Shown here: positions 1-64,000 of the stretch, one piece after another
Numbering within the stretch: position 1 is the first letter of the stretch
Layout: every line of letters begins with the position of its first letter
Assembly: GCA_000934665.2 (NCBI GenBank)
Contig: KZ538076.1
Span: 62,001-126,000 of the forward strand
Reading direction: 5' to 3'
Origin: Catajapyx aquilonaris
Taxonomy: Eukaryota
DNA: 64,000 bases
Notes under the pieces: generated by a model
The model's database searches: none
The model's input: the letters and a program-made list of their open reading frames with translations, nothing else
What the model was told of the DNA's origin: nothing
Program-made: the position numbers and the translations under genes

Positions 1-1475
1 GGCAAGGCCACTGGCTCACATATGCGGCTCAATTCCACACAAGTCTCTAATGTTCCGTCCTTCCTGTCTTCATTAACTCGGAGTCTGACCACAACTGCTA
101 CTGAATTTTATCGGACTTGCTTCAGAGATGTGACAAAAATGGGCAAGGTCAATGAAGTCAAAGACCTCGGTTCTCTGTGGGTGTAGGCCAGTCGAGTAAT
201 AACCATCTCTTTTTTTCCCCCTTCCCCAGTCTGCTCCTCCCATAGACACTCTACCCTCCATTTGTCAGGACGGCCTCGAAGCCGAAGGTTCCTAGCCGGA
301 TGAAGCGAAAAGGATGTCATCAGTTAGCGAGGCACCCTATCAGGCTGTATGATGTAGATCACTTGTGCTGCCAAGCAATGTCAAAGTTTAAAATGAACAA
401 GGAAAACAAGTCTTCGATATTATTGCTACCAATCAACCAATGGGAAAATATATAGTGTTCCATCCCATCACACAATAAACCATATTCCAACATTACAAAA
501 TGTCGAGGCTCTGCATTGACCATGTTCATTGTTACTTATCTCACATTGTATACTCTGATAATAATTATTATTAATAATAATAAAGCAGTTCCTAAAAATT
601 ATATTAAGCCGTTGAAACACATGGCAAGGCCACTATTAGGAAAGATGTGAGATTTGCAGGGCATATCTAGATGCGTTTCCTATATGTGATAGCTGTTGAC
701 ACCAAACATCCAGTTCATCCTGCCCACCACAGTGGGAAAACTATAAGCTACAACTTTCCAGTAAAAGGGTTTCAATAGGGTGTTTATGAGGGACCAGTTT
801 CTACCGTGTGTTTAATAATTAAGCTTAGTATGTGTGGAAATGTGGCGGATGCTCCTGGGTCAAGTTGGTATTCCTGAGCCCGCCAATTTGAGTCGATCAG
901 AAGAAGCCAAAGCGCACTTTCCCCACTACTATATACTTCATTTCATCTTCCTTTTCTTCCCCTCATGGGGTCATCAGGACTTGTGTGCGTCACGACATTT
1001 CCGCCGGTACAAACGTAAGCTTGAAACACACGTTAATATAGCACACCAATTGAGCAGTGATCCAAAATACTTGTCCAATTTATATGGCTAATTACTGGCA
1101 TTAAGCTGATTATTTTAATCAGTTACTTTCCCTTTAATAATTACCATAAGTATCAGCTCTACTTTATAATAATCTGCAAAGGAGTCTGGCAAGCACAAAG
1201 TGTGTTCTGTCATTGACGTGAGCACTGGTAGATCAGTCGTGTCATAATACTACGAATTTATTGTCACTAGTTTAAAGGAATCTTTATTTCATTTCCACTG
1301 TACAGCCAATTCATTATGGAAGTCTACACCCAACTTTGCATTATATTAATCATGAACCAAACTATTTGCTGCTGGATTTTTTTTTTTCCGTTGCTGTAAG
1401 TCATAATTATGTGATATGTTCTGTCTACGATACTCTGTCGTTTTTTTCCTTTCTGTTCTCTTCATGCATTTTCAG

Positions 1476-1622
1476 CGCGCACGCGGAGAGTTCGGGCAGA
1501 GGAAATGGTTCCGGAACCCTAAGAAAGCGATGGTAACGCCACGTATTTCGTCGCCCATACGCACCGACGCTTCATCCACCAACCTAAAATATTCTCTGGA
1601 CACGATTCCTCTTACTAACCAG
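1476..1622 (+). CDS. Upstream exon of the plus-strand gene; likely start ATG at 1530 (MVTPRISSPIRTDASSTNLKYSLDTIPLTNQ)
   Basis: Polypyrimidine tract and ttttcAG acceptor at 1475; CAG|gttaat donor at 1623. Phase 0 joins in frame to the 1689 exon across a 66-nt intron. ATG context is GCGATGG. A further upstream donor (aaac|gtaagc at 1015) suggests 5'UTR exons. Confidence 0.6.
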
Positions 1623-1688
1623 GTTAATGCTGCTCAATTTTCAACACTGTAAAACCAGTTCTAAAAATATTCTACGGTATTTTTTTAG

Positions 1689-4334
1689 GAGCACCTTGAC
1701 CGAGGTCATCTGGAAAGCGACCTACCCTGCGATAGTTCCTCGGGCAGTCCTCCCCACGAACCATACCGTGCCAGTGCACCCCCAGCTCAAGTTGGACACC
1801 ATCCTAGCTTTATTCCTCCTGGCAGAAGCATCAGCATTCCGGACATTCACGTGAGCATACACAACCCTGTCGTGATGAGACGAAGTGTGTCGTCTCAAGG
1901 GGAGCTGCACAGCCCATCCACAGAGAAGAACACGCTACAAGTGTCCGTTGCGTACACTATGGCAGCAGCAGAGGCCATAAGCTCAAAGAAAAGCTCCAGC
2001 CCACTCCTACGGAGAAGCAGCAAGTCTGATGAGTCCTTCCATGTGTATGAGGAGTTTCACTACGGACAATTCGGGCAATCAGCTGATGAGTCCCCGGACT
2101 ACTCGGAGCACGAATCTAGAAATGGTGTTGAGGTGGTTGGAAGTGTTGCTACCAAGGATTCTCATTCTCAGGTGCTACAAGAATCTTTATACGAGACGGT
2201 CAAGTTCGGCAACAATGTGGACTGCCTGAATGAAAATGTGTATGAGGAGTTTGAAGGCTTTTCTGACCCGGGTTCGGGACCTACAGTGTCTTATCGAATC
2301 AAGAAGAGTTTGGCGAGACATTTTCCTACTCTGACACGGTCTCCCAGCAAGATACCAAAAGAGCCCTCTCGTACGAAGGCAAAACCCAAAAAGGTGAAAG
2401 AGGCACCTACATTTCCAGACTGCAAGAGAGGAAAGAGCTTCTTCCATAAGCTCTTCCACTTCAAGAAGGATGGCAGCAAGAGAGCCAGAAAGGAAAGAGA
2501 TGCTGATCATGAATATGAGACCATGTACGAGCCAGTTGACTACGATTCGCTCTATGAGATGCAGAGTAACCATGTGATATATCAGACTGCGCAAAAGACT
2601 GACCAATCAACAAGCACTAGTCTCACAAGTGTCCAAAACCAGGATGGTAGTACGTTGCTTGAGAAATCTACCCAGGTGGACATTGAAAGCCTGCAGGAGC
2701 CAACCCCACAACCCGAAGAAAAGCCCTTGGCAGGTTCGCTGCTCATCCTGAAAAAGGAACTTATGAATGAACTCAAATTGAAAATGGAAGAGAAAAGAAA
2801 AAGCCTGGCATCAAATGTAGACGAGACTGACAATTCTGCGCTTGCAGGAATAGAAAACCAGACAAAATCGACACCAAGAGGCAGCCGGAATTTGCAAGTG
2901 CTGTACCCGAAGGAAATGTTGTACACTGGAGAATCCACTGCAACACAAGAACCTTCTTCAAGCCACTCTCCTTTTCAAGATACCTGCGACTACAGCATCT
3001 ACTTTCCCATGGCTTTTCAGACCCCTGACCACACACCACCATTGCCTCCCAAAACCAGAGCTAGACCATTATCTCCAACTCATGATGTCCCTCTAAACAA
3101 CACTCCAGTTGCTGGATACAGCCTCACTTTTCCTCAGGTTCTTCAAGATTCTAGGACAGTCAGACAATCATATAAGCAGCAATATTCATCCGACGATGAT
3201 AGTGTGAGTGACGAACTGCCAAGTATTGAAAACTCACATCCTGCTACAGAGAGTCTCCAGCAGCAATTTGAAGCTTCAGCATTTCCAGTCAGTGAAGAAT
3301 TAATAATTGTGGAACATGTTACAGGCAGCCCATTGACTACTGAAACGGAGATTGTAGAACAAGTCGAGGCTCTTGCCAGTAATAATGTGAATGTGATACC
3401 GAGTACCGAGAAATTGTTGTACGATGTTGAACAACAAGCTAAGACAACCTCCCCAAGCAGCATGTACATAAGACATCTCACAGAAGAAACTCATCCATGC
3501 AACAAATTTGAAGCTTCAGGTTCAGAATATCCAGAAAATGATGAAGTCTTTGACGCGGGCCGAATAGGAAATGATGAAAGCTTGGAGGAAGAATTCAGGC
3601 GTAAACCTTGTTCTCCACCGTCAACCCCACCTTCTTCCTCTGAACATCCAATAGCAACAGTCCTCTCTTCCAGTCCCGATGATAACCAAGACTCTGATCC
3701 AGATTACGATTTTCCCAGACCACACCTATCATCAGCCAACAATGGGTCCAACAGTCCCGACCTCAACGACCAACTAGACGCCATCATCGATTCAGAACGG
3801 ACATCCAGCGACTACGAGTGTGGTTCTGGAGACAGTTGGACTCCTAGGTGGAGCCAGAGGAACTCTCGTGATGGCACAGTGCTGGAACAATGCAGAGACG
3901 ATGAATCAGTGCTAGTTCAAGTTAGCTCCGTGTCTGACGAACCTGAAGAGGATAGTGTTATACTGCGGAATAAGGCTGAACCACGACCCTCACCTGAGTT
4001 ACGAGTGAGTTACGTCGCGACTGAAACTGTGATTGTAGAATCAGAAGAGGTCATGCCATTAGTGCCGGCTAATGGTTCAGGAAAGCCAAAGTTTCAAGTA
4101 GAGATGGACGACCAAACGTTGTTTGCAGGGGATTTTACACTCAAACGTCCAAGTCAGATCCCCACGCCGGAGGACCTGCGGTCTTCAGGAATTAGTCATC
4201 TACAAGAGTTTTTAAATCGCTTGGACGATGAAACGGGTACGGAGAGACAAGGTGCCGTCAGTAAATTAGGACACAGTGTTGCGGTGGCAAAACTTCGTGA
4301 ATTTTTTGAAAAGGAGGGTGGTCATTCGGGATGA
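1689..4334 (+). CDS. Large terminal exon of an uncharacterised, mostly disordered Ser/Glu/Pro-rich protein with many Tyr motifs (about 912 aa from ATG 1530)
   Basis: The 827-aa ORF stays open upstream to the ttttttAG acceptor at 1688. Stop is TGA at 4332-4334, with AATAAA at 4694. I recognise no folded domain. Confidence 0.85.
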   Translation, partial: EHLDRGHLESDLPCDSSSGSPPHEPYRASAPPAQVGHHPSFIPPGRSISIPDIHVSIHNPVVMRRSVSSQGELHSPSTEKNTLQVSVAYTMAAAEAISSKKSSSPLLRRSSKSDESFHVYEEFHYGQFGQSADESPDYSEHESRNGVEVVGSVATKDSHSQVLQESLYETVKFGNNVDCLNENVYEEFEGFSDPGSGPTVSYRIKKSLARHFPTLTRSPSKIPKEPSRTKAKPKKVKEAPTFPDCKRGKSFFHKLFHFKKDGSKRARKERDADHEYETMYEPVDYDSLYEMQSNHVIYQTAQKTDQSTSTSLTSVQNQDGSTLLEKSTQVDIESLQEPTPQPEEKPLAGSLLILKKELMNELKLKMEEKRKSLASNVDETDNSALAGIENQTKSTPRGSRNLQVLYPKEMLYTGESTATQEPSSSHSPFQDTCDYSIYFPMAFQTPDHTPPLPPKTRARPLSPTHDVPLNNTPVAGYSLTFPQVLQDSRTVRQSYKQQYSSDDDSVSDELPSIENSHPATESLQQQFEASAFPVSEELIIVEHVTGSPLTTETEIVEQVEALASNNVNVIPSTEKLLYDVEQQAKTTSPSSMYIRHLTEETHPCNKFEASGSEYPENDEVFDAGRIGNDESLEEEFRRKPCSPPSTPPSSSEHPIATVLSSSPDDNQDSDPDYDFPRPHLSSANNGSNSPDLNDQLDAIIDSERTSSDYECGSGDSWTPRWSQRNSRDGTVLEQCRDDESVLVQVSSVSDEPEEDSVILRNKAEPRPSPELRVSYVATETVIVESEEVMPLVPANGSGKPKFQVEMDDQTLFAGDFTLKRPSQIPTPEDLRSSGISHLQEFLNRLDDETGTERQGAVSKLGHSVAVAKLREFFEKEGGHSG

Positions 4335-4693
4335 CATTGCCTTAGCAGGTTGAAATCAATCTGGCTTCATGACAAGACGATTCTAAGGCAAGTGAAGGTT
4401 AGAGTGATGAAAAACCCAATTATTACCATGGTGATGGTCTTCTAAGAAATGCGACTTCCTTGGTTCGTAGTGTAAAATGATTTTATAAGTGCACTAGCAT
4501 ACTTGCGACAGTGAGAGTTACTCAGGATCAAACGTGCAGTTGTGCCTCACACCTAATGAAGGAGGCGCAACACTACCATTGCACCACCCAAACAACACTA
4601 TCCACACACACAATCGCAAATTATTCATTAAAAATTAAAATATGCGAAGAGATGTAAATGTGTATGTCTCTCATTGGTGCTGTCTAAAATTAC

Positions 4694-4699
4694 AATAAA
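4694..4699 (+). promoter_or_regulatory. Polyadenylation signal of the plus-strand gene
   Basis: AATAAA about 360 nt after the stop codon, followed by T-rich sequence. Confidence 0.55.
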
Positions 4700-5365
4700 A
4701 GTTTCAATCAGCTAAATCGCAGAGAATTATGTTTATTAATCGACCAATAGGCACAGGGATTGGTAAGTTGAATAATTATGACAGAGCTTGACAGCGTCGT
4801 GCTTTGAAGATTTCATCACCTGCACACACCATCTTCAGCTGGCAAAAAAATTACGAAAAATTCGCAATATTCGAAATATCACATTTTAATGCTGAGGCTG
4901 AGCACGTACGAATGTCTAATTCCTGGTTATTTATAATTAACTAATTTCTTTACCCTATGAACCGACAGCGACACTCAGATCATTCTGCAGGATACGCATT
5001 TTTGAATTTTTCTGCTGAATCTAAATATTAAGCTATGCCGCTTATCCACCAATGCACGTATTTTACAAGGAAAATTTCCACAAAATTCTCCACAACAGTT
5101 GATAGCAATTTTTAAACGAGAGTAACTCATATATGACCTACATCTTCACAACAAAGGCGACCATCTTGTTGGTTGGGTAAAAGCTGGCTCCTGCTCTTGT
5201 CGTTGGCAGGGTTTTTGAGGTCTGCCGGGGTTTGTGAGTGTCTGGTGTGGCCCGTGGTTGGGCCGTGGCCTACCTGCGGGGCGGCACGATATGGCTCGCC
5301 CGTTGACACCACTGCCGCACTGCGCGAGAGACGAAGAGGCGGCGCGATACGATACGATACGATCC

Positions 5366-5709
5366 TTTAGACTTTTTCGCGAAAAAGTCTTACAGAACGG
5401 CTCTGTCTGTCTGTCTGCGGACAGGTATCAGACAGACAGACAGCCGTGCTATTGCTATAAGATTTTTTTTTCGATTTTCTGGTTCCGGGTTCACTCTATC
5501 CGCCCCTTCCCCCTGGCTGCCCCCTTCCCCCCCACCACTCCATCACCCTGACCTCCCAGTCTCCCCACCGCCCCCGCCCCCGGATTACCCTTTCCCTGCT
5601 TCCTCCTCCTACCCCCATGATACCTGATACCTGTCCACACAGACGGACGGACGGACGGGAGGAGCCGTGCTATAAGACTTTCTTCGATGGATGAAAAAAG
5701 GTCTTAAAA
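5366..5709. mobile_element. DINE-1/Helentron-like non-autonomous element, foldback-arranged
   Basis: Terminal hairpins (AGACTTTTTCGCGAAAAAGTCT and a related one at the right end), (CTGT)n/(GACG)n microsatellites next to both ends, and T-rich borders. Confidence 0.4.
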
Positions 5710-7749
5710 GATGGGTTTGCTAGGATAAATTTTTTAAAAGGGAAAAGGGCGGTCTGGGGGTAGGAGGAGGGAGGGGAAAAAGGGTAAGTCCACTTTTCGC
5801 CGAAAGAGTTATAGGTGGTTTATTCAGTTTCAATCCCACTACCGTGACGGACGTTGGGGACAACAGCAGTATAAACATGAAAAAGGCTAGCTACGCTCAC
5901 ATGATTTACCAATCGGACCCTTCGCTCCACATCACTTTTGAACCGAATGAAAGCCCAGTGTGGCTTATTTACTCAAGTTATTGTTGCAGCAATAAGCCGC
6001 ACAGCATACCGCCATTGCTGGCTCTGGCCAACCAACAACATGGCCGCGAAAAGTAAACAAATCGAAATGGCGTCACGGCTAAAGGTCCATAAGTAGGCAG
6101 ATATCACCAGTGGCGAATTATAAATTACAAAAAAAAGAAGAAAAAAAGTGTGCTCATATGTTATTGACGTCGGTAAGTGCACTCTGGGAGCTGGGAGCAA
6201 CTGCTTTCAATTAGACTCTGGAATCAAAAGGATAAACAAAGACTGATATGATTAATAATTGTGAAAAATACATAGAGCCTTTTAAGATATGTGTACTGCA
6301 TGCAAGTCCATAACAAGCAGAACTGCTACACCTGGTTACATTTTTGTGCAATAATAAAATTATCTCTGAGTAATAATTACTTTCTAACACACGCCTTCCA
6401 GACTCACCTTACCAGATGCCACTCACCAATGTTAACATTGTACATGTGACAAACTGAACCTGAAACTCAATATCTTGAATCCACATCACCGCCTCAAGCT
6501 TGCTGGCCTAATAAAGGCAAAAGGGAGTTCTGGGAGCTCACCTTAAAATAAAGTAAAACCTACATGTACTGTACACCGCAGAGTTTTGTATTTTGTCATT
6601 ATAAAACTCTTCATCTCTTCACTATGATGGTGGGCACCACCAATCTCTTCATATTTACAAATCACCCCAGGACAATGGAAAGCAACAAATTCTCAACCTC
6701 AATACCTGTGCAAGATATTAAATAATAATAATAAACACTAAATTAGACATCAGCAGTGCACATTCATGCCTGAAAATAGAGATCATGACATGGGCATGAG
6801 GAGAGGGGGGGGGGGGACCACAAATCCGAGAACTAGCCATCAGATTTGATGCAACAATTATCTTTCCTCAGAATCAAGAGTGTCCAGGTTAAGTCTACCA
6901 CAACAACACAAGCATCAACAATTGAATTCCAATAATTGTTTGGCCTCTATTGTCCATGCTACAGGCACTCACTGCATAGAGCTTACAAAACCATTTAGGT
7001 AATAGCAGTGGTGGAAGGTCTATCAGGATTAACTGTTGTAATGCGTGCAACTCGAACAATTTAAGCTCTCGGGGTTGACCACTTTGGCACTGAGAGTGCA
7101 ACATTGTTGATGAAAATTGGGAGGAGCTCTGGGCACACCAAGGATAGGACTGTCAAGAAAACCCACCCTGGAAATTATTACCAACCTTTCGGTTGCAGAT
7201 GCTCTTATGATAATCAATATGGGATATCTTCCAGCATGCCTTCATTGAAGGCGGGGCCTACAGATTTTCTATCTTCACATAGACATTTGCACGCACTGGA
7301 GGAAGAAAAATTGAGGCTGAGAATTGGGTCCAAAAGCTACCAACTTGTGCATGATGAGGGAGAGACAATTGTTCATACAAAAATAAAAACAAATTAGATA
7401 ATACTTCACCTCACTGAACCCTCATCTCACTATGTCATTACACAATATTAAGCACCTGTCCTGTACAAGGGGAAAAAAACTTGGCATTCCCATTTAGTCT
7501 TCTTCCTCAAATAAAATACTATCAACCTTTGCATCCCTTTAGCCTGGAAACTAATTGAGAACACAACTAATGTATAATGCATACAAAACTGAATCCCATC
7601 ACATTGCCTCCATGGGTTGTGGGTCCTTAACTACGAGAAACTCAAGAGAAGCACTTCCACTTGACACTCTTGGGAGAACACATCAGCAGTACATGAGATC
7701 ATGATGAGCTAAACCCTCACCGCATGGTCCCACCCCACCCGGGTATCTA

Positions 7750-8180
7750 CAGGGTTCGGAAATTTAATCTACCGTCACTTTGGGAAATGATAGAGGGTTT
7801 CTAGGTGATCACTTTGAGTATATGCAACATGGGTCTCCAATGCATAGTTACCCAGATAATTAGCATTAAATAAAAAGTGCAATATCCCAGCTTATAGGTT
7901 TCGGATACTGCTTACGACCCTCCCATCTAGGCCATTCCCTGCTACACCTAACCGGATCGTAAATGAAAATGAAATTATATGGTAACACCTTAAGTTTAAA
8001 TGAAAAAGGTAAGGTCGCATGGAAGGACGCATACGTGCCAGGATATTTTATACCTTGTGTGTGAAGCACATTATCTTGGTAACTATGCATCGGAGACCCA
8101 TGTTGCATATACTCAAAGTGATCACCTAGAACCCATCTATCATTTCCCAAAGGGATGGTAGGTTAAATTTCCGAACCCTG
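7750..8180. mobile_element. Tc1/mariner-type MITE
   Basis: TA|CAGGGTTCGGAAATTTAA...TTAAATTTCCGAACCCTG|TA with TIRs of about 110 bp and a TA TSD. Confidence 0.85.
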
Positions 8181-9756
8181 TATATAGTCATAAGAACACC
8201 CCATCTTACATTACAGTTATCAGCTTGAATGCACTCCAGCAAATCAACCCAAAACCCACCATTGGCAGTGATTATTTCAACTGTATGCCACAGTATAATT
8301 CAATGTACAAATGCGTAGGCTATACCTGGCTATACCCATTTCACTGGGGAATATGAAACCTGCTACAGGACCTCCTTATAAGTCACACTGTACTGTACAT
8401 CAGGTCTCTTGAAGCAAGTGTTTTCAGTCCAGTACACAAAGCCTGGGGACACTGGTACCAAATCTTCCAAGTATGAATACACCCCCACCCCCTCTCCCCA
8501 ACCTTTGAATAATTTTGTTGGCCAAAGTGTGACCAACTGCTCTCCTTGACTGGTCAAGTTCACAAATGGTTCGATTAGCATTTAAAGAGGATTTTGAGAG
8601 GCTGTCACCTTGTTGAATGTACAGTAACAATAATACAGAACAATTCCCACATAAATCAGGTCTGCTGCATGTGTCACAAAACACGTACCACCAGAGAGGA
8701 TCTTGAAACGGACAGGTCAATTTGTATTAATTCCTAGCATTGCACAACAAGGAAATCTCCCATGTCATGCATGAGAATCATCGAATTATGATCAGCAGGA
8801 AAAGGACATTATTTATCATTTCCAAGGACGTAAACAGTCCAAATGCTAGGTATTCCCAGTGAAAGGCAGGGAGATGAAGTGACGCTCAACGTGGTGCTTC
8901 ACTTGAAAGGATTCCTTCCAGTCCACTGTTGGCTCCAGTTGTGGTAATTTGTAATGAGGATGTTCCTAGTATTATTAGGTGAAAAAGTTAATCTCAGTTT
9001 TTGCACAATTAGATCTTCTACCAAGAAATCTGGATTTGTAAATTTCAATATTGTAATATTCTCGAACTTCAAGCAGGCACTGAAAGAGTGCATCAGAGAA
9101 TATTATAATCTCTTCTGGAAATGTTAGAAAAAGCTTAATTTTTCAAGTTGCTGATTGTTTGGTAGTATTATTTCATAAAATAAATGATCATGCAACCTTG
9201 TTTGCACCATGTGGCAACCCTTAAAATGGGGCCATGCAATGGGAAACCAACAATTCACACACATTAACTACATATCAATTTCAGACAATTTGCAACCCAA
9301 AAATGACACATTTTCTCTCATTTCCAATATTTAAATTTTTTTTTTACATAATGATTTTAAAATGTGTGCAACAAATTCTGTGGCCATTTGTAGTTTGAAA
9401 AAGTTACCTTGTAAATCCTAATCTTTCAATTGGAATCTAAGGCGTGGCCACTTTTAGTGGTAGACGCTCACCACAGCAACTGGCCACCGTTGCTTATACA
9501 CAGGATTAAATGGGGGCATTCACATGTGGCCACTGCAGTGGCAAGGGTAGGCGTCTGTGGACTCGGAGTGGCTTGCAGGTTGCCCGACTGCGCGATTGAG
9601 TGGCAGGTCCGAGCGTCTTTGCTACTACAAGCGCTCAAGGCCAGGCGCCACTCGGTAGCGGACCATTGGTTTGCACTGGTGCATTCACATGGAGCCACAA
9701 CCACTGGCCACTCACGCCCGCAACAGGCCCACAGGCCCAGTCATATGTCCACGCTA

Positions 9757-10471
9757 CAGGGTCATAGAAAAAGAATATCCCATTTTTAAAACCTTATAAC
9801 TCGAGAACTTGTAGAGATATCTTAATGATTTAAGTTCTGAAATGTTAAGAAATGTCTAAAGTTCTGGTCTTACCATAGTTTGTTTCGATATGAGCTCCAT
9901 TTGTCGCTCAAAAAATGTAAATATGGTAATCGGTGTCCTGCCTAACACTCTTAGGCATGTCTGGCGTTACCGCTGAAATATTTTCTCGTAGGTGATGGTG
10001 GCGCCGAATCTTGTCATCATACATGTACTGTATCTCCACAAAAAAGTCAATCGGGGTAAAATCCGGGCTTCTGGAGGGGCTAGGCATGGAGAAATTTCTC
10101 ATATGAGACTTCTCACAGTGGAAGCTGAACAAGTAAACATTTTCTATGGCAGGTTTATTTCATGAATGAGGCGACTTTTTTTATTTGAATCATCAAGAAC
10201 AATGTCTGTGGTGTAAATATCAGATATATCCAGCACCTACGGGATAGGATTGCAACAGTAACTCCAGATGTGATTATTAGGGTTTGTCCCGACACCGAAT
10301 ACAGGCTTTTTAATCTGCCTAGCGATAAATGAAGCTCACATCGAAAAAACATACCCGAAACCAAAACTGTAGACCTTTCTTGGTATTTCAAAACTTAAAT
10401 CATTCAGATATGTCTGCAAGTAGTCGAGTTATAGTTTTTTTTAAATGGGACATTCTATTTCGATGACCCTG
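9757..10471. mobile_element. Tc1/mariner-type deletion derivative with a transposase remnant
   Basis: TA|CAGGGTCAT...ATGACCCTG|TA with TIRs of about 90 bp. The internal minus-strand peptide PSRSPDFTPIDFF matches the WPxRSPDLTPxDFF motif of Tc1/mariner transposases. Confidence 0.8.
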
Positions 10472-11482
10472 TATTCCATGCCGCGAGGAAAGGGCAGTTA
10501 ACCACCTTGCATTGTGCAATTAGTGAAGGAAATTAATATCCAAGACTTTATATCTGAAGTTGAGGTCTATCCGCCTATCCCGATATTTGCGACGCATCCG
10601 TTGCTGAAAATACTGGGGGGAAAAAATCTTTCATCTTCTTCCCTCAGACCTTGGAATAGTATATAGTCGAGTTCTTTCGACGACCTTTCCAGGCAAGGAT
10701 GAACATGAATTTTCCTGTTTTGCCTGCACTCTTTATTCCTTGTCAATAGAAGGAGTAGCAATAACAATAATGCATTTAAAGCAACTGGTTGCCATACTGA
10801 ATCTGGCCCACCTGCTGTGGCGAGCGTCTGCCCCAGTGCAGTGGCCGACTTGAGCGCTTGCAGTGCCGGAAGCCAGCGACTGCAGTAGGCTGTGGCGCGC
10901 GACTGAAGTGGCCACGTGTGAACCGGCCCTAAGCAGGCAAAAATTGGGTTTCACTTTAACATTGGGAACAACTCAACTAAAATTATCATGATTGGAGTCG
11001 ACAACAATCTCAGTAGAAATCCATTCCTTACAATGCAGTAATAGAAATTAACAACAACCAAGCCAGTCTCGGCAAAGAAGTGTCCCACTCACCATCTCCA
11101 TTCTGCTGCTCACATTCTAGTGGACTGTTGCAAGCTACTATAATTTTTCAGATACCTCTGGTAGATCTTTTTCATGTGAAGGGATTAATAAGGATTTTTT
11201 CCCCATATAAATGTGTAAATCGCCACTTCCACAGCCATTTTGCTTTCACCCCACTGTGAAGCCACCCAGCTCCCAAATATTGCAGACCTGATTTTTATTT
11301 TGGATAGTAAGAGGACTATTGCACCCTGCCAGGAAGGTCAAGGTCAATGAAATATCTTCACTCCATAAGAAGGGTTACACCAACAGGGATTTTGCACTTG
11401 GCTATAAAAGTTAAGTCTTGCTTGTTTTCTCTTGGTGACTGATCTTGACTTTTCAACATTTGATGATTATACTATTGGCACT

Positions 11483-11715
11483 GAAATGGTTCAGACACTT
11501 AGGGGTAGGCTGAGGGTTATGGCGGCTGCCATCGAGGGCACTAGGCGACGCTTGTGCAAGGCTGAGATTTGTCACGTTTTGAGGGAATAGTGTCCTGATC
11601 ATAGACACTTTACTCTCAAAAAGCGATAAATCTCAGACTTGCACAAGCGTCGCCTAGTGCACTCGATGGCGACTGGCATAACCCTCAGCCTTCCCCTCGG
11701 TGCCAGAACCATTTC
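11483..11715. mobile_element. Palindromic foldback MITE
   Basis: GAAATGGTTC...GAACCATTTC; arms of about 110 bp (e.g. GCACTAGGCGACGCTTGTGCAAG / CTTGCACAAGCGTCGCCTAGTGC) with a very short spacer. Confidence 0.75.
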
Positions 11716-11871
11716 CATGCTGAGAGTACTTTCCGCATGCCATGCTTCTGCAGAAGTAGCATATGAAACCAAGGAATTGCAGTCATGCCTTTACTCCAAG
11801 ACTGACGACTTCCTGACAGGCACACAGGACTTGATCCTTATGGTGAGGAATTTTGCAAAATATGTCACTTA

Positions 11872-11996
11872 GGGCCGGTTTCACCGAGCTCAGTATATGA
11901 TAAAACCAGGGTATTTCTCAAAATCCCTATCTATTTGTATGGATTTTCCTAAAGAAACCTGGTTTTATCATATACCAAGCTCGGTGAAACCGGCCC
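11872..11996. mobile_element. PIF/Harbinger (Tourist-like) MITE
   Basis: TTA|GGGCCGGTTTCACCGAGC...GCTCGGTGAAACCGGCCC|TTA, with a 3-bp TTA TSD. Confidence 0.8.
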
Positions 11997-12215
11997 TTAG
12001 AAAGGATTCATCTTGTGTTAGTGAATATGTTGGGTCGTTGAGTGCAATCAACAAGCAACATGATCCTATGTGGGGTTACAGTCCAAGAATTCAGAACAGT
12101 CACTGTTACATCACTTGGCCCCGAGTTAACTGGATGTGCTGTGTAAAAGAAGCAATGGCAGACCTTCTAAAAGGTGGAAGGTAATTCCGATTAAGATAAA
12201 AAGTACTAAACCTAA

Positions 12216-12310
12216 GGGCACAATTCTGAGATGCGAAACTTTCAAAATTCAGTCACAACCTGTCAAGCCCTGAAATCACTCAATTCGAGATGACTCAAAA
12301 TTTCGTGCCC
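12216..12310. mobile_element. Small Harbinger-like MITE
   Basis: TAA|GGGCACAATT...AATTTCGTGCCC|TTA. Confidence 0.5.
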
Positions 12311-12327
12311 TTACTTCTTACAGCAAA

Positions 12328-14512
12328 GGACATGGGTTAACTCAGTCAGTATGTAAAAGTTGCGCCGTTGGATTTTGCTCAAACTTGGTCAGTTGATAAA
12401 GCTTGACCCCAGGGTCAATTTCTCTGAAGGACGAAGACAATCTACTGGGCCGTTTGGCTGCTAGAGGCGCTCAAAGTTCGATTTTCAATGTTGTCCAATC
12501 TTGGTGAAATTGACACACAATGTAGAGTGTGATGAGCTGAGTCAAATGCACTATGGGACAATTTTCTCTGACAAACCCTTTGGTCGTTATAGTTAGTTGC
12601 AGAGCTGCATAGCTTTACAGCAATATAAGTTGATCTACAATAGCCTCGACGTAAAAGTGTATCGCATCAGGCTACATGAAAAATAATGGTCCTTATTGGG
12701 TACCCTGATAGTCAATGAATACATACACATGAACCATGGAGCCCAACATATTTTACTGCAAGTCACACAGTGCTCAATTATTCAAAAATACATGGCAGGT
12801 CCAGAAAAATTACATAATGACATATAAATGAAATGATGAAAAGATGAGATACTGAAAGGGACTTGCCATTCAGCTTAGTGAAGGTGCTCCTCTGCCACTT
12901 CATCTGGCTCGAATTCCACTCCGACTAGTCCACTTTGCTCGACTTTAATGTCATTGGTTTCCTCAACCTGCGGCACTTCACTGACCACTTCTGGTAGTTC
13001 ACGATTGGCTGCATCTCTCATCACTTGGAGCAATCTGGACGATGGAGTTGGAATCTTCAATTGATGTCTGGCGTGGCCCAGGTACCACAATACGCTGGCT
13101 ACATGTGTGCAGCATCCCAACGTCCTCGCACCAGATTTGCACTGGCAGTACCAGCCGTGGACTAACTCTTTGTCATCATCATCCGGGTCAGAATCCTCTT
13201 GCTCGACATAGGCAATCCACGTTGTACTTGGTGGAATTTCTATATAGAACTGCCTGTGCCATTTTCAATGCTTATTGTCCCTCGTCTATTCAAGTGACTG
13301 GTGCCAATGAAGAATTAGGCCACAGGATGCTTGAGATTGCACAATCTCCTAATGTTGTCCAGCAGAGAGTTTTGACAAAGGGATGGACCTCAAAGACACG
13401 AGAATGGAAGATGATGGAGGATGATGGAGGAAGATGAGAGTTGGAGGTTCCCTGTTTTAACGGAAGAGTATCTGCATGATTTCACAATAGGAATTTACCA
13501 ATTGAAGCTAGTCAAGTCATATGTTCATGACAAAATGCACTATGAGATACAAATTCTTAAGGAGCCAGGACTTCTCAAAGCAAGAATATATTCTCGCTAT
13601 AGAAATTCCACCAAGTACAACTTGTGGATTGCCTATGTCGAGCAAGAGGATTCTGACCTGGAAGACGATGACAAGTTAGTCCACGGCTGGTACTGCCAGT
13701 GCAAATCTGGTGTTGCGATGCTGCGCACATGTAGCCAGCGTATTGTGGTACCTGGGCCACGCCAGACATCAATTGAAGATTCCAACTCCATCGTCCAGAT
13801 TGCTCCAAGTGATGAGAGATGCAGCCAATCGTGAACTACCAGAAGTGGTCATTGAAGTGCCGCAGGTTGAGGAAACCAATGACATTGAAGTCGAGCAAAG
13901 TGGACTAGTCGGAGTGGAATTCGAGCCAGATGAAGTGGCAGAGGAGCATCTTTACTAAGCTGAATGGCAAAGCCCCTTTCAGTATCTCATCTTTTCATCA
14001 TTTCATTTTTATTTCATGTAATTTTTCTGGACCTGCCATGTATTTTTGAATAATTGAACACTGTGATTGCAGTAAAATATGTTGGGCTCCATGGTTCATG
14101 TGTATGTATTCATTGACTATCAGGGTACCCAATAAGGACCATTATTTTTCATGTAGCCTGATGCGATACACTTTTACGTCGAGGCTATTGTAGATCAATT
14201 TATATTGCTGTAAACCTATACACTGTAGTACAGCTCTGCAACTATTGTAACTATTAACGACCAAATGGTTTGTCAGAGAAAATTGTCCCATAGCGCATTT
14301 GACTCAGCTCATTGAACTCTACAATGTGTGTCAATTTCACCAAGATTGGACAACATTGAAAATCGAACTTGGAGAGCATCTAGTGGCTAAACGGCCCAGT
14401 AGATTCTCTTCGTCCTCTCGAGAAATTGACCCTAGGGTCAAGCTTTATCAACTGACCAAGTTTGAGCAAAATCCAATGGCGTAACTTTTACATAAGGAGT
14501 TAATCCATGTCC
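12328..14512. mobile_element. 2.2-kb foldback DNA transposon derivative with ~915-bp inverted arms and no TSD
   Basis: AAA|GGACATGG...CCATGTCC|TTT. Arms 12328-13244 and 13598-14512 are near-identical reverse complements around a 353-bp unique spacer. Confidence 0.9.
13245..13958 (+). pseudogene. Frameshifted C-terminal remnant of a SWIM-zinc-finger protein, probably the element's transposase
   Basis: Joined frames read RTACAIFNAY...FPVLTEEYLHDFTIGIYQLKL...SRYRNSTKYNLWIAY...HGWYCQCKSG(ARTLG)CCxHVASVLWYLG, giving a CxC...CxH SWIM pattern. It is disrupted by a short duplication near 13420 and an ~8-nt deletion near 13710; the deleted bases survive in the left arm. Confidence 0.7.
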
Positions 14513-14693
14513 TTTGGTACAGCAGTAATCCAAGGTGCCTCCTTTGAGTACTAGAGGGTGTCAAAGGCAGGGGTGAAGTGGTTAAGTACAGGCAACTTTC
14601 ACACCTTGTTTTGCACCCTGCCGCTGTCCATGTCTCTTATCACCTGATTGTTTTCCAGACTTGGCCACATACCTCCCAATCAAAATTGTCTTA

Positions 14694-14978
14694 AACCCAG
14701 TCCACATGAGCAAGTTTTCTTGTACACGATTCCTCCGGAGTTTCCCTCCCTTCCTCCCAACTCCCAACCCCAGACCAAGTGGGACGCAATTGAACGATTG
14801 GTGGTCACATGATGATTCACTCGTACAATTCCATGAGAAAAGTCGGACAAGTTTAACTTTTCTCGTGGACTCAGGCCAATCGTGTCCCATTTGGTCTGGG
14901 TGTTGGGAGTTGGGAGGAAGGGGTGGGGAAACTTGGGAGGCCTCGTGCATGAGAAAACTCGCTCATGTGGACTGGGCT
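14694..14978. mobile_element. Harbinger-like foldback MITE, possibly nested in a degenerate TA-flanked element (about 14554-15023)
   Basis: TTA|AACCCAGTCCACATGAGC...GCTCATGTGGACTGGGCT|TTA, with long imperfect inverted arms. Confidence 0.7.
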
Positions 14979-15439
14979 TTAGGCTCACCACCAAGTTTGG
15001 CAGGAAAATTCATGAGCACCCTGTACAGTGTACATAAGTGTCATCAGGTAATTGTTACATCTCAGATGTTTTAAATTAATTGATTCTAAGGCATTCATAT
15101 TTTTGGGGGAGTCTGTGTTTTTGGCAGTGATGCATAGTAAATATTTTGTCCCAATTTGTTCACCACTGTTAACATTCTCTTACGTGGATAAGGATATGAG
15201 TTAAAATAAAATATGCCTTTCATGCAGTGGGTTCTCAAATATACAAAGTTTAATTTCCTAAAATTGTGCATCTTGAACCTTTATCATCATAATGATAATT
15301 ATGGAACTTTTTGGCCAATGGTATACTCTAATGGTGGTGCAGCTTTGACACCACATGTAGCTCATCTTCAACTCGTCCTGTGTGCTCAATGTCAGCAACA
15401 AAGCTATTACAGTAAAACCTCTCGAGAGTGGACCCTGTA

Positions 15440-16051
15440 CTATCGGGTTCAAATACTTTTGGCCGCTTTATCCTAGTCTTGAAGCAACCCTTCACACACA
15501 CCTCCTTAAAGGGAGACTCCACTCAAAATGCAAGTTTGGGCTCTAAAAATCGGGCAAAAAATCCTGATTCCGAAGGTGCAATCGGTTTTTTTCTACGTGG
15601 AACAGAAAAGCCAGGACGAGGGGTTAAAGACTCAGAATTTGCGTCGTCTGCTAATGAGCTGCCCCGCCAGCCCAGTCCGCCACCACCATGAGCGCCGCCA
15701 CCGGGCACTAGGCGAAAGTGATTTAGTGCTGAAAGTCGGGTCGGGTCAAGAGGTGGCGGGATGAACCTGTGGGACGGACCAAAGATGGCGCAAGAATATC
15801 CCAATTTCTGCCAATCCCGGGGGAAGCGCTGCTGTTTTGCGGCAGATTCGAATTGCCTAACTTTGACGGCTCGCCCTGGCCTTACCGTTCGTCTCTCAGA
15901 AAAACTGCTTATACACTCGGAATCAGGATTTTTTGCCCGATTTTTAGAGCCCAACTTGCATTTTGAGTGGAGTGTCCCTTTAACGTGGGGTCTGCGCGAA
16001 GGGTTGCTTCAAGACCAGGATAAAGTGGCCAAAAGTATTTGAACCCGATAG
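15440..16051. mobile_element. TA-flanked palindromic MITE hosting a nested insertion
   Basis: TA|CTATCGGGTTCAAATACTTTTGGCC...GGCCAAAAGTATTTGAACCCGATAG|TA, with arms of about 60 bp. Confidence 0.8.
15510..15979. mobile_element. Kolobok-like MITE (TTAA TSD, AGG...CCT termini), copy 1
   Basis: TTAA|AGGGAGACTCCACTCAAAATGCAAG...CTTGCATTTTGAGTGGAGTGTCCCT|TTAA. The same family occurs at 31108-31609. Confidence 0.85.
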
Positions 16052-16058
16052 TACATAT

Positions 16059-16315
16059 GAAGAGCGGCAAAGCAAAACCCGCAAGATCCAATGTTGGCGG
16101 GAAACGATTTAGGCATGGCATATTGTCCGTCACATAGGCTGTGATCCGGTGTTAAAAGCTGGTCGGGCAAAATGTGTTAGTTCCATAGTATATGAGCCCA
16201 AAAACGGTCGATTCCAGCAAATACCGCAAGATCCAGCAGCATAGTGCAAGCAAAACCAGCAAGATCTACAGAAAAGTTTGCGATGGATCTTGCGGGTTTT
16301 GCTTTGCCGCTCCTC
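16059..16315. mobile_element. Sola-like MITE (4-bp ATAT TSD, GAG-type termini)
   Basis: ATAT|GAAGAGCGGCAAAGCAAAACCCGCAAGATCC...GGATCTTGCGGGTTTTGCTTTGCCGCTCCTC|ATAT, with internal CAAGATC repeats. Confidence 0.7.
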
Positions 16316-18118
16316 ATATGAGAAACTTGCCTACTGTGGAAAAGTTGTGTGGGGTCCCAGTAATGAATGTGTCACTGGATGTGGCCAACAAGCATAACTT
16401 CACTACTATTCAAATCACCTTGTTCATACAGTACAGTGGTGGAAAAAACTGCTTTGTACCCCAGTCAGCAGTGCCAAGCGGCCAGGCAAGTGGGTGGACG
16501 TGAAAGCTTGTATGAATAAACTTGCACTTGCACATGCTTCCATCCACACCCACATGTGTGATGCTTGCCGGGGTATACCACGCAGTTTTTGCCACTAGTG
16601 CACCTGAATCCTCGACCACATCCTGACCCTGTATACCAATTCCGTTCTGCCTCTTCCTCCTATGTGCTTGTCTTCCCTGATGGTCTTCCCCAAAGTAAAT
16701 GGACCTTGAAATGTTGGTGGAGCAAAATGAAGGCCAAAGTTTTTTTTTCGGCATGTAATGGGCTCATTTTAATCATCGAGGGCCATAAAGATCCAAATAA
16801 CATTAACACTTCCTTTTTTAGCAGTTTGACAATATGCTCAATCTTCCAAAATAAAAGCACAGTCCTTTTTGAAAGGAAGTGTGAGAAGATGTGGAACACC
16901 TTAGTTCACTGGTTTCTCAAGTCCTGACTGCCAACTGCAAAAATATTTCACATAAAAATCTTGAAATAGGGCTAACTTCAAGTTTCCACTTCTTCTCACA
17001 AAAGTCATACATAAAGTTATATCATACATCACACTTTCGGAGAGCCACTTTGTACTGAAACAATTTCCATTCATGAAATCCCTTCTAAGAGGAAGCCAGG
17101 GTGCAACTGAGAGAAGTGCCGTCACAAAAAGAATGGTAAAGATGAGTCTCGTTCAAAGCTGCACTTAGGTTAAGACTGTTGGCCTGCCACTTCACAAATT
17201 AAAAACTTAGGAAATCAAGTGAAAACATGAAACGGGTCAGGGCCATTAGTTCCAAATACTCACGCTACTGCTTTTACACACCTCTCCCCTTGACCAGCAC
17301 TCTCCAAGTCACAAAGTGTCTGGCTGCCCTCAAGTCTGCTAAGAACCCAACAATCACCGACATTGCAAAACAATAATTACTGCTTATCCTAGACAGAAAA
17401 CTTTTTTACAACACTAATTACTCTTTACAAAAGTGAAAACTAAGTCGAAACTTTGCATGGCAACATGTTCAGATACTGCAGTAATGCAGAGGTGCACTAC
17501 TCTTTTAAAAAAATGGGTTAAGCGTTCCACTTTCGGCTATCCCACCTGACGAATGGCTCATCAGACTTCAGCTCGAAAGCAGCGTAACTCTTTCCTCTGA
17601 CTTTTGCTCCCCCCCTCTCCCCCCCCTCCCTCCTTAGTGACAATGGCAACTGCAATTTCCATATATTTCAACATTTGGAATCACGCCTCTTCAGTTGGGA
17701 ACATAAAAATGGATGCAGTCTTTTCTGTCAGCCTACCACCTGCAGGCATCTAAGGTGCATTAGTTTCCTCTCGATGCAGTAGTGGTCTGTTGTAAAATGC
17801 CACCGTGTCGAAAAGATAGGAAGAAGCAACAACCTTTTTGGACACTAGCAATTTCACCACAGAACAGAACTGCTTCAGTGGGGTCCACTCTCCATAGAAC
17901 ACTTTCGATCCAAATTATTTCAATATTACAGCACCCTGCTGCTGTTTTCATGAAACCCTTTGAATAATATTAAGTGATAGCCTCCTGCACAGACAACTTT
18001 TGTGTTGTCAAAATAAATCTAAGGGGGACATGTGCTTCAAAATCAAATAAAAAATCATCATCAGTATGCACAACTTAATATTATCACTTGTGATTCTGGA
18101 AATGTTAGCCAAGAGGTA

Positions 18119-18217
18119 TCAGTTCAGGTCTCGATCTTCTAAGTAACGGTACTCAAAGGTAAAGCCATCCTTCTTCCTCTGGCCCCATTTCTCGAAATCA
18201 AAGAAAATGTATGTCCC
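18119..18217 (-). CDS. CNOT3: CNOT3/Not3 coding exon 13 (last), end of the NOT box
   Basis: [32 protein letters not shown]; tttgcAG acceptor; canonical NOT2/3/5-domain C-terminus. Confidence 0.97.
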
Positions 18218-18283
18218 CTGCAAAGGCAACATGGGTGCATTTAGAATCAACTCGACTTTACTCATCAGCAATGATCCACCTAC

Positions 18284-18493
18284 CTGCTCAAAATCCTCAT
18301 TTATGATCTTGGGTTCTTCATGCCTTTGGAACCACATCATGTATTTAGTATGAAACCTCCAACTCTGCTTCTTTAAGGCTCTTGCAGCCAGATACTGAGC
18401 TTTTGTTCCTTCCATGTAATAAAAAATAAAAAATAGTGTTTCCGTCGATAATCTCTGGAAGAATTCCACCGTGTCTGAGTGAGGTGGAGGTAC
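18284..18493 (-). CDS. CNOT3: CNOT3 coding exon 12, NOT box
   Basis: [70 protein letters not shown]; tttcAG acceptor and GTaggt donor. Confidence 0.97.
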
Positions 18494-21400
18494 CTGAAAT
18501 GGTTCATTCACAGGTATTAGTACAAGTACCACTGCAGGTCTTTATCTGTCACGACTTAAATAACAAATATGGCATGTGTTACTTTATAACTAGTCTTACA
18601 AAGATTCTCAAAACCTACTAGTGCAATATTTTATGTAGAGCTACTTATAACTAGGAGTTTCTTGCATTTGCTGCAAAAACAAATCACATTCTATCGTAAA
18701 TAAAAGGACTTTGCAAAGTAACTTCCAACGAGGCTACGACAGCAGCTTTCACAACAGTAGCTTTCACAACAGTGTGGGGTATGATTCGCAAATTGTGAAG
18801 TTACTGACACTGCAATTTACATATTTCCAAATGGTAATTTGCTAGTTTGTCCCTTCCTTTTATTCACGAAGGTAAATATACCCCAGTAATTGTAAAATCA
18901 GTTCTATCGAAAATGTCCAACAGAAGGACTTGCTTAGAAACTAGCCTTGACATCGCCTGAAAATAAGCATTACGAAAATGTTTGGCGAATGTGACAGGGT
19001 TCACCAACTTGCTCCTCTCTCTCTCTCGCTCTCTCAGGTGGCTCATGAAAACACAATCAGATTAAAAATTAACATGTTTGAGTTCATTTTGTTGTTTTGT
19101 GTCTCCTTATTCCACCTGGAACCTGCATCTGAAACAAGCTTTGCTTTAATATCAGTATTTTGTGTGAAACACAACACTAATTCCATAATTTAAATGTTCT
19201 CTTTTCTTGACCTTGCACTGGCATCATCAGAAGTGACTATGCTGAGGGGAGATGCTGCTCAAAACTTGATGTCCTGAAGATAAATTGTAATTCACACATA
19301 AAAACAGACTGATAAAACAAGAGCTCCTGAAGGATGGTGCTGAACTTGTGGCCCCAATGGCTTCACAGCTTGGGTTCAAATTTGTATTCCAGTATCCATG
19401 TCTATCCAAGGTATTCAAGCACTTACCCATGAAATCCTGGCTACTCCATTCGTCGATGCCAATTGACAGATGCCATACGTTGCCGTAACTTCATATTAAG
19501 CTGGGCACAGTGTACCACGGACAAAACTGTGGGCTTTCAGAGTGAAACTAGTGCCAACACTCAGCTATCTGATGTCTAAAACAGTGATACAATGCACACA
19601 CCCTTTCATCATGCTTTAAGCAAAGTACAAAGTGACAACATAAGTAATGTACATAGGGATGGAAGCAGGAAAAATTAACACCACTGAAGAAACCAACATA
19701 GGAGGATTTTCATGCATGGTGATTACAGTGACAAGTAACAGGGGAACAGAATGCTTCAACATGGAATATTGGCACCATCACTTGATTTCTTGCGCCAAAA
19801 TACTAATGTAATGTAATTACTAGAACAAAATGAGGGCTGGCACGGATTCCCCCCACCCCCCCCCCCCACCCCATGGAAACGAGGTAGCAAAGAAATGTGC
19901 CTGGTAAGAAATTGAGTGTCAACTGATAGTAATCACAGCAGAGAATGGATCTCTGTTTTTAATTTTGAACTCAATTCTTGGAGCTCATGGTACTGATTGC
20001 AACCTTATGAAGAAACTCAAAATCACATGATATACAGCCAGTATAACAATTTCTGAATTACCTATAACAGCAGCAACATAGAAAGTCAACAGCAGTCTAA
20101 CTTGGGACATGCCCTCTCAAGCAGCGAATTGGAATGAGTGCCAAATAAAGTGAAATTGTACACCTATCAATTGCAGAATACAGTAGCTACTTTGAATTTA
20201 CAAATGTCAATAAAAATCCATCAATTAATTACCATTGGTAGAAGTAAGAACAGACAATGTTAGTTCTTCTGGCACGATGAATGTATTTTTTCTTAGGGAC
20301 AGTTCCTAAAGAGGCAACCTTTTTTTAGGGGGGCTGGAGTAAATAGCTCTGGCCATCACAAGACATTGGAAAATCAACATGACAGAAGAAATTACACGAA
20401 CTTGGCCCTCCTTCCACCCGCCTTGCTCTGGGAAACTCAGTAGTACTGCCATGCATTGCAGGTCAAAAAATATATTTGAACTTCTGGGCAGTTCCGAGTT
20501 CCAGTTTCAAATTCAGACAATGCTATGTTGATTTTGTGATGTTATCTAATTTTCACTAAGCTTGCCCTTCAAGAAGGGTTGAAGCGAGAGGGCATTCACA
20601 CACAATCGGGTTATACTGCTGCAGACTATAACAACAAAAAAACATAACAATTATATAAAATAACAGCAACTATACCACTACTGATGATGNGGGAATTGTC
20701 CAGGTGTGGTGTATGAAAAATGAGCTTTCTGTTAAATTTTGGCACCTTCAGGAATACCAACTTGATGCAGGAGGGTCTGTGAACATTAAAACTGACACGG
20801 ATAAACACTTAAATAATTCTACTTGGGCAGACTTAAAAGTTGTCACCCAGTGTACCAGATACCAATTTGGAAATCATGTTGATTCCTTATGATGAAATGA
20901 AAAAGTCTGATTTTCTTGAAACCAGTTTCAGTCTGCAGATGATATCACACGAGAAAAAAAAGTCCTGTGACCATCTTCACCAGTCTTGTTTTGAAAGTTA
21001 TAAATAATTGAAAATTTGGAACTCTGGGTATGTGACAACAAAACTACCTTACCCTAATCTACCTAGCATTCCCAGTGTGAAAGTTGGGCCAGCCAAAGTG
21101 TACTTAGTTTGAGTCTTCATTAGTTTCGTTTAAAACCCACTCTTCTAGAACCTGGTAGTGGTGAAAATTCAATTCCGTCTCGATTTGTCTTGATAATTTT
21201 TTACAGGCAAGGGCTTACGAAGCCCAGGAGTATTTCAAAATACTCGTGGGCAGCTGCATGTTGCACACTGGGCATACCCTGGTGATGCCAGATCTGTGAC
21301 TGACATTACCATACATAGTGATTTGTTCCGGAAGTTTGTCTTCCAAGATGACTTCAGAGGAGATGCAATTGTTAATACAGCCCTGCTGCAGCAAAAAGAC

Positions 21401-23061
21401 AGGCTCCCCTACTCTTAAGTTTGGTTTGGTCAACTCCTTGGCTTACAGTTAGTGCATTTCACTAATGGAGGTCTCATGGTTTTATGCACTGCACTAAAAT
21501 GTTGCTGCTGGCTCTGAATAGTGCCCTATGGATTTAAAATTTTTGACAGGGTAACAATAACTGAAGTGCTGAGCTTTTCTACTGAGATATGAGCAATGGA
21601 TCAAAATGCATATTACAGGACGTTCTTGGTCTACGAACGGGGATACGTTGCTAAGAATGTCTGCAATTTGGATTTGTACATAGCTCAGATCCCTTATGAA
21701 CAGCACAAGTACAGTAATAATAGCTGCTAGAATAAATGTGGTGCGCCAACAAACCTTTTACGTCATGCAGGTTTGTATACATGCTTGGAAGAAAATCGTT
21801 CCCGAATTAATTAATTATACCCTTAAAATGCAAAATTTTTTGTCAAGGTCTCTCCTTCAATTCATTTTATATAAAAACTTATATTTCAACTCTTTCAACT
21901 TATGGCCGTCCCTGCAGGGCGGCCGCTATTAGGGTTTTCTGCCTAGTGGCAAATCCGCCNNNAAAACCCCCCCCCCCCCCCCCCCCGGACTAAATTTTTG
22001 AAATTTTTTATTGGGTTATTTCGCCTGTATTTTCTATAATTTTAGCCTATTTGAAAAATATTTATTGCAACATGCGGCCGCCCCTAGGCAATTGCCTATT
22101 CTGCCAATGGCAATCCGGTACTGCTTCCAGTCGCGTAGTTATTTATTATTAATTTTTCGTTTACTTATTTTCGTATGCCTAAATTTGCCGCCCCTTGAAA
22201 TCTGCCGCCCTGGGCAACTGCGTAGGTTGCCTTGCCGTAAATCCAGCGCTGACTACCGGGCATACCTTTCCGAAGGTTATGCTCTTATGATGCTGAAATA
22301 TGCTTATGATGCTGAAAAGCCATCCGTGACGTAGTGCCAAGATGCCACACGCAAATCTTTGGTGGCATCGCAATCTGACAATTTATTGAATAACCATCAC
22401 GCTCCTGTACGCCACTTTATGTGCATTTATTTTTCTATTTTTTTTGCATATAGCGATGGGTGCAGAACTCGGTGTTGGTTATATGGTACAAAAGGTTGAA
22501 AAATGAGAATATGATAGCACAACCTTGCACCCCATTGAGTTATAATAAGAGATCAGCTTTCGTGGATGATAATTTCGCGTAATTTCTACCAAAATTAATG
22601 TGGCCCAGGCAGGAAAATTTATTTGACTGATTTGGCATGACATACTCTCTCCGACACTATCATGAACGTTCATAAATAAGTAAGAAAGCAGTTCTTATTC
22701 CAAAACTTTCGTAAGGGTGGGGACGGGGCGGGAAACGATGGCAATAGCCGTATTCAACGATACCATCTAACTGAAAAGTTTAAGCTAAATTGCTTAGCCG
22801 AGTGCAATAGCAGCTTCTTAGTAGTCTTCCCTAGAATGCAAGGCGATTGTGGTTTCCGATAACTGTTGCGAAGGTAACAGCACTGAGTTGCCTGTAATCC
22901 GTGATTCCGTAATAAATTTCATCTGGAAGGCTAATTATTCTCGAAACATGTTGGCATAGCGTTATGGAATAGCAGTTATTGGTCGCGGTATTGGTCGCAG
23001 TTACTAATAGCTCTACGAGACCTCCCTCAAATAGCAAATAACACACAATTGCCCACTACTA

Positions 23062-23347
23062 CTAAATTCACGGAGGAAGACCGGATAGGCCCTGCCCACT
23101 GAAAAATCACGCTTGGAAATACGTTCGACATTTTTGTAGTATTAGGGACAGCTTATGAAGAAATACCATTGGAGTAGAGGTTCACCGCGTTTCCCGGCTT
23201 GGCACACTCCTGCTGAGTTGCCCACTGGGGTAGGAAAGGTAAAGGGACCCCTGCCATAAACCATCGCTCCTTCCACATTTGGCAGCAGTGCTGGCCATGA
23301 GGAGTGGTAGGGGGTGGAGCCTATCCGGTCTTCCTCCGTGAATTTAG
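23062..23347. mobile_element. TA-flanked MITE
   Basis: TA|CTAAATTCACGGAGGAAGACCGGATAGGC...GCCTATCCGGTCTTCCTCCGTGAATTTAG|TA. Confidence 0.75.
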
Positions 23348-24678
23348 TACTAGCGCCAACTGGCGGAATAGTTTGCGGCTGGCCAGCCCCATTGATCACT
23401 CACGTCGTGCTCTAACCTCCAAACAATGCTTTTTACATTCAATTGTGGAATTCATGGTAGCAAATCCTCTCAGAAGACAATTAAAGATAAATGAAATTAT
23501 TTTTGAACGCCACCACTCCAGGCATGGGCCTCTATCCTTCCCTTCTGACCTCCCAGCCTGGTACCTCGCTATTCTCGATTTTAAAACTGAACTCTAGTGC
23601 AAAGCACACTTCCTTATGGGTGTATAGGTACAGGCACGTAAAGAAAAGTCACAGCCCATTCAGCTAAAAAAAACTTTTTCTGGATGCCCATTTAAATGGG
23701 CATTTGGTCTCAGGAAGAAAAGATAATTCCCAGTTCTCTACAGCAACAAAGTTTGTCACAGACACATCTTTTCGTATTTCCTAATGCACATTCCTTGTGA
23801 ATCTCAGGACATTCGCTGCATTGATGAAAATCGCACTCTAAATATGAGGAAAAAATAAAACTTATCAGATGAGCGCCTAGCTTCAGCAGTGGCATCCGCC
23901 ATTTTATCCGCGATTTAATTTTCGCGGCCCAAGTCAGATATTCGACACTAGGTGGCTACACCTATTGAGGCCCGATTGTAATCATTGGATACCAACAGAT
24001 TACAGTTCTGTGGGCATCACTAGTTGGTGCCAAAAAAAACTTTTCCAGATGTCTAATATATTGGACGCCGGGTCTCAGGAGGATATAGTAATTATGTTGA
24101 ACTTTGTGTTGGTCAACAAATGCAGAAAAGTGTAGGGATAATTATAATGATCCTTATGGGGAGCCTTGGGGCCCCGTTTCTAAGTACAGAATGCCGTAAG
24201 TAGGTTATTCGTAAACCAGAGAAGTTCCTGTACCGGAGTAGGGCTGCGAGTAAATTAGGCCAGTCCCCAACGTATATAAATTCATTGTTCTGCAGCATTA
24301 CATACAAGTAAAATTTTACACAACCAGAAACATAAATAAATAATTTAAATTATATTCATTATACAAAGTGTACTTCACACTGTGCAGTCAATACTGGAGC
24401 CACTGTCCTATCCAATTGAGGCCATTGCGAGGGAATGGATTCACTGTGATGCCCAGAAGCTGGTCACAATGTCATTGAAGAAATTAGTCTAGGCAGGAAG
24501 ATTCAAGTTGCCACACGCCACAATTTAACACATTTTCTTGCTTCATCTACATTTTACATTACTTCTTTGGTTGTTTTTTTTTTTTGCGTGTGTTAAAAGA
24601 TAAGTTCATTCCAGATATTTGGCATGTCCAGCAAGAAGCAATCACTGCATTCAATCTCACTAGTTGCAATTTACAAAA

Positions 24679-24731
24679 TCAGTATTTTCTAAAGCAAGAC
24701 CAGGAGTTCCCACGGTAATTAGGTGAAGCAT
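24679..24731 (-). CDS. Candidate terminal coding exon after the repeat exon: (H)ASPNYRGNSWSCFRKY*
   Basis: Strong acceptor with branch point (ctgac tttcttttacAG). Its phase 1 matches the GTAAGT donor at 24849, across a 118-nt intron. Confidence 0.5.
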
Positions 24732-24849
24732 CTGTAAAAGAAAGTCAGTGCCACAGGATCACAGGAGGACTTCCCATACCTACACAATGTGGTCAAAACA
24801 ACCAGCCCCATAAGACAATGTAAAATAAACAAGATACGCTCACACTTAC

Positions 24850-25759
24850 GGTTTGATCCCAAATTATCCTTTTTATCATCATCCTTATCCTTCTTTTCCT
24901 TTGGATCCATATACTTCTTTTCCTTTGGATCCATATACCTCTTTTCCTTTGGATCCATATACCTCCTTTCCTTTGGATCCATATACCTCCTTTCCTTTGG
25001 ATCCACCCACTGGTCCCCGGTGGAGGAGGAGGGGTGCCTCCTTTCCTTTGGATCCATCCACTTCCCTCCGCTGGAGGAGGGAGGATACCTCCTTTCCTTT
25101 GGATCCACCCACACGTCCGCGCTGGAGATGGGGGAGTACCTCCTTTCCTTTGGATTCATCCACTGGTCCCCGCTGGAGATGGGGTGGTACCTCCTTTCCC
25201 TAGGTTCCATATACCTCTTTTCATTAGGATCCATACACTTGTTTTCCTTAGGATCCACACATTTCTTTTCCTTAGGATCCACACATTTCTTTTCCTTAGG
25301 ATCCACATACTTCTTTTCCTTGGGATCCATGTACTTCTTTTCTGTTGGATATATGTACTTCTTTTGTGTTGGATATATGTACTTCTTTTGTGTTGGATAT
25401 ATATGCTTCTTTTCTGTTGGATATATGTACTTCTTTTCCTTAGAATCCACATACTTCTTTTCCTTCGGGTCCACATACTTCTTTTCCTTAGGATCCACAT
25501 CCTTCTTTTCCTTAACCTTAGGATCAATATCCTTCTTTTCCTTAAGAATCTTAGGATCCATATCCTTCTTTTCCTTGGGATCCACACCCTTCTTTTCCTT
25601 GGGATCCACACCCTTCTTTTCCTGAGGATCCACACCCTTCTTTTCCTGAGGATCATTATCCTTCTTTTCCTGAGGATCATTATCCTTCTTTTCCTTATCA
25701 TCCCCATTATCCACATTTTCCTCTTCTTCATCCTCATCATCATCCTTAGTTGCTAAAAT
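24850..25759 (-). CDS. Candidate exon encoding an acidic stretch and about 30 tandem DPKE(KK/RR)Y(V/M) repeats, within a CNOT3 intron
   Basis: Stop-free frame. Acceptor cactcAG at 25760 (an alternative ttttAG at 25753) and a perfect AAC C|GTAAGT donor. Length variants of the repeat units are multiples of 3. Confidence 0.55.
24885..25700. repeat. Minisatellite of 24-bp units with several ~50-bp expanded units
   Basis: Plus-strand consensus about CTTCTTTTCCTTAGGATCCACATA. GGATCC recurs in most units, and the units form sub-blocks of related variants. Confidence 0.95.
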
Positions 25760-25970
25760 CTGAGTGAAGGTACAACATAGGTGAAGACAGGATGAAGGAC
25801 AGCAACAAGTGTGAAAGAAACAGCAATAGGTGAGACCAGATACCAACACACCACAACCTTGCAGCCTAACCTCCCCAAAATTTTCTTCATAAAAGGACAC
25901 CTTCCTGGGTCAGTTTTCTCATGTAGCATGGCCATTTTTAGTGGAGTTTGCTCCCAGTGATATTCAATTA

Positions 25971-26495
25971 GGAAAGAGTAGGCCTTACTGGCGTGCGGGA
26001 GGCGGCAGGGGGAGTGGTGACTGGGGGCAGCTCTGCCGTCAGATGTGAGAGGACCGTAACTCAATATCCACTTCCGTTGCGGCGAGAAAAGAAAGCAAGT
26101 GTTACTGAAATCATCCAAGAGGTGGCATTGGGGGAAGGGGGAAAAAGGAACGGCATCCCAACTCCACCTGTTGGGTGCTTTTGGTACCACTGCTTTTTTT
26201 CTCACCGCAAGGGGAAGTGGACATGAGTTACGGTCCTCTCACATCTGACGGCAGAGCTTGGCTGTGTCGCTAAGGCAAGTATGCAAGGATTGATTTTTTG
26301 GATTTTGGAAGGCGTATGCTGTACCAACCTAACCTTCCTTCCTTCCTTCCTTCCTTGCGGACACAGACCTATCTTCAGTCATACAGACCTATCTTCAGAG
26401 GATACATGCCGATCCTTTATCCTTGCCTTTGCGACACAGCCCGCTGCCCCAACTGACTACTACCCTCCCGCACGCCAGTAAGGCCAACTCTATCC
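25971..26495. mobile_element. MITE with GG...CC termini and an 8-bp TSD (Merlin- or Mutator-like)
   Basis: TTCAATTA|GGAAAGAGTAGGCCTTACTGGCGTGCGGGAGG...CCTCCCGCACGCCAGTAAGGCCAACTCTATCC|TTCAATTA. It has additional internal inverted repeats (GCTCTGCCGTCAGATGTGAGAGGACCGTAACTCA). Confidence 0.8.
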
Positions 26496-27193
26496 TTCAA
26501 TTATAAAGGAAAACTAATTTATCCCTTATCAACATGGGGTTTCAAAAAATCTGGGTTTAAGTCACAATTATTGAATCGATGCTGCTTAAAATCACCACCA
26601 AGTTTCAAGAATCTTCAATGGCTGACATTTTCTAGCAACCACATATAAAACACTTTTTCAACACCCTACAGCCAAAGCTTTAATATGCAATGACACAATT
26701 GCATGCACAATGAAACCTTGTTGATTCCAAATTCAGGGAACCAATAAATGTCAGTTTGAATTGAATTTCTAGTTTATGAATAAAAAGTTATTGCAGGTTC
26801 TAATTGTTTTGTGGCCATAATATGAGAAACAAAAATTGCTAATTTATTGATGCAACTTTTAAAGGTGGATTTTCACAATACCCGAGTCATTACTACTATC
26901 TCGTATTTTTTCACAAGCATAGCTAACATTACTAGGTATAACCTCCACAAAAAAATTTCAAGTTATATGGCAAAAGATACCCTGGATGGTGTCCTTTCTT
27001 TTTAGAAGCAGGTCTACAGTGACAGTCCTGGTTTCCCCTTCCACTACTAGTTTGAACTAGTCAGTAGTGGCCAGCAATGGGCTTATCCCAGAAATGATCC
27101 CTCACAGGATGGATTGTGGTGTACCATCATAATGTTTAGTGACAATTGTTCTCAAATGAAGTGAAACTCAGTTTTTAGAAGTCTGTTTCTCAG

Positions 27194-27594
27194 TAGAGAA
27201 AATCCGGGCTTGAAAGTTAAAATTTGAACATTTTTGCATTGCAAATAGCCACAAAAGGTACTAGGAACCTGCTCGAGTTATTATTATAATTTTTATGACA
27301 ATGGTCTGTGATGGATAAATTTTTCGGTAGTATACTGTTCACAAATAATAATCCCAATAAAATTACATGTACGATTTCCCATAGTAATACCCAATTTGGG
27401 TCATTGTCACATTGTGCAACCAGCATTGAGCAGGCACTGATTTTGTGAAGAATATGCATCACAAAATATTGATTATCATCTACCATTGTCATAGAATTTA
27501 AATGTAAATTTCCAGAACATTACTAATGCCTTCTGAGGCCATTATAAATGCAAAAAATTGCAAATTCACAACTTTCAAGCCCAGATTTTCTCTA
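27194..27594. mobile_element. MITE
   Basis: TAGAGAAAATCCGGGCTTGAAAG...CTTTCAAGCCCAGATTTTCTCTA terminal inverted repeat. Confidence 0.6.
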
Positions 27595-28341
27595 GCTAAA
27601 CACATTTAAAAACTTTCACTTTTTCATCTAATATAATTAGAAACTTGCACTAAAAATTATCATGGTACAGCACAAACTCAATCCTAAGAGGGCTTTCCTT
27701 ATAAAGCATTAAACCAGAGTTGACCCTACCACTAAGAGTGGGTGAGAAACCAGCCCATACACTCGGTTTTCAAAAAAAAAAAATGATAAGGTCCTCCCTA
27801 TCCCCTTCCTGGTAGACCTGTTGGTGCTCATTCCCAAATATTAAAACTCTGATGCCAAATACTTATCATGGTTGGCTGAAGTCTAGACAATCTACATGGG
27901 ATGGAGTCAACATATAAATGGATTGCAACACATAAGGTACATATGGCATGCATTCTTTGTTATGATAAAGCCTTGTTCCAATTGTTAGTGTCTCTCAACC
28001 TCACATGTTAATAGCACTGGAAACACTGTTAGTATGCTAATGCCAGTTCCAACATTACAAAAAAAAAGCCTCACAAATGGTATTTCAGTGGAATGTAGCA
28101 TTCAAGTGCCAGATTTTTTTTCACAATTGCACAAATGGAACAGACACAGCAACAGTTTACATAGTGTGCCTGTCACAAGCATCACAAAGTCACTGTTGCA
28201 AGGAAAAGACTGCCCATTTTAATGTTAAATGACAAATTGCAGTAAAAGTAGGGGGAGGAAAGAGCTGCTCCAGAAAATAATAGAATCCATGTCGGTATTC
28301 AGCACTACTGCACAGATAGAAGATAGCACAAATTAGACAAA

Positions 28342-28904
28342 GGACATGGCACTGGGGTTCTTTATGGAAAAGTTCAGGCAGATGGATTTGGATGAAACTT
28401 GGTCAGGTGATAAACCTTGACCTTAGGGTCAATTGTTCTGAAGGACGCAGAAAATCTACCATGCCGTTTGGCTGCGAGAGGCGCTCAAAGTAAGAATTTC
28501 AAGTGGTTCCTATCGGACTCATTTTCACAAATTTTGTTGAGTTTCCAGAGCCGAGTCAAATGAGCCATGTGGCAATTTTATATGACAAACCATTTGGCAG
28601 TTATTGTTGTCGCACCTATAATCCATATGAATTCGATTGTGCTTCTAGCGGTCAAAATATTTGTCACAGAAAATTGCCACATGGCTCATTCGACTCAGCT
28701 CATGAAACTCTAAAACATACGTAAAAATGAGCCTGATAGGAACCACTTGAAATTCCGACTTTGAGCACCTCTAGTGGTCAAACGGAGTAGTAGATTTTCT
28801 TCGTCCTTCAGAACAATTGACCCTAAGGCCAAGGTCTATCACCTGACCAAGTTTCATCCAAATCCATCTGGCTCAACTTTTCCCATAAGGACCCCACCAT
28901 GTCC
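28342..28904. mobile_element. Short foldback copy of the 12328-14512 family
   Basis: AAA|GGACATGG...CCATGTCC|TTT with arms of about 260 bp homologous to the large element's termini (AAACTTGGTCAG..GATAAA.CTTGACC..AGGGTCAATT..CTGAAGGACG). Confidence 0.85.
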
Positions 28905-28912
28905 TTTATTAC

Positions 28913-29667
28913 TAGAGAACAGATTTCTAGGTTTTTCCTTATTTTTTATTCTGCACGCAGAACACAGGAACCAAAGTATCTATCCGTTTCATAACACAAG
29001 GACCTCAAATATGGTAGTTTTATAGAACCTGAAATTGCCAATTTTGGGCATTGGAACCTAAATGGCCTATTCACGCCTATTTCCACCTTTTTGACGCCGT
29101 TCTGTAGGATTTTCGATGATTTTCCATTCAAGGCATCCTTCCCGCTTCAATCTGCAAAGAAGCTGTAGGCATGCCAGATGAACTTGCAGTATCAGACACT
29201 GTACTTTTCAAGTATGATCCAGAAACTTCGTGTGACGTTAAAAGGTCATTTTCAGTGTATAAAGACATAGTGTCAGTCAGGTATCACCTACTAACTCAAG
29301 AAAATACACGAAAATATGATGCAACTGCTAGTTTGCTAACAGGAGGCGGAGTGGCACTGCGGTAAAGTATGCGCCCAAGGATGTTAAGGTCTCGATCCCA
29401 GCCCGGGGTTACCCCTTCATCTCGTGCAGAGTTCGGGGTCAACTCTGGCTTCGTCTCAGGTGGTATCTCCATTAAGACAAACCACACCGGGGAGTTCACA
29501 AAATGACCACAGCAACGACATTGCACTGCACCTTGCACATCCTCTACTGTCATCCTGACCTTGGGCCTGGGTGCTTCAAACAAAAGTTACAATGTCCAAA
29601 ATAACGGTACAATAAAGGTCTGTGCGATATACCCCAAGAGCCAAGAGGGGTGAAAGCACTACCCAGG

Positions 29668-29721
<54 letters not shown>

Positions 29722-29863
29722 GCCTGTAATATTATATAGGAACAAAAATAAATGAAGACCTGCTTGATTTTTACCGCCTATTTAAGAGCCTATTCTGACT
29801 GTCTTCAGGACCTAAATGCCTACCTTTTGGGTTTTTTTTAAGAACCTAAAAATCTGTTCTTTA
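28913..29863 (+). mobile_element. hAT-like internally deleted element with a transposase C-terminal remnant
   Basis: TIRs TAGAGAACAGATTT / AAATCTGTTCTTTA. The peptide FKYDPETSCDVKRSFSVYKDIV...LTQEN at 29171-29325 resembles the hAT dimerisation motif (S.ERxFS). Confidence 0.65.
29345..29720 (+). mobile_element. tRNA-derived SINE with an (ATT)n tail, inserted in the hAT-like element
   Basis: A-box-like GTGGCACTGCGG, B-box-like GGTCTCGATCCC, and a 3' tail of about 17 ATT units at 29668-29720. Confidence 0.65.
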
Positions 29864-30820
29864 GTCATTACATACATGGGAATAAAAAATGAACTAATTT
29901 TTCTGCTGAAGCGATGAGAAGCTACATGCTTGTCCAGTTTCCACTTACATAAGTGAAAAAATACTTGAAATTCATTATCTGGCAAAAACACAATGGCAGC
30001 CATTGTAAGTGGAAAAAACTGCCATCACTTCCACTTAAATAAGTGGAAAATGGAGGTTTTCACTTTTTAAGTGGAAATTAGGGCAGTTTTAAGTTCAAAA
30101 CGTGTCTTTTCCATCCGTTATAAGTAGAAAGAAATGCTCCGTTTTACATTAATCACAGTGTAGAGAAACACAAAGTTTGTCTGGCCTGAATTCAGCTTGG
30201 GCAATCAGCATTAATTTGTACAAAACTTTCTCAAGAAGGGTTACAAAAGCAAATAGTATTTTATAAAGTTTTTTTTCTTTCTTCCGACTGGGATGCTTTT
30301 TTGACATTCCACTTCTTCGGTCTGTACGCATGGAAAGAGCTGACATTCATAATGTTAACTGGCAGAAATCACAATTAGTGAGCACACTTTCCCACAATAA
30401 AGGTTGCAATCTACTCTCATGCATGGTTTTGACAACAGCAAACAAATCACAAGCAATACATGCAGTGGCAGCAAGCATACAATTATACTGGTACTGTGCG
30501 TGTCTACTCATCTATACTTGTGTTAATTCAAAAGTCATGAGTACATACCACATTCTTACCCAGAGCCAAATATATCAGGTGCTCAGGTGTAAATCAGGGT
30601 AACTGACTTTATACCTTTTCAGGATAAGGAAGTTTACACCACTGACTTCTACTATGCACTGGATTGCTGATTGCTGTGATCGAGACTACTATTCTTGCTC
30701 CAGAGCCACCTTGGGGCTCAAATTGGCTTTAGAGCTCATGTATCTAGGGTAGCTCAAAATCAGGCGAAAGCAGCTCTTTCTACATGTGACGTGATTATGT
30801 CCCTTCAGCCACCCAGTATA

Positions 30821-31032
30821 CAGGGTGCCTCAACTTTTTTGTCAGAACAATTATCGGAAATATTGCACTAAGCTGCTGATTTTTTTAGCAGTGACTTGCA
30901 ACCAGTGATGCTTCCCTGGCTTTATCAGTTGAGGGATGTGCCAGGAATGTTGAGGCATATTCTGGCTACATAGCTAGAAGATACATAGGCTTTTCCGATA
31001 ACTGTTTGGACAAAAAAAGTTTAGACACTCTG
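30821..31032. mobile_element. Tc1/mariner-type MITE
   Basis: TA|CAGGGTGCCTCAACTTTTTTGTC...GACAAAAAAAGTTTAGACACTCTG|TA. Confidence 0.7.
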
Positions 31033-31107
31033 TAGGCTACTGGGCACAAGTCAGTAGTTGACACAATCACACACAGGCAATAGAAATTACAAACTTCAGC
31101 ACCTTAA

Positions 31108-31609
31108 AGGGACACTCCACTCAAAATACAAGTTGGGCTCTAAAAATCGGGCAAAAAATCCTGACTCCGAGGGTATAAGCAGTTTTTCTGAGAGACGAAC
31201 GGTAAGGCCAGGGCGAAAGCTGGAAGTGTGTCGGTCGAAAACCGCGCTCAAACGCCCGGCGCAGGTGGCAACGCCACCCTCTGAGGGTGACGTTGGATAG
31301 TAGCGCCGCCCTTCCCAACGGCGACTTGGATAAGTTGCCTGCGGGTATGGGGATCCGTGGGGATCTGGTTGTGTCCGAAGCCAACTTCCCCTAGTGCCCG
31401 TTGGGAAGGGCGGCGCTCTATCCAACGTCGCCTAACTTGGCCAGGTGGCCAGGCGGAGCCACTCTCGAACAGACCTGGAATTTCTTCCGACTTTCGTCTC
31501 TTCCCCTGACATTACCGTTCGTCTCAGAGATAAACGGATGGTATCACCGGAATCAGGATTTTTTGCCTGATTTTTACAGATCAACTTGTATTTTGAGTGG
31601 AGTGTCCCT
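31108..31609. mobile_element. Kolobok-like MITE, copy 2
   Basis: TTAA|AGGGACACTCCACTCAAAATACAAG...CTTGTATTTTGAGTGGAGTGTCCCT|TTAA. Confidence 0.85.
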
Positions 31610-32529
31610 TTAATAGTTCTTCCACCATATTGGCTATGTCCAGTGAATTTCACATCTTTTACATGGGACAAAATTAATATTTTGAATTTGGCAGTTACCA
31701 GACTTCATACCTTATCACCGAAATTATCATGTTGAACTCAACATATTTTTGAAGGTTACTCAAAAAGTTTTATAATGTGATCCATTGATGGCATGTAAAA
31801 CTTTTGAGCAGATAGTGTAACTGATAAACAAGAAGCAGCTATAAGATTTCCTTAAGATTCCAGTTCTTACACTGAACTACTACGGACACCCCCAGCACTC
31901 ATCTGACCTGAATCTCGGCAATTTTGACATTTTCCCACAAACGCAGCCTTGCAAAGCTCACTTCCAGGATCCTTGGCAACAAAATCACCCAGAGATGCAT
32001 ATCCTAGCAAGTTAACCACTGTAATAATACAGATAGTCCGTTCCCCAATGGCTGCAGCAGGTTGGCCCTTTGCAAACACTTTGAGGCATAGTAATTATGA
32101 AGACTATCATAATTTAGGATGATTATGATTGAGGAAGAGGAGAGGTTCTCACTACTAGTTTTTCTGCAGTTCTAATGAGATTGGTGAACCATGTATGGAC
32201 CACTGTAAAAGTTCTTTGACTATGCTTCAAAAATATGTAGGTACAAAAAATAAATGTTCTACCTTTCCAATGACCTTTACAGACTTTTGAATCAATGCAA
32301 ATATATTTATGAGTCTTTACTAACTGTACTTGCAATAATCACTTTCCCTTCCTCTGAAATCGCACAAGAATTCCGGAGCCATCTCCATGTATTGTCCAGT
32401 GTTGAAATGTCATATTTCCAATATATTCCTTTTCCATAAGAATGAATCTTTACAGTACTCACAATCTTATTCATTTGTGGATTAACCACCTGTGATGATC
32501 TAAAAAGGCACTACAGTAAATTCAATATA

Positions 32530-32704
32530 CAGTCGACTCTGGGTATAAGAGACTTCAAGGGACCACGGAAATCAGTATCCTATAACCGAGGTTTCCTATA
32601 TCTAAATACACATGACATATATGAAAGTATGCCAAGACCAGCCTTTCAAGTTGGCTATAACTGAGGTTGCTTATAGCTCAGGCTCTTATGTCTGGAGTCG
32701 ACTG
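32530..32704. mobile_element. pogo/Tigger-like MITE
   Basis: TA|CAGTCGACTCTGG...CTGGAGTCGACTG|TA. Confidence 0.7.
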
Positions 32705-33241
32705 TATTAATGTAACTAAGTACTCTCTTGTTTGCTCAAGAAAAAAGATTAGGTTCAATCGAAATAAAGGGCCTGCAGTGGCAAGTCATAAAATATCCTT
32801 TCAAATCTTTTTTCACACATGAGCAGACAAGGGTACAAGCACAGGATCTTGAAACAAAGGCACATGCATTAACTGGGCCATTCAACTAGATGTAAGCATT
32901 TAAAAAATGGAAAACCAAGATGTCCAAGTCACTGCGATTTCAAGCCCCAGGCAATAGGAGCCATTGTGAGAAACACAAATTCAATTAACTCTGTCGGTGG
33001 TGAAATACCATATTCTACAGCAAAATTCACGTTTATAGTCAGAAGGAACAATGGAGGTGACCTTTTCATCACATATTTTTGAATCAAAGGATAGCATTAT
33101 TAAGTTATTAAACAGATGTATAAATATTTCCACTTCCTAGATATCCTGGTTCTCCAAAAAAATACTCCATCCTGAACAGTTGCAATGCCCCAAAGAAACA
33201 CAAGAATGTTGGTCAAAGAACACGTTAGAATCCAGCAATTA

Positions 33242-33412
33242 CAGTGAAACCTCAACATAAAGCTCTCGCACAATGCTGTCCTGCTTTTAACACCCTATTT
33301 TTCCAGTCCCTTGAATAGCCCCATATGGAGCATTTCCTGCATAAAATGAATTCCTGCTCATAATGCTACTTTGAGTCTGTCCCCTGAAAAGCATTATATT
33401 GAGGTTTTACTG
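33242..33412. mobile_element. pogo/Tigger-like MITE
   Basis: TA|CAGTGAAACCTCAACATAA...TTATATTGAGGTTTTACTG|TA. Confidence 0.7.
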
Positions 33413-34548
33413 TACATGAAAGAACACTTCATCTACTGTTCTACTGCTGAAATAGTATCGATCAGTAAGCAGTTCTCTAAAATAAAGGCCATGTACACTA
33501 TGTGTGCAAACAATGTCTCCTGACAGTCACCAACTGAAACAGGTGTTATGACCATCTACCATGTAGTAGGCATAACACCATATCTAAAAAGTTTCGGAAC
33601 TCTTCACAGAACCTTCACATATGTCATTAAAAGATCAGGAAAAACATGGTCCCAATTGCATGCAGGGAACCATTTGGCCAATTTCAAGATTTGACTCCTC
33701 ACTCTGTTGGCTCTAAAACACAGTAAAACACAGTAAAACCCAAATATGACAACCCTCATAATTCCAAAATACAGGTACTTCCTCCCATGCAATATTGTAT
33801 TCCTGTCTTCTCCTCATCCACTTTTATCATGCTTGGATTATCATCAATATATTATCTGACTATGGGCATTCACCCTGCTATAAGGGTCTCTCCCTCCCAC
33901 CCCCTCAACCATTAGTCGACACAATTGTGAAAGAATTCTCCAGTTTCAGATGGGCTTCACCTACCCACCATGTTTGGTTGTAATCCAACTGACAGTTGAA
34001 TAGGGAGAAAAAATGGTTTACCGTGCTTAATGCACACAAGTGGAGCAGTGAATCATGTCAACATTTTCACTAATTTTGGTGGTCATCACTAAATTGACCC
34101 ATACTGTTTTCCTACAGAAAGTCGCATCAGCAGATTTCAATAAAGCTGTTTGCATGAGTGTTGCATGTCCTAAGCGTCGTTATTGCAATGTGCTCATGTG
34201 ACTTTTTCTGTACAATGGCAGCATACTCTGCTTCTGATGTCACATGCCAGATTACCATCTGATGCACCTCACATATCTCCACCACTAACAGCACATTTAA
34301 TCTGACTAGTCAAACATTTTTACACAAATCTGCCCTGATTGCAACCAAATCTGGAGAGTGAGTGCAAAGTAACCCCACCACGGACATCTGCAGTGTCCAG
34401 CATCAATTTATTCACAATGTATCCACATGGTTGACTGGTCTCCCTTCAGTTGAATTGCCCTTGTACAGAATTTCTAACCTTATGCAGTACATTCCATTTA
34501 CAATAACGTACTGCATATATGAACAAATAAAACTTGTAAAGTACATAC

Positions 34549-34781
34549 CTGAGGATAATAGGGCGGTATGGGACATGGGTTTCGAGGCATGTATGGCCTC
34601 ATTTTCTCATTATCAGATGGATGAGGCAAGTGGTAATAAGCAGCTTCTAGCATCTGGAACTGATACTGATGTTCCTTCTGCAATGGCACAGGGCCAAGGG
34701 GTGCCACGCCTAGTAATGGAGGGATGTGAGCTTCCGATGGCTGCTGCTGCTGGTTCTTGTTAGAGGTTTCAAACAACAGAA
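34549..34781 (-). CDS. CNOT3: CNOT3 coding exon 11
   Basis: ...SEAHIPPLLGVAPLGPVPLQKEHQYQFQMLEAAYYHLPHPSDNEKMRPYMPRNPCPIPPYYPQ, the conserved segment before the NOT box; ttccAG acceptor and GTatgt donor. Confidence 0.92.
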
Positions 34782-34838
34782 CTGGAAGAAATGTTGCATC
34801 AGCACCTGAGGTGGTCACATAGAAGAATGAGTCTTTAC

Positions 34839-34923
34839 CTCTACTTGGATCATTCGTGACCATATCCAAGGAGGCTCGCTGTAATGGATCCTGTGCCATG
34901 GCTTTCAGGGACAATGCCTCCAT
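34839..34923 (-). CDS. CNOT3: CNOT3 coding exon 10
   Basis: MEALSLKAMAQDPLQRASLDMVTNDPSR, with the SLKxMA motif seen in CNOT3; tttttcAG acceptor and GTaaag donor. Confidence 0.85.
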
Positions 34924-36243
34924 CTGAAAAAGCAGAACTTGGTCACCTGCACTTTCACACAATTCCACATTTACAGTTAACAAGTGTACTGGATTCAAGA
35001 AAAAGAGTAAACTGCATGCAGGTAAATGGATCTGAATACATCAAATAGAGTACAACAATTATCCTGATTTAAAGGGATAATTACAACGTACAGCCTTATA
35101 ACCTGTACAAATACTATTAACATTCAATCATATTGAGCTGGCTCAATCAGAAATACTATCTACAGCCTTGGTGAATCGGATTTTGAATGTATAATTTCTC
35201 AGTGTTCCAAAGTGCCACATGACATGGCCAGATCTCAAATTTTTAAAAACATATAAAGGGTGGGTTACGAAGACGTAACATACACCTGCGTCACTTCCTT
35301 ATGCAACATGGCGATATCATTGTCTTGGTTCATTTTTACATTTGAGGCACAGTCATACAGTGTGTTTTAAAATTTAGCTCACATCCATATTTACATATAT
35401 GTCACATCCACCCACAACTCCTGTTGGCCCTGAAGGTGGGAGTACAAGGGAGAGAACCAAGGAGCTAGGCATGAGGGATGTGAGTTTGGTCCTTCTGAGA
35501 AACAAAAATTTGGCAGGCACAAAGTATCAATTGGGAATAGGAGTCCACAACATTTCAATTATGAGCTAAATTCTGAAACACATGGTATGATGATCAATAC
35601 CACTGAATTGATTAAAATTGTCAGTAACAGTGCAAACAACACTGTCACAAAGGAAGAATAAAAGCCACAGGGAGGGGTATATGGTTCTTCAGTGTCTTCA
35701 CAGATCTGAAACCAGTGAGAAACTCACTGAATTTCCATATATTGTCTCAAACAGTCAAGAATGGCAAGTGGAAAACTTGGAAGTAACTGGAAGCTATGCT
35801 TAATAAACAAGTGTTACTAGACAAGTGTACAGTACTTTCTCCTTCCAGTTTGCATAAATCTCCTAATGATCGTCTTAAAATAAAACACAAATAAATTTGA
35901 CTGTTTTTGATTTATAAATGGGCATTTAAAAAATCTGCAGTGGTAATTTCAGCTAAAAAAAATAACATCCATGTTGTCCTCCCAATCTCTACTTTCAGCT
36001 AATTGCATGAAACGTGTATAATATTTCTAAGAAATAGTAGGGTAAATTACCTATAACCTGTTCTATGTAAGTCTTCTAAGTTGACGCAAAAAGACAAATA
36101 TCTCAGTTCTCCACCTACTGTAGGTTAGCCCTGCTTTCACAAAAAAATTAATTTCCAGCTTTGGCCCATGCACAAATTTTTTACAGCTGGATCCCAAGGG
36201 TTAGGTAGGAAAAACTATTGTGGATTATAAATTACATTCTTAA

Positions 36244-36761
36244 CCCTTTGATGGCGGAGTTTTTTTGGCCATTTTAGTCTCTTATGAAAAAGAAATCTAG
36301 TAGGAGTAATATTAATGAAAAACAATATGCTCCAATATTTATCATTTCAACTCGTGGTGGTCCTTTTGAATATAAAATGCCGAAAAAATTCATCTACAGG
36401 GTGGTCCAGAAAAATTTTTAACGTGCAATTAACTTGAAACGTAATTAAATTTATTTAAATTTTTAACGTCACTATAAGATTGTTACTGTGGTTACATAAT
36501 ACTACTAAAACACTGTACTTTGAGAAATTACTACGAGTCCAGACGTCGCATGTTGTCAAAAACTTTCAGGCGGGAAGGGGTATGCTTAGCTCCCGCTGGG
36601 AGGCGGGAAAACTGATTAGCATACGCCATGATGGTTGAGTCCCCTTCCACGAGGTGGTAGGAGCAGTTTGAGCCTCAAACTGCGCCATTTTTGTGTAAAC
36701 TCTAGTGCTCCCCATTCAAAAACCAGCAGGACATCATATGATGTCCGTCGCCATCAAATGG
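36244..36761. mobile_element. piggyBac-like MITE
   Basis: TTAA|CCCTTTGATGGCG...CGCCATCAAATGG|TTAA. Confidence 0.75.
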
Positions 36762-37544
36762 TTAAATATACTCCAATATTTTAAAGCTGGACAATGCACC
36801 TGCACATGTGTCCCCTCCCCAAATCCCCAACCCTTACCCTATTTCCTAGTAATCCTTGCACCGGTGATTCGAAGAAAAACTAATTAGAAAACTGTATGGT
36901 GGTCTGCCACCCCCCCGAAAGGCCCATAGAGGGCCATCAAGGGGTACGAAAAATAAAATAAAAAAAATAAGCAAATATTTTAAAGCATACATTACTTTCC
37001 CACTGCTTCAGGTAACTTGAAAAATGTCAACACTTTCACTACAAATGTTGCCACAGGATATACTTAAGCATTCTCATACTTTAGTTTGCATATTGGTTAC
37101 CATTACACCTATCACTTGCTTTTCTTGAATAGTTCTACAATATCCACTTATGAAGTGTTGGGAAGGTTTGCATTGTTTTCAGGCAAGACTTCCATAAAGA
37201 GGGAGCTAGAAGAGCCACATGACACTTATGCAGTACTTGCTGCCCTTGGAGGAATACACAACTCATACATTCACAGTGTAATACTTGCAAGTTTAAAAAT
37301 AAAAACATTCACACACAGAATGTGTGCCTCTACGGTAAATTGCTTGTTGTCCTGGAGTGTCTTGGTACTTATAACTGTACCAACAAGAAAAGTGTCAACA
37401 TTCAATATTAATCCCTCCTGTTGATGACAGCACCTCAAATCCAAAAAAGTGTTCACCTTTGTGGCGTTTTGTGCAAGGAATAAACGCAGATGCTCATTAC
37501 ACACCCCTTGCCAACTGTCCTATATATATATATATACACACATA

Positions 37545-37977
37545 CAGGGTAAAGGGAAACTCGTGGACAATCGCCAGGTAGACTGATAGTACTTGTAAAA
37601 CTCATATAGGGACATGCAATTAGTTTTGGGGTCCATTGCATAGTTAATGCATACGGTGCCATCAAAGTTGCGTAACGTCACATCCGTTCCGCCAGAAGCA
37701 AAAGTCAGCTCGAGGGCCATCGGTCCCTTGCCTTGATCCCCTAACGCATCGTCCATGTGCAATAGGTGACCAAATCCCGTCAGAGTAAAAATCCGGGTAC
37801 GACATCCGCGCACTTTGTCATTTTTACCTCATAGTTTACCATCTGGCCCTCTACACTTTAAGGTGACATATGCATTAACTACGCAACGGAGCCAAAAACT
37901 AATTGCACATCCCTATATTAGTTTTGCAAGTACTATAAGTTTACCTGGCGTTTGTCTGCAAGTTTCCCTTCACCCTG
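37545..37977. mobile_element. Tc1/mariner-type MITE inserted in a (TA)/(CA) microsatellite
   Basis: TA|CAGGGTAAAGGGAAACT...AGTTTCCCTTCACCCTG|TA, with TIRs of about 105 bp. Confidence 0.8.
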
Positions 37978-38624
37978 TATATACACACACACATATATAT
38001 ATATACAGAACTAGTTCTTTGACACAGAGAGAGACAGAAATAAGCAGGTCACATTTGTTCAGGTATGGATAACTCACATTTATATAGCTATCACTTCTTG
38101 CATTACTTGGTAAGAGAAGGTATTCTCCAAAGAAGGCGGCCATGTATTTCTAATGGGACAATTTAAATTATTTTTTTAACTCACACTGAAGTGTCACTTA
38201 TTTAAATAGGCATGCAAAGGATTAATTTCCCCATTCTCTTGGCCTACTGTCAAGGACCAAATTTCCTACTGGACAATTATGAAGCAAGCCAAACTTCAAG
38301 ACATCCATTTCATGAACATAGGATGGTCATCCCAGGAGTATGAGAGTTGATACACATTTCAGCTTGTTTCACAATTGAAAGGGCCAGTACTCTTAAGTTT
38401 GTGCAAATCATTCCAAAATAGCCCTGGTTCTTAGTTCACATGTTATGGGTTGCGTTCCCCAGAAGCTTGCACCCATTTGGCTCAACAATAGCAATCATGG
38501 ATGCCCCTGACTTCCAGAAAACAATACAACACAAACGGTTTGAACTGCACTAGTATATGTTTGTCAATAAACTGGGGAACCTAAGTATGTAGCTAAACCT
38601 CAAAAAATCAGTGTTGTACATTAC

Positions 38625-39004
38625 TTTTGGAGTGAGAGGGCCATTGATTGCAGGTGTTGGTCCTTGATGGCCATTTTGGGAAGTCTGAAGCGGGGAAGAT
38701 GTGGGAATAGGTGGAAGTGGAGAAGCAGTGCTACTTACTGAGGAAGGAGAAGAGGAGGCATGGTCTATGGAGTTGACCAATTTTTGAGAGACTGGTACAG
38801 CAGGGATCTGAGATTGGAGTGGGATTGTTGGTTGTGATGACGGTGGGACCGATGGTGGAGGTTGCAGTTGTGGTGTCTGGTGGTGGGATGCTTGCTGCGC
38901 CTGCAACTGGCTGTGTGGTGTCATTGGCGTCAAGGTGCTGCCATGTTGACCAGTGCTCGATTCGCTGCTGTAGGCTGGGGATTCAACAGGCGATGTTACT
39001 CGCA
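38625..39004 (-). CDS. CNOT3: CNOT3 coding exon 9, Ser/Pro/Gln-rich linker
   Basis: Open low-complexity frame; phase 1 acceptor (acAG) and phase 0 donor (GTaatg) fit the neighbouring exons. Confidence 0.8.
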
Positions 39005-39066
39005 CTGTCTCAACATGAATAAAATTGGTTAATAAAACAATTACAATCAAATTTTAATATACGTAC

Positions 39067-39210
39067 AGTTTGCCCTTGATGGTGTGTTCTGCTGTAGGTT
39101 GGAAGTCGCAGCAACAGCAGCAGCAAAGTTTTGACCTCCAGCTAAAGTAACATGGTTACTAAGTCCCGAGCTTGGTGAACTGTTGTTGGGGGTGGACTGT
39201 GTTGTTGAAC
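39067..39210 (-). CDS. CNOT3: CNOT3 coding exon 8
   Basis: STTQSTPNNSSPSSGLSNHVTLAGGQNFAAAVAATSNLQQNTPSRAN; ttacAG acceptor and GTacgt donor, phase 1-1. Confidence 0.8.
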
Positions 39211-39630
39211 CTGTAATCGAAATATATTTACTCATGCCAGAAGAACCTCCTCAATCTGTCTCCATCCACGTGACTAGCATGAAGTACTGAATTGTGCAGC
39301 ATGTGGAGCAAATATCAGCTAACATCTGCATTGATTGAAATATTATGGAGTACTACTTGCTTATCAGCAGGTGTCCTGCCTGTTAAGTGGGCTGAGCTTG
39401 CCCACTACTGGTAGCTTCAGATGTACATTTTTTCTCTCTTTCAAAATGACTTTCATGTCTGTTACCCAGCCAGGGTAGACAGTGATAAGCAACCTGTCCG
39501 TGACATACAGATGTGAACTGACTTACATACACTATGGTTTACCAGGAGAAGCACAGGACAATTTCTAAGAAGCAACAGGAACCACTTGACACTAACTTGT
39601 AGTAGAAATCACATTTAAAAGTATACATAC

Positions 39631-39745
39631 CTGATACAGGCTTAATAGGTGTTGAGTTCTGGACTCCTCTGGGACCCGACTGGGATGATGTGCTAGACGA
39701 GCTGGACGCATTGTGAGTACCTTTAACTGCCATAGGTCTCACAGG
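39631..39745 (-). CDS. CNOT3: CNOT3 coding exon 7
   Basis: PVRPMAVKGTHNASSSSSTSSQSGPRGVQNSTPIKPVS; ggcAG acceptor and GTatgt donor. Confidence 0.8.
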
Positions 39746-39833
39746 CTGCCGATCAAAAATATATTTGTTACATACGGTACATCATTGTTATGCCACAAAA
39801 AGTTGACAACTGTTTCAGTGGTTGTAATGTCAC

Positions 39834-40013
39834 CTTTGAATTTTCCTCAATGGATTTCTTTCTCTTGTCTTCAGTGGAACTGTCACTGGAATGATTTGGT
39901 GCCAAAGCTGGTGATGGAGCAGGCGAGTTTCCAGATGTGGTTGAAGCGGGTGTTCCCCCTGTATCATTGCTGTTGTTACTAGCATCGGTGACAGAGGAAA
40001 CAGGCAATGTTAC
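39834..40013 (-). CDS. CNOT3: CNOT3 coding exon 6
   Basis: VTLPVSSVTDASNNSNDTGGTPASTTSGNSPAPSP...STEDKRKKSIEENSK; ttctAG acceptor and GTgaca donor. Confidence 0.85.
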
Positions 40014-40073
40014 CTAGAAAATAATTTAGTGTCAGAAACCTGTGCTACAAAAATGTACCACATTCAGTTTTAC

Positions 40074-40193
40074 CCCGGTGAGTTCTATTTCATCAAGACC
40101 AATGATATCATCATAAATGTATTCATTCTCCTTAAAATCAGGATCTTGAGATGACTCAATATAATACTCCACATCATCACGGATCTTCTTGAT
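40074..40193 (-). CDS. CNOT3: CNOT3 coding exon 5
   Basis: [40 protein letters not shown], the end of the Not3 N-terminal domain. It is absent from the ORF track and was translated by hand. Confidence 0.92.
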
Positions 40194-40267
40194 CTATCAA
40201 AACATATTGCCATGAGTATTCTGCATTACACTGGTACTTAGTCCACTACTTCAATTAACTCCCTCAC

Positions 40268-40447
40268 CTGCCCAACATCTATAGACATGTTGTCAAGCAT
40301 CCTCATCAATGTCTCCAACTTTCGAATGTGATAACGATGTTTCTCGAGCCATCCTTTAAGATCTTCTATCCTATCCTGCTTGTCCTTATCCAGCTTCTTC
40401 TTTTTGCCAGCTTGCAGTGATTCAATCTCACATTCCATCTGATCAAC
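40268..40447 (-). CDS. CNOT3: CNOT3 coding exon 4
   Basis: [60 protein letters not shown]. Confidence 0.95.
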
Positions 40448-40598
40448 CTGTGACAAACAAGTCGGCAGTAAATACATGTTTCTTGCATGTACAATAGGTT
40501 GTACAATATGATTGCGGCATTGTCAGGAATCATTCATAGTTAGACACCACCAAATTGGATTTCAAGGATTCACCCTGAAAAATAATCAAAACACGTAC

Positions 40599-40754
40599 CT
40601 GCAAATTCAACCCATCAATAGACGTTACCAGCCACTGGTTCATCTCTTCCCTCTCTTTCTGAGCAGGGTCCATTTTCTGTGCAGCCCCTAATCCTTCTTT
40701 GGAGTAAGCTTTGGTTTTAGTCTCCCTTTCTACAATCTTGAATCTCTCCATTTG
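40599..40754 (-). CDS. CNOT3: CNOT3 coding exon 3
   Basis: [52 protein letters not shown]. Confidence 0.97.
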
Positions 40755-40827
40755 CTGTAAACAACACAGAACATTTGTGTTACACCAGGTTCTAAGACTA
40801 CATACCATCAACAACTTCCAAACTCAC

Positions 40828-41060
40828 GGTTTCGATCAGCTTTCTATTGTCCAACAAGGTACTCTTGTCTTTAATCTCGCCCGATGCGATCCATGATTTG
40901 ATCTGGTCACGTAACCTCTGAAGCTTCTTAATTTCCTTCTTGAGATCAGCTTCATACTTCTCTTTCTGGTTGCTATTTGTAGCATTGTGAACTTTCTGCC
41001 AAATGTCTTCAAAGGTTTCAACACCTTCCGAAACCTTTTTCAGGCAACGGTCTATTTCAC
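40828..41060 (-). CDS. CNOT3: CNOT3 coding exon 2
   Basis: (G)[77 protein letters not shown], translated by hand; ctgcAG acceptor and GTgagt donor. Confidence 0.97.
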
Positions 41061-41794
41061 CTGCAGCACAAAATGGAATTAAATTACAATGTGCAGCTAT
41101 CTTATATGAAACAAAAAACTAACACTATACACTCTGTGGCATTTTCACTCATCCTATGCAGTTCCATTTGTGTGTGTGTGTGTAAAAATGTGGGTTACAC
41201 TCCACTAACAAGATAAATATTGCTTAGAAGCTCATGTAAGTCCTTTTCCAGTCAGTTTCATGTTCATTTTAGTAGTTAATAAGGTAGTAGTACAATTGTA
41301 TGTATTCCTTATCAAAAAATAATACCTGCATGCATATGGTAATTAACTTTTCTACCATATTATTCTACTACTTACTACTTGACCAACGCAGTGAATGCTG
41401 GTAATATTGTGAAACGTTACCCGTCTATTTCCACCTCAATGGGAGGCCAGCAATTATCACTACTCACCCTAGCCATCCCTAATAAGCCCAATCTGATGCA
41501 CGCACATCCCCTCAAGGCAGTAACATACAGGTCGAATGTGACTAAGCACTTACTACAGGTTTGTCAAGAAGTGTTCAATTTCACAATGATCAATTGAAAA
41601 TAGCCATAATTGGAACAGTAAGAGCAAAACATTAGCAGGCAATTCAAGTTCATCATGGCACAGTCTTGTTGCATTTCACAATCAACTAGATCAAAGTAGT
41701 AGTAGTAGTAGTAGTAGATTGTATCAAAATCCTGTCTAGTTAACCATCTCTGGTGTGTTTCTGGATGATTTCATATCCTTGTATGTAAGCAATG

Positions 41795-41887
41795 GGTTGA
41801 ATATTCATCCCACTGCTAGTATTGCTAACTTGGCAGTACCAGTGCTGGCTAGATAGCAGTAACTAGCAGTGGGACGAAAATTCCACC
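41795..41887. repeat. Short palindrome or mini-MITE
   Basis: TCATCCCACTGCTAGT / ACTAGCAGTGGGACGA inverted repeat. Confidence 0.5.
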
Positions 41888-44800
41888 ATATGTTTCAATA
41901 TAAGGGCCTGTAAAAGTTGGGCTGTTAGGAATATGCAGGAACTTTAAATGGGGGGCTTTCATATGGAAGAAATGCCTAGGATATAGCCTGCAAGTATTGT
42001 CACTGCCTTCCTACTCAAGTGTTACTGACATGCCCTTCATCTCATCCATACCGTTGTGTTTGAATATATAATAACCTAAGTCAGTATGTAAAGTGACATT
42101 AGGAGGGCAACAGTTAATGGACCATACAATTGGCAATATTTATGGTTTGTGGCACACACAAAAACTTCACTTTACAGGTAGGCTTTTGTCACTTGACAGA
42201 GTTTAAAACTTGAGTAACTTTAATTATACATTTGTTTGCTTGTCACAACAAAACTGCGTACGAGCAAACTGCTACAAAATTAGAATCAGGCTATTATTTG
42301 CTGCTTTTTGACCTATTACGATATCCCCCATGCCACACAGAAATTCAAGGTAATAACCCACATCACTTTACCACACACAAACTAACCTTTTGAGATTTGC
42401 ACAATTATATAATTAGAAGTCTAAAGGGAAACATGACCAATCTTTCAAGGAGTGAATATAAATAAATTAGAGCAAGCTTTAAGAGAGGGAGGGGGTGTCC
42501 CTGCCTCTACATATTGTACCCTTTGGTAGTGCTCAGATTCACTACTTTGTCACTATTTTAAGGTAATATCCCCTCTCCCATCTCTCTAATGGATATCATG
42601 GTTGATCAAGTTCCCACCCCATTAATTTGTTACAATCCACCATGCTAGCTCAATGACAGAAACCTGACATACTGTATATAGGTGAATTAACACAGTCAAC
42701 TAATAGCCAAAATGTTTACTGGCTCAATGTGTACAAGTTTGTCCACCCAGATATTAATCATGGTGCCCAGAAACACAAGGTGGCCCATTGATCAGGAAAT
42801 TCCTGGCCATGGTGGCCAGCACCAGAAGGATCACCCAGGCTGGCCAGGATTGTGGCTCAGCTAATACATGATCAGTAGGAACCTCCCACCACCTGCTCCC
42901 CCCTGCCTCCCAAACTAATCAAGAGAAGAAAATATGGCCGCTGATGCTGGCAAAACAGAGAGAAACACCTAGGACTGCCCCTAACGTTTGAACAACGGCC
43001 TAAATGGAGATGTTGGTCTTGCTGGACATGTGGGGAAGCTCTGCTGCCATGGAAAAATATTCAGCTTTCACAGCAGGCTATTCTGTAAGGAGCACAGATT
43101 CTTGAAATGCTCATGTGTCCCCCAAAATGCTGCTGAGAATGAGTACATTTGATTCCTAGCTAGCAGAAGGCAACATTTCCCAGCCAGACAGGAATTTTTC
43201 CTGACCAACGGTTGCCCATAAGAATGTGCCTTATTGGTGGCACCCCACACAACTACTCATACAGAAAATATCTGACAATTAGCCTCAAGTATACATCTTG
43301 TCATGCACATCTTAAGACACATTTAGTCACATTTGCTAAGATATTATGAGCGATCATGTCACCTACCAATGTCTAAAACAGAGAAGAAGAAACATGCGAA
43401 GACTAACCAAAAGACAAATTCATCCACCTTTATTAGCAACATATTCACAATAATCCACAGGCATTCAATTAAAGCATGCATCCTTTATTTCAATATAATT
43501 TTAGGACAATTCAAAAGCGTCAGTAAGAGCCACTACTAATTTTTTCCAAATCACTGGATCGACGTCAACATTCCCTCTCACTCCTAGCAAATACTTGATG
43601 TGCACCTGACAAGATCTTAACAAATCACTTTTCGCAATTGTCACTCATGTGTATGACAAAGAAATTGTTCAAGTTATTACATCAGGGGTGATCATGGTCC
43701 AGTTCTCCAGAAGTCCAGCCTTCATGAAAAACCGACAAAATAGTTTCCTAATGTAACATCAGCCTAATTTTTCTATAATCAATTATAAAAATGAGAATTA
43801 ACGAAACACTCAGGAAATATATACGTTGACATTTATGACAACGTATTAAAAATACGAACTTGGCCAAAAGACATGCAAGCATTAACGCACTAGTTGAATC
43901 CAAGGCCAAACACTCCTGGCGTGTTTTCTGTCATTGCGACAACTTCATCAATGTACGAGTCCAAAAATATAAATGTGGCCTTATCAATTAAAGCAATGAT
44001 CAAAGTCAATGGGGGGAGCTCAGATGGGGTTGACCTGCAGTTTTCTGAGTTAAAAAGTGAGCTATTTTTGTAATGGAGTTGAGAAGGAATTTCTCCTAAC
44101 TAGCATTTATGTATGAGAATCTGCTATAGTCATCAGGCATTAAGAACTACATTTCAACATGCGCTTTCAGATCTGCATGAAAAAGTTCAACTATACTTTT
44201 TTTAGATGCCTCCAGACACCAACCATAGACACAAGCATGCAACATTCATTTTCAGACAAATTGTTTGCCATTTCAGAGAAAACTGAATTCTCTAAACTTG
44301 ACTGCAGAGTCAAGAGGATCATCCATACGTTGACAGTGATCAATATGTTGCGGGTTCAAGTTAGAAAGAAGTTGTGGTGTCCCCAACTGTAGAAATGTAG
44401 GGCCAACTAGAACAGGATGACCCGATCTTCTTTAGTGGTTTGCTAACACTAGACCAAAGATTGTGCCTTGGTCCCGTCTCATCCTGGCTTCCTGTGACTC
44501 CTTCTCTATTGTGGAATAACACCTTCTCCAGAAGCTTGACAGTGCTTTCTCACCACTTGTAGGACAGGGTAACAGCCCAACCTCACCACACCTTGCCTGC
44601 CACCCANCCCCCCCCCCCATCAATGCCATCCCATAACTCGCTTAGGCCCAAGACTGTACCTGTTATAAAATGTTGGCCTGCATATCAGGAACAACTTCAT
44701 AAAATTGACATCAGATGTGGAAACATATGGGGGTGACTGCCCCATATATATGGGTTGTTCATTTGACTCAGCCGATTCCACAAAATGTGGGAAATAGGTG

Positions 44801-47800
44801 ATGCAATTAAATATCATACTGCACTTGGTTACAGTTTTAATAAGGTGGTATCACTTGGTGTGCTAAATAAGACCTGTGCTCCATCAGGCATGTCTGGACA
44901 AGCCTACTTGTTGATTGTTCATATCTCAGTATGGAATTCCGGTGGTGGATTTCAATAAATGAACTGAGCCAACCCTATTTTACACTAGGAGTCATTATTT
45001 AATCAAATTTACTCATCAACATCAGCCTCGAGCGAGTTTCATCTTTTCCTTTGCACCTTAACGTGATGAACACACATTTAAAAAATGACCGAACTCCTAA
45101 GATTCGTGTTTTTCCCACCAGGCATGACACCTTGCCTCAAAAATCTAAGAATATGCAAATATGCAGATTCAGTTCCTATCCCTAGTGCATATAATGCTTT
45201 AAAAAACTAATTGCACGTTTGGTACCTTTTCATATGGAGGTCATATAATAGTTGCTAATGTATTTTGAAACCTCAATCACAAAAAAGGTACATTGCCATG
45301 ATAGTTTTAACCTGGCTTGGTCCAGAAAAATGTGAGAAATCATTTCTAACATGATCAGTTGTTGTTACCTGCTATGGCTGTCTATGCCATGACTGCAGCA
45401 GAAATTCGGGGTTTACCACAGCAACTTACTGATATAACCAATCATGAAGATGGTTGCAAAAGTTATCATTATAATGGCCAAGCTTCCCTTGCAATCTTGG
45501 TGGAGACAAACCATACCAAATTTAACCTGTAAGCATCCTTTTTGAAAGATTGAGAGCTGCCAGATTATATTTGCAAAATTTGTGCAATATTTTGCAGCAC
45601 TAGATTTAACTGGGGCAGATTCTGATCACAAAGAAGTTGATTACAATACAGCACTCATGCAGGACCAAGCTTTTGCAGGTTCCAGTTTCCAATCAATGCT
45701 TAATTTGGTCAATCATGCTATTTATAATATTACATATAGCACCAGTAATCAGAAAATTACATTCTGTTAGCTGCAACACACACACACACTATTTCCTACA
45801 TGATGCCAAGAAATGAACCCACTATTTCACTAATTGATCAAGTGCATAAAGCCTACTTTCAGTAATCTTTGAAAACAATGGTATAGTCATAGTTCAAATG
45901 ATTGAACATTGTAAAAGCTTGGGTGTTATCCAGGGGTATATTTGATAGGCCCAGGCATAAACCAATAGCCAGCAGGGGTGACACTAGTGTTTACATCATA
46001 CAGTACCAAGGTCAGTACTCACTTATTATATTTTAATATTGTTTGATAATTTTCAGCTATAGTCATGTAGTGAAATGTATCAAAATGTAAACATCTAAGA
46101 ATTTCACACACTGACCCTGAGTCTAGTGCTTATCCATGACTATGTATTTAAGACAGATTGTTCTTGATTCCTATAAAAACACTAGCTATTATTACGTTAG
46201 TAGTGATTGGACACATAGTTGGTGTGATGGCACCAGTTCATACTGCACTGTCAGAAATAAGTGACCAGACACTCAATTAAAAGATGTAATGGTATAAGCA
46301 ATATTCAAACAATTAATTTCTAATCCATTTTCAGTGAGGGGAGGAGGAATCACACTACTAGAAATGTGAACCAGAACCTAAATGAATGTGATCATTATAA
46401 TCCTCACACATTCTTCATTATAATAGGAGGCTTACTTTTATACTGTATACTTAAATCGCATAGGGTCCGATGGTATTGCGCTATGTAAATGCCAGCATGA
46501 AATTTCCTGAACTAAAAGAAATACATTTGCCAACTGAAAGCTGAAAAGTAATCATTTACATGAGTACTGCTACATCATCATATGGTTGATGTATAGCCAG
46601 CTTACTGCCTGTAAGACAATGTGAATAGTATGGATAAATGTAAGCCTCAGAAAAGTGCCCCAAGAGAGGTTCCCAAGTTTGAATAACAATGTTACAAGAA
46701 AGGTAAAGGAATTTAAATAAAAAATAAGCACTCTTACGGTGTGAAGAATGGACCAAAAGCAGCAGGGCAAACCCCTCTACGTATTTTTAGCAGGTATTAT
46801 TCGTCTACAGCAGTGAAAGCCCTGCCTAGATTTTGTAAAATGGCTGATTGCATGACAGGTTACTGTAATATGGGCCATATGTTACTTTTCAGTTTGATAT
46901 ACTTCACATTGCCATCACTTTTCATAAGTCCCTCTGCATTCAAGTGAAAGATCTCTAAGTCTCATAATCAGCAAGTCTAATTTTTACAATCTCGAGCATT
47001 CCCATACAAAAAGCATAACTACACTAATAAGCCTCCCAAGTGAAATATTGCCCTTGCATTCCTAGTGAGAACCATCTGAACCACTACAAAATTATATACA
47101 GTACTACACCTCCAATAGCAAAGAGGAGAAAACTGACCTGTTTATCTGGGTTGACCTTGTAAATGTTTCAATACTTGCAATTAAATTCGTCAAATAGTTA
47201 CATTGCTTCGCATCATGCATTACTTAAAACCAGTTCACATTTCTGACAGTTGGAAGGAAGTACTGCTTATCATTTTGAAAGTACAAACAAGGCAACCAGC
47301 TGTAAAACCGGGTCATCATAAACTACCAGTGGACCACATTTACTTTGACATTCTCTAACGCCTACATTTTAATCATGTTCATATCGCTTTAAAAGTTCAA
47401 TTCATTGGATTTCCTCCTTAACTGGTACAATTGCAATTTCTTGCAATTTTCATGACTATCTCACCAAAGTTGAGCATATAAAAGTGAAATATTTCTCAAG
47501 CTTGTGACTTCCAAACATCACTCAACGAGTTAATCGTTAGTAATCACACATATTAGTACTATTTATTCACTCAATGTTGCTTCAACTGTGGAGTCCAACT
47601 TCCTTCCTTGACACACTTACTTCTGTACCAACTCTTTCTTTGCATTCACGTTCACACGGCTGCATTTTACAAGCCAGTTACCTGATAACTTCTTGTGGCC
47701 ACGGCAGTAGGGTCTGTCGTCACTCACCCTGTTGGTTGCCATAAATTCAACAACACTTCCTTCTAAATGGTGAAGTTCACAAGAAATTTTTATACTTTTC

Positions 47801-50144
47801 TTTTGTATCCTTTGTCCTCCTTCAATAAGACTCTAGCTCTGGAACAATAACCATTGAAAGATTGCATATAATATATTAAAGGGAAACTTGTTAACCAGAA
47901 GTTGTTTGTTTAAAGAGTATGGAAGGGCCACTTCACCACCAACCATGTTGCAATATTTTAAACCACCATCTTGTGAGCTAGTTTCTCTCACAAGATATCC
48001 AGTTTCTGCAAGCAACAAATACTAAAAAAGAAGTATCCTACTGCTAACATGCAACTTCAGGGGTACAAGGTATATTACTTTCATCTGGGAGTGCTCTATT
48101 GTGGCAAAGCACTTCCACATGCCTCTGTCAATTCTGAAGGCTTGATATTAATTCTCATAAAAAGAATATCATTTAATATTCACTAAAGGTGATTCTATTA
48201 ATAAGAATATTTACTTGTACTTCTCATAATTTTCCTAATGTATTTTGCTGCTATTAAAATGACAGGATTTACTGACCTTTAAGTGCATAACCCTGCTAGA
48301 ATGATGCTACTATGTTCCCATACTGGCATTATAAATAAATAAAATTTGATATATTGAGGGAATTCATGTGATGAAATCAATAGGCCAAATTATAAAAATG
48401 TCATGGAAAGTACCACAACACACAAATCAAATGGATCCACATATCACTTGTCCCTCCTAAATTTCTCATTGCAATAACTAATCCTACATTGAGACTGGCA
48501 CCACTTGATGTGGGATACCAAAACCACAACACTTGTGTTGGGTCCAGCACCATTTATGTTCGTAAATTTGGGGTGACTGCACCATTACTGTCCATCTTAG
48601 GGCCCAACCAGGCTCAATCCTTCACCACTTCCCAATTATTTTTGTTAAACACAAGCATAGTAAGCTGGGTTCTTATTGTGGGTTGGTATTCACACTATTA
48701 CTGTGCCAAGGAATGTTATTGTGGCTTTGCCAAACTGTACCTCATCAATTGGTGCCAGAACCTGGAATTTGGCAAGTGTTGTGGTTTATGAACACAAGCC
48801 CCTTGACAATATTGATGGAGCCACCTCACTTATAATGCATAACAAAAGTTGTGAGAACTCAAAAATCTAAATTTTGTCACTTGCTGGTGGCGTATTGCAA
48901 GAACTGCTGGAGAGACCCACGTCCATAAGCACTGCTCCTTGATTGAGGTGGGCAGGTGGAAGGGGAGAGGGAGCTGTACTCTCATAATTTTAATTCCCCA
49001 TTCGTTGGACTACACATATCATCTATTTTCTTGTGTTCCTTCTGCTTGTACAGGCTTCCTAATTTGAAGCAGTAACCAGAAATGGATTTCTTGACCCACA
49101 ACTGGATAGTTCCCCCACCACTTCCCACCCTCTCAGAAGCTCTGCTTTGCTGTCATAAAATCTAATAGTGACCACTAGGCTATACTCCAGCTACCAGCAA
49201 AGGATGACTACTGCAGATGGAAGGTAAGCACAGGAAATCACACTCATACTGTACGTTGAAAATTTTGGCTAATATCCTGCAATATTAATATTAGGTAATG
49301 AAATGTAGCTGTCTGATTCACCAATCCCTTGCATATTTGCTTATCAAAAATACCAATCAATTTGCAAATAAAAAAATAACAAAATGACAAACACAAAAAC
49401 CTTTTGACAGTTCTAGCAGAAGAATAACTTCGTATCATTTGCATTTTTGACATTTACATAGCCAGTTAAGCAAGGGCATTGCAGCATGAACAAGCCACAT
49501 GACTTTTGAAATCATTCCTTCATTGTTGATCACAAGTGTTGAGGGTCCAGATGGTACCAGTCTCTACATCAGTTACACGACTAGAATGAAAACATTTTGT
49601 GACCCACAATGTCCTTGGTATACAAAAATAGTAGAAAGGGTAGAAGCAAGCAGCGATTGACTCAACATAGCAACAAGAATGATTAGTATCACAAATTTTC
49701 CACATCTATTATAGAGCTTATTACATTGGGGTCATGTTATTGCATGGCTGCAAGCAGGAACATTCACTTGTAAATCAGCAACGTGAAAAATGCTCAACTT
49801 CCTCAGATTCTCAATGTACCAAACTCTACTCGACAGGGAAAATCTTGCACCTGACAGCATCAGACCATCAAAAGTCCAGATCAGATACATTGATAATAAT
49901 CTGAGATTTTTATTGTACTCAAAATGGTAGTAACTGGCCCTATGGAAGTAACTTAATCCTGTCTTTGATGCTCAAGTATTCCTGGTATGAGTAGGAAGGT
50001 GTCATTGCTAGATCCAGAACAATGGGCTACAAGACAATCCAGAATTCCATTCACCATCCACATAATGAGAACATGATCATCAAAATTACTTGGGGCTCCA
50101 CCACAAATGTGTGTGTAAAAGGGCAAGGTGTCATACAGTAGGTA

Positions 50145-51052
50145 CTGTAAGGGGGGGTGACTTAGTGACAAATCAGTTTTTCAATTCTCGCGCCACTATC
50201 ATTTACGCTTTTTGACTGAAACCAGCGGCAGTCGATGGCTCCGAATGTGGTGCCACCTACCAGACAGCTGGGAAAGCTCCCACACCTCGTGCATTGTTGG
50301 CAGTCATATTCCAAGTTTGCACACTGCAAGAATTGTTGGCTCTACCTTTGACTACTTTCCATAATAGTGACTCGCGTAGTTGCAAAGAGAGTAACACATG
50401 TAACCTATTTTTAAGACTAATACATTAGCTACGAAATTATACAATATGATGCACGATTGAACTTCTTTCGAAGAAGATACGAGGGTGTTAGATGAATGTC
50501 GTACTATTGCAGGGTGACTTTGTGACACCATAAACTTGTCACAAAGTCAGTCCACAGGTATTATTTAAAGCTTTGACCTATGTCCCGGTCATTTAGGGTA
50601 TCGTACCACTCGAAATTATACACATCCAAATGAAAATCCAAAGAAATCAGCCACCGAGGACTTTACAAAGTTAAGGACTTGAATGAAAAGATATAATATT
50701 ACATTATACATGATAAATTTTTAAAAATAATAAATCATTGTAAAGACGACAATATGTCTCAAGTAAAGAGTTTGTGGGGCTCCTTTGCTATATTTTCTGT
50801 TTCTCATGTTTAATCTTAAGGAAATGACCACTGTCACAAAGTCACCCCACATAGCCAGGTGACTGTGTGACAAATGTAAATGTGAATATTTTTGTAACGG
50901 ATCAAGTTATCGATACGATCCTCACATGGATATGTAGAGGAAGGATGAGGGTACAAACCTCCATAAGACACATACTGGAAAAACATTAACCTGTTTCTGT
51001 TGATACAGAAAAAAAACCCTCAAAAACGTCACAAAGTCACCCAAACTTGCGG
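50145..51052. mobile_element. TA-flanked non-autonomous DNA transposon (pogo-like) with internal copies of the terminal motif
   Basis: TA|CTGTAAG..GGGTGACTTAGTGAC...GTCACAAAGTCACCC..CTTGCGG|TA. The GGTGACTTTGTGACA motif repeats near 50513, 50538 (inverted), 50833 (inverted) and 50858. Confidence 0.7.
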
Positions 51053-52710
51053 TACCAATTGAAATGTCCATATCTATTAGCAACCTTTTGGCACTAACTG
51101 CTTATTTGTAAGGAGTAACTTTATAGCAACTATTTTGGGAAGTTATCTATGTTGAAACATTGATCCTAATGCATAAGGGTCTACTGTGAATATTGGGTTC
51201 AACCATTTTACTCAGATACCAGGAAGTTTAAAATTTCATTCTCAATATATTATGCTTGGAAATTCATTTCAAATCATTACTTGAAGGGCTACTTCCATTT
51301 AACCTAATCATAGCAGTTCATACTTTTTATGAAAAGTAACTGCCAAATAATAAGTGGCTTAGTGCCTAACCACTATGGACACTCCCAGTGGATCATGCTA
51401 CATATTACTATTCTTCCATGGACTTTGCTCACTGGCCACTCTCACACACCTAGGAGTTGAGTCCTGCTCCGGGATCTCCCCATGGAAATGGGCCCACCCC
51501 TAAATCTGAAGTCCTTTCAACTAGGGTGGATGTAGGAATAAGGAATAGGCATATACCTGTACAACGAGGGAAAAGTCAGCCAGAGTCCCCCAAATTTGTC
51601 TCCAGACTAGTTTTAGTAGCTGAGCTCATGGGGCCTCCAACCCGGTAAGCGACGGCCATCAATAGAAAACTTTCTCAAGCGACTCTCTGGCCATTGAAAT
51701 GCACAAGTTTTTGGGAGTTAAGTACTATCAAGACCTAGGACTTGTAGTAGTTTCAAGCGAGGTCCATGAAAACGTAGTATATGACAATCAAGAACTGAAG
51801 GTCAGAGAGGGTGGGATTGGTTTGTACTTCATCACAGGATAGCATCATAACATACTATATGTCTGTTTCTACTCTTACAAGAAGAGACAAAAATACAGGG
51901 TGTGCCAAGACATGACACTGAAGCACTGAAACCTACTGCTTGGTGTAGTTACTGCTGGTTATCATACCAAAAAAAAAAAAAAAAAGTTCTGGAAACAAGC
52001 ATGTAATAGTTCCATATGGTTCTTTTCATTTTCTTGTTCATCAAAAAACCTAGTTCTATTGAGAAGCAAGTGAAGCATTATTTTAAAGCTTTTTTTGCAA
52101 GAAGGCAAGCACTGTCTTTCAGGTATAGAAACAGATTTGATACCTAATGATATGCATTTTCCCTAAAACTTGATGCCTGCACATCTGACTGCTCCAGCTT
52201 GCCTAACAAGCTGTTTAACAGTTGTGAGCTAACACCACCAAGGTCAATTTTTGAACATTTTTGAACATACATTTTAAACCTCCTTAAACCATGAATCATG
52301 GTCAGAGTGGCAGATTGACTTTGCACAATGATGATGTAAAAATTTGCTCGTACCTTCTCTGGGTTAGGAATTTCTGCCTAATTCTCCACCTCCCTACTGG
52401 CCAATCACTTAAGATAAGAAATCTTGCAGTTACTGTTACTGAACCATTAGTATGTTAACATATCAGGAAAAGCACATGTATAGTAATTAAATGCCTTTGT
52501 TTAGCTCTACTCTTGAAGAGTTACAAATAAGGACTGTAGCAGGTGCATGTACAAAGACCCTAAAAGATCTACATTTGCTCCAACAACTTCTCCTTATATG
52601 GCCTGGCATGAAGTCTCTCCAATGAAATATGCACATGAGTATGTCCAAATATTCGCCCCAATGTGTCTATTTGCACTGGCAATTTCACAAAATTCTCAAG
52701 CCAGAACTAA

Positions 52711-53384
52711 CAAGGGAACGGTCAGGGTCGAGTACCTCCGATTTGGTTGAAACTGGCTTGAGGGGTCATTCATGTGCGATAGACACAGTGGTGAAAGTGT
52801 TAGCTCGCACTATCCAGCCGTTTCCGAGATATGAGCGACAGTAACATCCGAATTTTGGCCACGCGCATTTGCCGGGAGCCGCTCTGCCAGCTCCAAATCC
52901 CTTCTACCTTGATTCCCCCCACTTTTTTCGATCCCACACCACCATCCCCCACTCCCCCACCAACATTTTCGTTTTTCATAGTTTCTTTGCTCCGGTATTT
53001 ATTATGAGACCATCAAGCTGCCTTCTTTCGCTTCTGTCAACTGCGAATAAAGAGCTTCTATACCTAAAATTGGGTAATGGGGAAAACTCATAATAAACAC
53101 CGGAGCAAAAAAACTATGGAAAACGAAAATGTTGGTGGGGGAGTGGGGGATGGTGGTGTGGGATCGAAAAAAGTGGGGGGAATCAAGGTAGAAGGGATTT
53201 GGAGCTGGCAGAGCAGCTCCCGGCGAATGCGCGTGGCCAAAATTCGGATGTTACTGTCGCTCATATCTCGGAAACGGCTGGATAGTGCGAGCTAACACTT
53301 TCACCACTGTGTCTATCGCACATGAATGACCCCTCAAGCCAGTTTCAACCAAATCGGAGGTCCTCGACCCTGACCGTTCCCTTG
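52711..53384. mobile_element. Young foldback MITE with ~300-bp near-perfect arms
   Basis: CAAGGGAACGGTCAGGGTCGAG...CTCGACCCTGACCGTTCCCTTG with a spacer of about 80 bp (53009-53086); TAA lies on both flanks. Confidence 0.9.
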
Positions 53385-53408
53385 TAAGTCCCATCAATGC
53401 ACCATGTA

Positions 53409-54369
53409 AGGGAGACCAGGGTCAGTTGTAACACTTTTTAGTCTGGATTTTTTTAATTCAGTGACATATGCATTTAGGCAAAGGGCATGGTGGACATCAG
53501 GCAACATTCCTCTTTGTAAAATTAACATTACAAAATCTTATTAAAAATTTATTGTTTTATCAATATTTTTCCAAGGCAAGGAAGTGTTTGTAACAGAGGG
53601 TGGGGTTGATTGTAACACACTGTCTTAAATGGTAAATGTAATATGGAAGAACAGTTTACATCCACTCATCTTCTCGACAATTGCCTTATAGCCTACTTGA
53701 CACACACTAATTACTCTTATCTCTCGATACACTGGAATTTATTCAGCAGATTAGTATTGCAATAGAATGGATTGTCGACAAACTGGTTATAAGAGGTTTT
53801 ATTGCACAAAGTATCCCCCAAAACGAGCCAAAGGCTCGAACATGGGGTAAATTAAATAAATAAAAATATTGCACAAAGTAATTTCTATTTCTACTCTTAA
53901 TCTCCTGTTAGATGTGTAGCGGTAACATCTGTACACAGACGTGACTTTTCCTTCATGATTTTACATGTTACAACCAACCCCAAGAAGTTGTTACAACCGT
54001 CCCTACTGTGTGTTGTCTTGCAGATATGCTCAGTACTTTTTTTACTACGTACATGTTTTGGTCATCCACAATGTCAGTGTGACCCTACTAAAGAAACCTT
54101 TCTCATGATACCAAGGGCAATTCAATGACACCTCTACCCTCACACATAATCACTTGATTACTGCCACTGAAAAATTTGGGAACACAGCTTGATTTTGGTT
54201 TTTTGCACATAGAAGAACAAATAACAAAAAAAGGAGAAGCCTAAGTTTTGCCTGGCTTAGAGGCCATACTGGCACATGTGCTGTGGGATTTTCAGCTTCT
54301 GGGCTGTCCAAACGTATTTATTATTGGCGATGTTACAACCGTACTGTTACAATCGGCCCCGGTCTCCCG
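53409..54369. mobile_element. TA-flanked non-autonomous DNA transposon
   Basis: TA|AGGGAGACCAGGGTCAGTTGTAACA...TGTTACAATCGGCCCCGGTCTCCCG|TA, with internal TTGTAACA/TGTTACAA repeats. Confidence 0.7.
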
Positions 54370-54398
54370 TACCTGACATTCTCCAACATGACCTAGGG

Positions 54399-54659
54399 CA
54401 GTGGTTTCCAACCGTTTACCAACTGCGACCCCCTAAACATTGTTCCATAAATGTGCGACACCCCCCCCCCCCCACCTTCCTCCCCTCCCCCGGCCCTTTC
54501 TACAACTGTCCCCTTTCCAGAAAACATACACGCTGTACTGCTGCAAAAATTGTTCAATTTGCACAGAAATTGCTAAAAAACAAAAAAACAAAAAAAAAAC
54601 AAAAAAAACAAAACAGCTGAACCAAGGCTCGCGACCCCCCCTCCGGTTGGAAACCACTG
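54399..54659. mobile_element. hAT (Buster/Charlie-like) MITE
   Basis: CAGTGGTTTCCAACCG...CGGTTGGAAACCACTG with an 8-bp TSD ACCTAGGG/ACATAGGG (7/8 match, central TA). Confidence 0.85.
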
Positions 54660-55420
54660 ACATAGGGTGAGGGCAGGGGTAATCTAAGCCCCCCTTCCCC
54701 CACAAAAAAGCACACAGAGTTCGAAGCAGAGTGCAAGATTTGACATTTCAAATTATGCATTCCTAATTCTGCAGCATTGGTGGCAGTGTTCTGTTATGAG
54801 CAAGCAAAAATTATCTACAGCATATTGCAAGTAATACCAAAACATTTCCCCTATTAGCCTTCTTATCGTAAGAGCAGTATATTTTGAGGTCACCTAGAAT
54901 TAACCTTTTAAGTATTATCTTAGCACTCTGGGTCACAATGCGCAACAACAAATGAGTGAGGCAAAAGCAGGCAGGCAGTTTGAATAGTCAATGGATATAG
55001 ATGATCACATATGGGTCAGTTACACTTAGGCTATGCACGCCAATGTCAACAGAAAGAAATGGCATGAATTAAGCTCAGGTTTAAAATATGGTACTCCTAC
55101 TGTTGTAATCATTATGTAGCCAGCGGCTGGACTTTCTCAGGTTATTCACAAGCTGAACTTCCATGTAAATCATAATGGTGATAGCTCCCTCCCAAGTGAA
55201 GCCAAAAGAAATTAATTCTTCTCTATATTACTTCAGTATGTTTGAGTTGCTGGAAGTGCTCAAAAAATTTACGAGCTATTTGACATTCTACTAGTTTCAA
55301 TGAGACGACGTAAAAAGTAATTGACATGGTTGACCAACACAATGAGAATAAATTCCATGCTCACAATTTGTACACATCTGGACAAAATTCTCAAGGGACT
55401 GCTATTTGTCCAGCCTTGTC

Positions 55421-55581
55421 GAGTCAGCTAAAGGATTACCTTTCCACAACAGGCCGAGAAATTAGCCTCCAACAGAGATGCTGCCTCCCCCTGATGCAAT
55501 GACTCACACTCCCCTAGGTAGCACCTCTGTTGGAGGATAATTTCTCGCCCTGGTGTGGAAAGGTAATCCTTAAGCCAACTG
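55421..55581. mobile_element. Palindromic MITE
   Basis: AGGATTACCTTTCCACA..GAGAAATTA.CCTCCAACAGAG / CTCTGTTGGAGG.TAATTTCTC..TGTGGAAAGGTAATCCT. Confidence 0.7.
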
Positions 55582-55594
55582 TACTATGCATGTA

Positions 55595-55695
55595 CTATAT
55601 CGCCCAAAAAGATAAGAGACGATTTTGCATTTGACTCAAGTGCAACTTGCACTTGAATCAAATGCCAATCGTCTCTATCTTTTTGAGCGATATAG
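55595..55695. mobile_element. TA-flanked ~100-bp hairpin MITE
   Basis: TA|CTATATCGCCCAAAAA...TTTTTGAGCGATATAG|TA, with an almost spacer-less centre (TCAAGTGCAACTTGCACTTGA). Confidence 0.75.
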
Positions 55696-58600
55696 TACAT
55701 ATTGGACCATCACCATTCACAAAAAAAAAACATTGATTTCATATTTGGTAAAACCAGAAAATTCACGAATTTTTACATCCTCTAGGGACTAGCCCAGGTG
55801 AGCATACTTTATATTCTAGGAACTCATGGGATCATATTCAGAAACATGTTTCACGTTAGTCCCCATGAGTCTTGGTAACAATGTGGCAACATCACCAGTG
55901 CAAGTTGGAAAATATCAGCCCTAATGTGCCTAATGTGTTACCAGATTACTGTGTATGCTGCAGCATGCAGATAAAACAGGATTGACAAGGGGCAGATATG
56001 CCCTGGGGGAGCCAGCCAGCTGGTACTGAGTAGGTACATTTTGTGATTTCCTTCTTCCATTCAAAAATAATGATCCTAAATAAATAAATAAGCAATATCC
56101 TGCTGGAATGGGTTTACTGCCTCAAACAACAATATCTTACAATTTTATGCAAGTTTGTGAATGATTTACTTTTGCCTTCAGGATCCACCCAAATCACAAT
56201 ATTGGGGGAGGGGGGAGAGGGATTTGGAGGGAGAGGGAGACAGAGGGAGGGGGGGGGAGAGAGAGAGAAATACATCTGTAGCATCCTTATTCATTCTCAG
56301 ACTTTTTCAGACTGTTCCTTCCTACTTACGGGGGCACAGTAGCAAATATACGGTAAATCAGAGGGCTCTGCAGCTATGGCTGCAGAACTGAGCCTACAGA
56401 TTGTTCACAAAACAATAGAAGGCATTTGTTGCGCCCTATCCAACAATCCCCGTCACGTGGCCATGACGCCTTCCCCCAATTCCCCTACATTCGAACCTTA
56501 TAGACTAATGTCATAGCTTTCTCTCTCCCCCACAACAATCGGTGCCTCTGGCAACGACCCCAACAAACTTGTTTATGTATGCAGAATAGGACGATTGGAC
56601 ATGTCTGTGCTTCTGCAGCTGTATGGCCTCAAAAATGGTTCCATTGAGACAGAAATTGCACCAAAAAATAGTAAGACGATCTGGAGCAGGGAACCTACTT
56701 TGTATTTTTTCTGTTTTCGGCCTAGAAATGACCTTTACAGCTATTTGAAGTGATAGGAAAATGAATTTCTGAAAAGTCCACTAGAATAACATGGCAAATA
56801 AATCGCAACAAAATCGGACACGCGTCTGCGCCCGTATGTCCACAATTTTAATTCAATCGTGTCCAGTATGATACCATTGTCAAGGTCAAACCTTTGCACA
56901 GGGCACCAACTTCGAGCTTTTCCAGATTAACGACTCTTTCGCCACAAAAAATTTAATTTCCTGCAAAATATGTTCTGCTGTATTTTTACTACTGCGCTCC
57001 CAGAACTTATTTATTACAAGTAAAATCTAGACTAAGTCCTGCTTCGTACTTGCATGCTGCTATAGCAGATGCACATTTTCTGAACTCTGTCTGGTCATAT
57101 CTGATTTTAAAAGCATGCTGCTTAATATGTAGTTAATATGGCATGAAACTTATAGTGTTAGGGCTATAAAGCTGCAAAACAACAATGCTGGCAAAAGATG
57201 AAAATGGCAAGAACTACATTGTGATAAAATATAGTGCATGCTAGAAGTATTTGCAACACTGGTTGGCTTCAGAAGTGCTATTTGGCTTACTGAATGACAT
57301 CACCAGTTACTCTCCCAGTCCATCTAAAACTAGTCGTCTCCTTGGTCTAATATCTCTAGGTCCACACTAGTCCCCGACTAGTGGCATTTACGCCTGTTAC
57401 ACATTTCTGAATGAGTTTTTTTTACACTCGGCTCCCACCAGACTAAAAGTTACATGCCATTAGTCCATGTTTCTGAATGTAACCAAGAGAACGCTGCTGT
57501 TATGAATAACAAAGAAAATCTCAAAAATTTCAAGTGACATACAACTTTCGTAACATTTTCTGGAATTGGCATGCCTCTCTATCCATCTCTCAAATGAAAC
57601 CGCATTTCACTAAACTCTCCATACATTCACATATGCAGCAGGAACTCTCACAGGTCTTGACTTCTCACAATGTCAAAGACAAATTCTTTCAGTAACATGC
57701 AGTGCTCACTATTACAGGACAGTTTCATGAGAGTATGGACAGGGAGTACAATTTAGCCAAGAATTAAAATTTTTGAACTGGCATTTGAATAAAACCAAAC
57801 CGCCTTTAGTGACTCCCTCTCATAAGTTACGCTTCTTATGCTTCCCCACCCTAAGAAATTTTAAATTTCAGAAGGTGCACAAGCAACCTTCTTTCCTTTC
57901 ACAAGTTGTGGGGGAAATAATAATATCTTACAATGGACATGCACTACGTCATGGGGGGGGNGGTGGGGGGGGGGGGGGGGGGAAATATCACATTAGGTCA
58001 CACCAATCAAGGGTATGATAAGGCCTGTATTCAAAACGGCAAAACAACCTAGTAAACGCAAGCCCAGATTATTAATCTATATTATAGCCAAGACAAATTC
58101 ATGGATCTGAGCTTGGTCCAAAAGGTATTTCTTCCTACACATCTGACAATCACAACTTAACCCAAAATAATTCAGAGCCAAGCAGACTAACACACAAACT
58201 TTTCAAGCAGTGGCATGTAACAGTGTAATTACACCTTTGCTAATACGTTTTCCTTTCAAAATTCTTCAGATTTCTCTGAACATGCTGATATGGGTGCATT
58301 AATACTCGCACATTAACTCAGGATGCTGTCCAGAAAATTATTCAACTTTTCAAGTAGTGTTTTTAGTGGCAGTGTTTTCCAACCAAGTGCCTATGGTATG
58401 AACACTATAATAAGAAAAAATCAATTTCTTTGCATATATAGAATATTAGAAATCAATACAGCTATATACAAGGGGAACATAAAAGTCGCACTTCATAGAA
58501 CAGACTACGGGTTAAAACCTTGTAAAATTAAGGGCCGGATGCAAGTTTCCTCTAAACCTGCGGTTACCAGGCAGTAAATGATTAACAAAAACCTCATTGT

Positions 58601-60746
58601 ATCAATGCGAGTTTGAGCAAACCTGCAATTAAATCTCGGGTGAACACTAACCTCCCGATTTTGGCGGGTGAAGCGGAAAACCCACGATTTTCTCGTTCGA
58701 ACGTGGTGGTATTTCAACTACCTAGTCCAGAGGTTCCCAAACTGTGCTCCGCGAAGCTTCTCCAAGTGCTCCGTGAAGATGTTGGGAAAAAAAGGAATTC
58801 TTCAATACGCTATACCCATTCAAATCTGTCAGTCGCTTGTGTGACCTTGAACCCAAAAAATTGTCACCTACGGCACCCTTTCACCCCTCACCTTCCCATT
58901 TACTAATTTGGCGATGCCTATGGCCTCTATCTTCCCATTCCCTCTAGCTGTCCTTTTGTGAATTCCCCACCAGCACTTGGCCTTCACATTAAAGCAAAGA
59001 AAGTTTCGGCGTTTTACTTCTGATCCCTACACTCTCAATCACTACTGCATATGCTGACAGACACCAAGATCACTAAATACTGTATATAATTCAATTAATA
59101 ATTCAGGAACTACTTTCTTCCACGCACATAAACAACCCTTCATGATGTAAGCGGTTCGTTAGAGCAGCATCTTTACACTAGCAGCTATTATTATTACCAT
59201 ATATGAGCTGTTCATTGGGGATCCAAGTAACCATACAAATCCGACCTACAGCTGCTCTCAGGAACACATCTTGTTTGTAGGTTAGGGACTTCCTGTACTA
59301 CTGTATAAGGACTGACATGCAGAAGTAAAAGTGATTTCCCAGGTGGTCTTTTGTGACATGGAATACAGTGGCACAGCCAAGGTAGAAAGAGACTACTGAT
59401 CTCCACTATACACTGGATTGTGTGTATCCAGTATTGTGCTGTGGGTGACCATATTATTGTCACACGTTCAAAATTAATGAACCTCGATGAAAGAGTCAAA
59501 AACTTAATGGCACAAAATTTGATTACAGGCAGCTGAAATACTATTCAGTCTGATGACAATAACGCCACACTGACTGTGAGACAAAATCCTACCACACATT
59601 GGTCGGAGCATAATACCACCACCACAACCTGTATAGAATTTTGGCTCTCTACATTTCAATTTTGGCTCTATCACCCCTTCCCACTGATTCTGCACTTGAC
59701 ACTACATCATGCACTTAACAGTACCATGTTTGTAATGCTTAGTTAACTTGCCTCTACATCAAGCCATAAAGAACAAACCAAGCTAAATATGTTTTGGCAT
59801 TAAATAGACTTCCTTAAATTATTTTTTAGCTTAAAATTTCATTGAGGTCATAAAACCTCTACTTCCAAATTGTTACACAGAGAAACTTCAAGGTTTTTTT
59901 TTTTCTATTGACATTTGCATGACAGTCCTGCTGGATTTTGACTTCTGTCACACTGCTAATTTGTCTATCAAGGTTACAACGGCTGCACTCCACATTGTAC
60001 TCCTGTACCACAGATATGCATGCAAAAGCAACCGAATGAATGTGCAACATGCCAGCACGTTTTCTGACATTTGTCAGAACTACAGTTTAGTTGACAACAT
60101 GGGTTAGTCATAGCCAACAGAGCTTGTGCAAGCAGCACAGCCTGTGACAAGAGCAAAAAAATGTGGAACTCCATACAACATTACTTGTTCTCACAACATT
60201 CTGTCAGATGTTAATGAAGTGACATGTGGTAACCCACACATGTACTGGCCATAAGAGGGTAAGGGTCAATGACCTGAGGGCACAACGTCTGTAAATAGCA
60301 TTGACAAGCATCCACAATGCCAAATATCCTGAGAATGCACCATTCCACACCATAATCAGTAAGTTCCCATTTGTTGTTGCACAAAATTCCCAGAATTCAC
60401 TCACAACACGTCTTCAAAAAAACAGTATTCCGCTATCACATGCCCATCGATAACACAACCTAACAAAACACTGCCACTGGCTTGCAAACACTCGCACAAA
60501 ACTAGCACATCAAGTTACGTTGGAATGCACTGCCACTTTTGCTCCCTGCACAAAGACGCTTTTCTGGACAACCTCATAAACACACAACACCAGTACTCAA
60601 GCTTGCTGCACGCTGAGTGGCTCTGAACCAGCAACTGGATGGTGTGAACCACCGTGCCCTTTTCATGAACCCCCCCACACACGTCGGAGACAACATGCCC
60701 AACCATGCGATACCCCTGCAGTGCAACCCAGAAACTCTCCACTCAC

Positions 60747-60771
60747 CCTGTAGTTTCCTGGTGGCCGCCAT
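60747..60771 (-). CDS. CNOT3: CNOT3 first coding exon (MAATRKLQ G)
   Basis: ATGGCGGCCACCAGGAAACTACAGG|GTGAGT. The 25-nt phase-1 piece joins GT GAA ATA GAC of exon 2, and the 13 exons sum to 2160 nt in frame. Confidence 0.95.
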
Positions 60772-60789
60772 TATGTTACCAACGCTGAA

Positions 60790-61340
60790 CCTGACACGTG
60801 CATAGTCTGTTTACAGCCTCAGCAACTCGAGTCCTCCAACTCTGCAGGTCCGTAACCGCCAGCTTTTGTCCTCCCTTCAAGATGGCGTCTGCTCACTTCG
60901 ACCGGGACCCGTAACGCTTTCATCCACTTGAAACAAAGAACACAGATGAGCCGTATCGTCCTAAACCAGCAGGTAGCCTGGCCGTACCTGTAGGTCGCCT
61001 GTCTGCTGTGCCGTCCCGGGGTATGAAGCACTCTGCCGTGCCGCTTACTACTTGGAAAGGAGCAGCGTACCAAGCAAGGGACAGTCTCACAGGATGGAGC
61101 AGGGAGCAGGGTCCAGTTGTGGAGGCGGGGGAGAATAGGGGGAGGCGTACCAAACAGTACGACGCAGGCGCTACCTATCTGCACCTCCTCAGCAACTCAC
61201 CAGAACTGACAAAGCCCATATCCTGCCAAAATGGGGTGGATCTGCGCATATGACGTCAGCTGGCTGAAAGTACAGTACGGTGGTACGGTACAGCAGCGGT
61301 ATACAGTACGGTACAGTGTTACTCGGCGCGGCGACGCTAT
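60790..61340 (-). promoter_or_regulatory. CNOT3 promoter and 5'UTR region
   Basis: CpG-enriched. Perfect CRE palindrome TGACGTCA at 61251-61258 and YY1-like CAAGATGGCG at 60878-60887. Minus-strand donors GTGAGT (61200) and GTGAGC (60896), and acceptors near 60988 and 60791, imply non-coding 5' exons. Confidence 0.6.
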
Positions 61341-62434
61341 CAAGGCCCTGCAGCCCATTAACTCCGAATTTATTCCATATTTGATAACTACAACAATATT
61401 CTAACAAAATCAAAACAATTCAATAAAAACAATTCTTCCACTACCCTCCTGACTCGGCGCCGCTGTGGCGCTAGTACCCACCGGTACCCACTAATAGAGG
61501 CATGTAGACGTCGGCGAGTCCTCACCTCTTTGAGAATGTGTCTGTTAGCTGATAATTTATATGGACCCATAAATGTGGCTATGAATTAGTTAATATTTAC
61601 ATGCCCTGCTAAGCCACACCCCCTTTTCATATAAATACGGATTCCACTGCTGTAAATATCACCGATGGTAGCTAAAAACAACTTTACAGGTGGCCAGGTA
61701 ATGTATTCCATTTTTGGAAATTTCATTTGTCCAAGAAATCACACGAACACGTAAAAGGTGTACACGATGTAATTAGATCATTATTATTTAAATTAAATGA
61801 AGCACGCCAGAGCACAGAAGGGATCGAGCCGGGCATCTGGCAACCTTGAGAAAGTATCAACATAGGGAGGTTTCAAGGTTTTGGAAAAACGAGGATTCCA
61901 AGGGAAAAGGAAAGCTACCACAGTCGATTACCACTTGTATGATTTGGAGGGAGTTAATAGTTGGAAGGGATACCGGTGAGTGAGTATGCACAACAACGAC
62001 TGAGAACTTTATGCCGCATGACTACGGCATTTGAGACAAACACATGGGCACCTAGTTCCAGAGATCCATTGTGACAACTATAGGCATAGGATTTTATAAG
62101 CAAAAATGGCTGCACCTTGAACAGTGTAGTGTGCTGATAAGAGAAAGAAATGGGCACAGGATGGTAGTAGGCAACCAGGTTAGAGTAGTAGCTTAAGACA
62201 AAGTGCACATCGTATGTCAAAGCAGGTCTGTGCAAAGAGCCATTCCACACGATGGGTGAGAATAAAATTGGAACACTGGGTATGGAATAGGTTAGTGTAG
62301 AAGGAGTTGGAGCGTTCTTGGTTAGATTTATGACTCTGAATATAACTCAATTGCATATCAATTTTCTGCCATTTCTACTTTTATGTGCCTCCTGCCAAAA
62401 AACCTCATAGTGTAGACAAAAGTTGCATTCGTGA

Positions 62435-62664
62435 GGTGGATTCACGAGCTTGTAGTTAACTGGTGTTTGCGAATGAAATCTGGTGACAATAAAATGAATT
62501 CCCAAACCCCTTATCTCTTGCTTTGTGTTCTTACCATGCTAAAAATGCTTAAAAAGCTAAAAACACTAAAATGGGCTTGAACTAAAAAAGATGGACACAA
62601 GAATTCATGTCTTTTCAGCGTTGCTCAAACGCCAGTTAAATTCTTTTCAGCTTGTGAATCCACC
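62435..62664. mobile_element. Harbinger-like MITE
   Basis: TGA|GGTGGATTCACGAGCT...AGCTTGTGAATCCACC|TTA. Confidence 0.55.
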
Positions 62665-64000
62665 TTATGGCTGCTAACTGATATTTGATAAGTTGGCCCA
62701 CTTCAGTTGTTCTGCTGTTTGTGTCAGTGTTGGCCAAAAGTAAGAGTGAAACTGTTGATTACCTGAAAACAAAGGAAACCAGATTCATATTAATGATAAC
62801 AGTGCAAAATATAATATGGTGACATGCTGACACCTTTGTCAAGGAAGGCCCATGTTTGTTAAAGTCATAATAAGTGCTAGGCTATCATCTAATATTCTAA
62901 TATATGATCCTTAACCTGCAATTGAGTACCGGTATATGGATGCAAAAACTGATTGAGTGAATTTACCTGGAATTTAGTGCTGCGGTGGTGAAAGGAAGCT
63001 TTCTTTTGTCTGGATAGGCCACGTAGAAATTTTTTCATCCATCCCGTAGTATTAGACCCTCTCAAAGAGAGAGAGATATGCTGAGGATCATCTGGGAGAA
63101 AGGTATAGGTTTACAGCTCCACTGACCATATGGTTGGAAAAGATCCAGAATTTAATCACTTAATGGCACATTTTGTTATTACAGAAGTTTATTTTTCCCT
63201 GACTACATCATGTACAGCTTAAATTTGGCAGAAATTTTATTAAAAATCAGACTGGGAATAATATGAAAATCAGAAAACCTGAATATTGCAGGTCATCTTG
63301 CAATTAGGATCTAACCTTGATCTGGAGCAAAAACAATGTAATTACAATGTCGTTAATTTCTTTCAGCCTGCTGTGTTTGTGATTGTCAGCCTTAATGGCA
63401 GGGATGCCTTTTGGAGGGTATTCCACAAACCGATCAAGATGTAGCATCCCATCTGCAAGCAGTACCACTGAAGAGAAGGATGGGGAGTCCAGTTTAATTG
63501 TAACAGGTTCTCAGGTGTGAAAGATATAATATATAATATAATAAGTGCTCATGGGCAAAACCCCAATTGCAGATCCCCATTTTTGCACTTTTTGTTTTGT
63601 CTACTGGTGAGCTTTAAAAATGACAGAATCAGGGGTCAGGCTGAAGGTCAATCATGAAGGTCATGAAACTTCTATTGCAATCGTGCTATATTTTTGGGCT
63701 AAAAAAAAACCAATGCCTCAGTTATTAAGGTTAGCCCTGTTTTCAGAAAATAATAGTTTCAGTGTTTGTGCATTTCCCTGTGGTAGGAGGAAAGGGTTAA
63801 AGCGAGTATTTAAGGAACTTAATGGTTATTTTCTACTTGTTTGTGCAATCAGTAGCACACAAATATAGGCTTTGTTTAGATTTACAAAGGACACTACCAT
63901 TATTTATAACAAATGTAGTGGATTACATGCTAGTTAAAAAAGCTGAGTGTAATGGGGTGGTTATTATGGCATTCAGGAAGATAAAATTAGCATTGCAGAT

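Follow-up and report, generated by a model that had tools for sequence, protein, structure and literature searches.

The palindrome at positions 12328-14512 of the window (the whole 64-kb stretch of DNA that was analysed) is real, and it is a decaying, gene-less and non-autonomous derivative of a "Spy"-type cut-and-paste transposon, here called the foldback. It consists of the tail end of its parent element present twice in opposite orientation, a type of rearrangement that is already known among transposons. Its structure, family, termini and lesions are documented below, and we consider it likely that it is a Spy-group derivative (PHIS superfamily, DDE_Tnp_4) lying in an AAA/TTT site without target site duplication (TSD); for its inverted duplication we somewhat favor a template switch.

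Architecture of the foldback

A preliminary description of this DNA proposed inverted arms of ~915 bp around a 353-bp spacer between 12328 and 14512, a layout that was recovered: the arms measure 917 and 915 bp and the spacer occupies 13245-13597. The ends at 12328 and 14512 were set by a terminal-motif scan. The features are as follows.

12325-12327, no strand: host half-site AAA, left flank, from the scan with AAAGGACATGG
12328-12594, plus strand: left terminal inverted repeat (TIR), beginning GGACATGG; probably the native TIR of ~265 bp
12595-12874, minus strand: transposase 3' UTR, inverted copy, 97.1% identical to 13959-14254
12875-13244, minus strand: last ~110 transposase codons, inverted copy, with a SWIM-like finger and an acidic tail; ends at the breakpoint 13244/13245
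13245-13597, plus strand: spacer, single-copy coding part upstream of the duplicated part (tblastn)
13598-13958, plus strand: right copy of the last ~110 transposase codons, finger broken by an 8-bp deletion at 13712
13959-14254, plus strand: right 3' UTR, aligning to 12595-12874 at 97.1%
14255-14512, minus strand: right TIR, ending CCATGTCC
14513-14515, no strand: host half-site TTT, right flank, from the terminal-motif scan
28342-28904, no strand: palindromic 563-bp MITE (TIR, 42 bp, TIR), flanked by AAA and TTT, in a CNOT3 intron

The arms are 96% alike in aligned columns. An inverted-repeat search found seven collinear pairs between 12350-13220 and 13624-14494, the largest being of 267 nt (97%), 240 nt (92%) and 156 nt (98%), and a gapped local alignment matched 12311-13244 to 13598-14528 with 876 matches, 34 mismatches and 17 gaps. 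The global alignment of 12324-13244 with 13598-14515 comprises 898 aligned columns, of which 36 are mismatched, and contains 12 indel events. The predicted RNA fold of the foldback reaches -1664 to -1692 kcal/mol with 866-874 arm-to-arm pairs, far below the -566 to -589 kcal/mol of all five shuffled sequences, which excludes chance as the source of the palindrome.

The right 1.27 kb is organized as an ordinary 3' end, with the last ~210 codons, a 3' UTR of ~296 bp and a TIR of ~260 bp, while the left 0.92 kb starts with the TIR and continues with the inverted 3' UTR and the last ~110 codons. The left arm of 917 bp and the right-hand 3' segment of 1,268 bp are both derived from a 3' end. The alignments and tblastn agree with the earlier reading of the foldback as two 3' ends of one transposon with a mirrored coding region. 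The left and right TIRs share 92.8% identity (19 mismatches in 265 columns), and the two UTR copies differ at 8 of 274 columns.

As had also been described, each arm carries private lesions. The first residues of the inverted ORF are out of frame owing to a 2-bp deletion at 13221 in the left arm, and two deletions mark the right arm, one of 8 bp at 13712 and one of 3 bp at 13674. The only tandem repeats found in the arms (TRF) are of 8 bp x 2.5, and the spacer holds one of 10 bp x 3.3. Assignment to the classical Foldback (FB-type) elements was considered and rejected, because these need arms of tandem sub-repeats unrelated to the transposase, and here the arms consist of TIR, UTR and coding sequence.

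Coding tail and SWIM-like finger

Read together, the spacer and the right arm give the C-terminal ~210 residues of a DDE_Tnp_4 transposase, which ends in a SWIM-like CxCx9CxH finger; the DDE region is absent from the foldback in tblastn with homologues. The spacer was expected to carry the protein on upstream, and tblastn with homologues covers it entirely: the proteins P0002, P0003 and P0008 match 13240-13407 in frame +1 and from 13415 onward in frame +2, a frame change that coincides with the 10-bp x 3.3 tandem repeat at 13404-13436. In the left arm the homologues match 13219-12899. The SWIM region is indeed found on both strands. On the minus strand, ORF 12875-13264 (129 aa) reads ...WYCQCKSGARTLGCCTHVASVLWYLG... 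up to the stop, and the plus-strand copy reads WYCQCKSG, is frameshifted by the deletion at 13712 and then continues with CCAHVASVLWYLG... in ORF 13680-13958, which together with ORF 13415-13834 makes up the right-hand frames.

With the left-arm ORF, phmmer found 906 proteins at E<=1e-3 and 93 at E<=1e-10 (best 5.8e-24). A word-based protein search with the 139-aa ORF gave 117 candidates, with none at E<=1e-3. The parent had been predicted to be of the DDE_Tnp_4 type, and DDE_Tnp_4 exceeds its Pfam cut-off in 15 of the 17 homologues scanned; HTH_Tnp_4 scored 20-24 bits in 7 of the 17, which is under its 27-bit cut-off.

In the DDE_Tnp_4 homologues the finger sits at the extreme C-terminus. Of the 150 best matches, 133 contain the pattern CxCx(6-14)CxH and 124 the narrower CxCxxGx[RK]xxGxCxH. 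Residues C40, C42, C52 and H54 of the left-arm ORF, which form the SWIM signature CxCxnCxH, are invariant in 61 aligned sequences. A SWIM match had been anticipated for a profile search with the peptide; the signature bears this out, but the Pfam threshold for PF04434 does not, since the window peptide scores 14.5 bits (E=0.027) against a gathering cut-off of 19.6, with its homologues at 14.9-18.8 bits. For this reason the finger is termed SWIM-like and is not filed as a member of the family. A SWIM finger folds as strand-strand-helix around its metal ligands; the AF2 model of the finger peptide (mean pLDDT 70) has two strands (15-19 and 35-40) and a helix (45-67). Comparison of this model with PDB structures yielded no match and no fold assignment, with a best Foldseek E of 6.6 and a best VIA-align Z of 3.2 (wide), and a sequence search of the PDB with the finger profile gave no matches. 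Three papers on the superfamily (PMC4122938; PMC4482050; PMC11304231) make no reference in their main text to a SWIM-like finger at the C-terminus.

Termini, flanks and assignment to Spy

PHIS stands for the PIF/Harbinger-ISL2EU-Spy superfamily of DNA transposons (PMC4122938; PMC4482050; PMC11304231). Spy elements occupy an AAA/TTT target without TSD, have the terminal sequence GGANNNNG and TIRs of 9-1,474 bp, and encode their transposase in a single long ORF with a D(79-80)D(44-62)E triad and an N-terminal HTH motif (PMC4122938). TIRs of 467 bp are given for cgSpy (PMC11304231).

The window contains the motif AAAGGACATGG exactly four times, once at each terminus of the foldback and of the MITE at 28342-28904, and at no other place; all four termini read AAA/GGACATGG. 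The terminal octamer GGACATGG fits the Spy terminal GGANNNNG.

Two full-length relatives from metagenome contigs (L009 and L012) have Spy-kind ends like those of the foldback. L009 is a complete element, AAA/GGACCACG...CGTGGTCC/TTT, with one ORF of 774 aa that holds DDE_Tnp_4 and the finger. L012 begins AAA/GGACCAGG; its TIRs extend over at least 448 bp at 95%, and it has one ORF of 666 aa with DDE_Tnp_4. In both relatives the TIRs stop short of the ORF. The Spy terminal 5'-GGANNNNG-3' is thus matched in the foldback and MITE, in L009 and in L012 alike, and the AAA/TTT flanks are present at both ends of the foldback, the MITE and L009 and at the one visible end of L012. Over the 38 related metagenome loci, AAAGGA....G upstream plus its complement downstream was counted 6+4 times, against 2+8 in the wrong orientation; such counts alone are uninformative, and only L009, where the ends are paired by TIRs, and L012, where the end is at the contig start beside a long TIR, were used.

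An adjacent duplicated flank is absent from the MITE and L009. The flanks of the foldback share a non-adjacent TACAGC, in the arrangement TACAGC-AAA/.../TTT-GG-TACAGC. A 6-bp TSD (TTACAG/GTACAG, 5 of 6, with element ends CAAAGG...CCTTTG) was tried as an alternative and rejected, as no repeat of this kind is found at the MITE or L009.

With the Spy elements the foldback therefore shares the AAA/TTT flanks, the lack of a duplicated target, a terminal GGACATGG for GGANNNNG, TIRs of highly variable and at times very great length, and relatives with a single-ORF transposase of the DDE_Tnp_4 type. Those homologues whose source is named come from a parasitoid wasp and a clam, taxa with Spy on record. 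It differs in having no DDE region of its own and in carrying coding sequence inside its TIRs, and the D-D spacing of its relatives (by regular expression) is 80-83 in nine of ten proteins and 61 in P0014, compared with the published 79-80; the D-E spacing is 45-49 in all ten.

Origin of the inverted duplication

The alignment of the arms is not uniform. The outer 265 columns contain 19 mismatches (92.8% identity), of which only 3 lie in CpG context, and the inner 633 contain 17 (97.3%; Fisher p=0.004). A cluster of indels (1, 5 and 10 nt) at 12589-12606 falls on the TIR boundary, which is also where the homology of the MITE to the foldback arms stops. Three family-contig joints share 14262 as the point where they resume, with sides of only 21-38 letters. 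The identity step and the limit of the MITE arms suggest that the outer part is the native long TIR and the inner part a later inverted duplication, so that from the alignments the native TIR of the parent was probably ~265 bp long. As an alternative to this two-step origin, the extra divergence of the outer arms could stem from gene conversion with the many MITE copies.

We somewhat favor a template switch during gap repair as the event that formed the foldback. A parent with TIRs of ~265 bp would have excised and left a gap for repair; the new strand, after copying the left TIR, would have switched onto the complementary right TIR of the template and gone on through the 3' UTR and then the coding tail; and the two new ends would have been joined at 13244/13245, giving an element with 0.9-kb TIRs that hold coding sequence. 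Template switching had been suggested before, and of the origins considered it agrees best with the step in identity where the TIR ends and with the Goblin/Ozma model (PMC3814204). Since both Spy termini are retained, the product may afterwards have been movable by a transposase acting in trans.

A parent that natively had TIRs of ~0.9 kb, including antisense C-terminal coding sequence, would make the foldback a simple internal deletion from 13244 to codon ~-210 (13245). Such lengths lie within the known range of Spy TIRs (9 to 1,474 bp; PMC4122938), and long TIRs are also seen in cgSpy (467 bp; PMC11304231) and in L012 (at least 448 bp), but a native origin of the entire arms is at odds with the step from 92.8% to 97.3% at ~12594 (p=0.004), with the MITE arms and family-contig joints that end at this same boundary and with the TIRs of L009 and L012, which do not reach into the ORF; we regard it as improbable.

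It is less probable still that two copies were inserted head-to-head, or arose by alternative transposition, and later lost their 5' parts and the DNA between them. The outer AAA and TTT flanks fit this scenario equally, a 4% difference between the arms is possible between two copies of one family, and alternative transposition is reported to produce inverted duplications of Ac/Ds (bioRxiv 10.1101/2020.01.07.897926). However, two insertions would have to fall within a few kb of each other and be followed by a deletion, the higher divergence of the TIRs relative to the UTR and coding parts is left unexplained, and the scenario has to accommodate a second copy with a near-identical inner junction (13176/13250, compared with 13244/13245). 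This copy is represented by a contig of ~1x depth in which 13176 is joined to 13250 through 7 filler letters, found in four of four runs of one sample. At least one more copy with the same inverted arrangement thus seems to exist, and its near-identical inner junction suggests one founding event followed by spread.

Against the template-switch reading, the site patterns of the four arms of foldback and MITE give no sign of old left- and right-specific TIR variants: 36 sites group the two foldback arms and 4 and 1 support the other groupings, the difference of 4 and 1 being uninformative. Nor is the arrangement a habit of the clade, the C-terminal coding part being present on both strands in none of the 38 related metagenome loci. 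A parent copy is absent from the 64-kb window. The summed contig depth of the TIR is 20-60 times that of the single-copy flanks, and that of the coding part 4-6 times single copy, a rough measure by which further copies of the coding part are present in the genome.

The related MITE

The foldback had been proposed as a step in the formation of the MITE at 28342-28904, a proposal that found no support. The arms of the MITE (28353-28603 and 28646-28896, 42 nt apart) are only 75-77% like the outer ~270 bp of the foldback, and they are 84% complementary to each other, compared with 96% in the foldback, which makes the MITE older and a member of another subfamily. Plain internal deletion of a long-TIR parent explains its structure of TIR, 42 bp and TIR.

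CNOT3 neighborhood and possible hairpin silencing

The NOT2_3_5_C exon of CNOT3 lies at 18119-18541 on the minus strand (E=1.9e-33), in agreement with the earlier placement of the element ~3.6 kb past the CNOT3 stop. By analogy with Mu killer, read-through from CNOT3 might produce a dsRNA hairpin of ~870 bp and, from it, endo-siRNAs against the Spy family, so that the foldback would act as a silencer in trans. For this we see a slim chance. The foldback resembles Mu killer in its partial inverted transposase duplication and two TIR copies, the hairpin of Mu killer being proposed to form by read-through from a flanking gene (PMC3440606); a hairpin of -1664 kcal/mol with 866 arm-to-arm pairs is predicted for the minus strand; the 3.6 kb of that strand between the CNOT3 stop and the element contain no AATAAA and only ATTAAA at 16768 and 15249; and the genome has other copies of the coding part, judged by the rough depth of 4-6 times single copy. 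Against it, the element is decaying neutrally, with frameshifts and 4% divergence of the arms, and 3.6 kb is a long read-through. A bacterial promoter and terminator scan of 14400-18200 gave counts at the level of shuffled sequence and is irrelevant to an animal genome.

A silencing role is compatible with the template-switch origin and would simply be added to it.

Integrity of the assembly

Three of the four foldback junctions are bridged by exact single-copy contigs (11974-12383, 13191-13352 and 14447-15300); for the spacer/right-arm junction at 13597/13598 no bridging contig was found among the pieces listed, nor was a joint skipping the whole element (an empty allele). The four runs come from one sample, possibly that of the assembly itself, and are therefore not independent. 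Long palindromes are a known class of artefact and none of the contigs listed covers the whole stretch, but an origin of this one from a chimeric or snap-back read is highly implausible, as snap-back artefacts are perfect palindromes and these arms differ by 36 substitutions and 12 indels, and as the junctions on the left outside, on the right outside and between left arm and spacer are each crossed, in four of four runs, by exact short-read contigs of single-copy depth.

Significance and comparison with known systems

In the original description of Spy (PMC4122938), the TIRs are said to have repeatedly expanded and contracted by a mechanism that is unclear. The foldback appears to preserve one such expansion, a TIR of ~265 bp having gained 650 bp of 3' UTR and coding sequence through inverted duplication; it would extend the template-switch model of Goblin and Ozma from Tc1/mariner to the PHIS superfamily, and it points to a SWIM-like module at the C-terminus that is conserved in Spy-type transposases. 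Were the hairpin expressed, the foldback would be a candidate for a Mu killer-like silencer in an animal: the hairpin would feed the endo-siRNA pathway and the remaining Spy copies would be kept silent, and an accident of template switching would have given the host a route to sequence-specific immunity against a cut-and-paste family.

Mu killer of maize (PMC3440606), too, combines two copies of one TIR with a transposase gene that is partly duplicated in inverted orientation, and it lies downstream of a host gene. It duplicates the 5' part of mudrA and silences MuDR, as established genetically, via hairpin RNA, whereas the foldback duplicates a 3' part and is found in an animal.

Among the Galileo elements (P superfamily) of Drosophila mojavensis, the "2RT" copies take internal sequence into the TIR; these are non-autonomous copies whose TIRs were lengthened by adjoining internal sequence, and the longest TIRs are found in non-autonomous copies (PMC3573991). 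Galileo recruits spacer (F1/F2) and tandem repeats, whereas the foldback recruited 3' UTR and coding sequence and its arms have no notable sub-repeats.

A structural parallel is the MITE Goblin, derived from the Tc1/mariner element Ozma of Aedes aegypti, in which both subterminal sides stem from the right end and are of unequal length (PMC3814204). In the foldback, too, the two sides of the junction come from one right, or 3', subterminal end, in inverted orientation and with unequal lengths. Unlike Goblin, it is a Spy and not a Tc1/mariner element, it is much larger (2.2 kb), and it carries ~110 mirrored codons.

Structure and Coding Content of the Foldback

A repeat search of the window returned seven inverted pairs, all collinear, linking 12350-13220 with 13624-14494; the largest measure 267 nt (97%), 240 nt (92%) and 156 nt (98%). 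Gapped local alignment placed the arms at 12311-13244 and 13598-14528 (876 matches, 34 mismatches, 17 gaps), and a global alignment of 12324-13244 with 13598-14515 gave 898 aligned columns with 36 mismatches and 12 indel events. Search and alignments bear out the inverted repeat that the preliminary description had placed at 12328-14512, and its account of arms, spacer, both-strand peptide and private lesions was correct in all details. The predicted RNA fold of the foldback has an energy between -1664 and -1692 kcal/mol and pairs the two arms at 866-874 positions, versus -566 to -589 kcal/mol for shuffled sequence (n = 5).

Features of the foldback and the neighboring host gene (window positions)
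12328-14512: foldback, termini set by motif scan
Foldback arms: 917 and 915 bp, from alignment and motif-scan termini
13245-13597: foldback spacer, 353 bp
18119-18541, - strand: NOT-box exon of CNOT3

The left arm carries an ORF of 129 aa (12875-13264, - strand; ...WIAYVEQEDSDPDDDDKELVHGWYCQCKSGARTLGCCTHVASVLWYLGHARHQ... up to the stop), and the same peptide on the + strand is broken by an 8-bp deletion at 13712. Searches by tblastn with homologous proteins identified 13219-12899 (-) as the last ~110 residues of a transposase and 13246-13958 (+) as its last ~210 residues, spread over three frames, and found no further piece of the transposase, DDE region included, anywhere in the window. ORFs and matches thus agree with the earlier claims of a SWIM region on both strands and a spacer continuing the protein upstream, and the lesions private to each arm were recovered as a 2-bp deletion at 13221 in the left coding copy and 8-bp and 3-bp deletions in the right one. 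Within the spacer the reading frame shifts exactly at a tandem repeat of 3.3 units of 10 bp (ATGGAGGATG, 13404-13436), and slippage in this repeat, whose unit length is not divisible by three, is the likely cause of the shift.

The Transposase Family and Its SWIM-Like Tail

A HMMER scan of 1.84 billion representative proteins with the left-arm peptide gave 906 matches at E<=1e-3, of which 93 reach E<=1e-10, the best at 5.8e-24 with 53% identity; two homologues whose source is named belong to a parasitoid wasp and a clam. The preliminary description had expected SWIM and possibly the end of DDE_Tnp_4. When 17 homologues (13 long ones, 569-779 aa, plus four shorter ones) were scanned against Pfam, DDE_Tnp_4 scored above cut-off in 15, HTH_Tnp_4 was sub-threshold in 7 and SWIM sub-threshold in 4; the window peptide itself matched SWIM only below threshold (14.5 bits vs. 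a cut-off of 19.6). The DDE_Tnp_4 expectation therefore stands, and the C-terminal module is SWIM-like: it has the signature and misses the Pfam threshold. The pattern CxCxxGx[RK]xxGxCxH occurs in 124 of the 150 best HMMER matches, residues C40, C42, R47, C52, and H54 are invariant in an alignment of 61 sequences, and the consensus of homologues P0001-P0150 and two metagenome loci (L009:3886-6210, L012:1473-3473) reads GWYCxCKxGARTxGCCAHVASVLWYLG. In the 13 long homologues 42-61 residues separate the finger from the C-terminus, and in the 469-aa fragment P0005 103 do. In an AlphaFold model (pLDDT 70) the invariant residues are surrounded by two strands and one long helix, and neither this model nor the sequence profile found a match in the PDB. 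The terms "swim" and "zinc finger" do not occur in the main text of three Spy/PHIS papers (PMC4122938, PMC4482050, PMC11304231), whose supplements may show the domain. The foldback draws attention to a conserved SWIM-like tail on the transposases of its clade.

Assignment to Spy

A motif scan found exactly four occurrences of AAAGGACATGG in the window, at both ends of the foldback and both ends of a related palindromic MITE in a CNOT3 intron (28342-28904). Because this motif sits at all four ends, both elements are flanked by AAA and TTT and start with GGACATGG. Spy elements are described as inserting into AAA|TTT without target-site duplication, encoding a D(79-80)D(44-62)E transposase with an N-terminal HTH in one ORF, and ending in TIRs of 9-1,474 bp with a conserved terminal GGANNNNG (PMC4122938). 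Membership in ISL2EU or PIF/Harbinger was rejected, as the targets given for them in the PHIS survey, A|AT|T and TWA respectively (PMC4482050), do not fit the foldback.

Metagenome contigs scanned with a 10-row alignment yielded 38 loci encoding relatives. One of them, L009, is a complete element (AAA|GGACCACG...CGTGGTCC|TTT); the last 16 bases at either end are perfect inverted copies of each other, and its one ORF, of 774 aa, has DDE_Tnp_4 and the finger. Locus L012 starts with AAA|GGACCAGG and has one 666-aa ORF and TIRs that match at 95% over at least 448 bp, where the contig end cuts them off. The D-E spacing is 45-49 in 10 of 10 relatives and the D-D spacing 80-83 in nine of ten, near, yet outside, the published 79-80. 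Judged from its ends and flanks, the foldback family appears with good confidence to belong to Spy.

In a further locus, L010, the first 90 bases of the contig (1-90) recur with 100% identity, inverted, at 4042-4131, downstream of the transposase gene; they represent a very young long TIR truncated where the contig begins, or else they stem from the assembly. The hexamer TACAGC lies at 12318-12323 and 14518-14523, 3 and 5 bases from the foldback termini; not being adjacent to them, the pair is not a standard target duplication and may be chance or a target feature.

Origin of the Foldback

The suggestion that the foldback is an intermediate on the way to the MITE did not hold. The MITE consists merely of TIR, 42 bp and TIR, its arms are 84% complementary vs. 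96% for those of the foldback, and the outer ~270 bp of each foldback arm resemble both MITE arms at only 75-77%; the MITE cannot descend from the foldback. This homology ends at ~12594, and at the same boundary the identity between the foldback arms rises from 92.8% over 265 outer columns, which hold 19 mismatches, to 97.3% over 633 inner columns, which hold 17 (Fisher p = 0.004), with a cluster of indels (1, 5, and 10 nt) at 12589-12606. Of the 19 outer mismatches, no more than 3 stand in a CpG context. At this boundary, too, three different joints in contigs of other family members resume, all at 14262, a hint given sides of only 21-38 letters.

On the simplest reading, the parent had TIRs of ~265 bp that had by then diverged by a few per cent; the 3' end was duplicated more recently, in inverted orientation, to give the inner 650 bp of the left arm (3' UTR and ~110 codons), and the 13244/13245 join is a repair junction. 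For Goblin it has been proposed that, in SDSA, a new copy of the left TIR invades the template's right TIR, is extended into the right subterminal region and is closed by end joining, and the same route was suggested for other long-TIR and hairpin MITEs (PMC3814204). Applied here, the left TIR copy would have invaded the right TIR, with extension into the right subterminal region before end joining. Such a Goblin/Ozma-type template switch in gap repair is, on balance, the probable origin, from an inferred parent. In a four-arm comparison, 36 sites pair the foldback arms and the other groupings have 4 and 1 sites; no old left- or right-specific TIR variants are apparent, which counts against certainty, as does the chance that the extra outer divergence stems from gene conversion with the numerous MITE copies. 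A parent natively equipped with 0.9-kb TIRs seems unlikely. Two head-to-head insertions, or alternative transposition, followed by deletion, are more doubtful still.

Presence in Sample DNA and Copy Number

Four DNA runs were placed as contigs; they come from one sample, possibly the assembly's own, and are not independent. Exact contigs at single-copy flank depth (about 19-30) span 11974-12383, 13191-13352, and 14447-15300 and thereby bridge the left outer, left-arm/spacer and right outer junctions. The spacer is covered at 13347-13589 and a bridge over 13597/13598 is absent among the contig pieces listed, yet with three junctions spanned an assembly artefact is extremely improbable. The foldback is a confirmed, well-resolved derivative of a Spy-group transposon.

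Relative to the flanks, contig depth adds up to 20-60-fold in the TIR part and to 4-6-fold in the coding part and spacer, a rough sign of many MITE-like copies and of a coding part present in a few others. A contig found in 4 of 4 runs at about single-copy depth joins 13176 to 13250 through seven filler letters, with a 73-bp loss across the junction and the inverted arrangement intact. We attribute it to a second copy of the foldback at another site, which implies that the foldback spread after forming. Among the 38 related metagenome loci, by contrast with the foldback, the C-terminal coding part never occurs on both strands.

Other elements lie nearby. At 11872-11997 is a 126-bp palindromic Tourist/Harbinger-like MITE (TIR GGGCCGGTTTCACCGAGC; TTA target duplication at 11869-11871 and 11998-12000), whose family is extremely abundant, since its summed contig depth is 60,000-107,000 vs. 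about 25 in single-copy flanks. A near-perfect hairpin element at 11470-11728 (125-nt arms, 82% complementary, 9 nt apart) has about 3-5 times single-copy depth. To the right, inverted-repeat pairs at 14690-14982 and 15495-15994 (57 nt/82%, 127 nt/72%, 66 nt/76%) are probably further MITE relics between foldback and CNOT3. An unbroken, low-complexity, serine/glutamate-rich ORF of 881 aa at 1689-4334 (+) matched no Pfam family at E<=0.01.

Possible Hairpin Silencing and Comparison With Known Systems

The foldback lies 3' of CNOT3, which is on the - strand. In the 3.6 kb between the CNOT3 stop and the foldback (14529-18118), the - strand has no AATAAA, and ATTAAA occurs only at 16768 and 15249; CNOT3 may have a long 3' UTR or use a variant signal. 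The foldback is a candidate source of hairpin-derived small RNAs. A precise precedent for this idea is Mu killer of maize, in which part of mudrA is duplicated in inverted orientation together with two copies of TIRA and whose transcription is proposed to be read-through from a flanking gene (PMC3440606); the foldback geometry is compatible with it. By this analogy, silencing by a hairpin fed by read-through would have a slim chance of applying here.

The mechanism of TIR expansion is called unclear in the Spy paper (PMC4122938), and the foldback offers a worked example. Non-autonomous copies of Galileo likewise extend their TIRs by recruiting internal sequence (PMC3573991), and the structure of the foldback is that of Goblin relative to Ozma (PMC3814204).

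Follow-up and report, generated by a model that had tools for sequence, protein, structure and literature searches.

A spliced two-exon 3' unit lies within a 16-kb intron of the CNOT3 gene of Catajapyx aquilonaris, on the same strand as CNOT3, and this unit is real. Its transcription, its strand and the removal of its 118-nt intron, together with the canonical CNOT3 junction, are established by contigs of one public sequencing run, X1. The preferred and still tentative explanation is that the unit is an alternative pair of terminal exons of CNOT3. The repeat tail in the first of these exons is a young minisatellite, whose open frame comes from the unit sequence. All positions refer to the window, i.e. 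the whole 64,000-nt stretch of DNA that was analysed.

The Not3 N-terminal domain of CNOT3 (PF04065) is found on three minus-strand exons in 40241-41118 (E 1.5e-37, 1.4e-17 and 7.9e-15), and the C-terminal NOT box (PF04153, NOT2_3_5_C) on 18122-18541 (E 1.9e-33). The NOT box is the part of CNOT3 that pairs with CNOT2 in the NOT module. Two features of the gene frame the unit.

34549-34781, minus strand: CNOT3 exon ("exon 11" of the first-pass annotation), with the 3' end ...PPYYPQ/gtatgt in phase 0; the candidate donor if the unit is a CNOT3 isoform.
18494-34548, minus strand: CNOT3 intron of 16,055 nt that encloses the unit; the NOT-box exon begins at 18493.

The final 45 aa of the exon align with residues 20-64 of the CNOT3 chain 4c0d_C (E 1.4e-14). 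A 2140-nt contig of X1 spans 34546-34781, and its loose end at 34546, reverse-complemented, reads CCTCCACCTCAC... and is located at 18493. The NOT box is therefore joined in RNA to the upstream CNOT3 exons, and the sole CNOT3 contig among the X1 contigs listed has the normal splice from YYPQ to the NOT-box exon. The acceptor tract of this canonical splice (18494) is about half pyrimidine by hand count.

X1 is a run of unrecorded kind, perhaps from the same individual as the assembly, and it contains 0.58 of the words for 24300-26000. It was the sole run listed in a sequencing-run search with 24300-26000, and no run was recorded as RNA. Its content behaves as a transcriptome, with both a 57-nt intron (34782-34838) and the 16-kb CNOT3 intron missing. 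The parts of the unit are as follows.

25760-25810, minus strand: candidate 3' splice site, a pyrimidine-rich tract ending in CAG directly before the repeat exon.
24850-25759, minus strand: repeat exon, 910 nt (303 codons and 1 base) with no stop; acidic head, array and short K/D tail.
24890-25678, minus strand: tandem array of GATCCTAAGGAAAAGAAGTATATG-type units; TRF periods 24 and 51, repeat families D1 and D2.
24732-24849, minus strand: short intron, 118 nt, GT..AG, with CTGAC 13-17 nt ahead of the AG; absent from the X1 RNA contig.
24286-24731, minus strand: terminal exon (minimum extent), 17 codons and TGA at 24681-24679, with an untranslated remainder of about 390 nt.

A 506-nt contig of X1 consists of 24286-24731 and 24850-24909 and skips 118 nt, which read CT..AC on the plus strand and hence GT..AG on the minus strand. 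The joint 24731/24850 is carried by one contig, with 60 nt on its shorter side, and 24286-24731 follows without gap or further joint. Among the X1 contigs listed none retains the 118-nt intron; the spliced form was the one assembled. The spliced contig, taken with the normally spliced CNOT3 contig, indicates that the unit is a real processed transcript. Three junctions had been put forward in the first-pass annotation as checks in RNA, and 24850 to 24731 is the one that was found. Neither 34549 to 25759 nor 25858 to 25759 is among the three joints listed (from 8 of 81 pieces and 6 of 18 loose ends), and contigs prove presence, not absence.

On the repeat exon, X1 contigs cover 24850-24909, 24987-25271 and 25408-25593, each with 0 differences, and the contig ends at 25271, 25408 and 25593 coincide with loss of 31-mer uniqueness. 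Other pieces of the CNOT3 intron are also represented in X1. Contig depths are 4.8-7.4 on the unit, 2.1-3.3 on the other intron pieces and 20.6 on CNOT3, figures that cannot rank these parts. The 5' edge of the cover falls at about 25759 to 25806, as estimated by combining summed bins with the contig breaks predicted for 31-mers, and it varies with the assumed depth and is not decisive.

Most of what had been described for the unit from its letters stands as placed: the 910-nt stop-free exon, its acceptor at 25760 and its GTAAGT donor at 24849, the 118-nt intron with a branch point (CTGAC is there, and the X1 joint removes exactly 118 nt), and the phase-matched terminal exon with a short open reading frame from 24731. 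The proposed phase agreement also stands, since the CNOT3 exon ends in phase 0 at 34549 and a codon begins at 25759. The repeat exon is flanked upstream by ...cactcag (AG at 25761-25760) and downstream by C/GTAAGT (GT at 24849-24848). The tract before it is 73-74% pyrimidine over 50-51 nt, and just 0.36% of the 50-nt windows in the 16,055-nt intron reach 74%. Branch-like TTCAC and TTCAT stand 22 and 33 nt upstream. The site is among four in the 16,055 nt that pass an acceptor filter, an ad hoc filter designed after this site had been seen. The terminal exon begins (C)AT GCT... at 24731, which reads HASPNYRGNSWSCFRKY and then TGA (24681-24679), so that the stop falls 51 nt beyond the last junction. 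A poly(A)-like site had been suggested near 24350, and AATATA occurs at 24356-24351; by eye neither AATAAA nor ATTAAA is present in the final 100 nt, and the untailed X1 contig continues to 24286, which is a contig end, as X1 contigs cannot reveal RNA ends.

The repeat exon comprises an acidic head of 27 aa (25759-25679), a 24/51-nt array (25678-24890) and the K/D tail. The array holds 28 DPKEKKYV-type units. Most of them (21) are 8 aa long; four have 17 aa and lie, as 51-nt units, at 25207-25004, single units have 11 and 10 aa, and the last one is incomplete. The acidic tract described earlier is thus present, and the count of about 30 repeats becomes 28. TRF gives period 24 with 25.9 copies (71-91% matches) and period 51 with 4.2 copies (81%). 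With 22 copies in register, in head-to-tail units of tens of bases, the array is a minisatellite, and its variants are arranged in blocks along its length. The unit pattern has 21 matches against 0.01 expected, all inside 24890-25678, so the array is beyond chance. The exon is 68% purine and contains 19 AAGAAG motifs. The array was also considered, and rejected, as a dispersed satellite or a piece of a transposon: the window has a single copy of it, with flanks that recur nowhere else there, and X1 contigs align to it with 0 differences.

The open frame of the array carries less information than its length suggests. The 33-, 30- and 51-nt length variants are all divisible by 3, as had been remarked in the first-pass annotation; the weight given to this as a sign of coding was overstated, because largely the same result follows from a 24-nt unit that has four stop-free frames. 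Over the 910 nt the minus frames have 0, 2 and 30 stops and the plus frames 12, 2 and 3. The unit is stop-free in four of the six frames and an antisense frame runs for 299 codons without a stop, and for this reason an open frame here is no sign of coding. Given the 23 distinct unit variants, the probability of no stop in the DPKEKKYV frame is 0.14-0.38, which is not beyond chance. These 23 variants, found in 21 units, comprise 7 synonymous, 16 non-synonymous and 0 stop-creating changes. The synonymous excess has P values of 0.019, 0.075 and 0.187 for kappa of 1, 2 and 4, a comparison made among units of the array and with no orthologue in it. Replacements among units are not more conservative than expected (BLOSUM mean 0.06 vs expected -0.11 to 0.08). 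Unit variation shows no significant protein constraint (P 0.02-0.19).

The DPKEKKYV frame is open from the first base of the exon, and its first in-frame ATG is codon 66 (25561), preceded by 10 out-of-frame ATGs. The lack of an early in-frame ATG suits an internal coding exon and sits less well with an mRNA that has its own start. For ribosomes scanning from a start near the exon, the first ATG would be ATGATGATG at 25743 in the +1 frame, which encodes a very basic RKRR(V/I)WIL repeat of 195 aa and ends at 25155-25153, about 300 nt before the last junction. The DPKEKKYV repeat protein is a predicted product.

Searches with this predicted protein, at near and longer lengths, gave no matches. 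An exhaustive HMMER search of 1.84 billion representatives returned 90 matches at E<=1e-3, and the seven inspected were unrelated, convergent period-8 repeat proteins. An atlas search gave no usable match, a metagenome pattern scan gave 0, and a related-loci scan found 595 stretches that fit the peptide pattern, with 0 confirmed. The CNOT3 linker exon of this organism, used as a control, is also without any database match; the databases thus seem to be without this organism or close kin, and the negative result for the repeat protein is weak. Rfam gave 0 matches on 20000-30000, and a literature search, through its listings, returned nothing on such a CNOT3 isoform or on the locus. AlphaFold2 (single sequence) predicted no secondary structure (mean pLDDT 48.7, pTM 0.13), a result uninformative beyond "no fold predicted". 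Membership in the OCRE domain family (PF17780) was rejected: the whole-protein score of 25.1 bits (cut-off 24.7) is summed over the repeats, and 0 stretches pass singly. The OCRE domain resembles the repeats in its 8-residue period and Tyr-x-Asp-Pro motif, whereas the units here have one aromatic residue and a KEKK block, and no strands appear in AlphaFold2.

As alternative terminal exons of CNOT3, the unit would be made as follows. Transcription of the 16-kb intron would expose the strong acceptor at 25760, 8.8 kb beyond the YYPQ donor, and then the purine-rich AAGAAG exon. This acceptor may at times outcompete the weaker canonical acceptor at 18494, and the CNOT3 exon end ...CCCTATTATCCTCAG would then adjoin 25759. 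The 118-nt intron would next be excised and the RNA would terminate near 24286. With an acceptor in phase and an open repeat frame, such an mRNA is proposed to be translated by default. The product would keep the Not3 N-terminal domain, the linker and the initial portion of the CNOT1-contacting C-terminal region known from the NOT module structure, and an acidic, K/E/Y-rich octamer tail of about 320 aa would replace the NOT box. A product lacking the NOT box should not pair with CNOT2, and the likeliest effect would be less full-length CNOT3 or a free N-terminal fragment. Use of the acceptor at 25760, splicing to CNOT3, the position of the 3' end, translation and function of any kind are inferred. 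It is distinctly doubtful that a substantial isoform of this kind, with a recently expanded Tyr-Asp-Pro-Lys-Glu-Lys-Lys octamer array, is made as a dominant or decoy form of this core deadenylase subunit.

Several observations agree with a CNOT3 terminal-exon pair: the GT..AG joint 24731/24850 on the minus strand, an acceptor tract in the top 0.2-0.4% of the intron, a position inside the CNOT3 intron on the same strand, a phase 0 donor matched by a phase 0 acceptor, and a stop codon in the final exon, a layout that escapes nonsense-mediated decay. Against it, no listed contig joins a CNOT3 exon to 25759, and the single listed CNOT3 contig enters the NOT-box exon. Internal exons of 910 nt are unusual in animals. 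The phase match is expected by chance one time in three, the acceptor filter was post hoc, and the RNA evidence comes from a single run of unrecorded kind. The exchange of the NOT box for a charged repeat tail, as suggested in the first-pass annotation, is plausible.

The unit might instead be a self-started nested transcript, with transcription beginning at the repeat exon or a little before it, one splice and an end near 24286, and it would then be non-coding or a young lineage-restricted orphan. This is rather unlikely, although the size of the exon suits a first exon (great length is common in first exons and rare in internal ones), no junction to an upstream exon is among the X1 joints listed, coding constraint is not significant with four of six frames nearly open, and no relatives were detected in the searches. 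A pyrimidine tract in the top 0.4% and a CAG placed exactly at the exon start speak for splicing, by eye no core promoter motif can be recognised in 25760-25860, and same-strand intronic units are in general more often host isoforms than separate genes. The +1-frame open reading frame would also stop about 300 nt ahead of the last junction. Less probable is that the unit arises incidentally as the long CNOT3 intron is processed, either an inner intron removed in pre-mRNA or cryptic splicing noise, with no stable mRNA or product. The shared strand, the intronic position, a joint seen in one contig of one run and the other intronic pieces in X1 are compatible with such an origin; however, across 24286-25593 the spliced contig and those beside it agree perfectly with the locus, it was the spliced form that was assembled while no contig retaining the 118 nt is among those listed, and the unit has a complete layout of acceptor, donor, branch site and acceptor.

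An origin as a separate nested gene that encodes about 346 aa (an exon at 25935-25858, a 98-nt intron, the repeat exon, the 118-nt intron and the terminal exon) had also been suggested, and involves two features upstream of the unit.

25858-25935, minus strand: hypothetical first exon from the first-pass annotation; ATG at 25935, 26 codons, AAG/GTTGTG donor.
25971-26495, no strand assigned: foldback transposon, MITE-like, 525 nt, a short way upstream of the unit; its inverted arms measure 33 nt (94%) and 65 nt (83%).

The ATG and the donor at 25858/25857 are both present in the sequence. The ATG context, CTAAAAATGG, is good (A at -3, G at +4), the 26 codons end in phase 0 at AAG/GT, and the 3' letters ...GGCTGCAAG at 25858 would adjoin 25759, using the same strong acceptor at 25760 and supplying a start codon for the DPKEKKYV frame. 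The donor GTTGTG, however, matches the consensus on the exon side and mismatches it from +3 to +6, an in-phase GT is expected by chance in a GT-rich stretch, and the joint 25759/25858 is not among the X1 joints listed, though contigs cannot show absence. The foldback element, with its 8-bp target duplication TAATTGAA (26503-26496 and 25970-25963), ends 35 nt upstream of the ATG, which would place any promoter within the element or beyond it. Such a gene is improbable, and it is less supported than the exchange of CNOT3 ends. X1 bins at 26232-27039 have zero cover (contigs cannot establish absence), and the depth of 8.12 in bin 25828-26231 is, by our own arithmetic, that expected from a contig on 26035-26181 (depth 22.3) alone. 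This contig is about 97% alike and so comes from another copy of the foldback element; with the bin explained by it, nothing seems to lie on 25828-26034, including 25858-25935, an observation given no weight. A signal-peptide reading of MKKILGRLGCKVVVCWYLV... (25890 onward) was rejected, as its frame stops at TAG 25755-25753 and no in-phase splice preserving it was found.

Among known systems, intronic polyadenylation and alternative last exon isoforms resemble the unit in strand, intron position, a strong acceptor, an own terminal exon and a last-exon stop, and the unit is also phase-continuous with the upstream host exon. It differs in having two exons, with an unusually long first one of 910 nt built of a minisatellite. 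To our knowledge, no CNOT3 isoform of such kind has been described. Nested genes and lncRNAs in introns share the separate spliced transcript body wholly inside a host intron; the unit differs from them in that no relatives were found and the long frame is without an early start codon. Most described nested genes are antisense to the host, and this unit is on the same strand as CNOT3. Coding minisatellites (VNTR exons), of which mucins and involucrin are examples, are alike in head-to-tail units, lengths in multiples of 3, block variants and a charged, unstructured predicted product, whereas in the present array the antisense strand has open frames as well.

Should the unit prove to be an alternative 3' end of CNOT3, some of the output of the gene would be without the domain that builds the NOT module, which may provide built-in tuning or antagonism of CCR4-NOT. 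If it is a separate transcript, the minisatellite would give a long ready-made open frame within an intron, from which a new gene could arise. In both cases, the absence of stops along a tandem array says little, as the antisense strand here is just as open.

Pfam-family matches show that the minus strand of the window carries a CNOT3-type gene, with the Not3 N-terminal domain in three exons within 40241-41118 (E 1.5e-37, 1.4e-17 and 7.9e-15) and the NOT2/3/5 C-terminal NOT box at 18122-18541 (E 1.9e-33). The CNOT3 exon numbered 11 in the first-pass annotation ends ...NPCPIPPYYPQ|gtatgt at 34549, and its final 45 residues match positions 20-64 of 4c0d_C (E 1.4e-14), the CNOT3 chain in the human NOT module structure. 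With the NOT-box exon starting at 18493, the CNOT3 intron spans 18494-34548 (16,055 nt). Mid-way in this intron sits a unit whose 910-nt stop-free exon, donor, 118-nt intron and terminal exon were all found where the first-pass annotation had located them:

25759..24850, minus strand: repeat exon, 910 nt, no stop
terminal exon, minus strand: reading HASPNYRGNSWSCFRKY, then TGA at 24681-24679 (sequence reading)

The repeat exon product begins with a 27-aa acidic head. Of the 28 units that follow, 21 have 8 aa, four have 17, single units have 11 and 10, and the last is partial. The exon ends in the donor C|GTAAGT, and CTGAC lies just ahead of the AG in the 118-nt intron. The array has periods of 24 and 51 nt (TRF); its unit pattern gives 21 matches against 0.01 expected, confined to 24890-25678, and for the array flanks no further copy was found elsewhere in the window.

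X1, a single public sequencing run of unrecorded kind (31.8 million letters in 85,611 contigs), was compared with the window over 23000-35100. X1 behaves like a transcriptome: from a 2140-nt CNOT3 contig a 57-nt GT..AG intron (34782-34838) is missing, and at 34546 the contig enters letters encoding, reverse-complemented, the NOT-box exon 16 kb away. The normal CNOT3 junction to the NOT-box exon thus exists in this run. The 57-nt intron lies on the minus strand within an apparently single open CNOT3 exon; it is 19 stop-free codons, so that its retention would add 19 residues in frame. The same run, possibly derived from the assembled individual, shows the unit transcribed on the CNOT3 strand with its small intron removed: a 506-nt contig spans 24286-24731 and resumes at 24850-24909, skipping exactly 118 nt with CT..AC ends on the plus strand, equivalent to GT..AG on the CNOT3 strand. 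The first-pass annotation had named a lack of splicing at 24850/24731 as its first refuting outcome, and this joint runs counter to it. Other contigs, at 24987-25271 and 25408-25593, show 0 differences from the window, and their ends at 25271, 25408 and 25593 coincide exactly with loss of 31-mer uniqueness in the array; the fragmentation is therefore due to repeat assembly. No joint at 25759 is among the three joints listed for X1 contigs, which cannot show absence.

Sequence arguments favour a genuine acceptor at 25760. The 50 nt ahead of 25759 are 74% pyrimidine, a level that 0.36% of the intron's windows attain, and a simple acceptor filter passes only four sites in the 16,055 nt, 25760 among them, with two of the other three inside the neighbouring transposon. 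The strand right behind the acceptor is 68% purine and carries 19 AAGAAG motifs; such purine-rich motifs are splicing enhancers. The long frame, already open at the exon's first base, reaches its first ATG only at 25561, after 10 out-of-frame ATGs, and stops in the last exon, all of which fits an internal coding exon fed in phase 0, the phase of the CNOT3 donor. Nine of the 10 out-of-frame ATGs open the +1 frame from 25743, which gives an RKRR-rich ORF (25743-25153, minus strand; start ATGATGATG) of 195 residues in extremely basic RKRR(V/I)WIL-type repeats.

The open frame is no evidence of a protein. Stops over the 910 nt number 0, 2 and 30 in the minus frames and 12, 2 and 3 in the plus frames, with two antisense frames that stay open for 299 and 295 codons. 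The consensus unit GATCCTAAGGAAAAGAAGTATATG is stop-free in 4 of 6 frames, so openness is built into a young array of it. Across the 21 units of 24 nt there are 23 distinct variants (12 of them transitions), which in the DPKEKKYM frame amount to 7 synonymous changes, 16 replacements and 0 stops, the chance of no stop being 0.14-0.38. The synonymous excess has P of 0.019, 0.075 and 0.187 at transition weights 1, 2 and 4, and replacements are not more conservative than random (mean BLOSUM62 0.06 vs expected -0.11 to 0.08). Length variants, described earlier as keeping the frame, are indeed all multiples of three (33, 30 and 51 nt; odds about 1 in 27 if taken as roughly three independent events), but every frame is preserved alike. 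Differences among the four 51-nt units are mainly replacements. These data favour the DPKEKKYM frame weakly at best.

No relative of the repeat product was found at similar or greater length. An exhaustive search returned 90 matches at E<=1e-3 (best 1.8e-27), and the seven inspected are proteins with 8-residue repeats of other sequence, e.g. VDTHESQC, YLDSQDVR and GLDPQQLR. There was no match in the atlas or in two metagenome scans; a control query, the CNOT3 linker exon of the same gene, was likewise unmatched, so that missing relatives mean little. With the OCRE (octamer repeat) model of Pfam the score is 25.1 bits (cut-off 24.7), but no single stretch passes, and membership was rejected in favour of a match in periodicity. 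AlphaFold2 predicted no structure (mean pLDDT 48.7).

Several repeats and open frames accompany the unit in the window:

25971-26495: foldback (MITE-like) element, 525 nt, with intact 8-bp target duplication TAATTGAA
15436-16055 and 31097-31613; 12364-12594 and 28353-28896: interspersed repeat families common to the unit-bearing intron and the region downstream of CNOT3

The foldback element has terminal inverted repeats of about 32 nt with two mismatches; hAT elements typically carry target duplications of 8 bp. An X1 contig matching 26035-26181 shows that a further copy, about 97% identical, is transcribed at some locus. The shared families have heavy X1 cover, with bin depth up to 152 at 29464-29867. 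A large inverted duplication lies at 12350-14494. Its arms measure 240 nt (92%), 156 nt (98%) and 267 nt (97%), and ORFs with a CxC...CxH motif (WYCQCKSGARTLGCCTHVASVLWYLGH) and no Pfam match are present in both; the arrangement resembles a gene of transposon origin duplicated head to head. A near-perfect hairpin occupies 52706-53389 (arms 303 nt, 98% complementary, spacing 78 nt). An 881-codon open frame at 1689-4331 (plus strand), convergent with the CNOT3 3' end, matches no Pfam family and has only weak atlas leads, to calponin-homology / DUF4592-type clusters (best 0.86); a neighbouring gene probably has it as a large exon.

The unit may, tentatively and at somewhat under even chances, be an alternative terminal exon pair of CNOT3, which would yield a protein that lacks the NOT box and ends in a repeat tail, although an internal exon of 910 nt is rare and the sole CNOT3 contig seen is canonical. 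Somewhat less likely is a nested transcript with a start of its own, whether non-coding or a young orphan. The independent 346-aa nested gene of the first-pass annotation is highly doubtful: its ATG at 25935 does stand in good context, but the required donor AAG|GTTGTG matches consensus on the exon side alone, and the start is 35 nt downstream of the foldback element. That the unit is a processing by-product is just as improbable. Under the CNOT3 terminal-exon reading, the repeat tail would owe its existence to the chance openness and matching phase of the minisatellite. The unit is real yet ordinary in kind; terminal exons within introns, transcripts nested inside other genes and minisatellites that are expressed are familiar phenomena.
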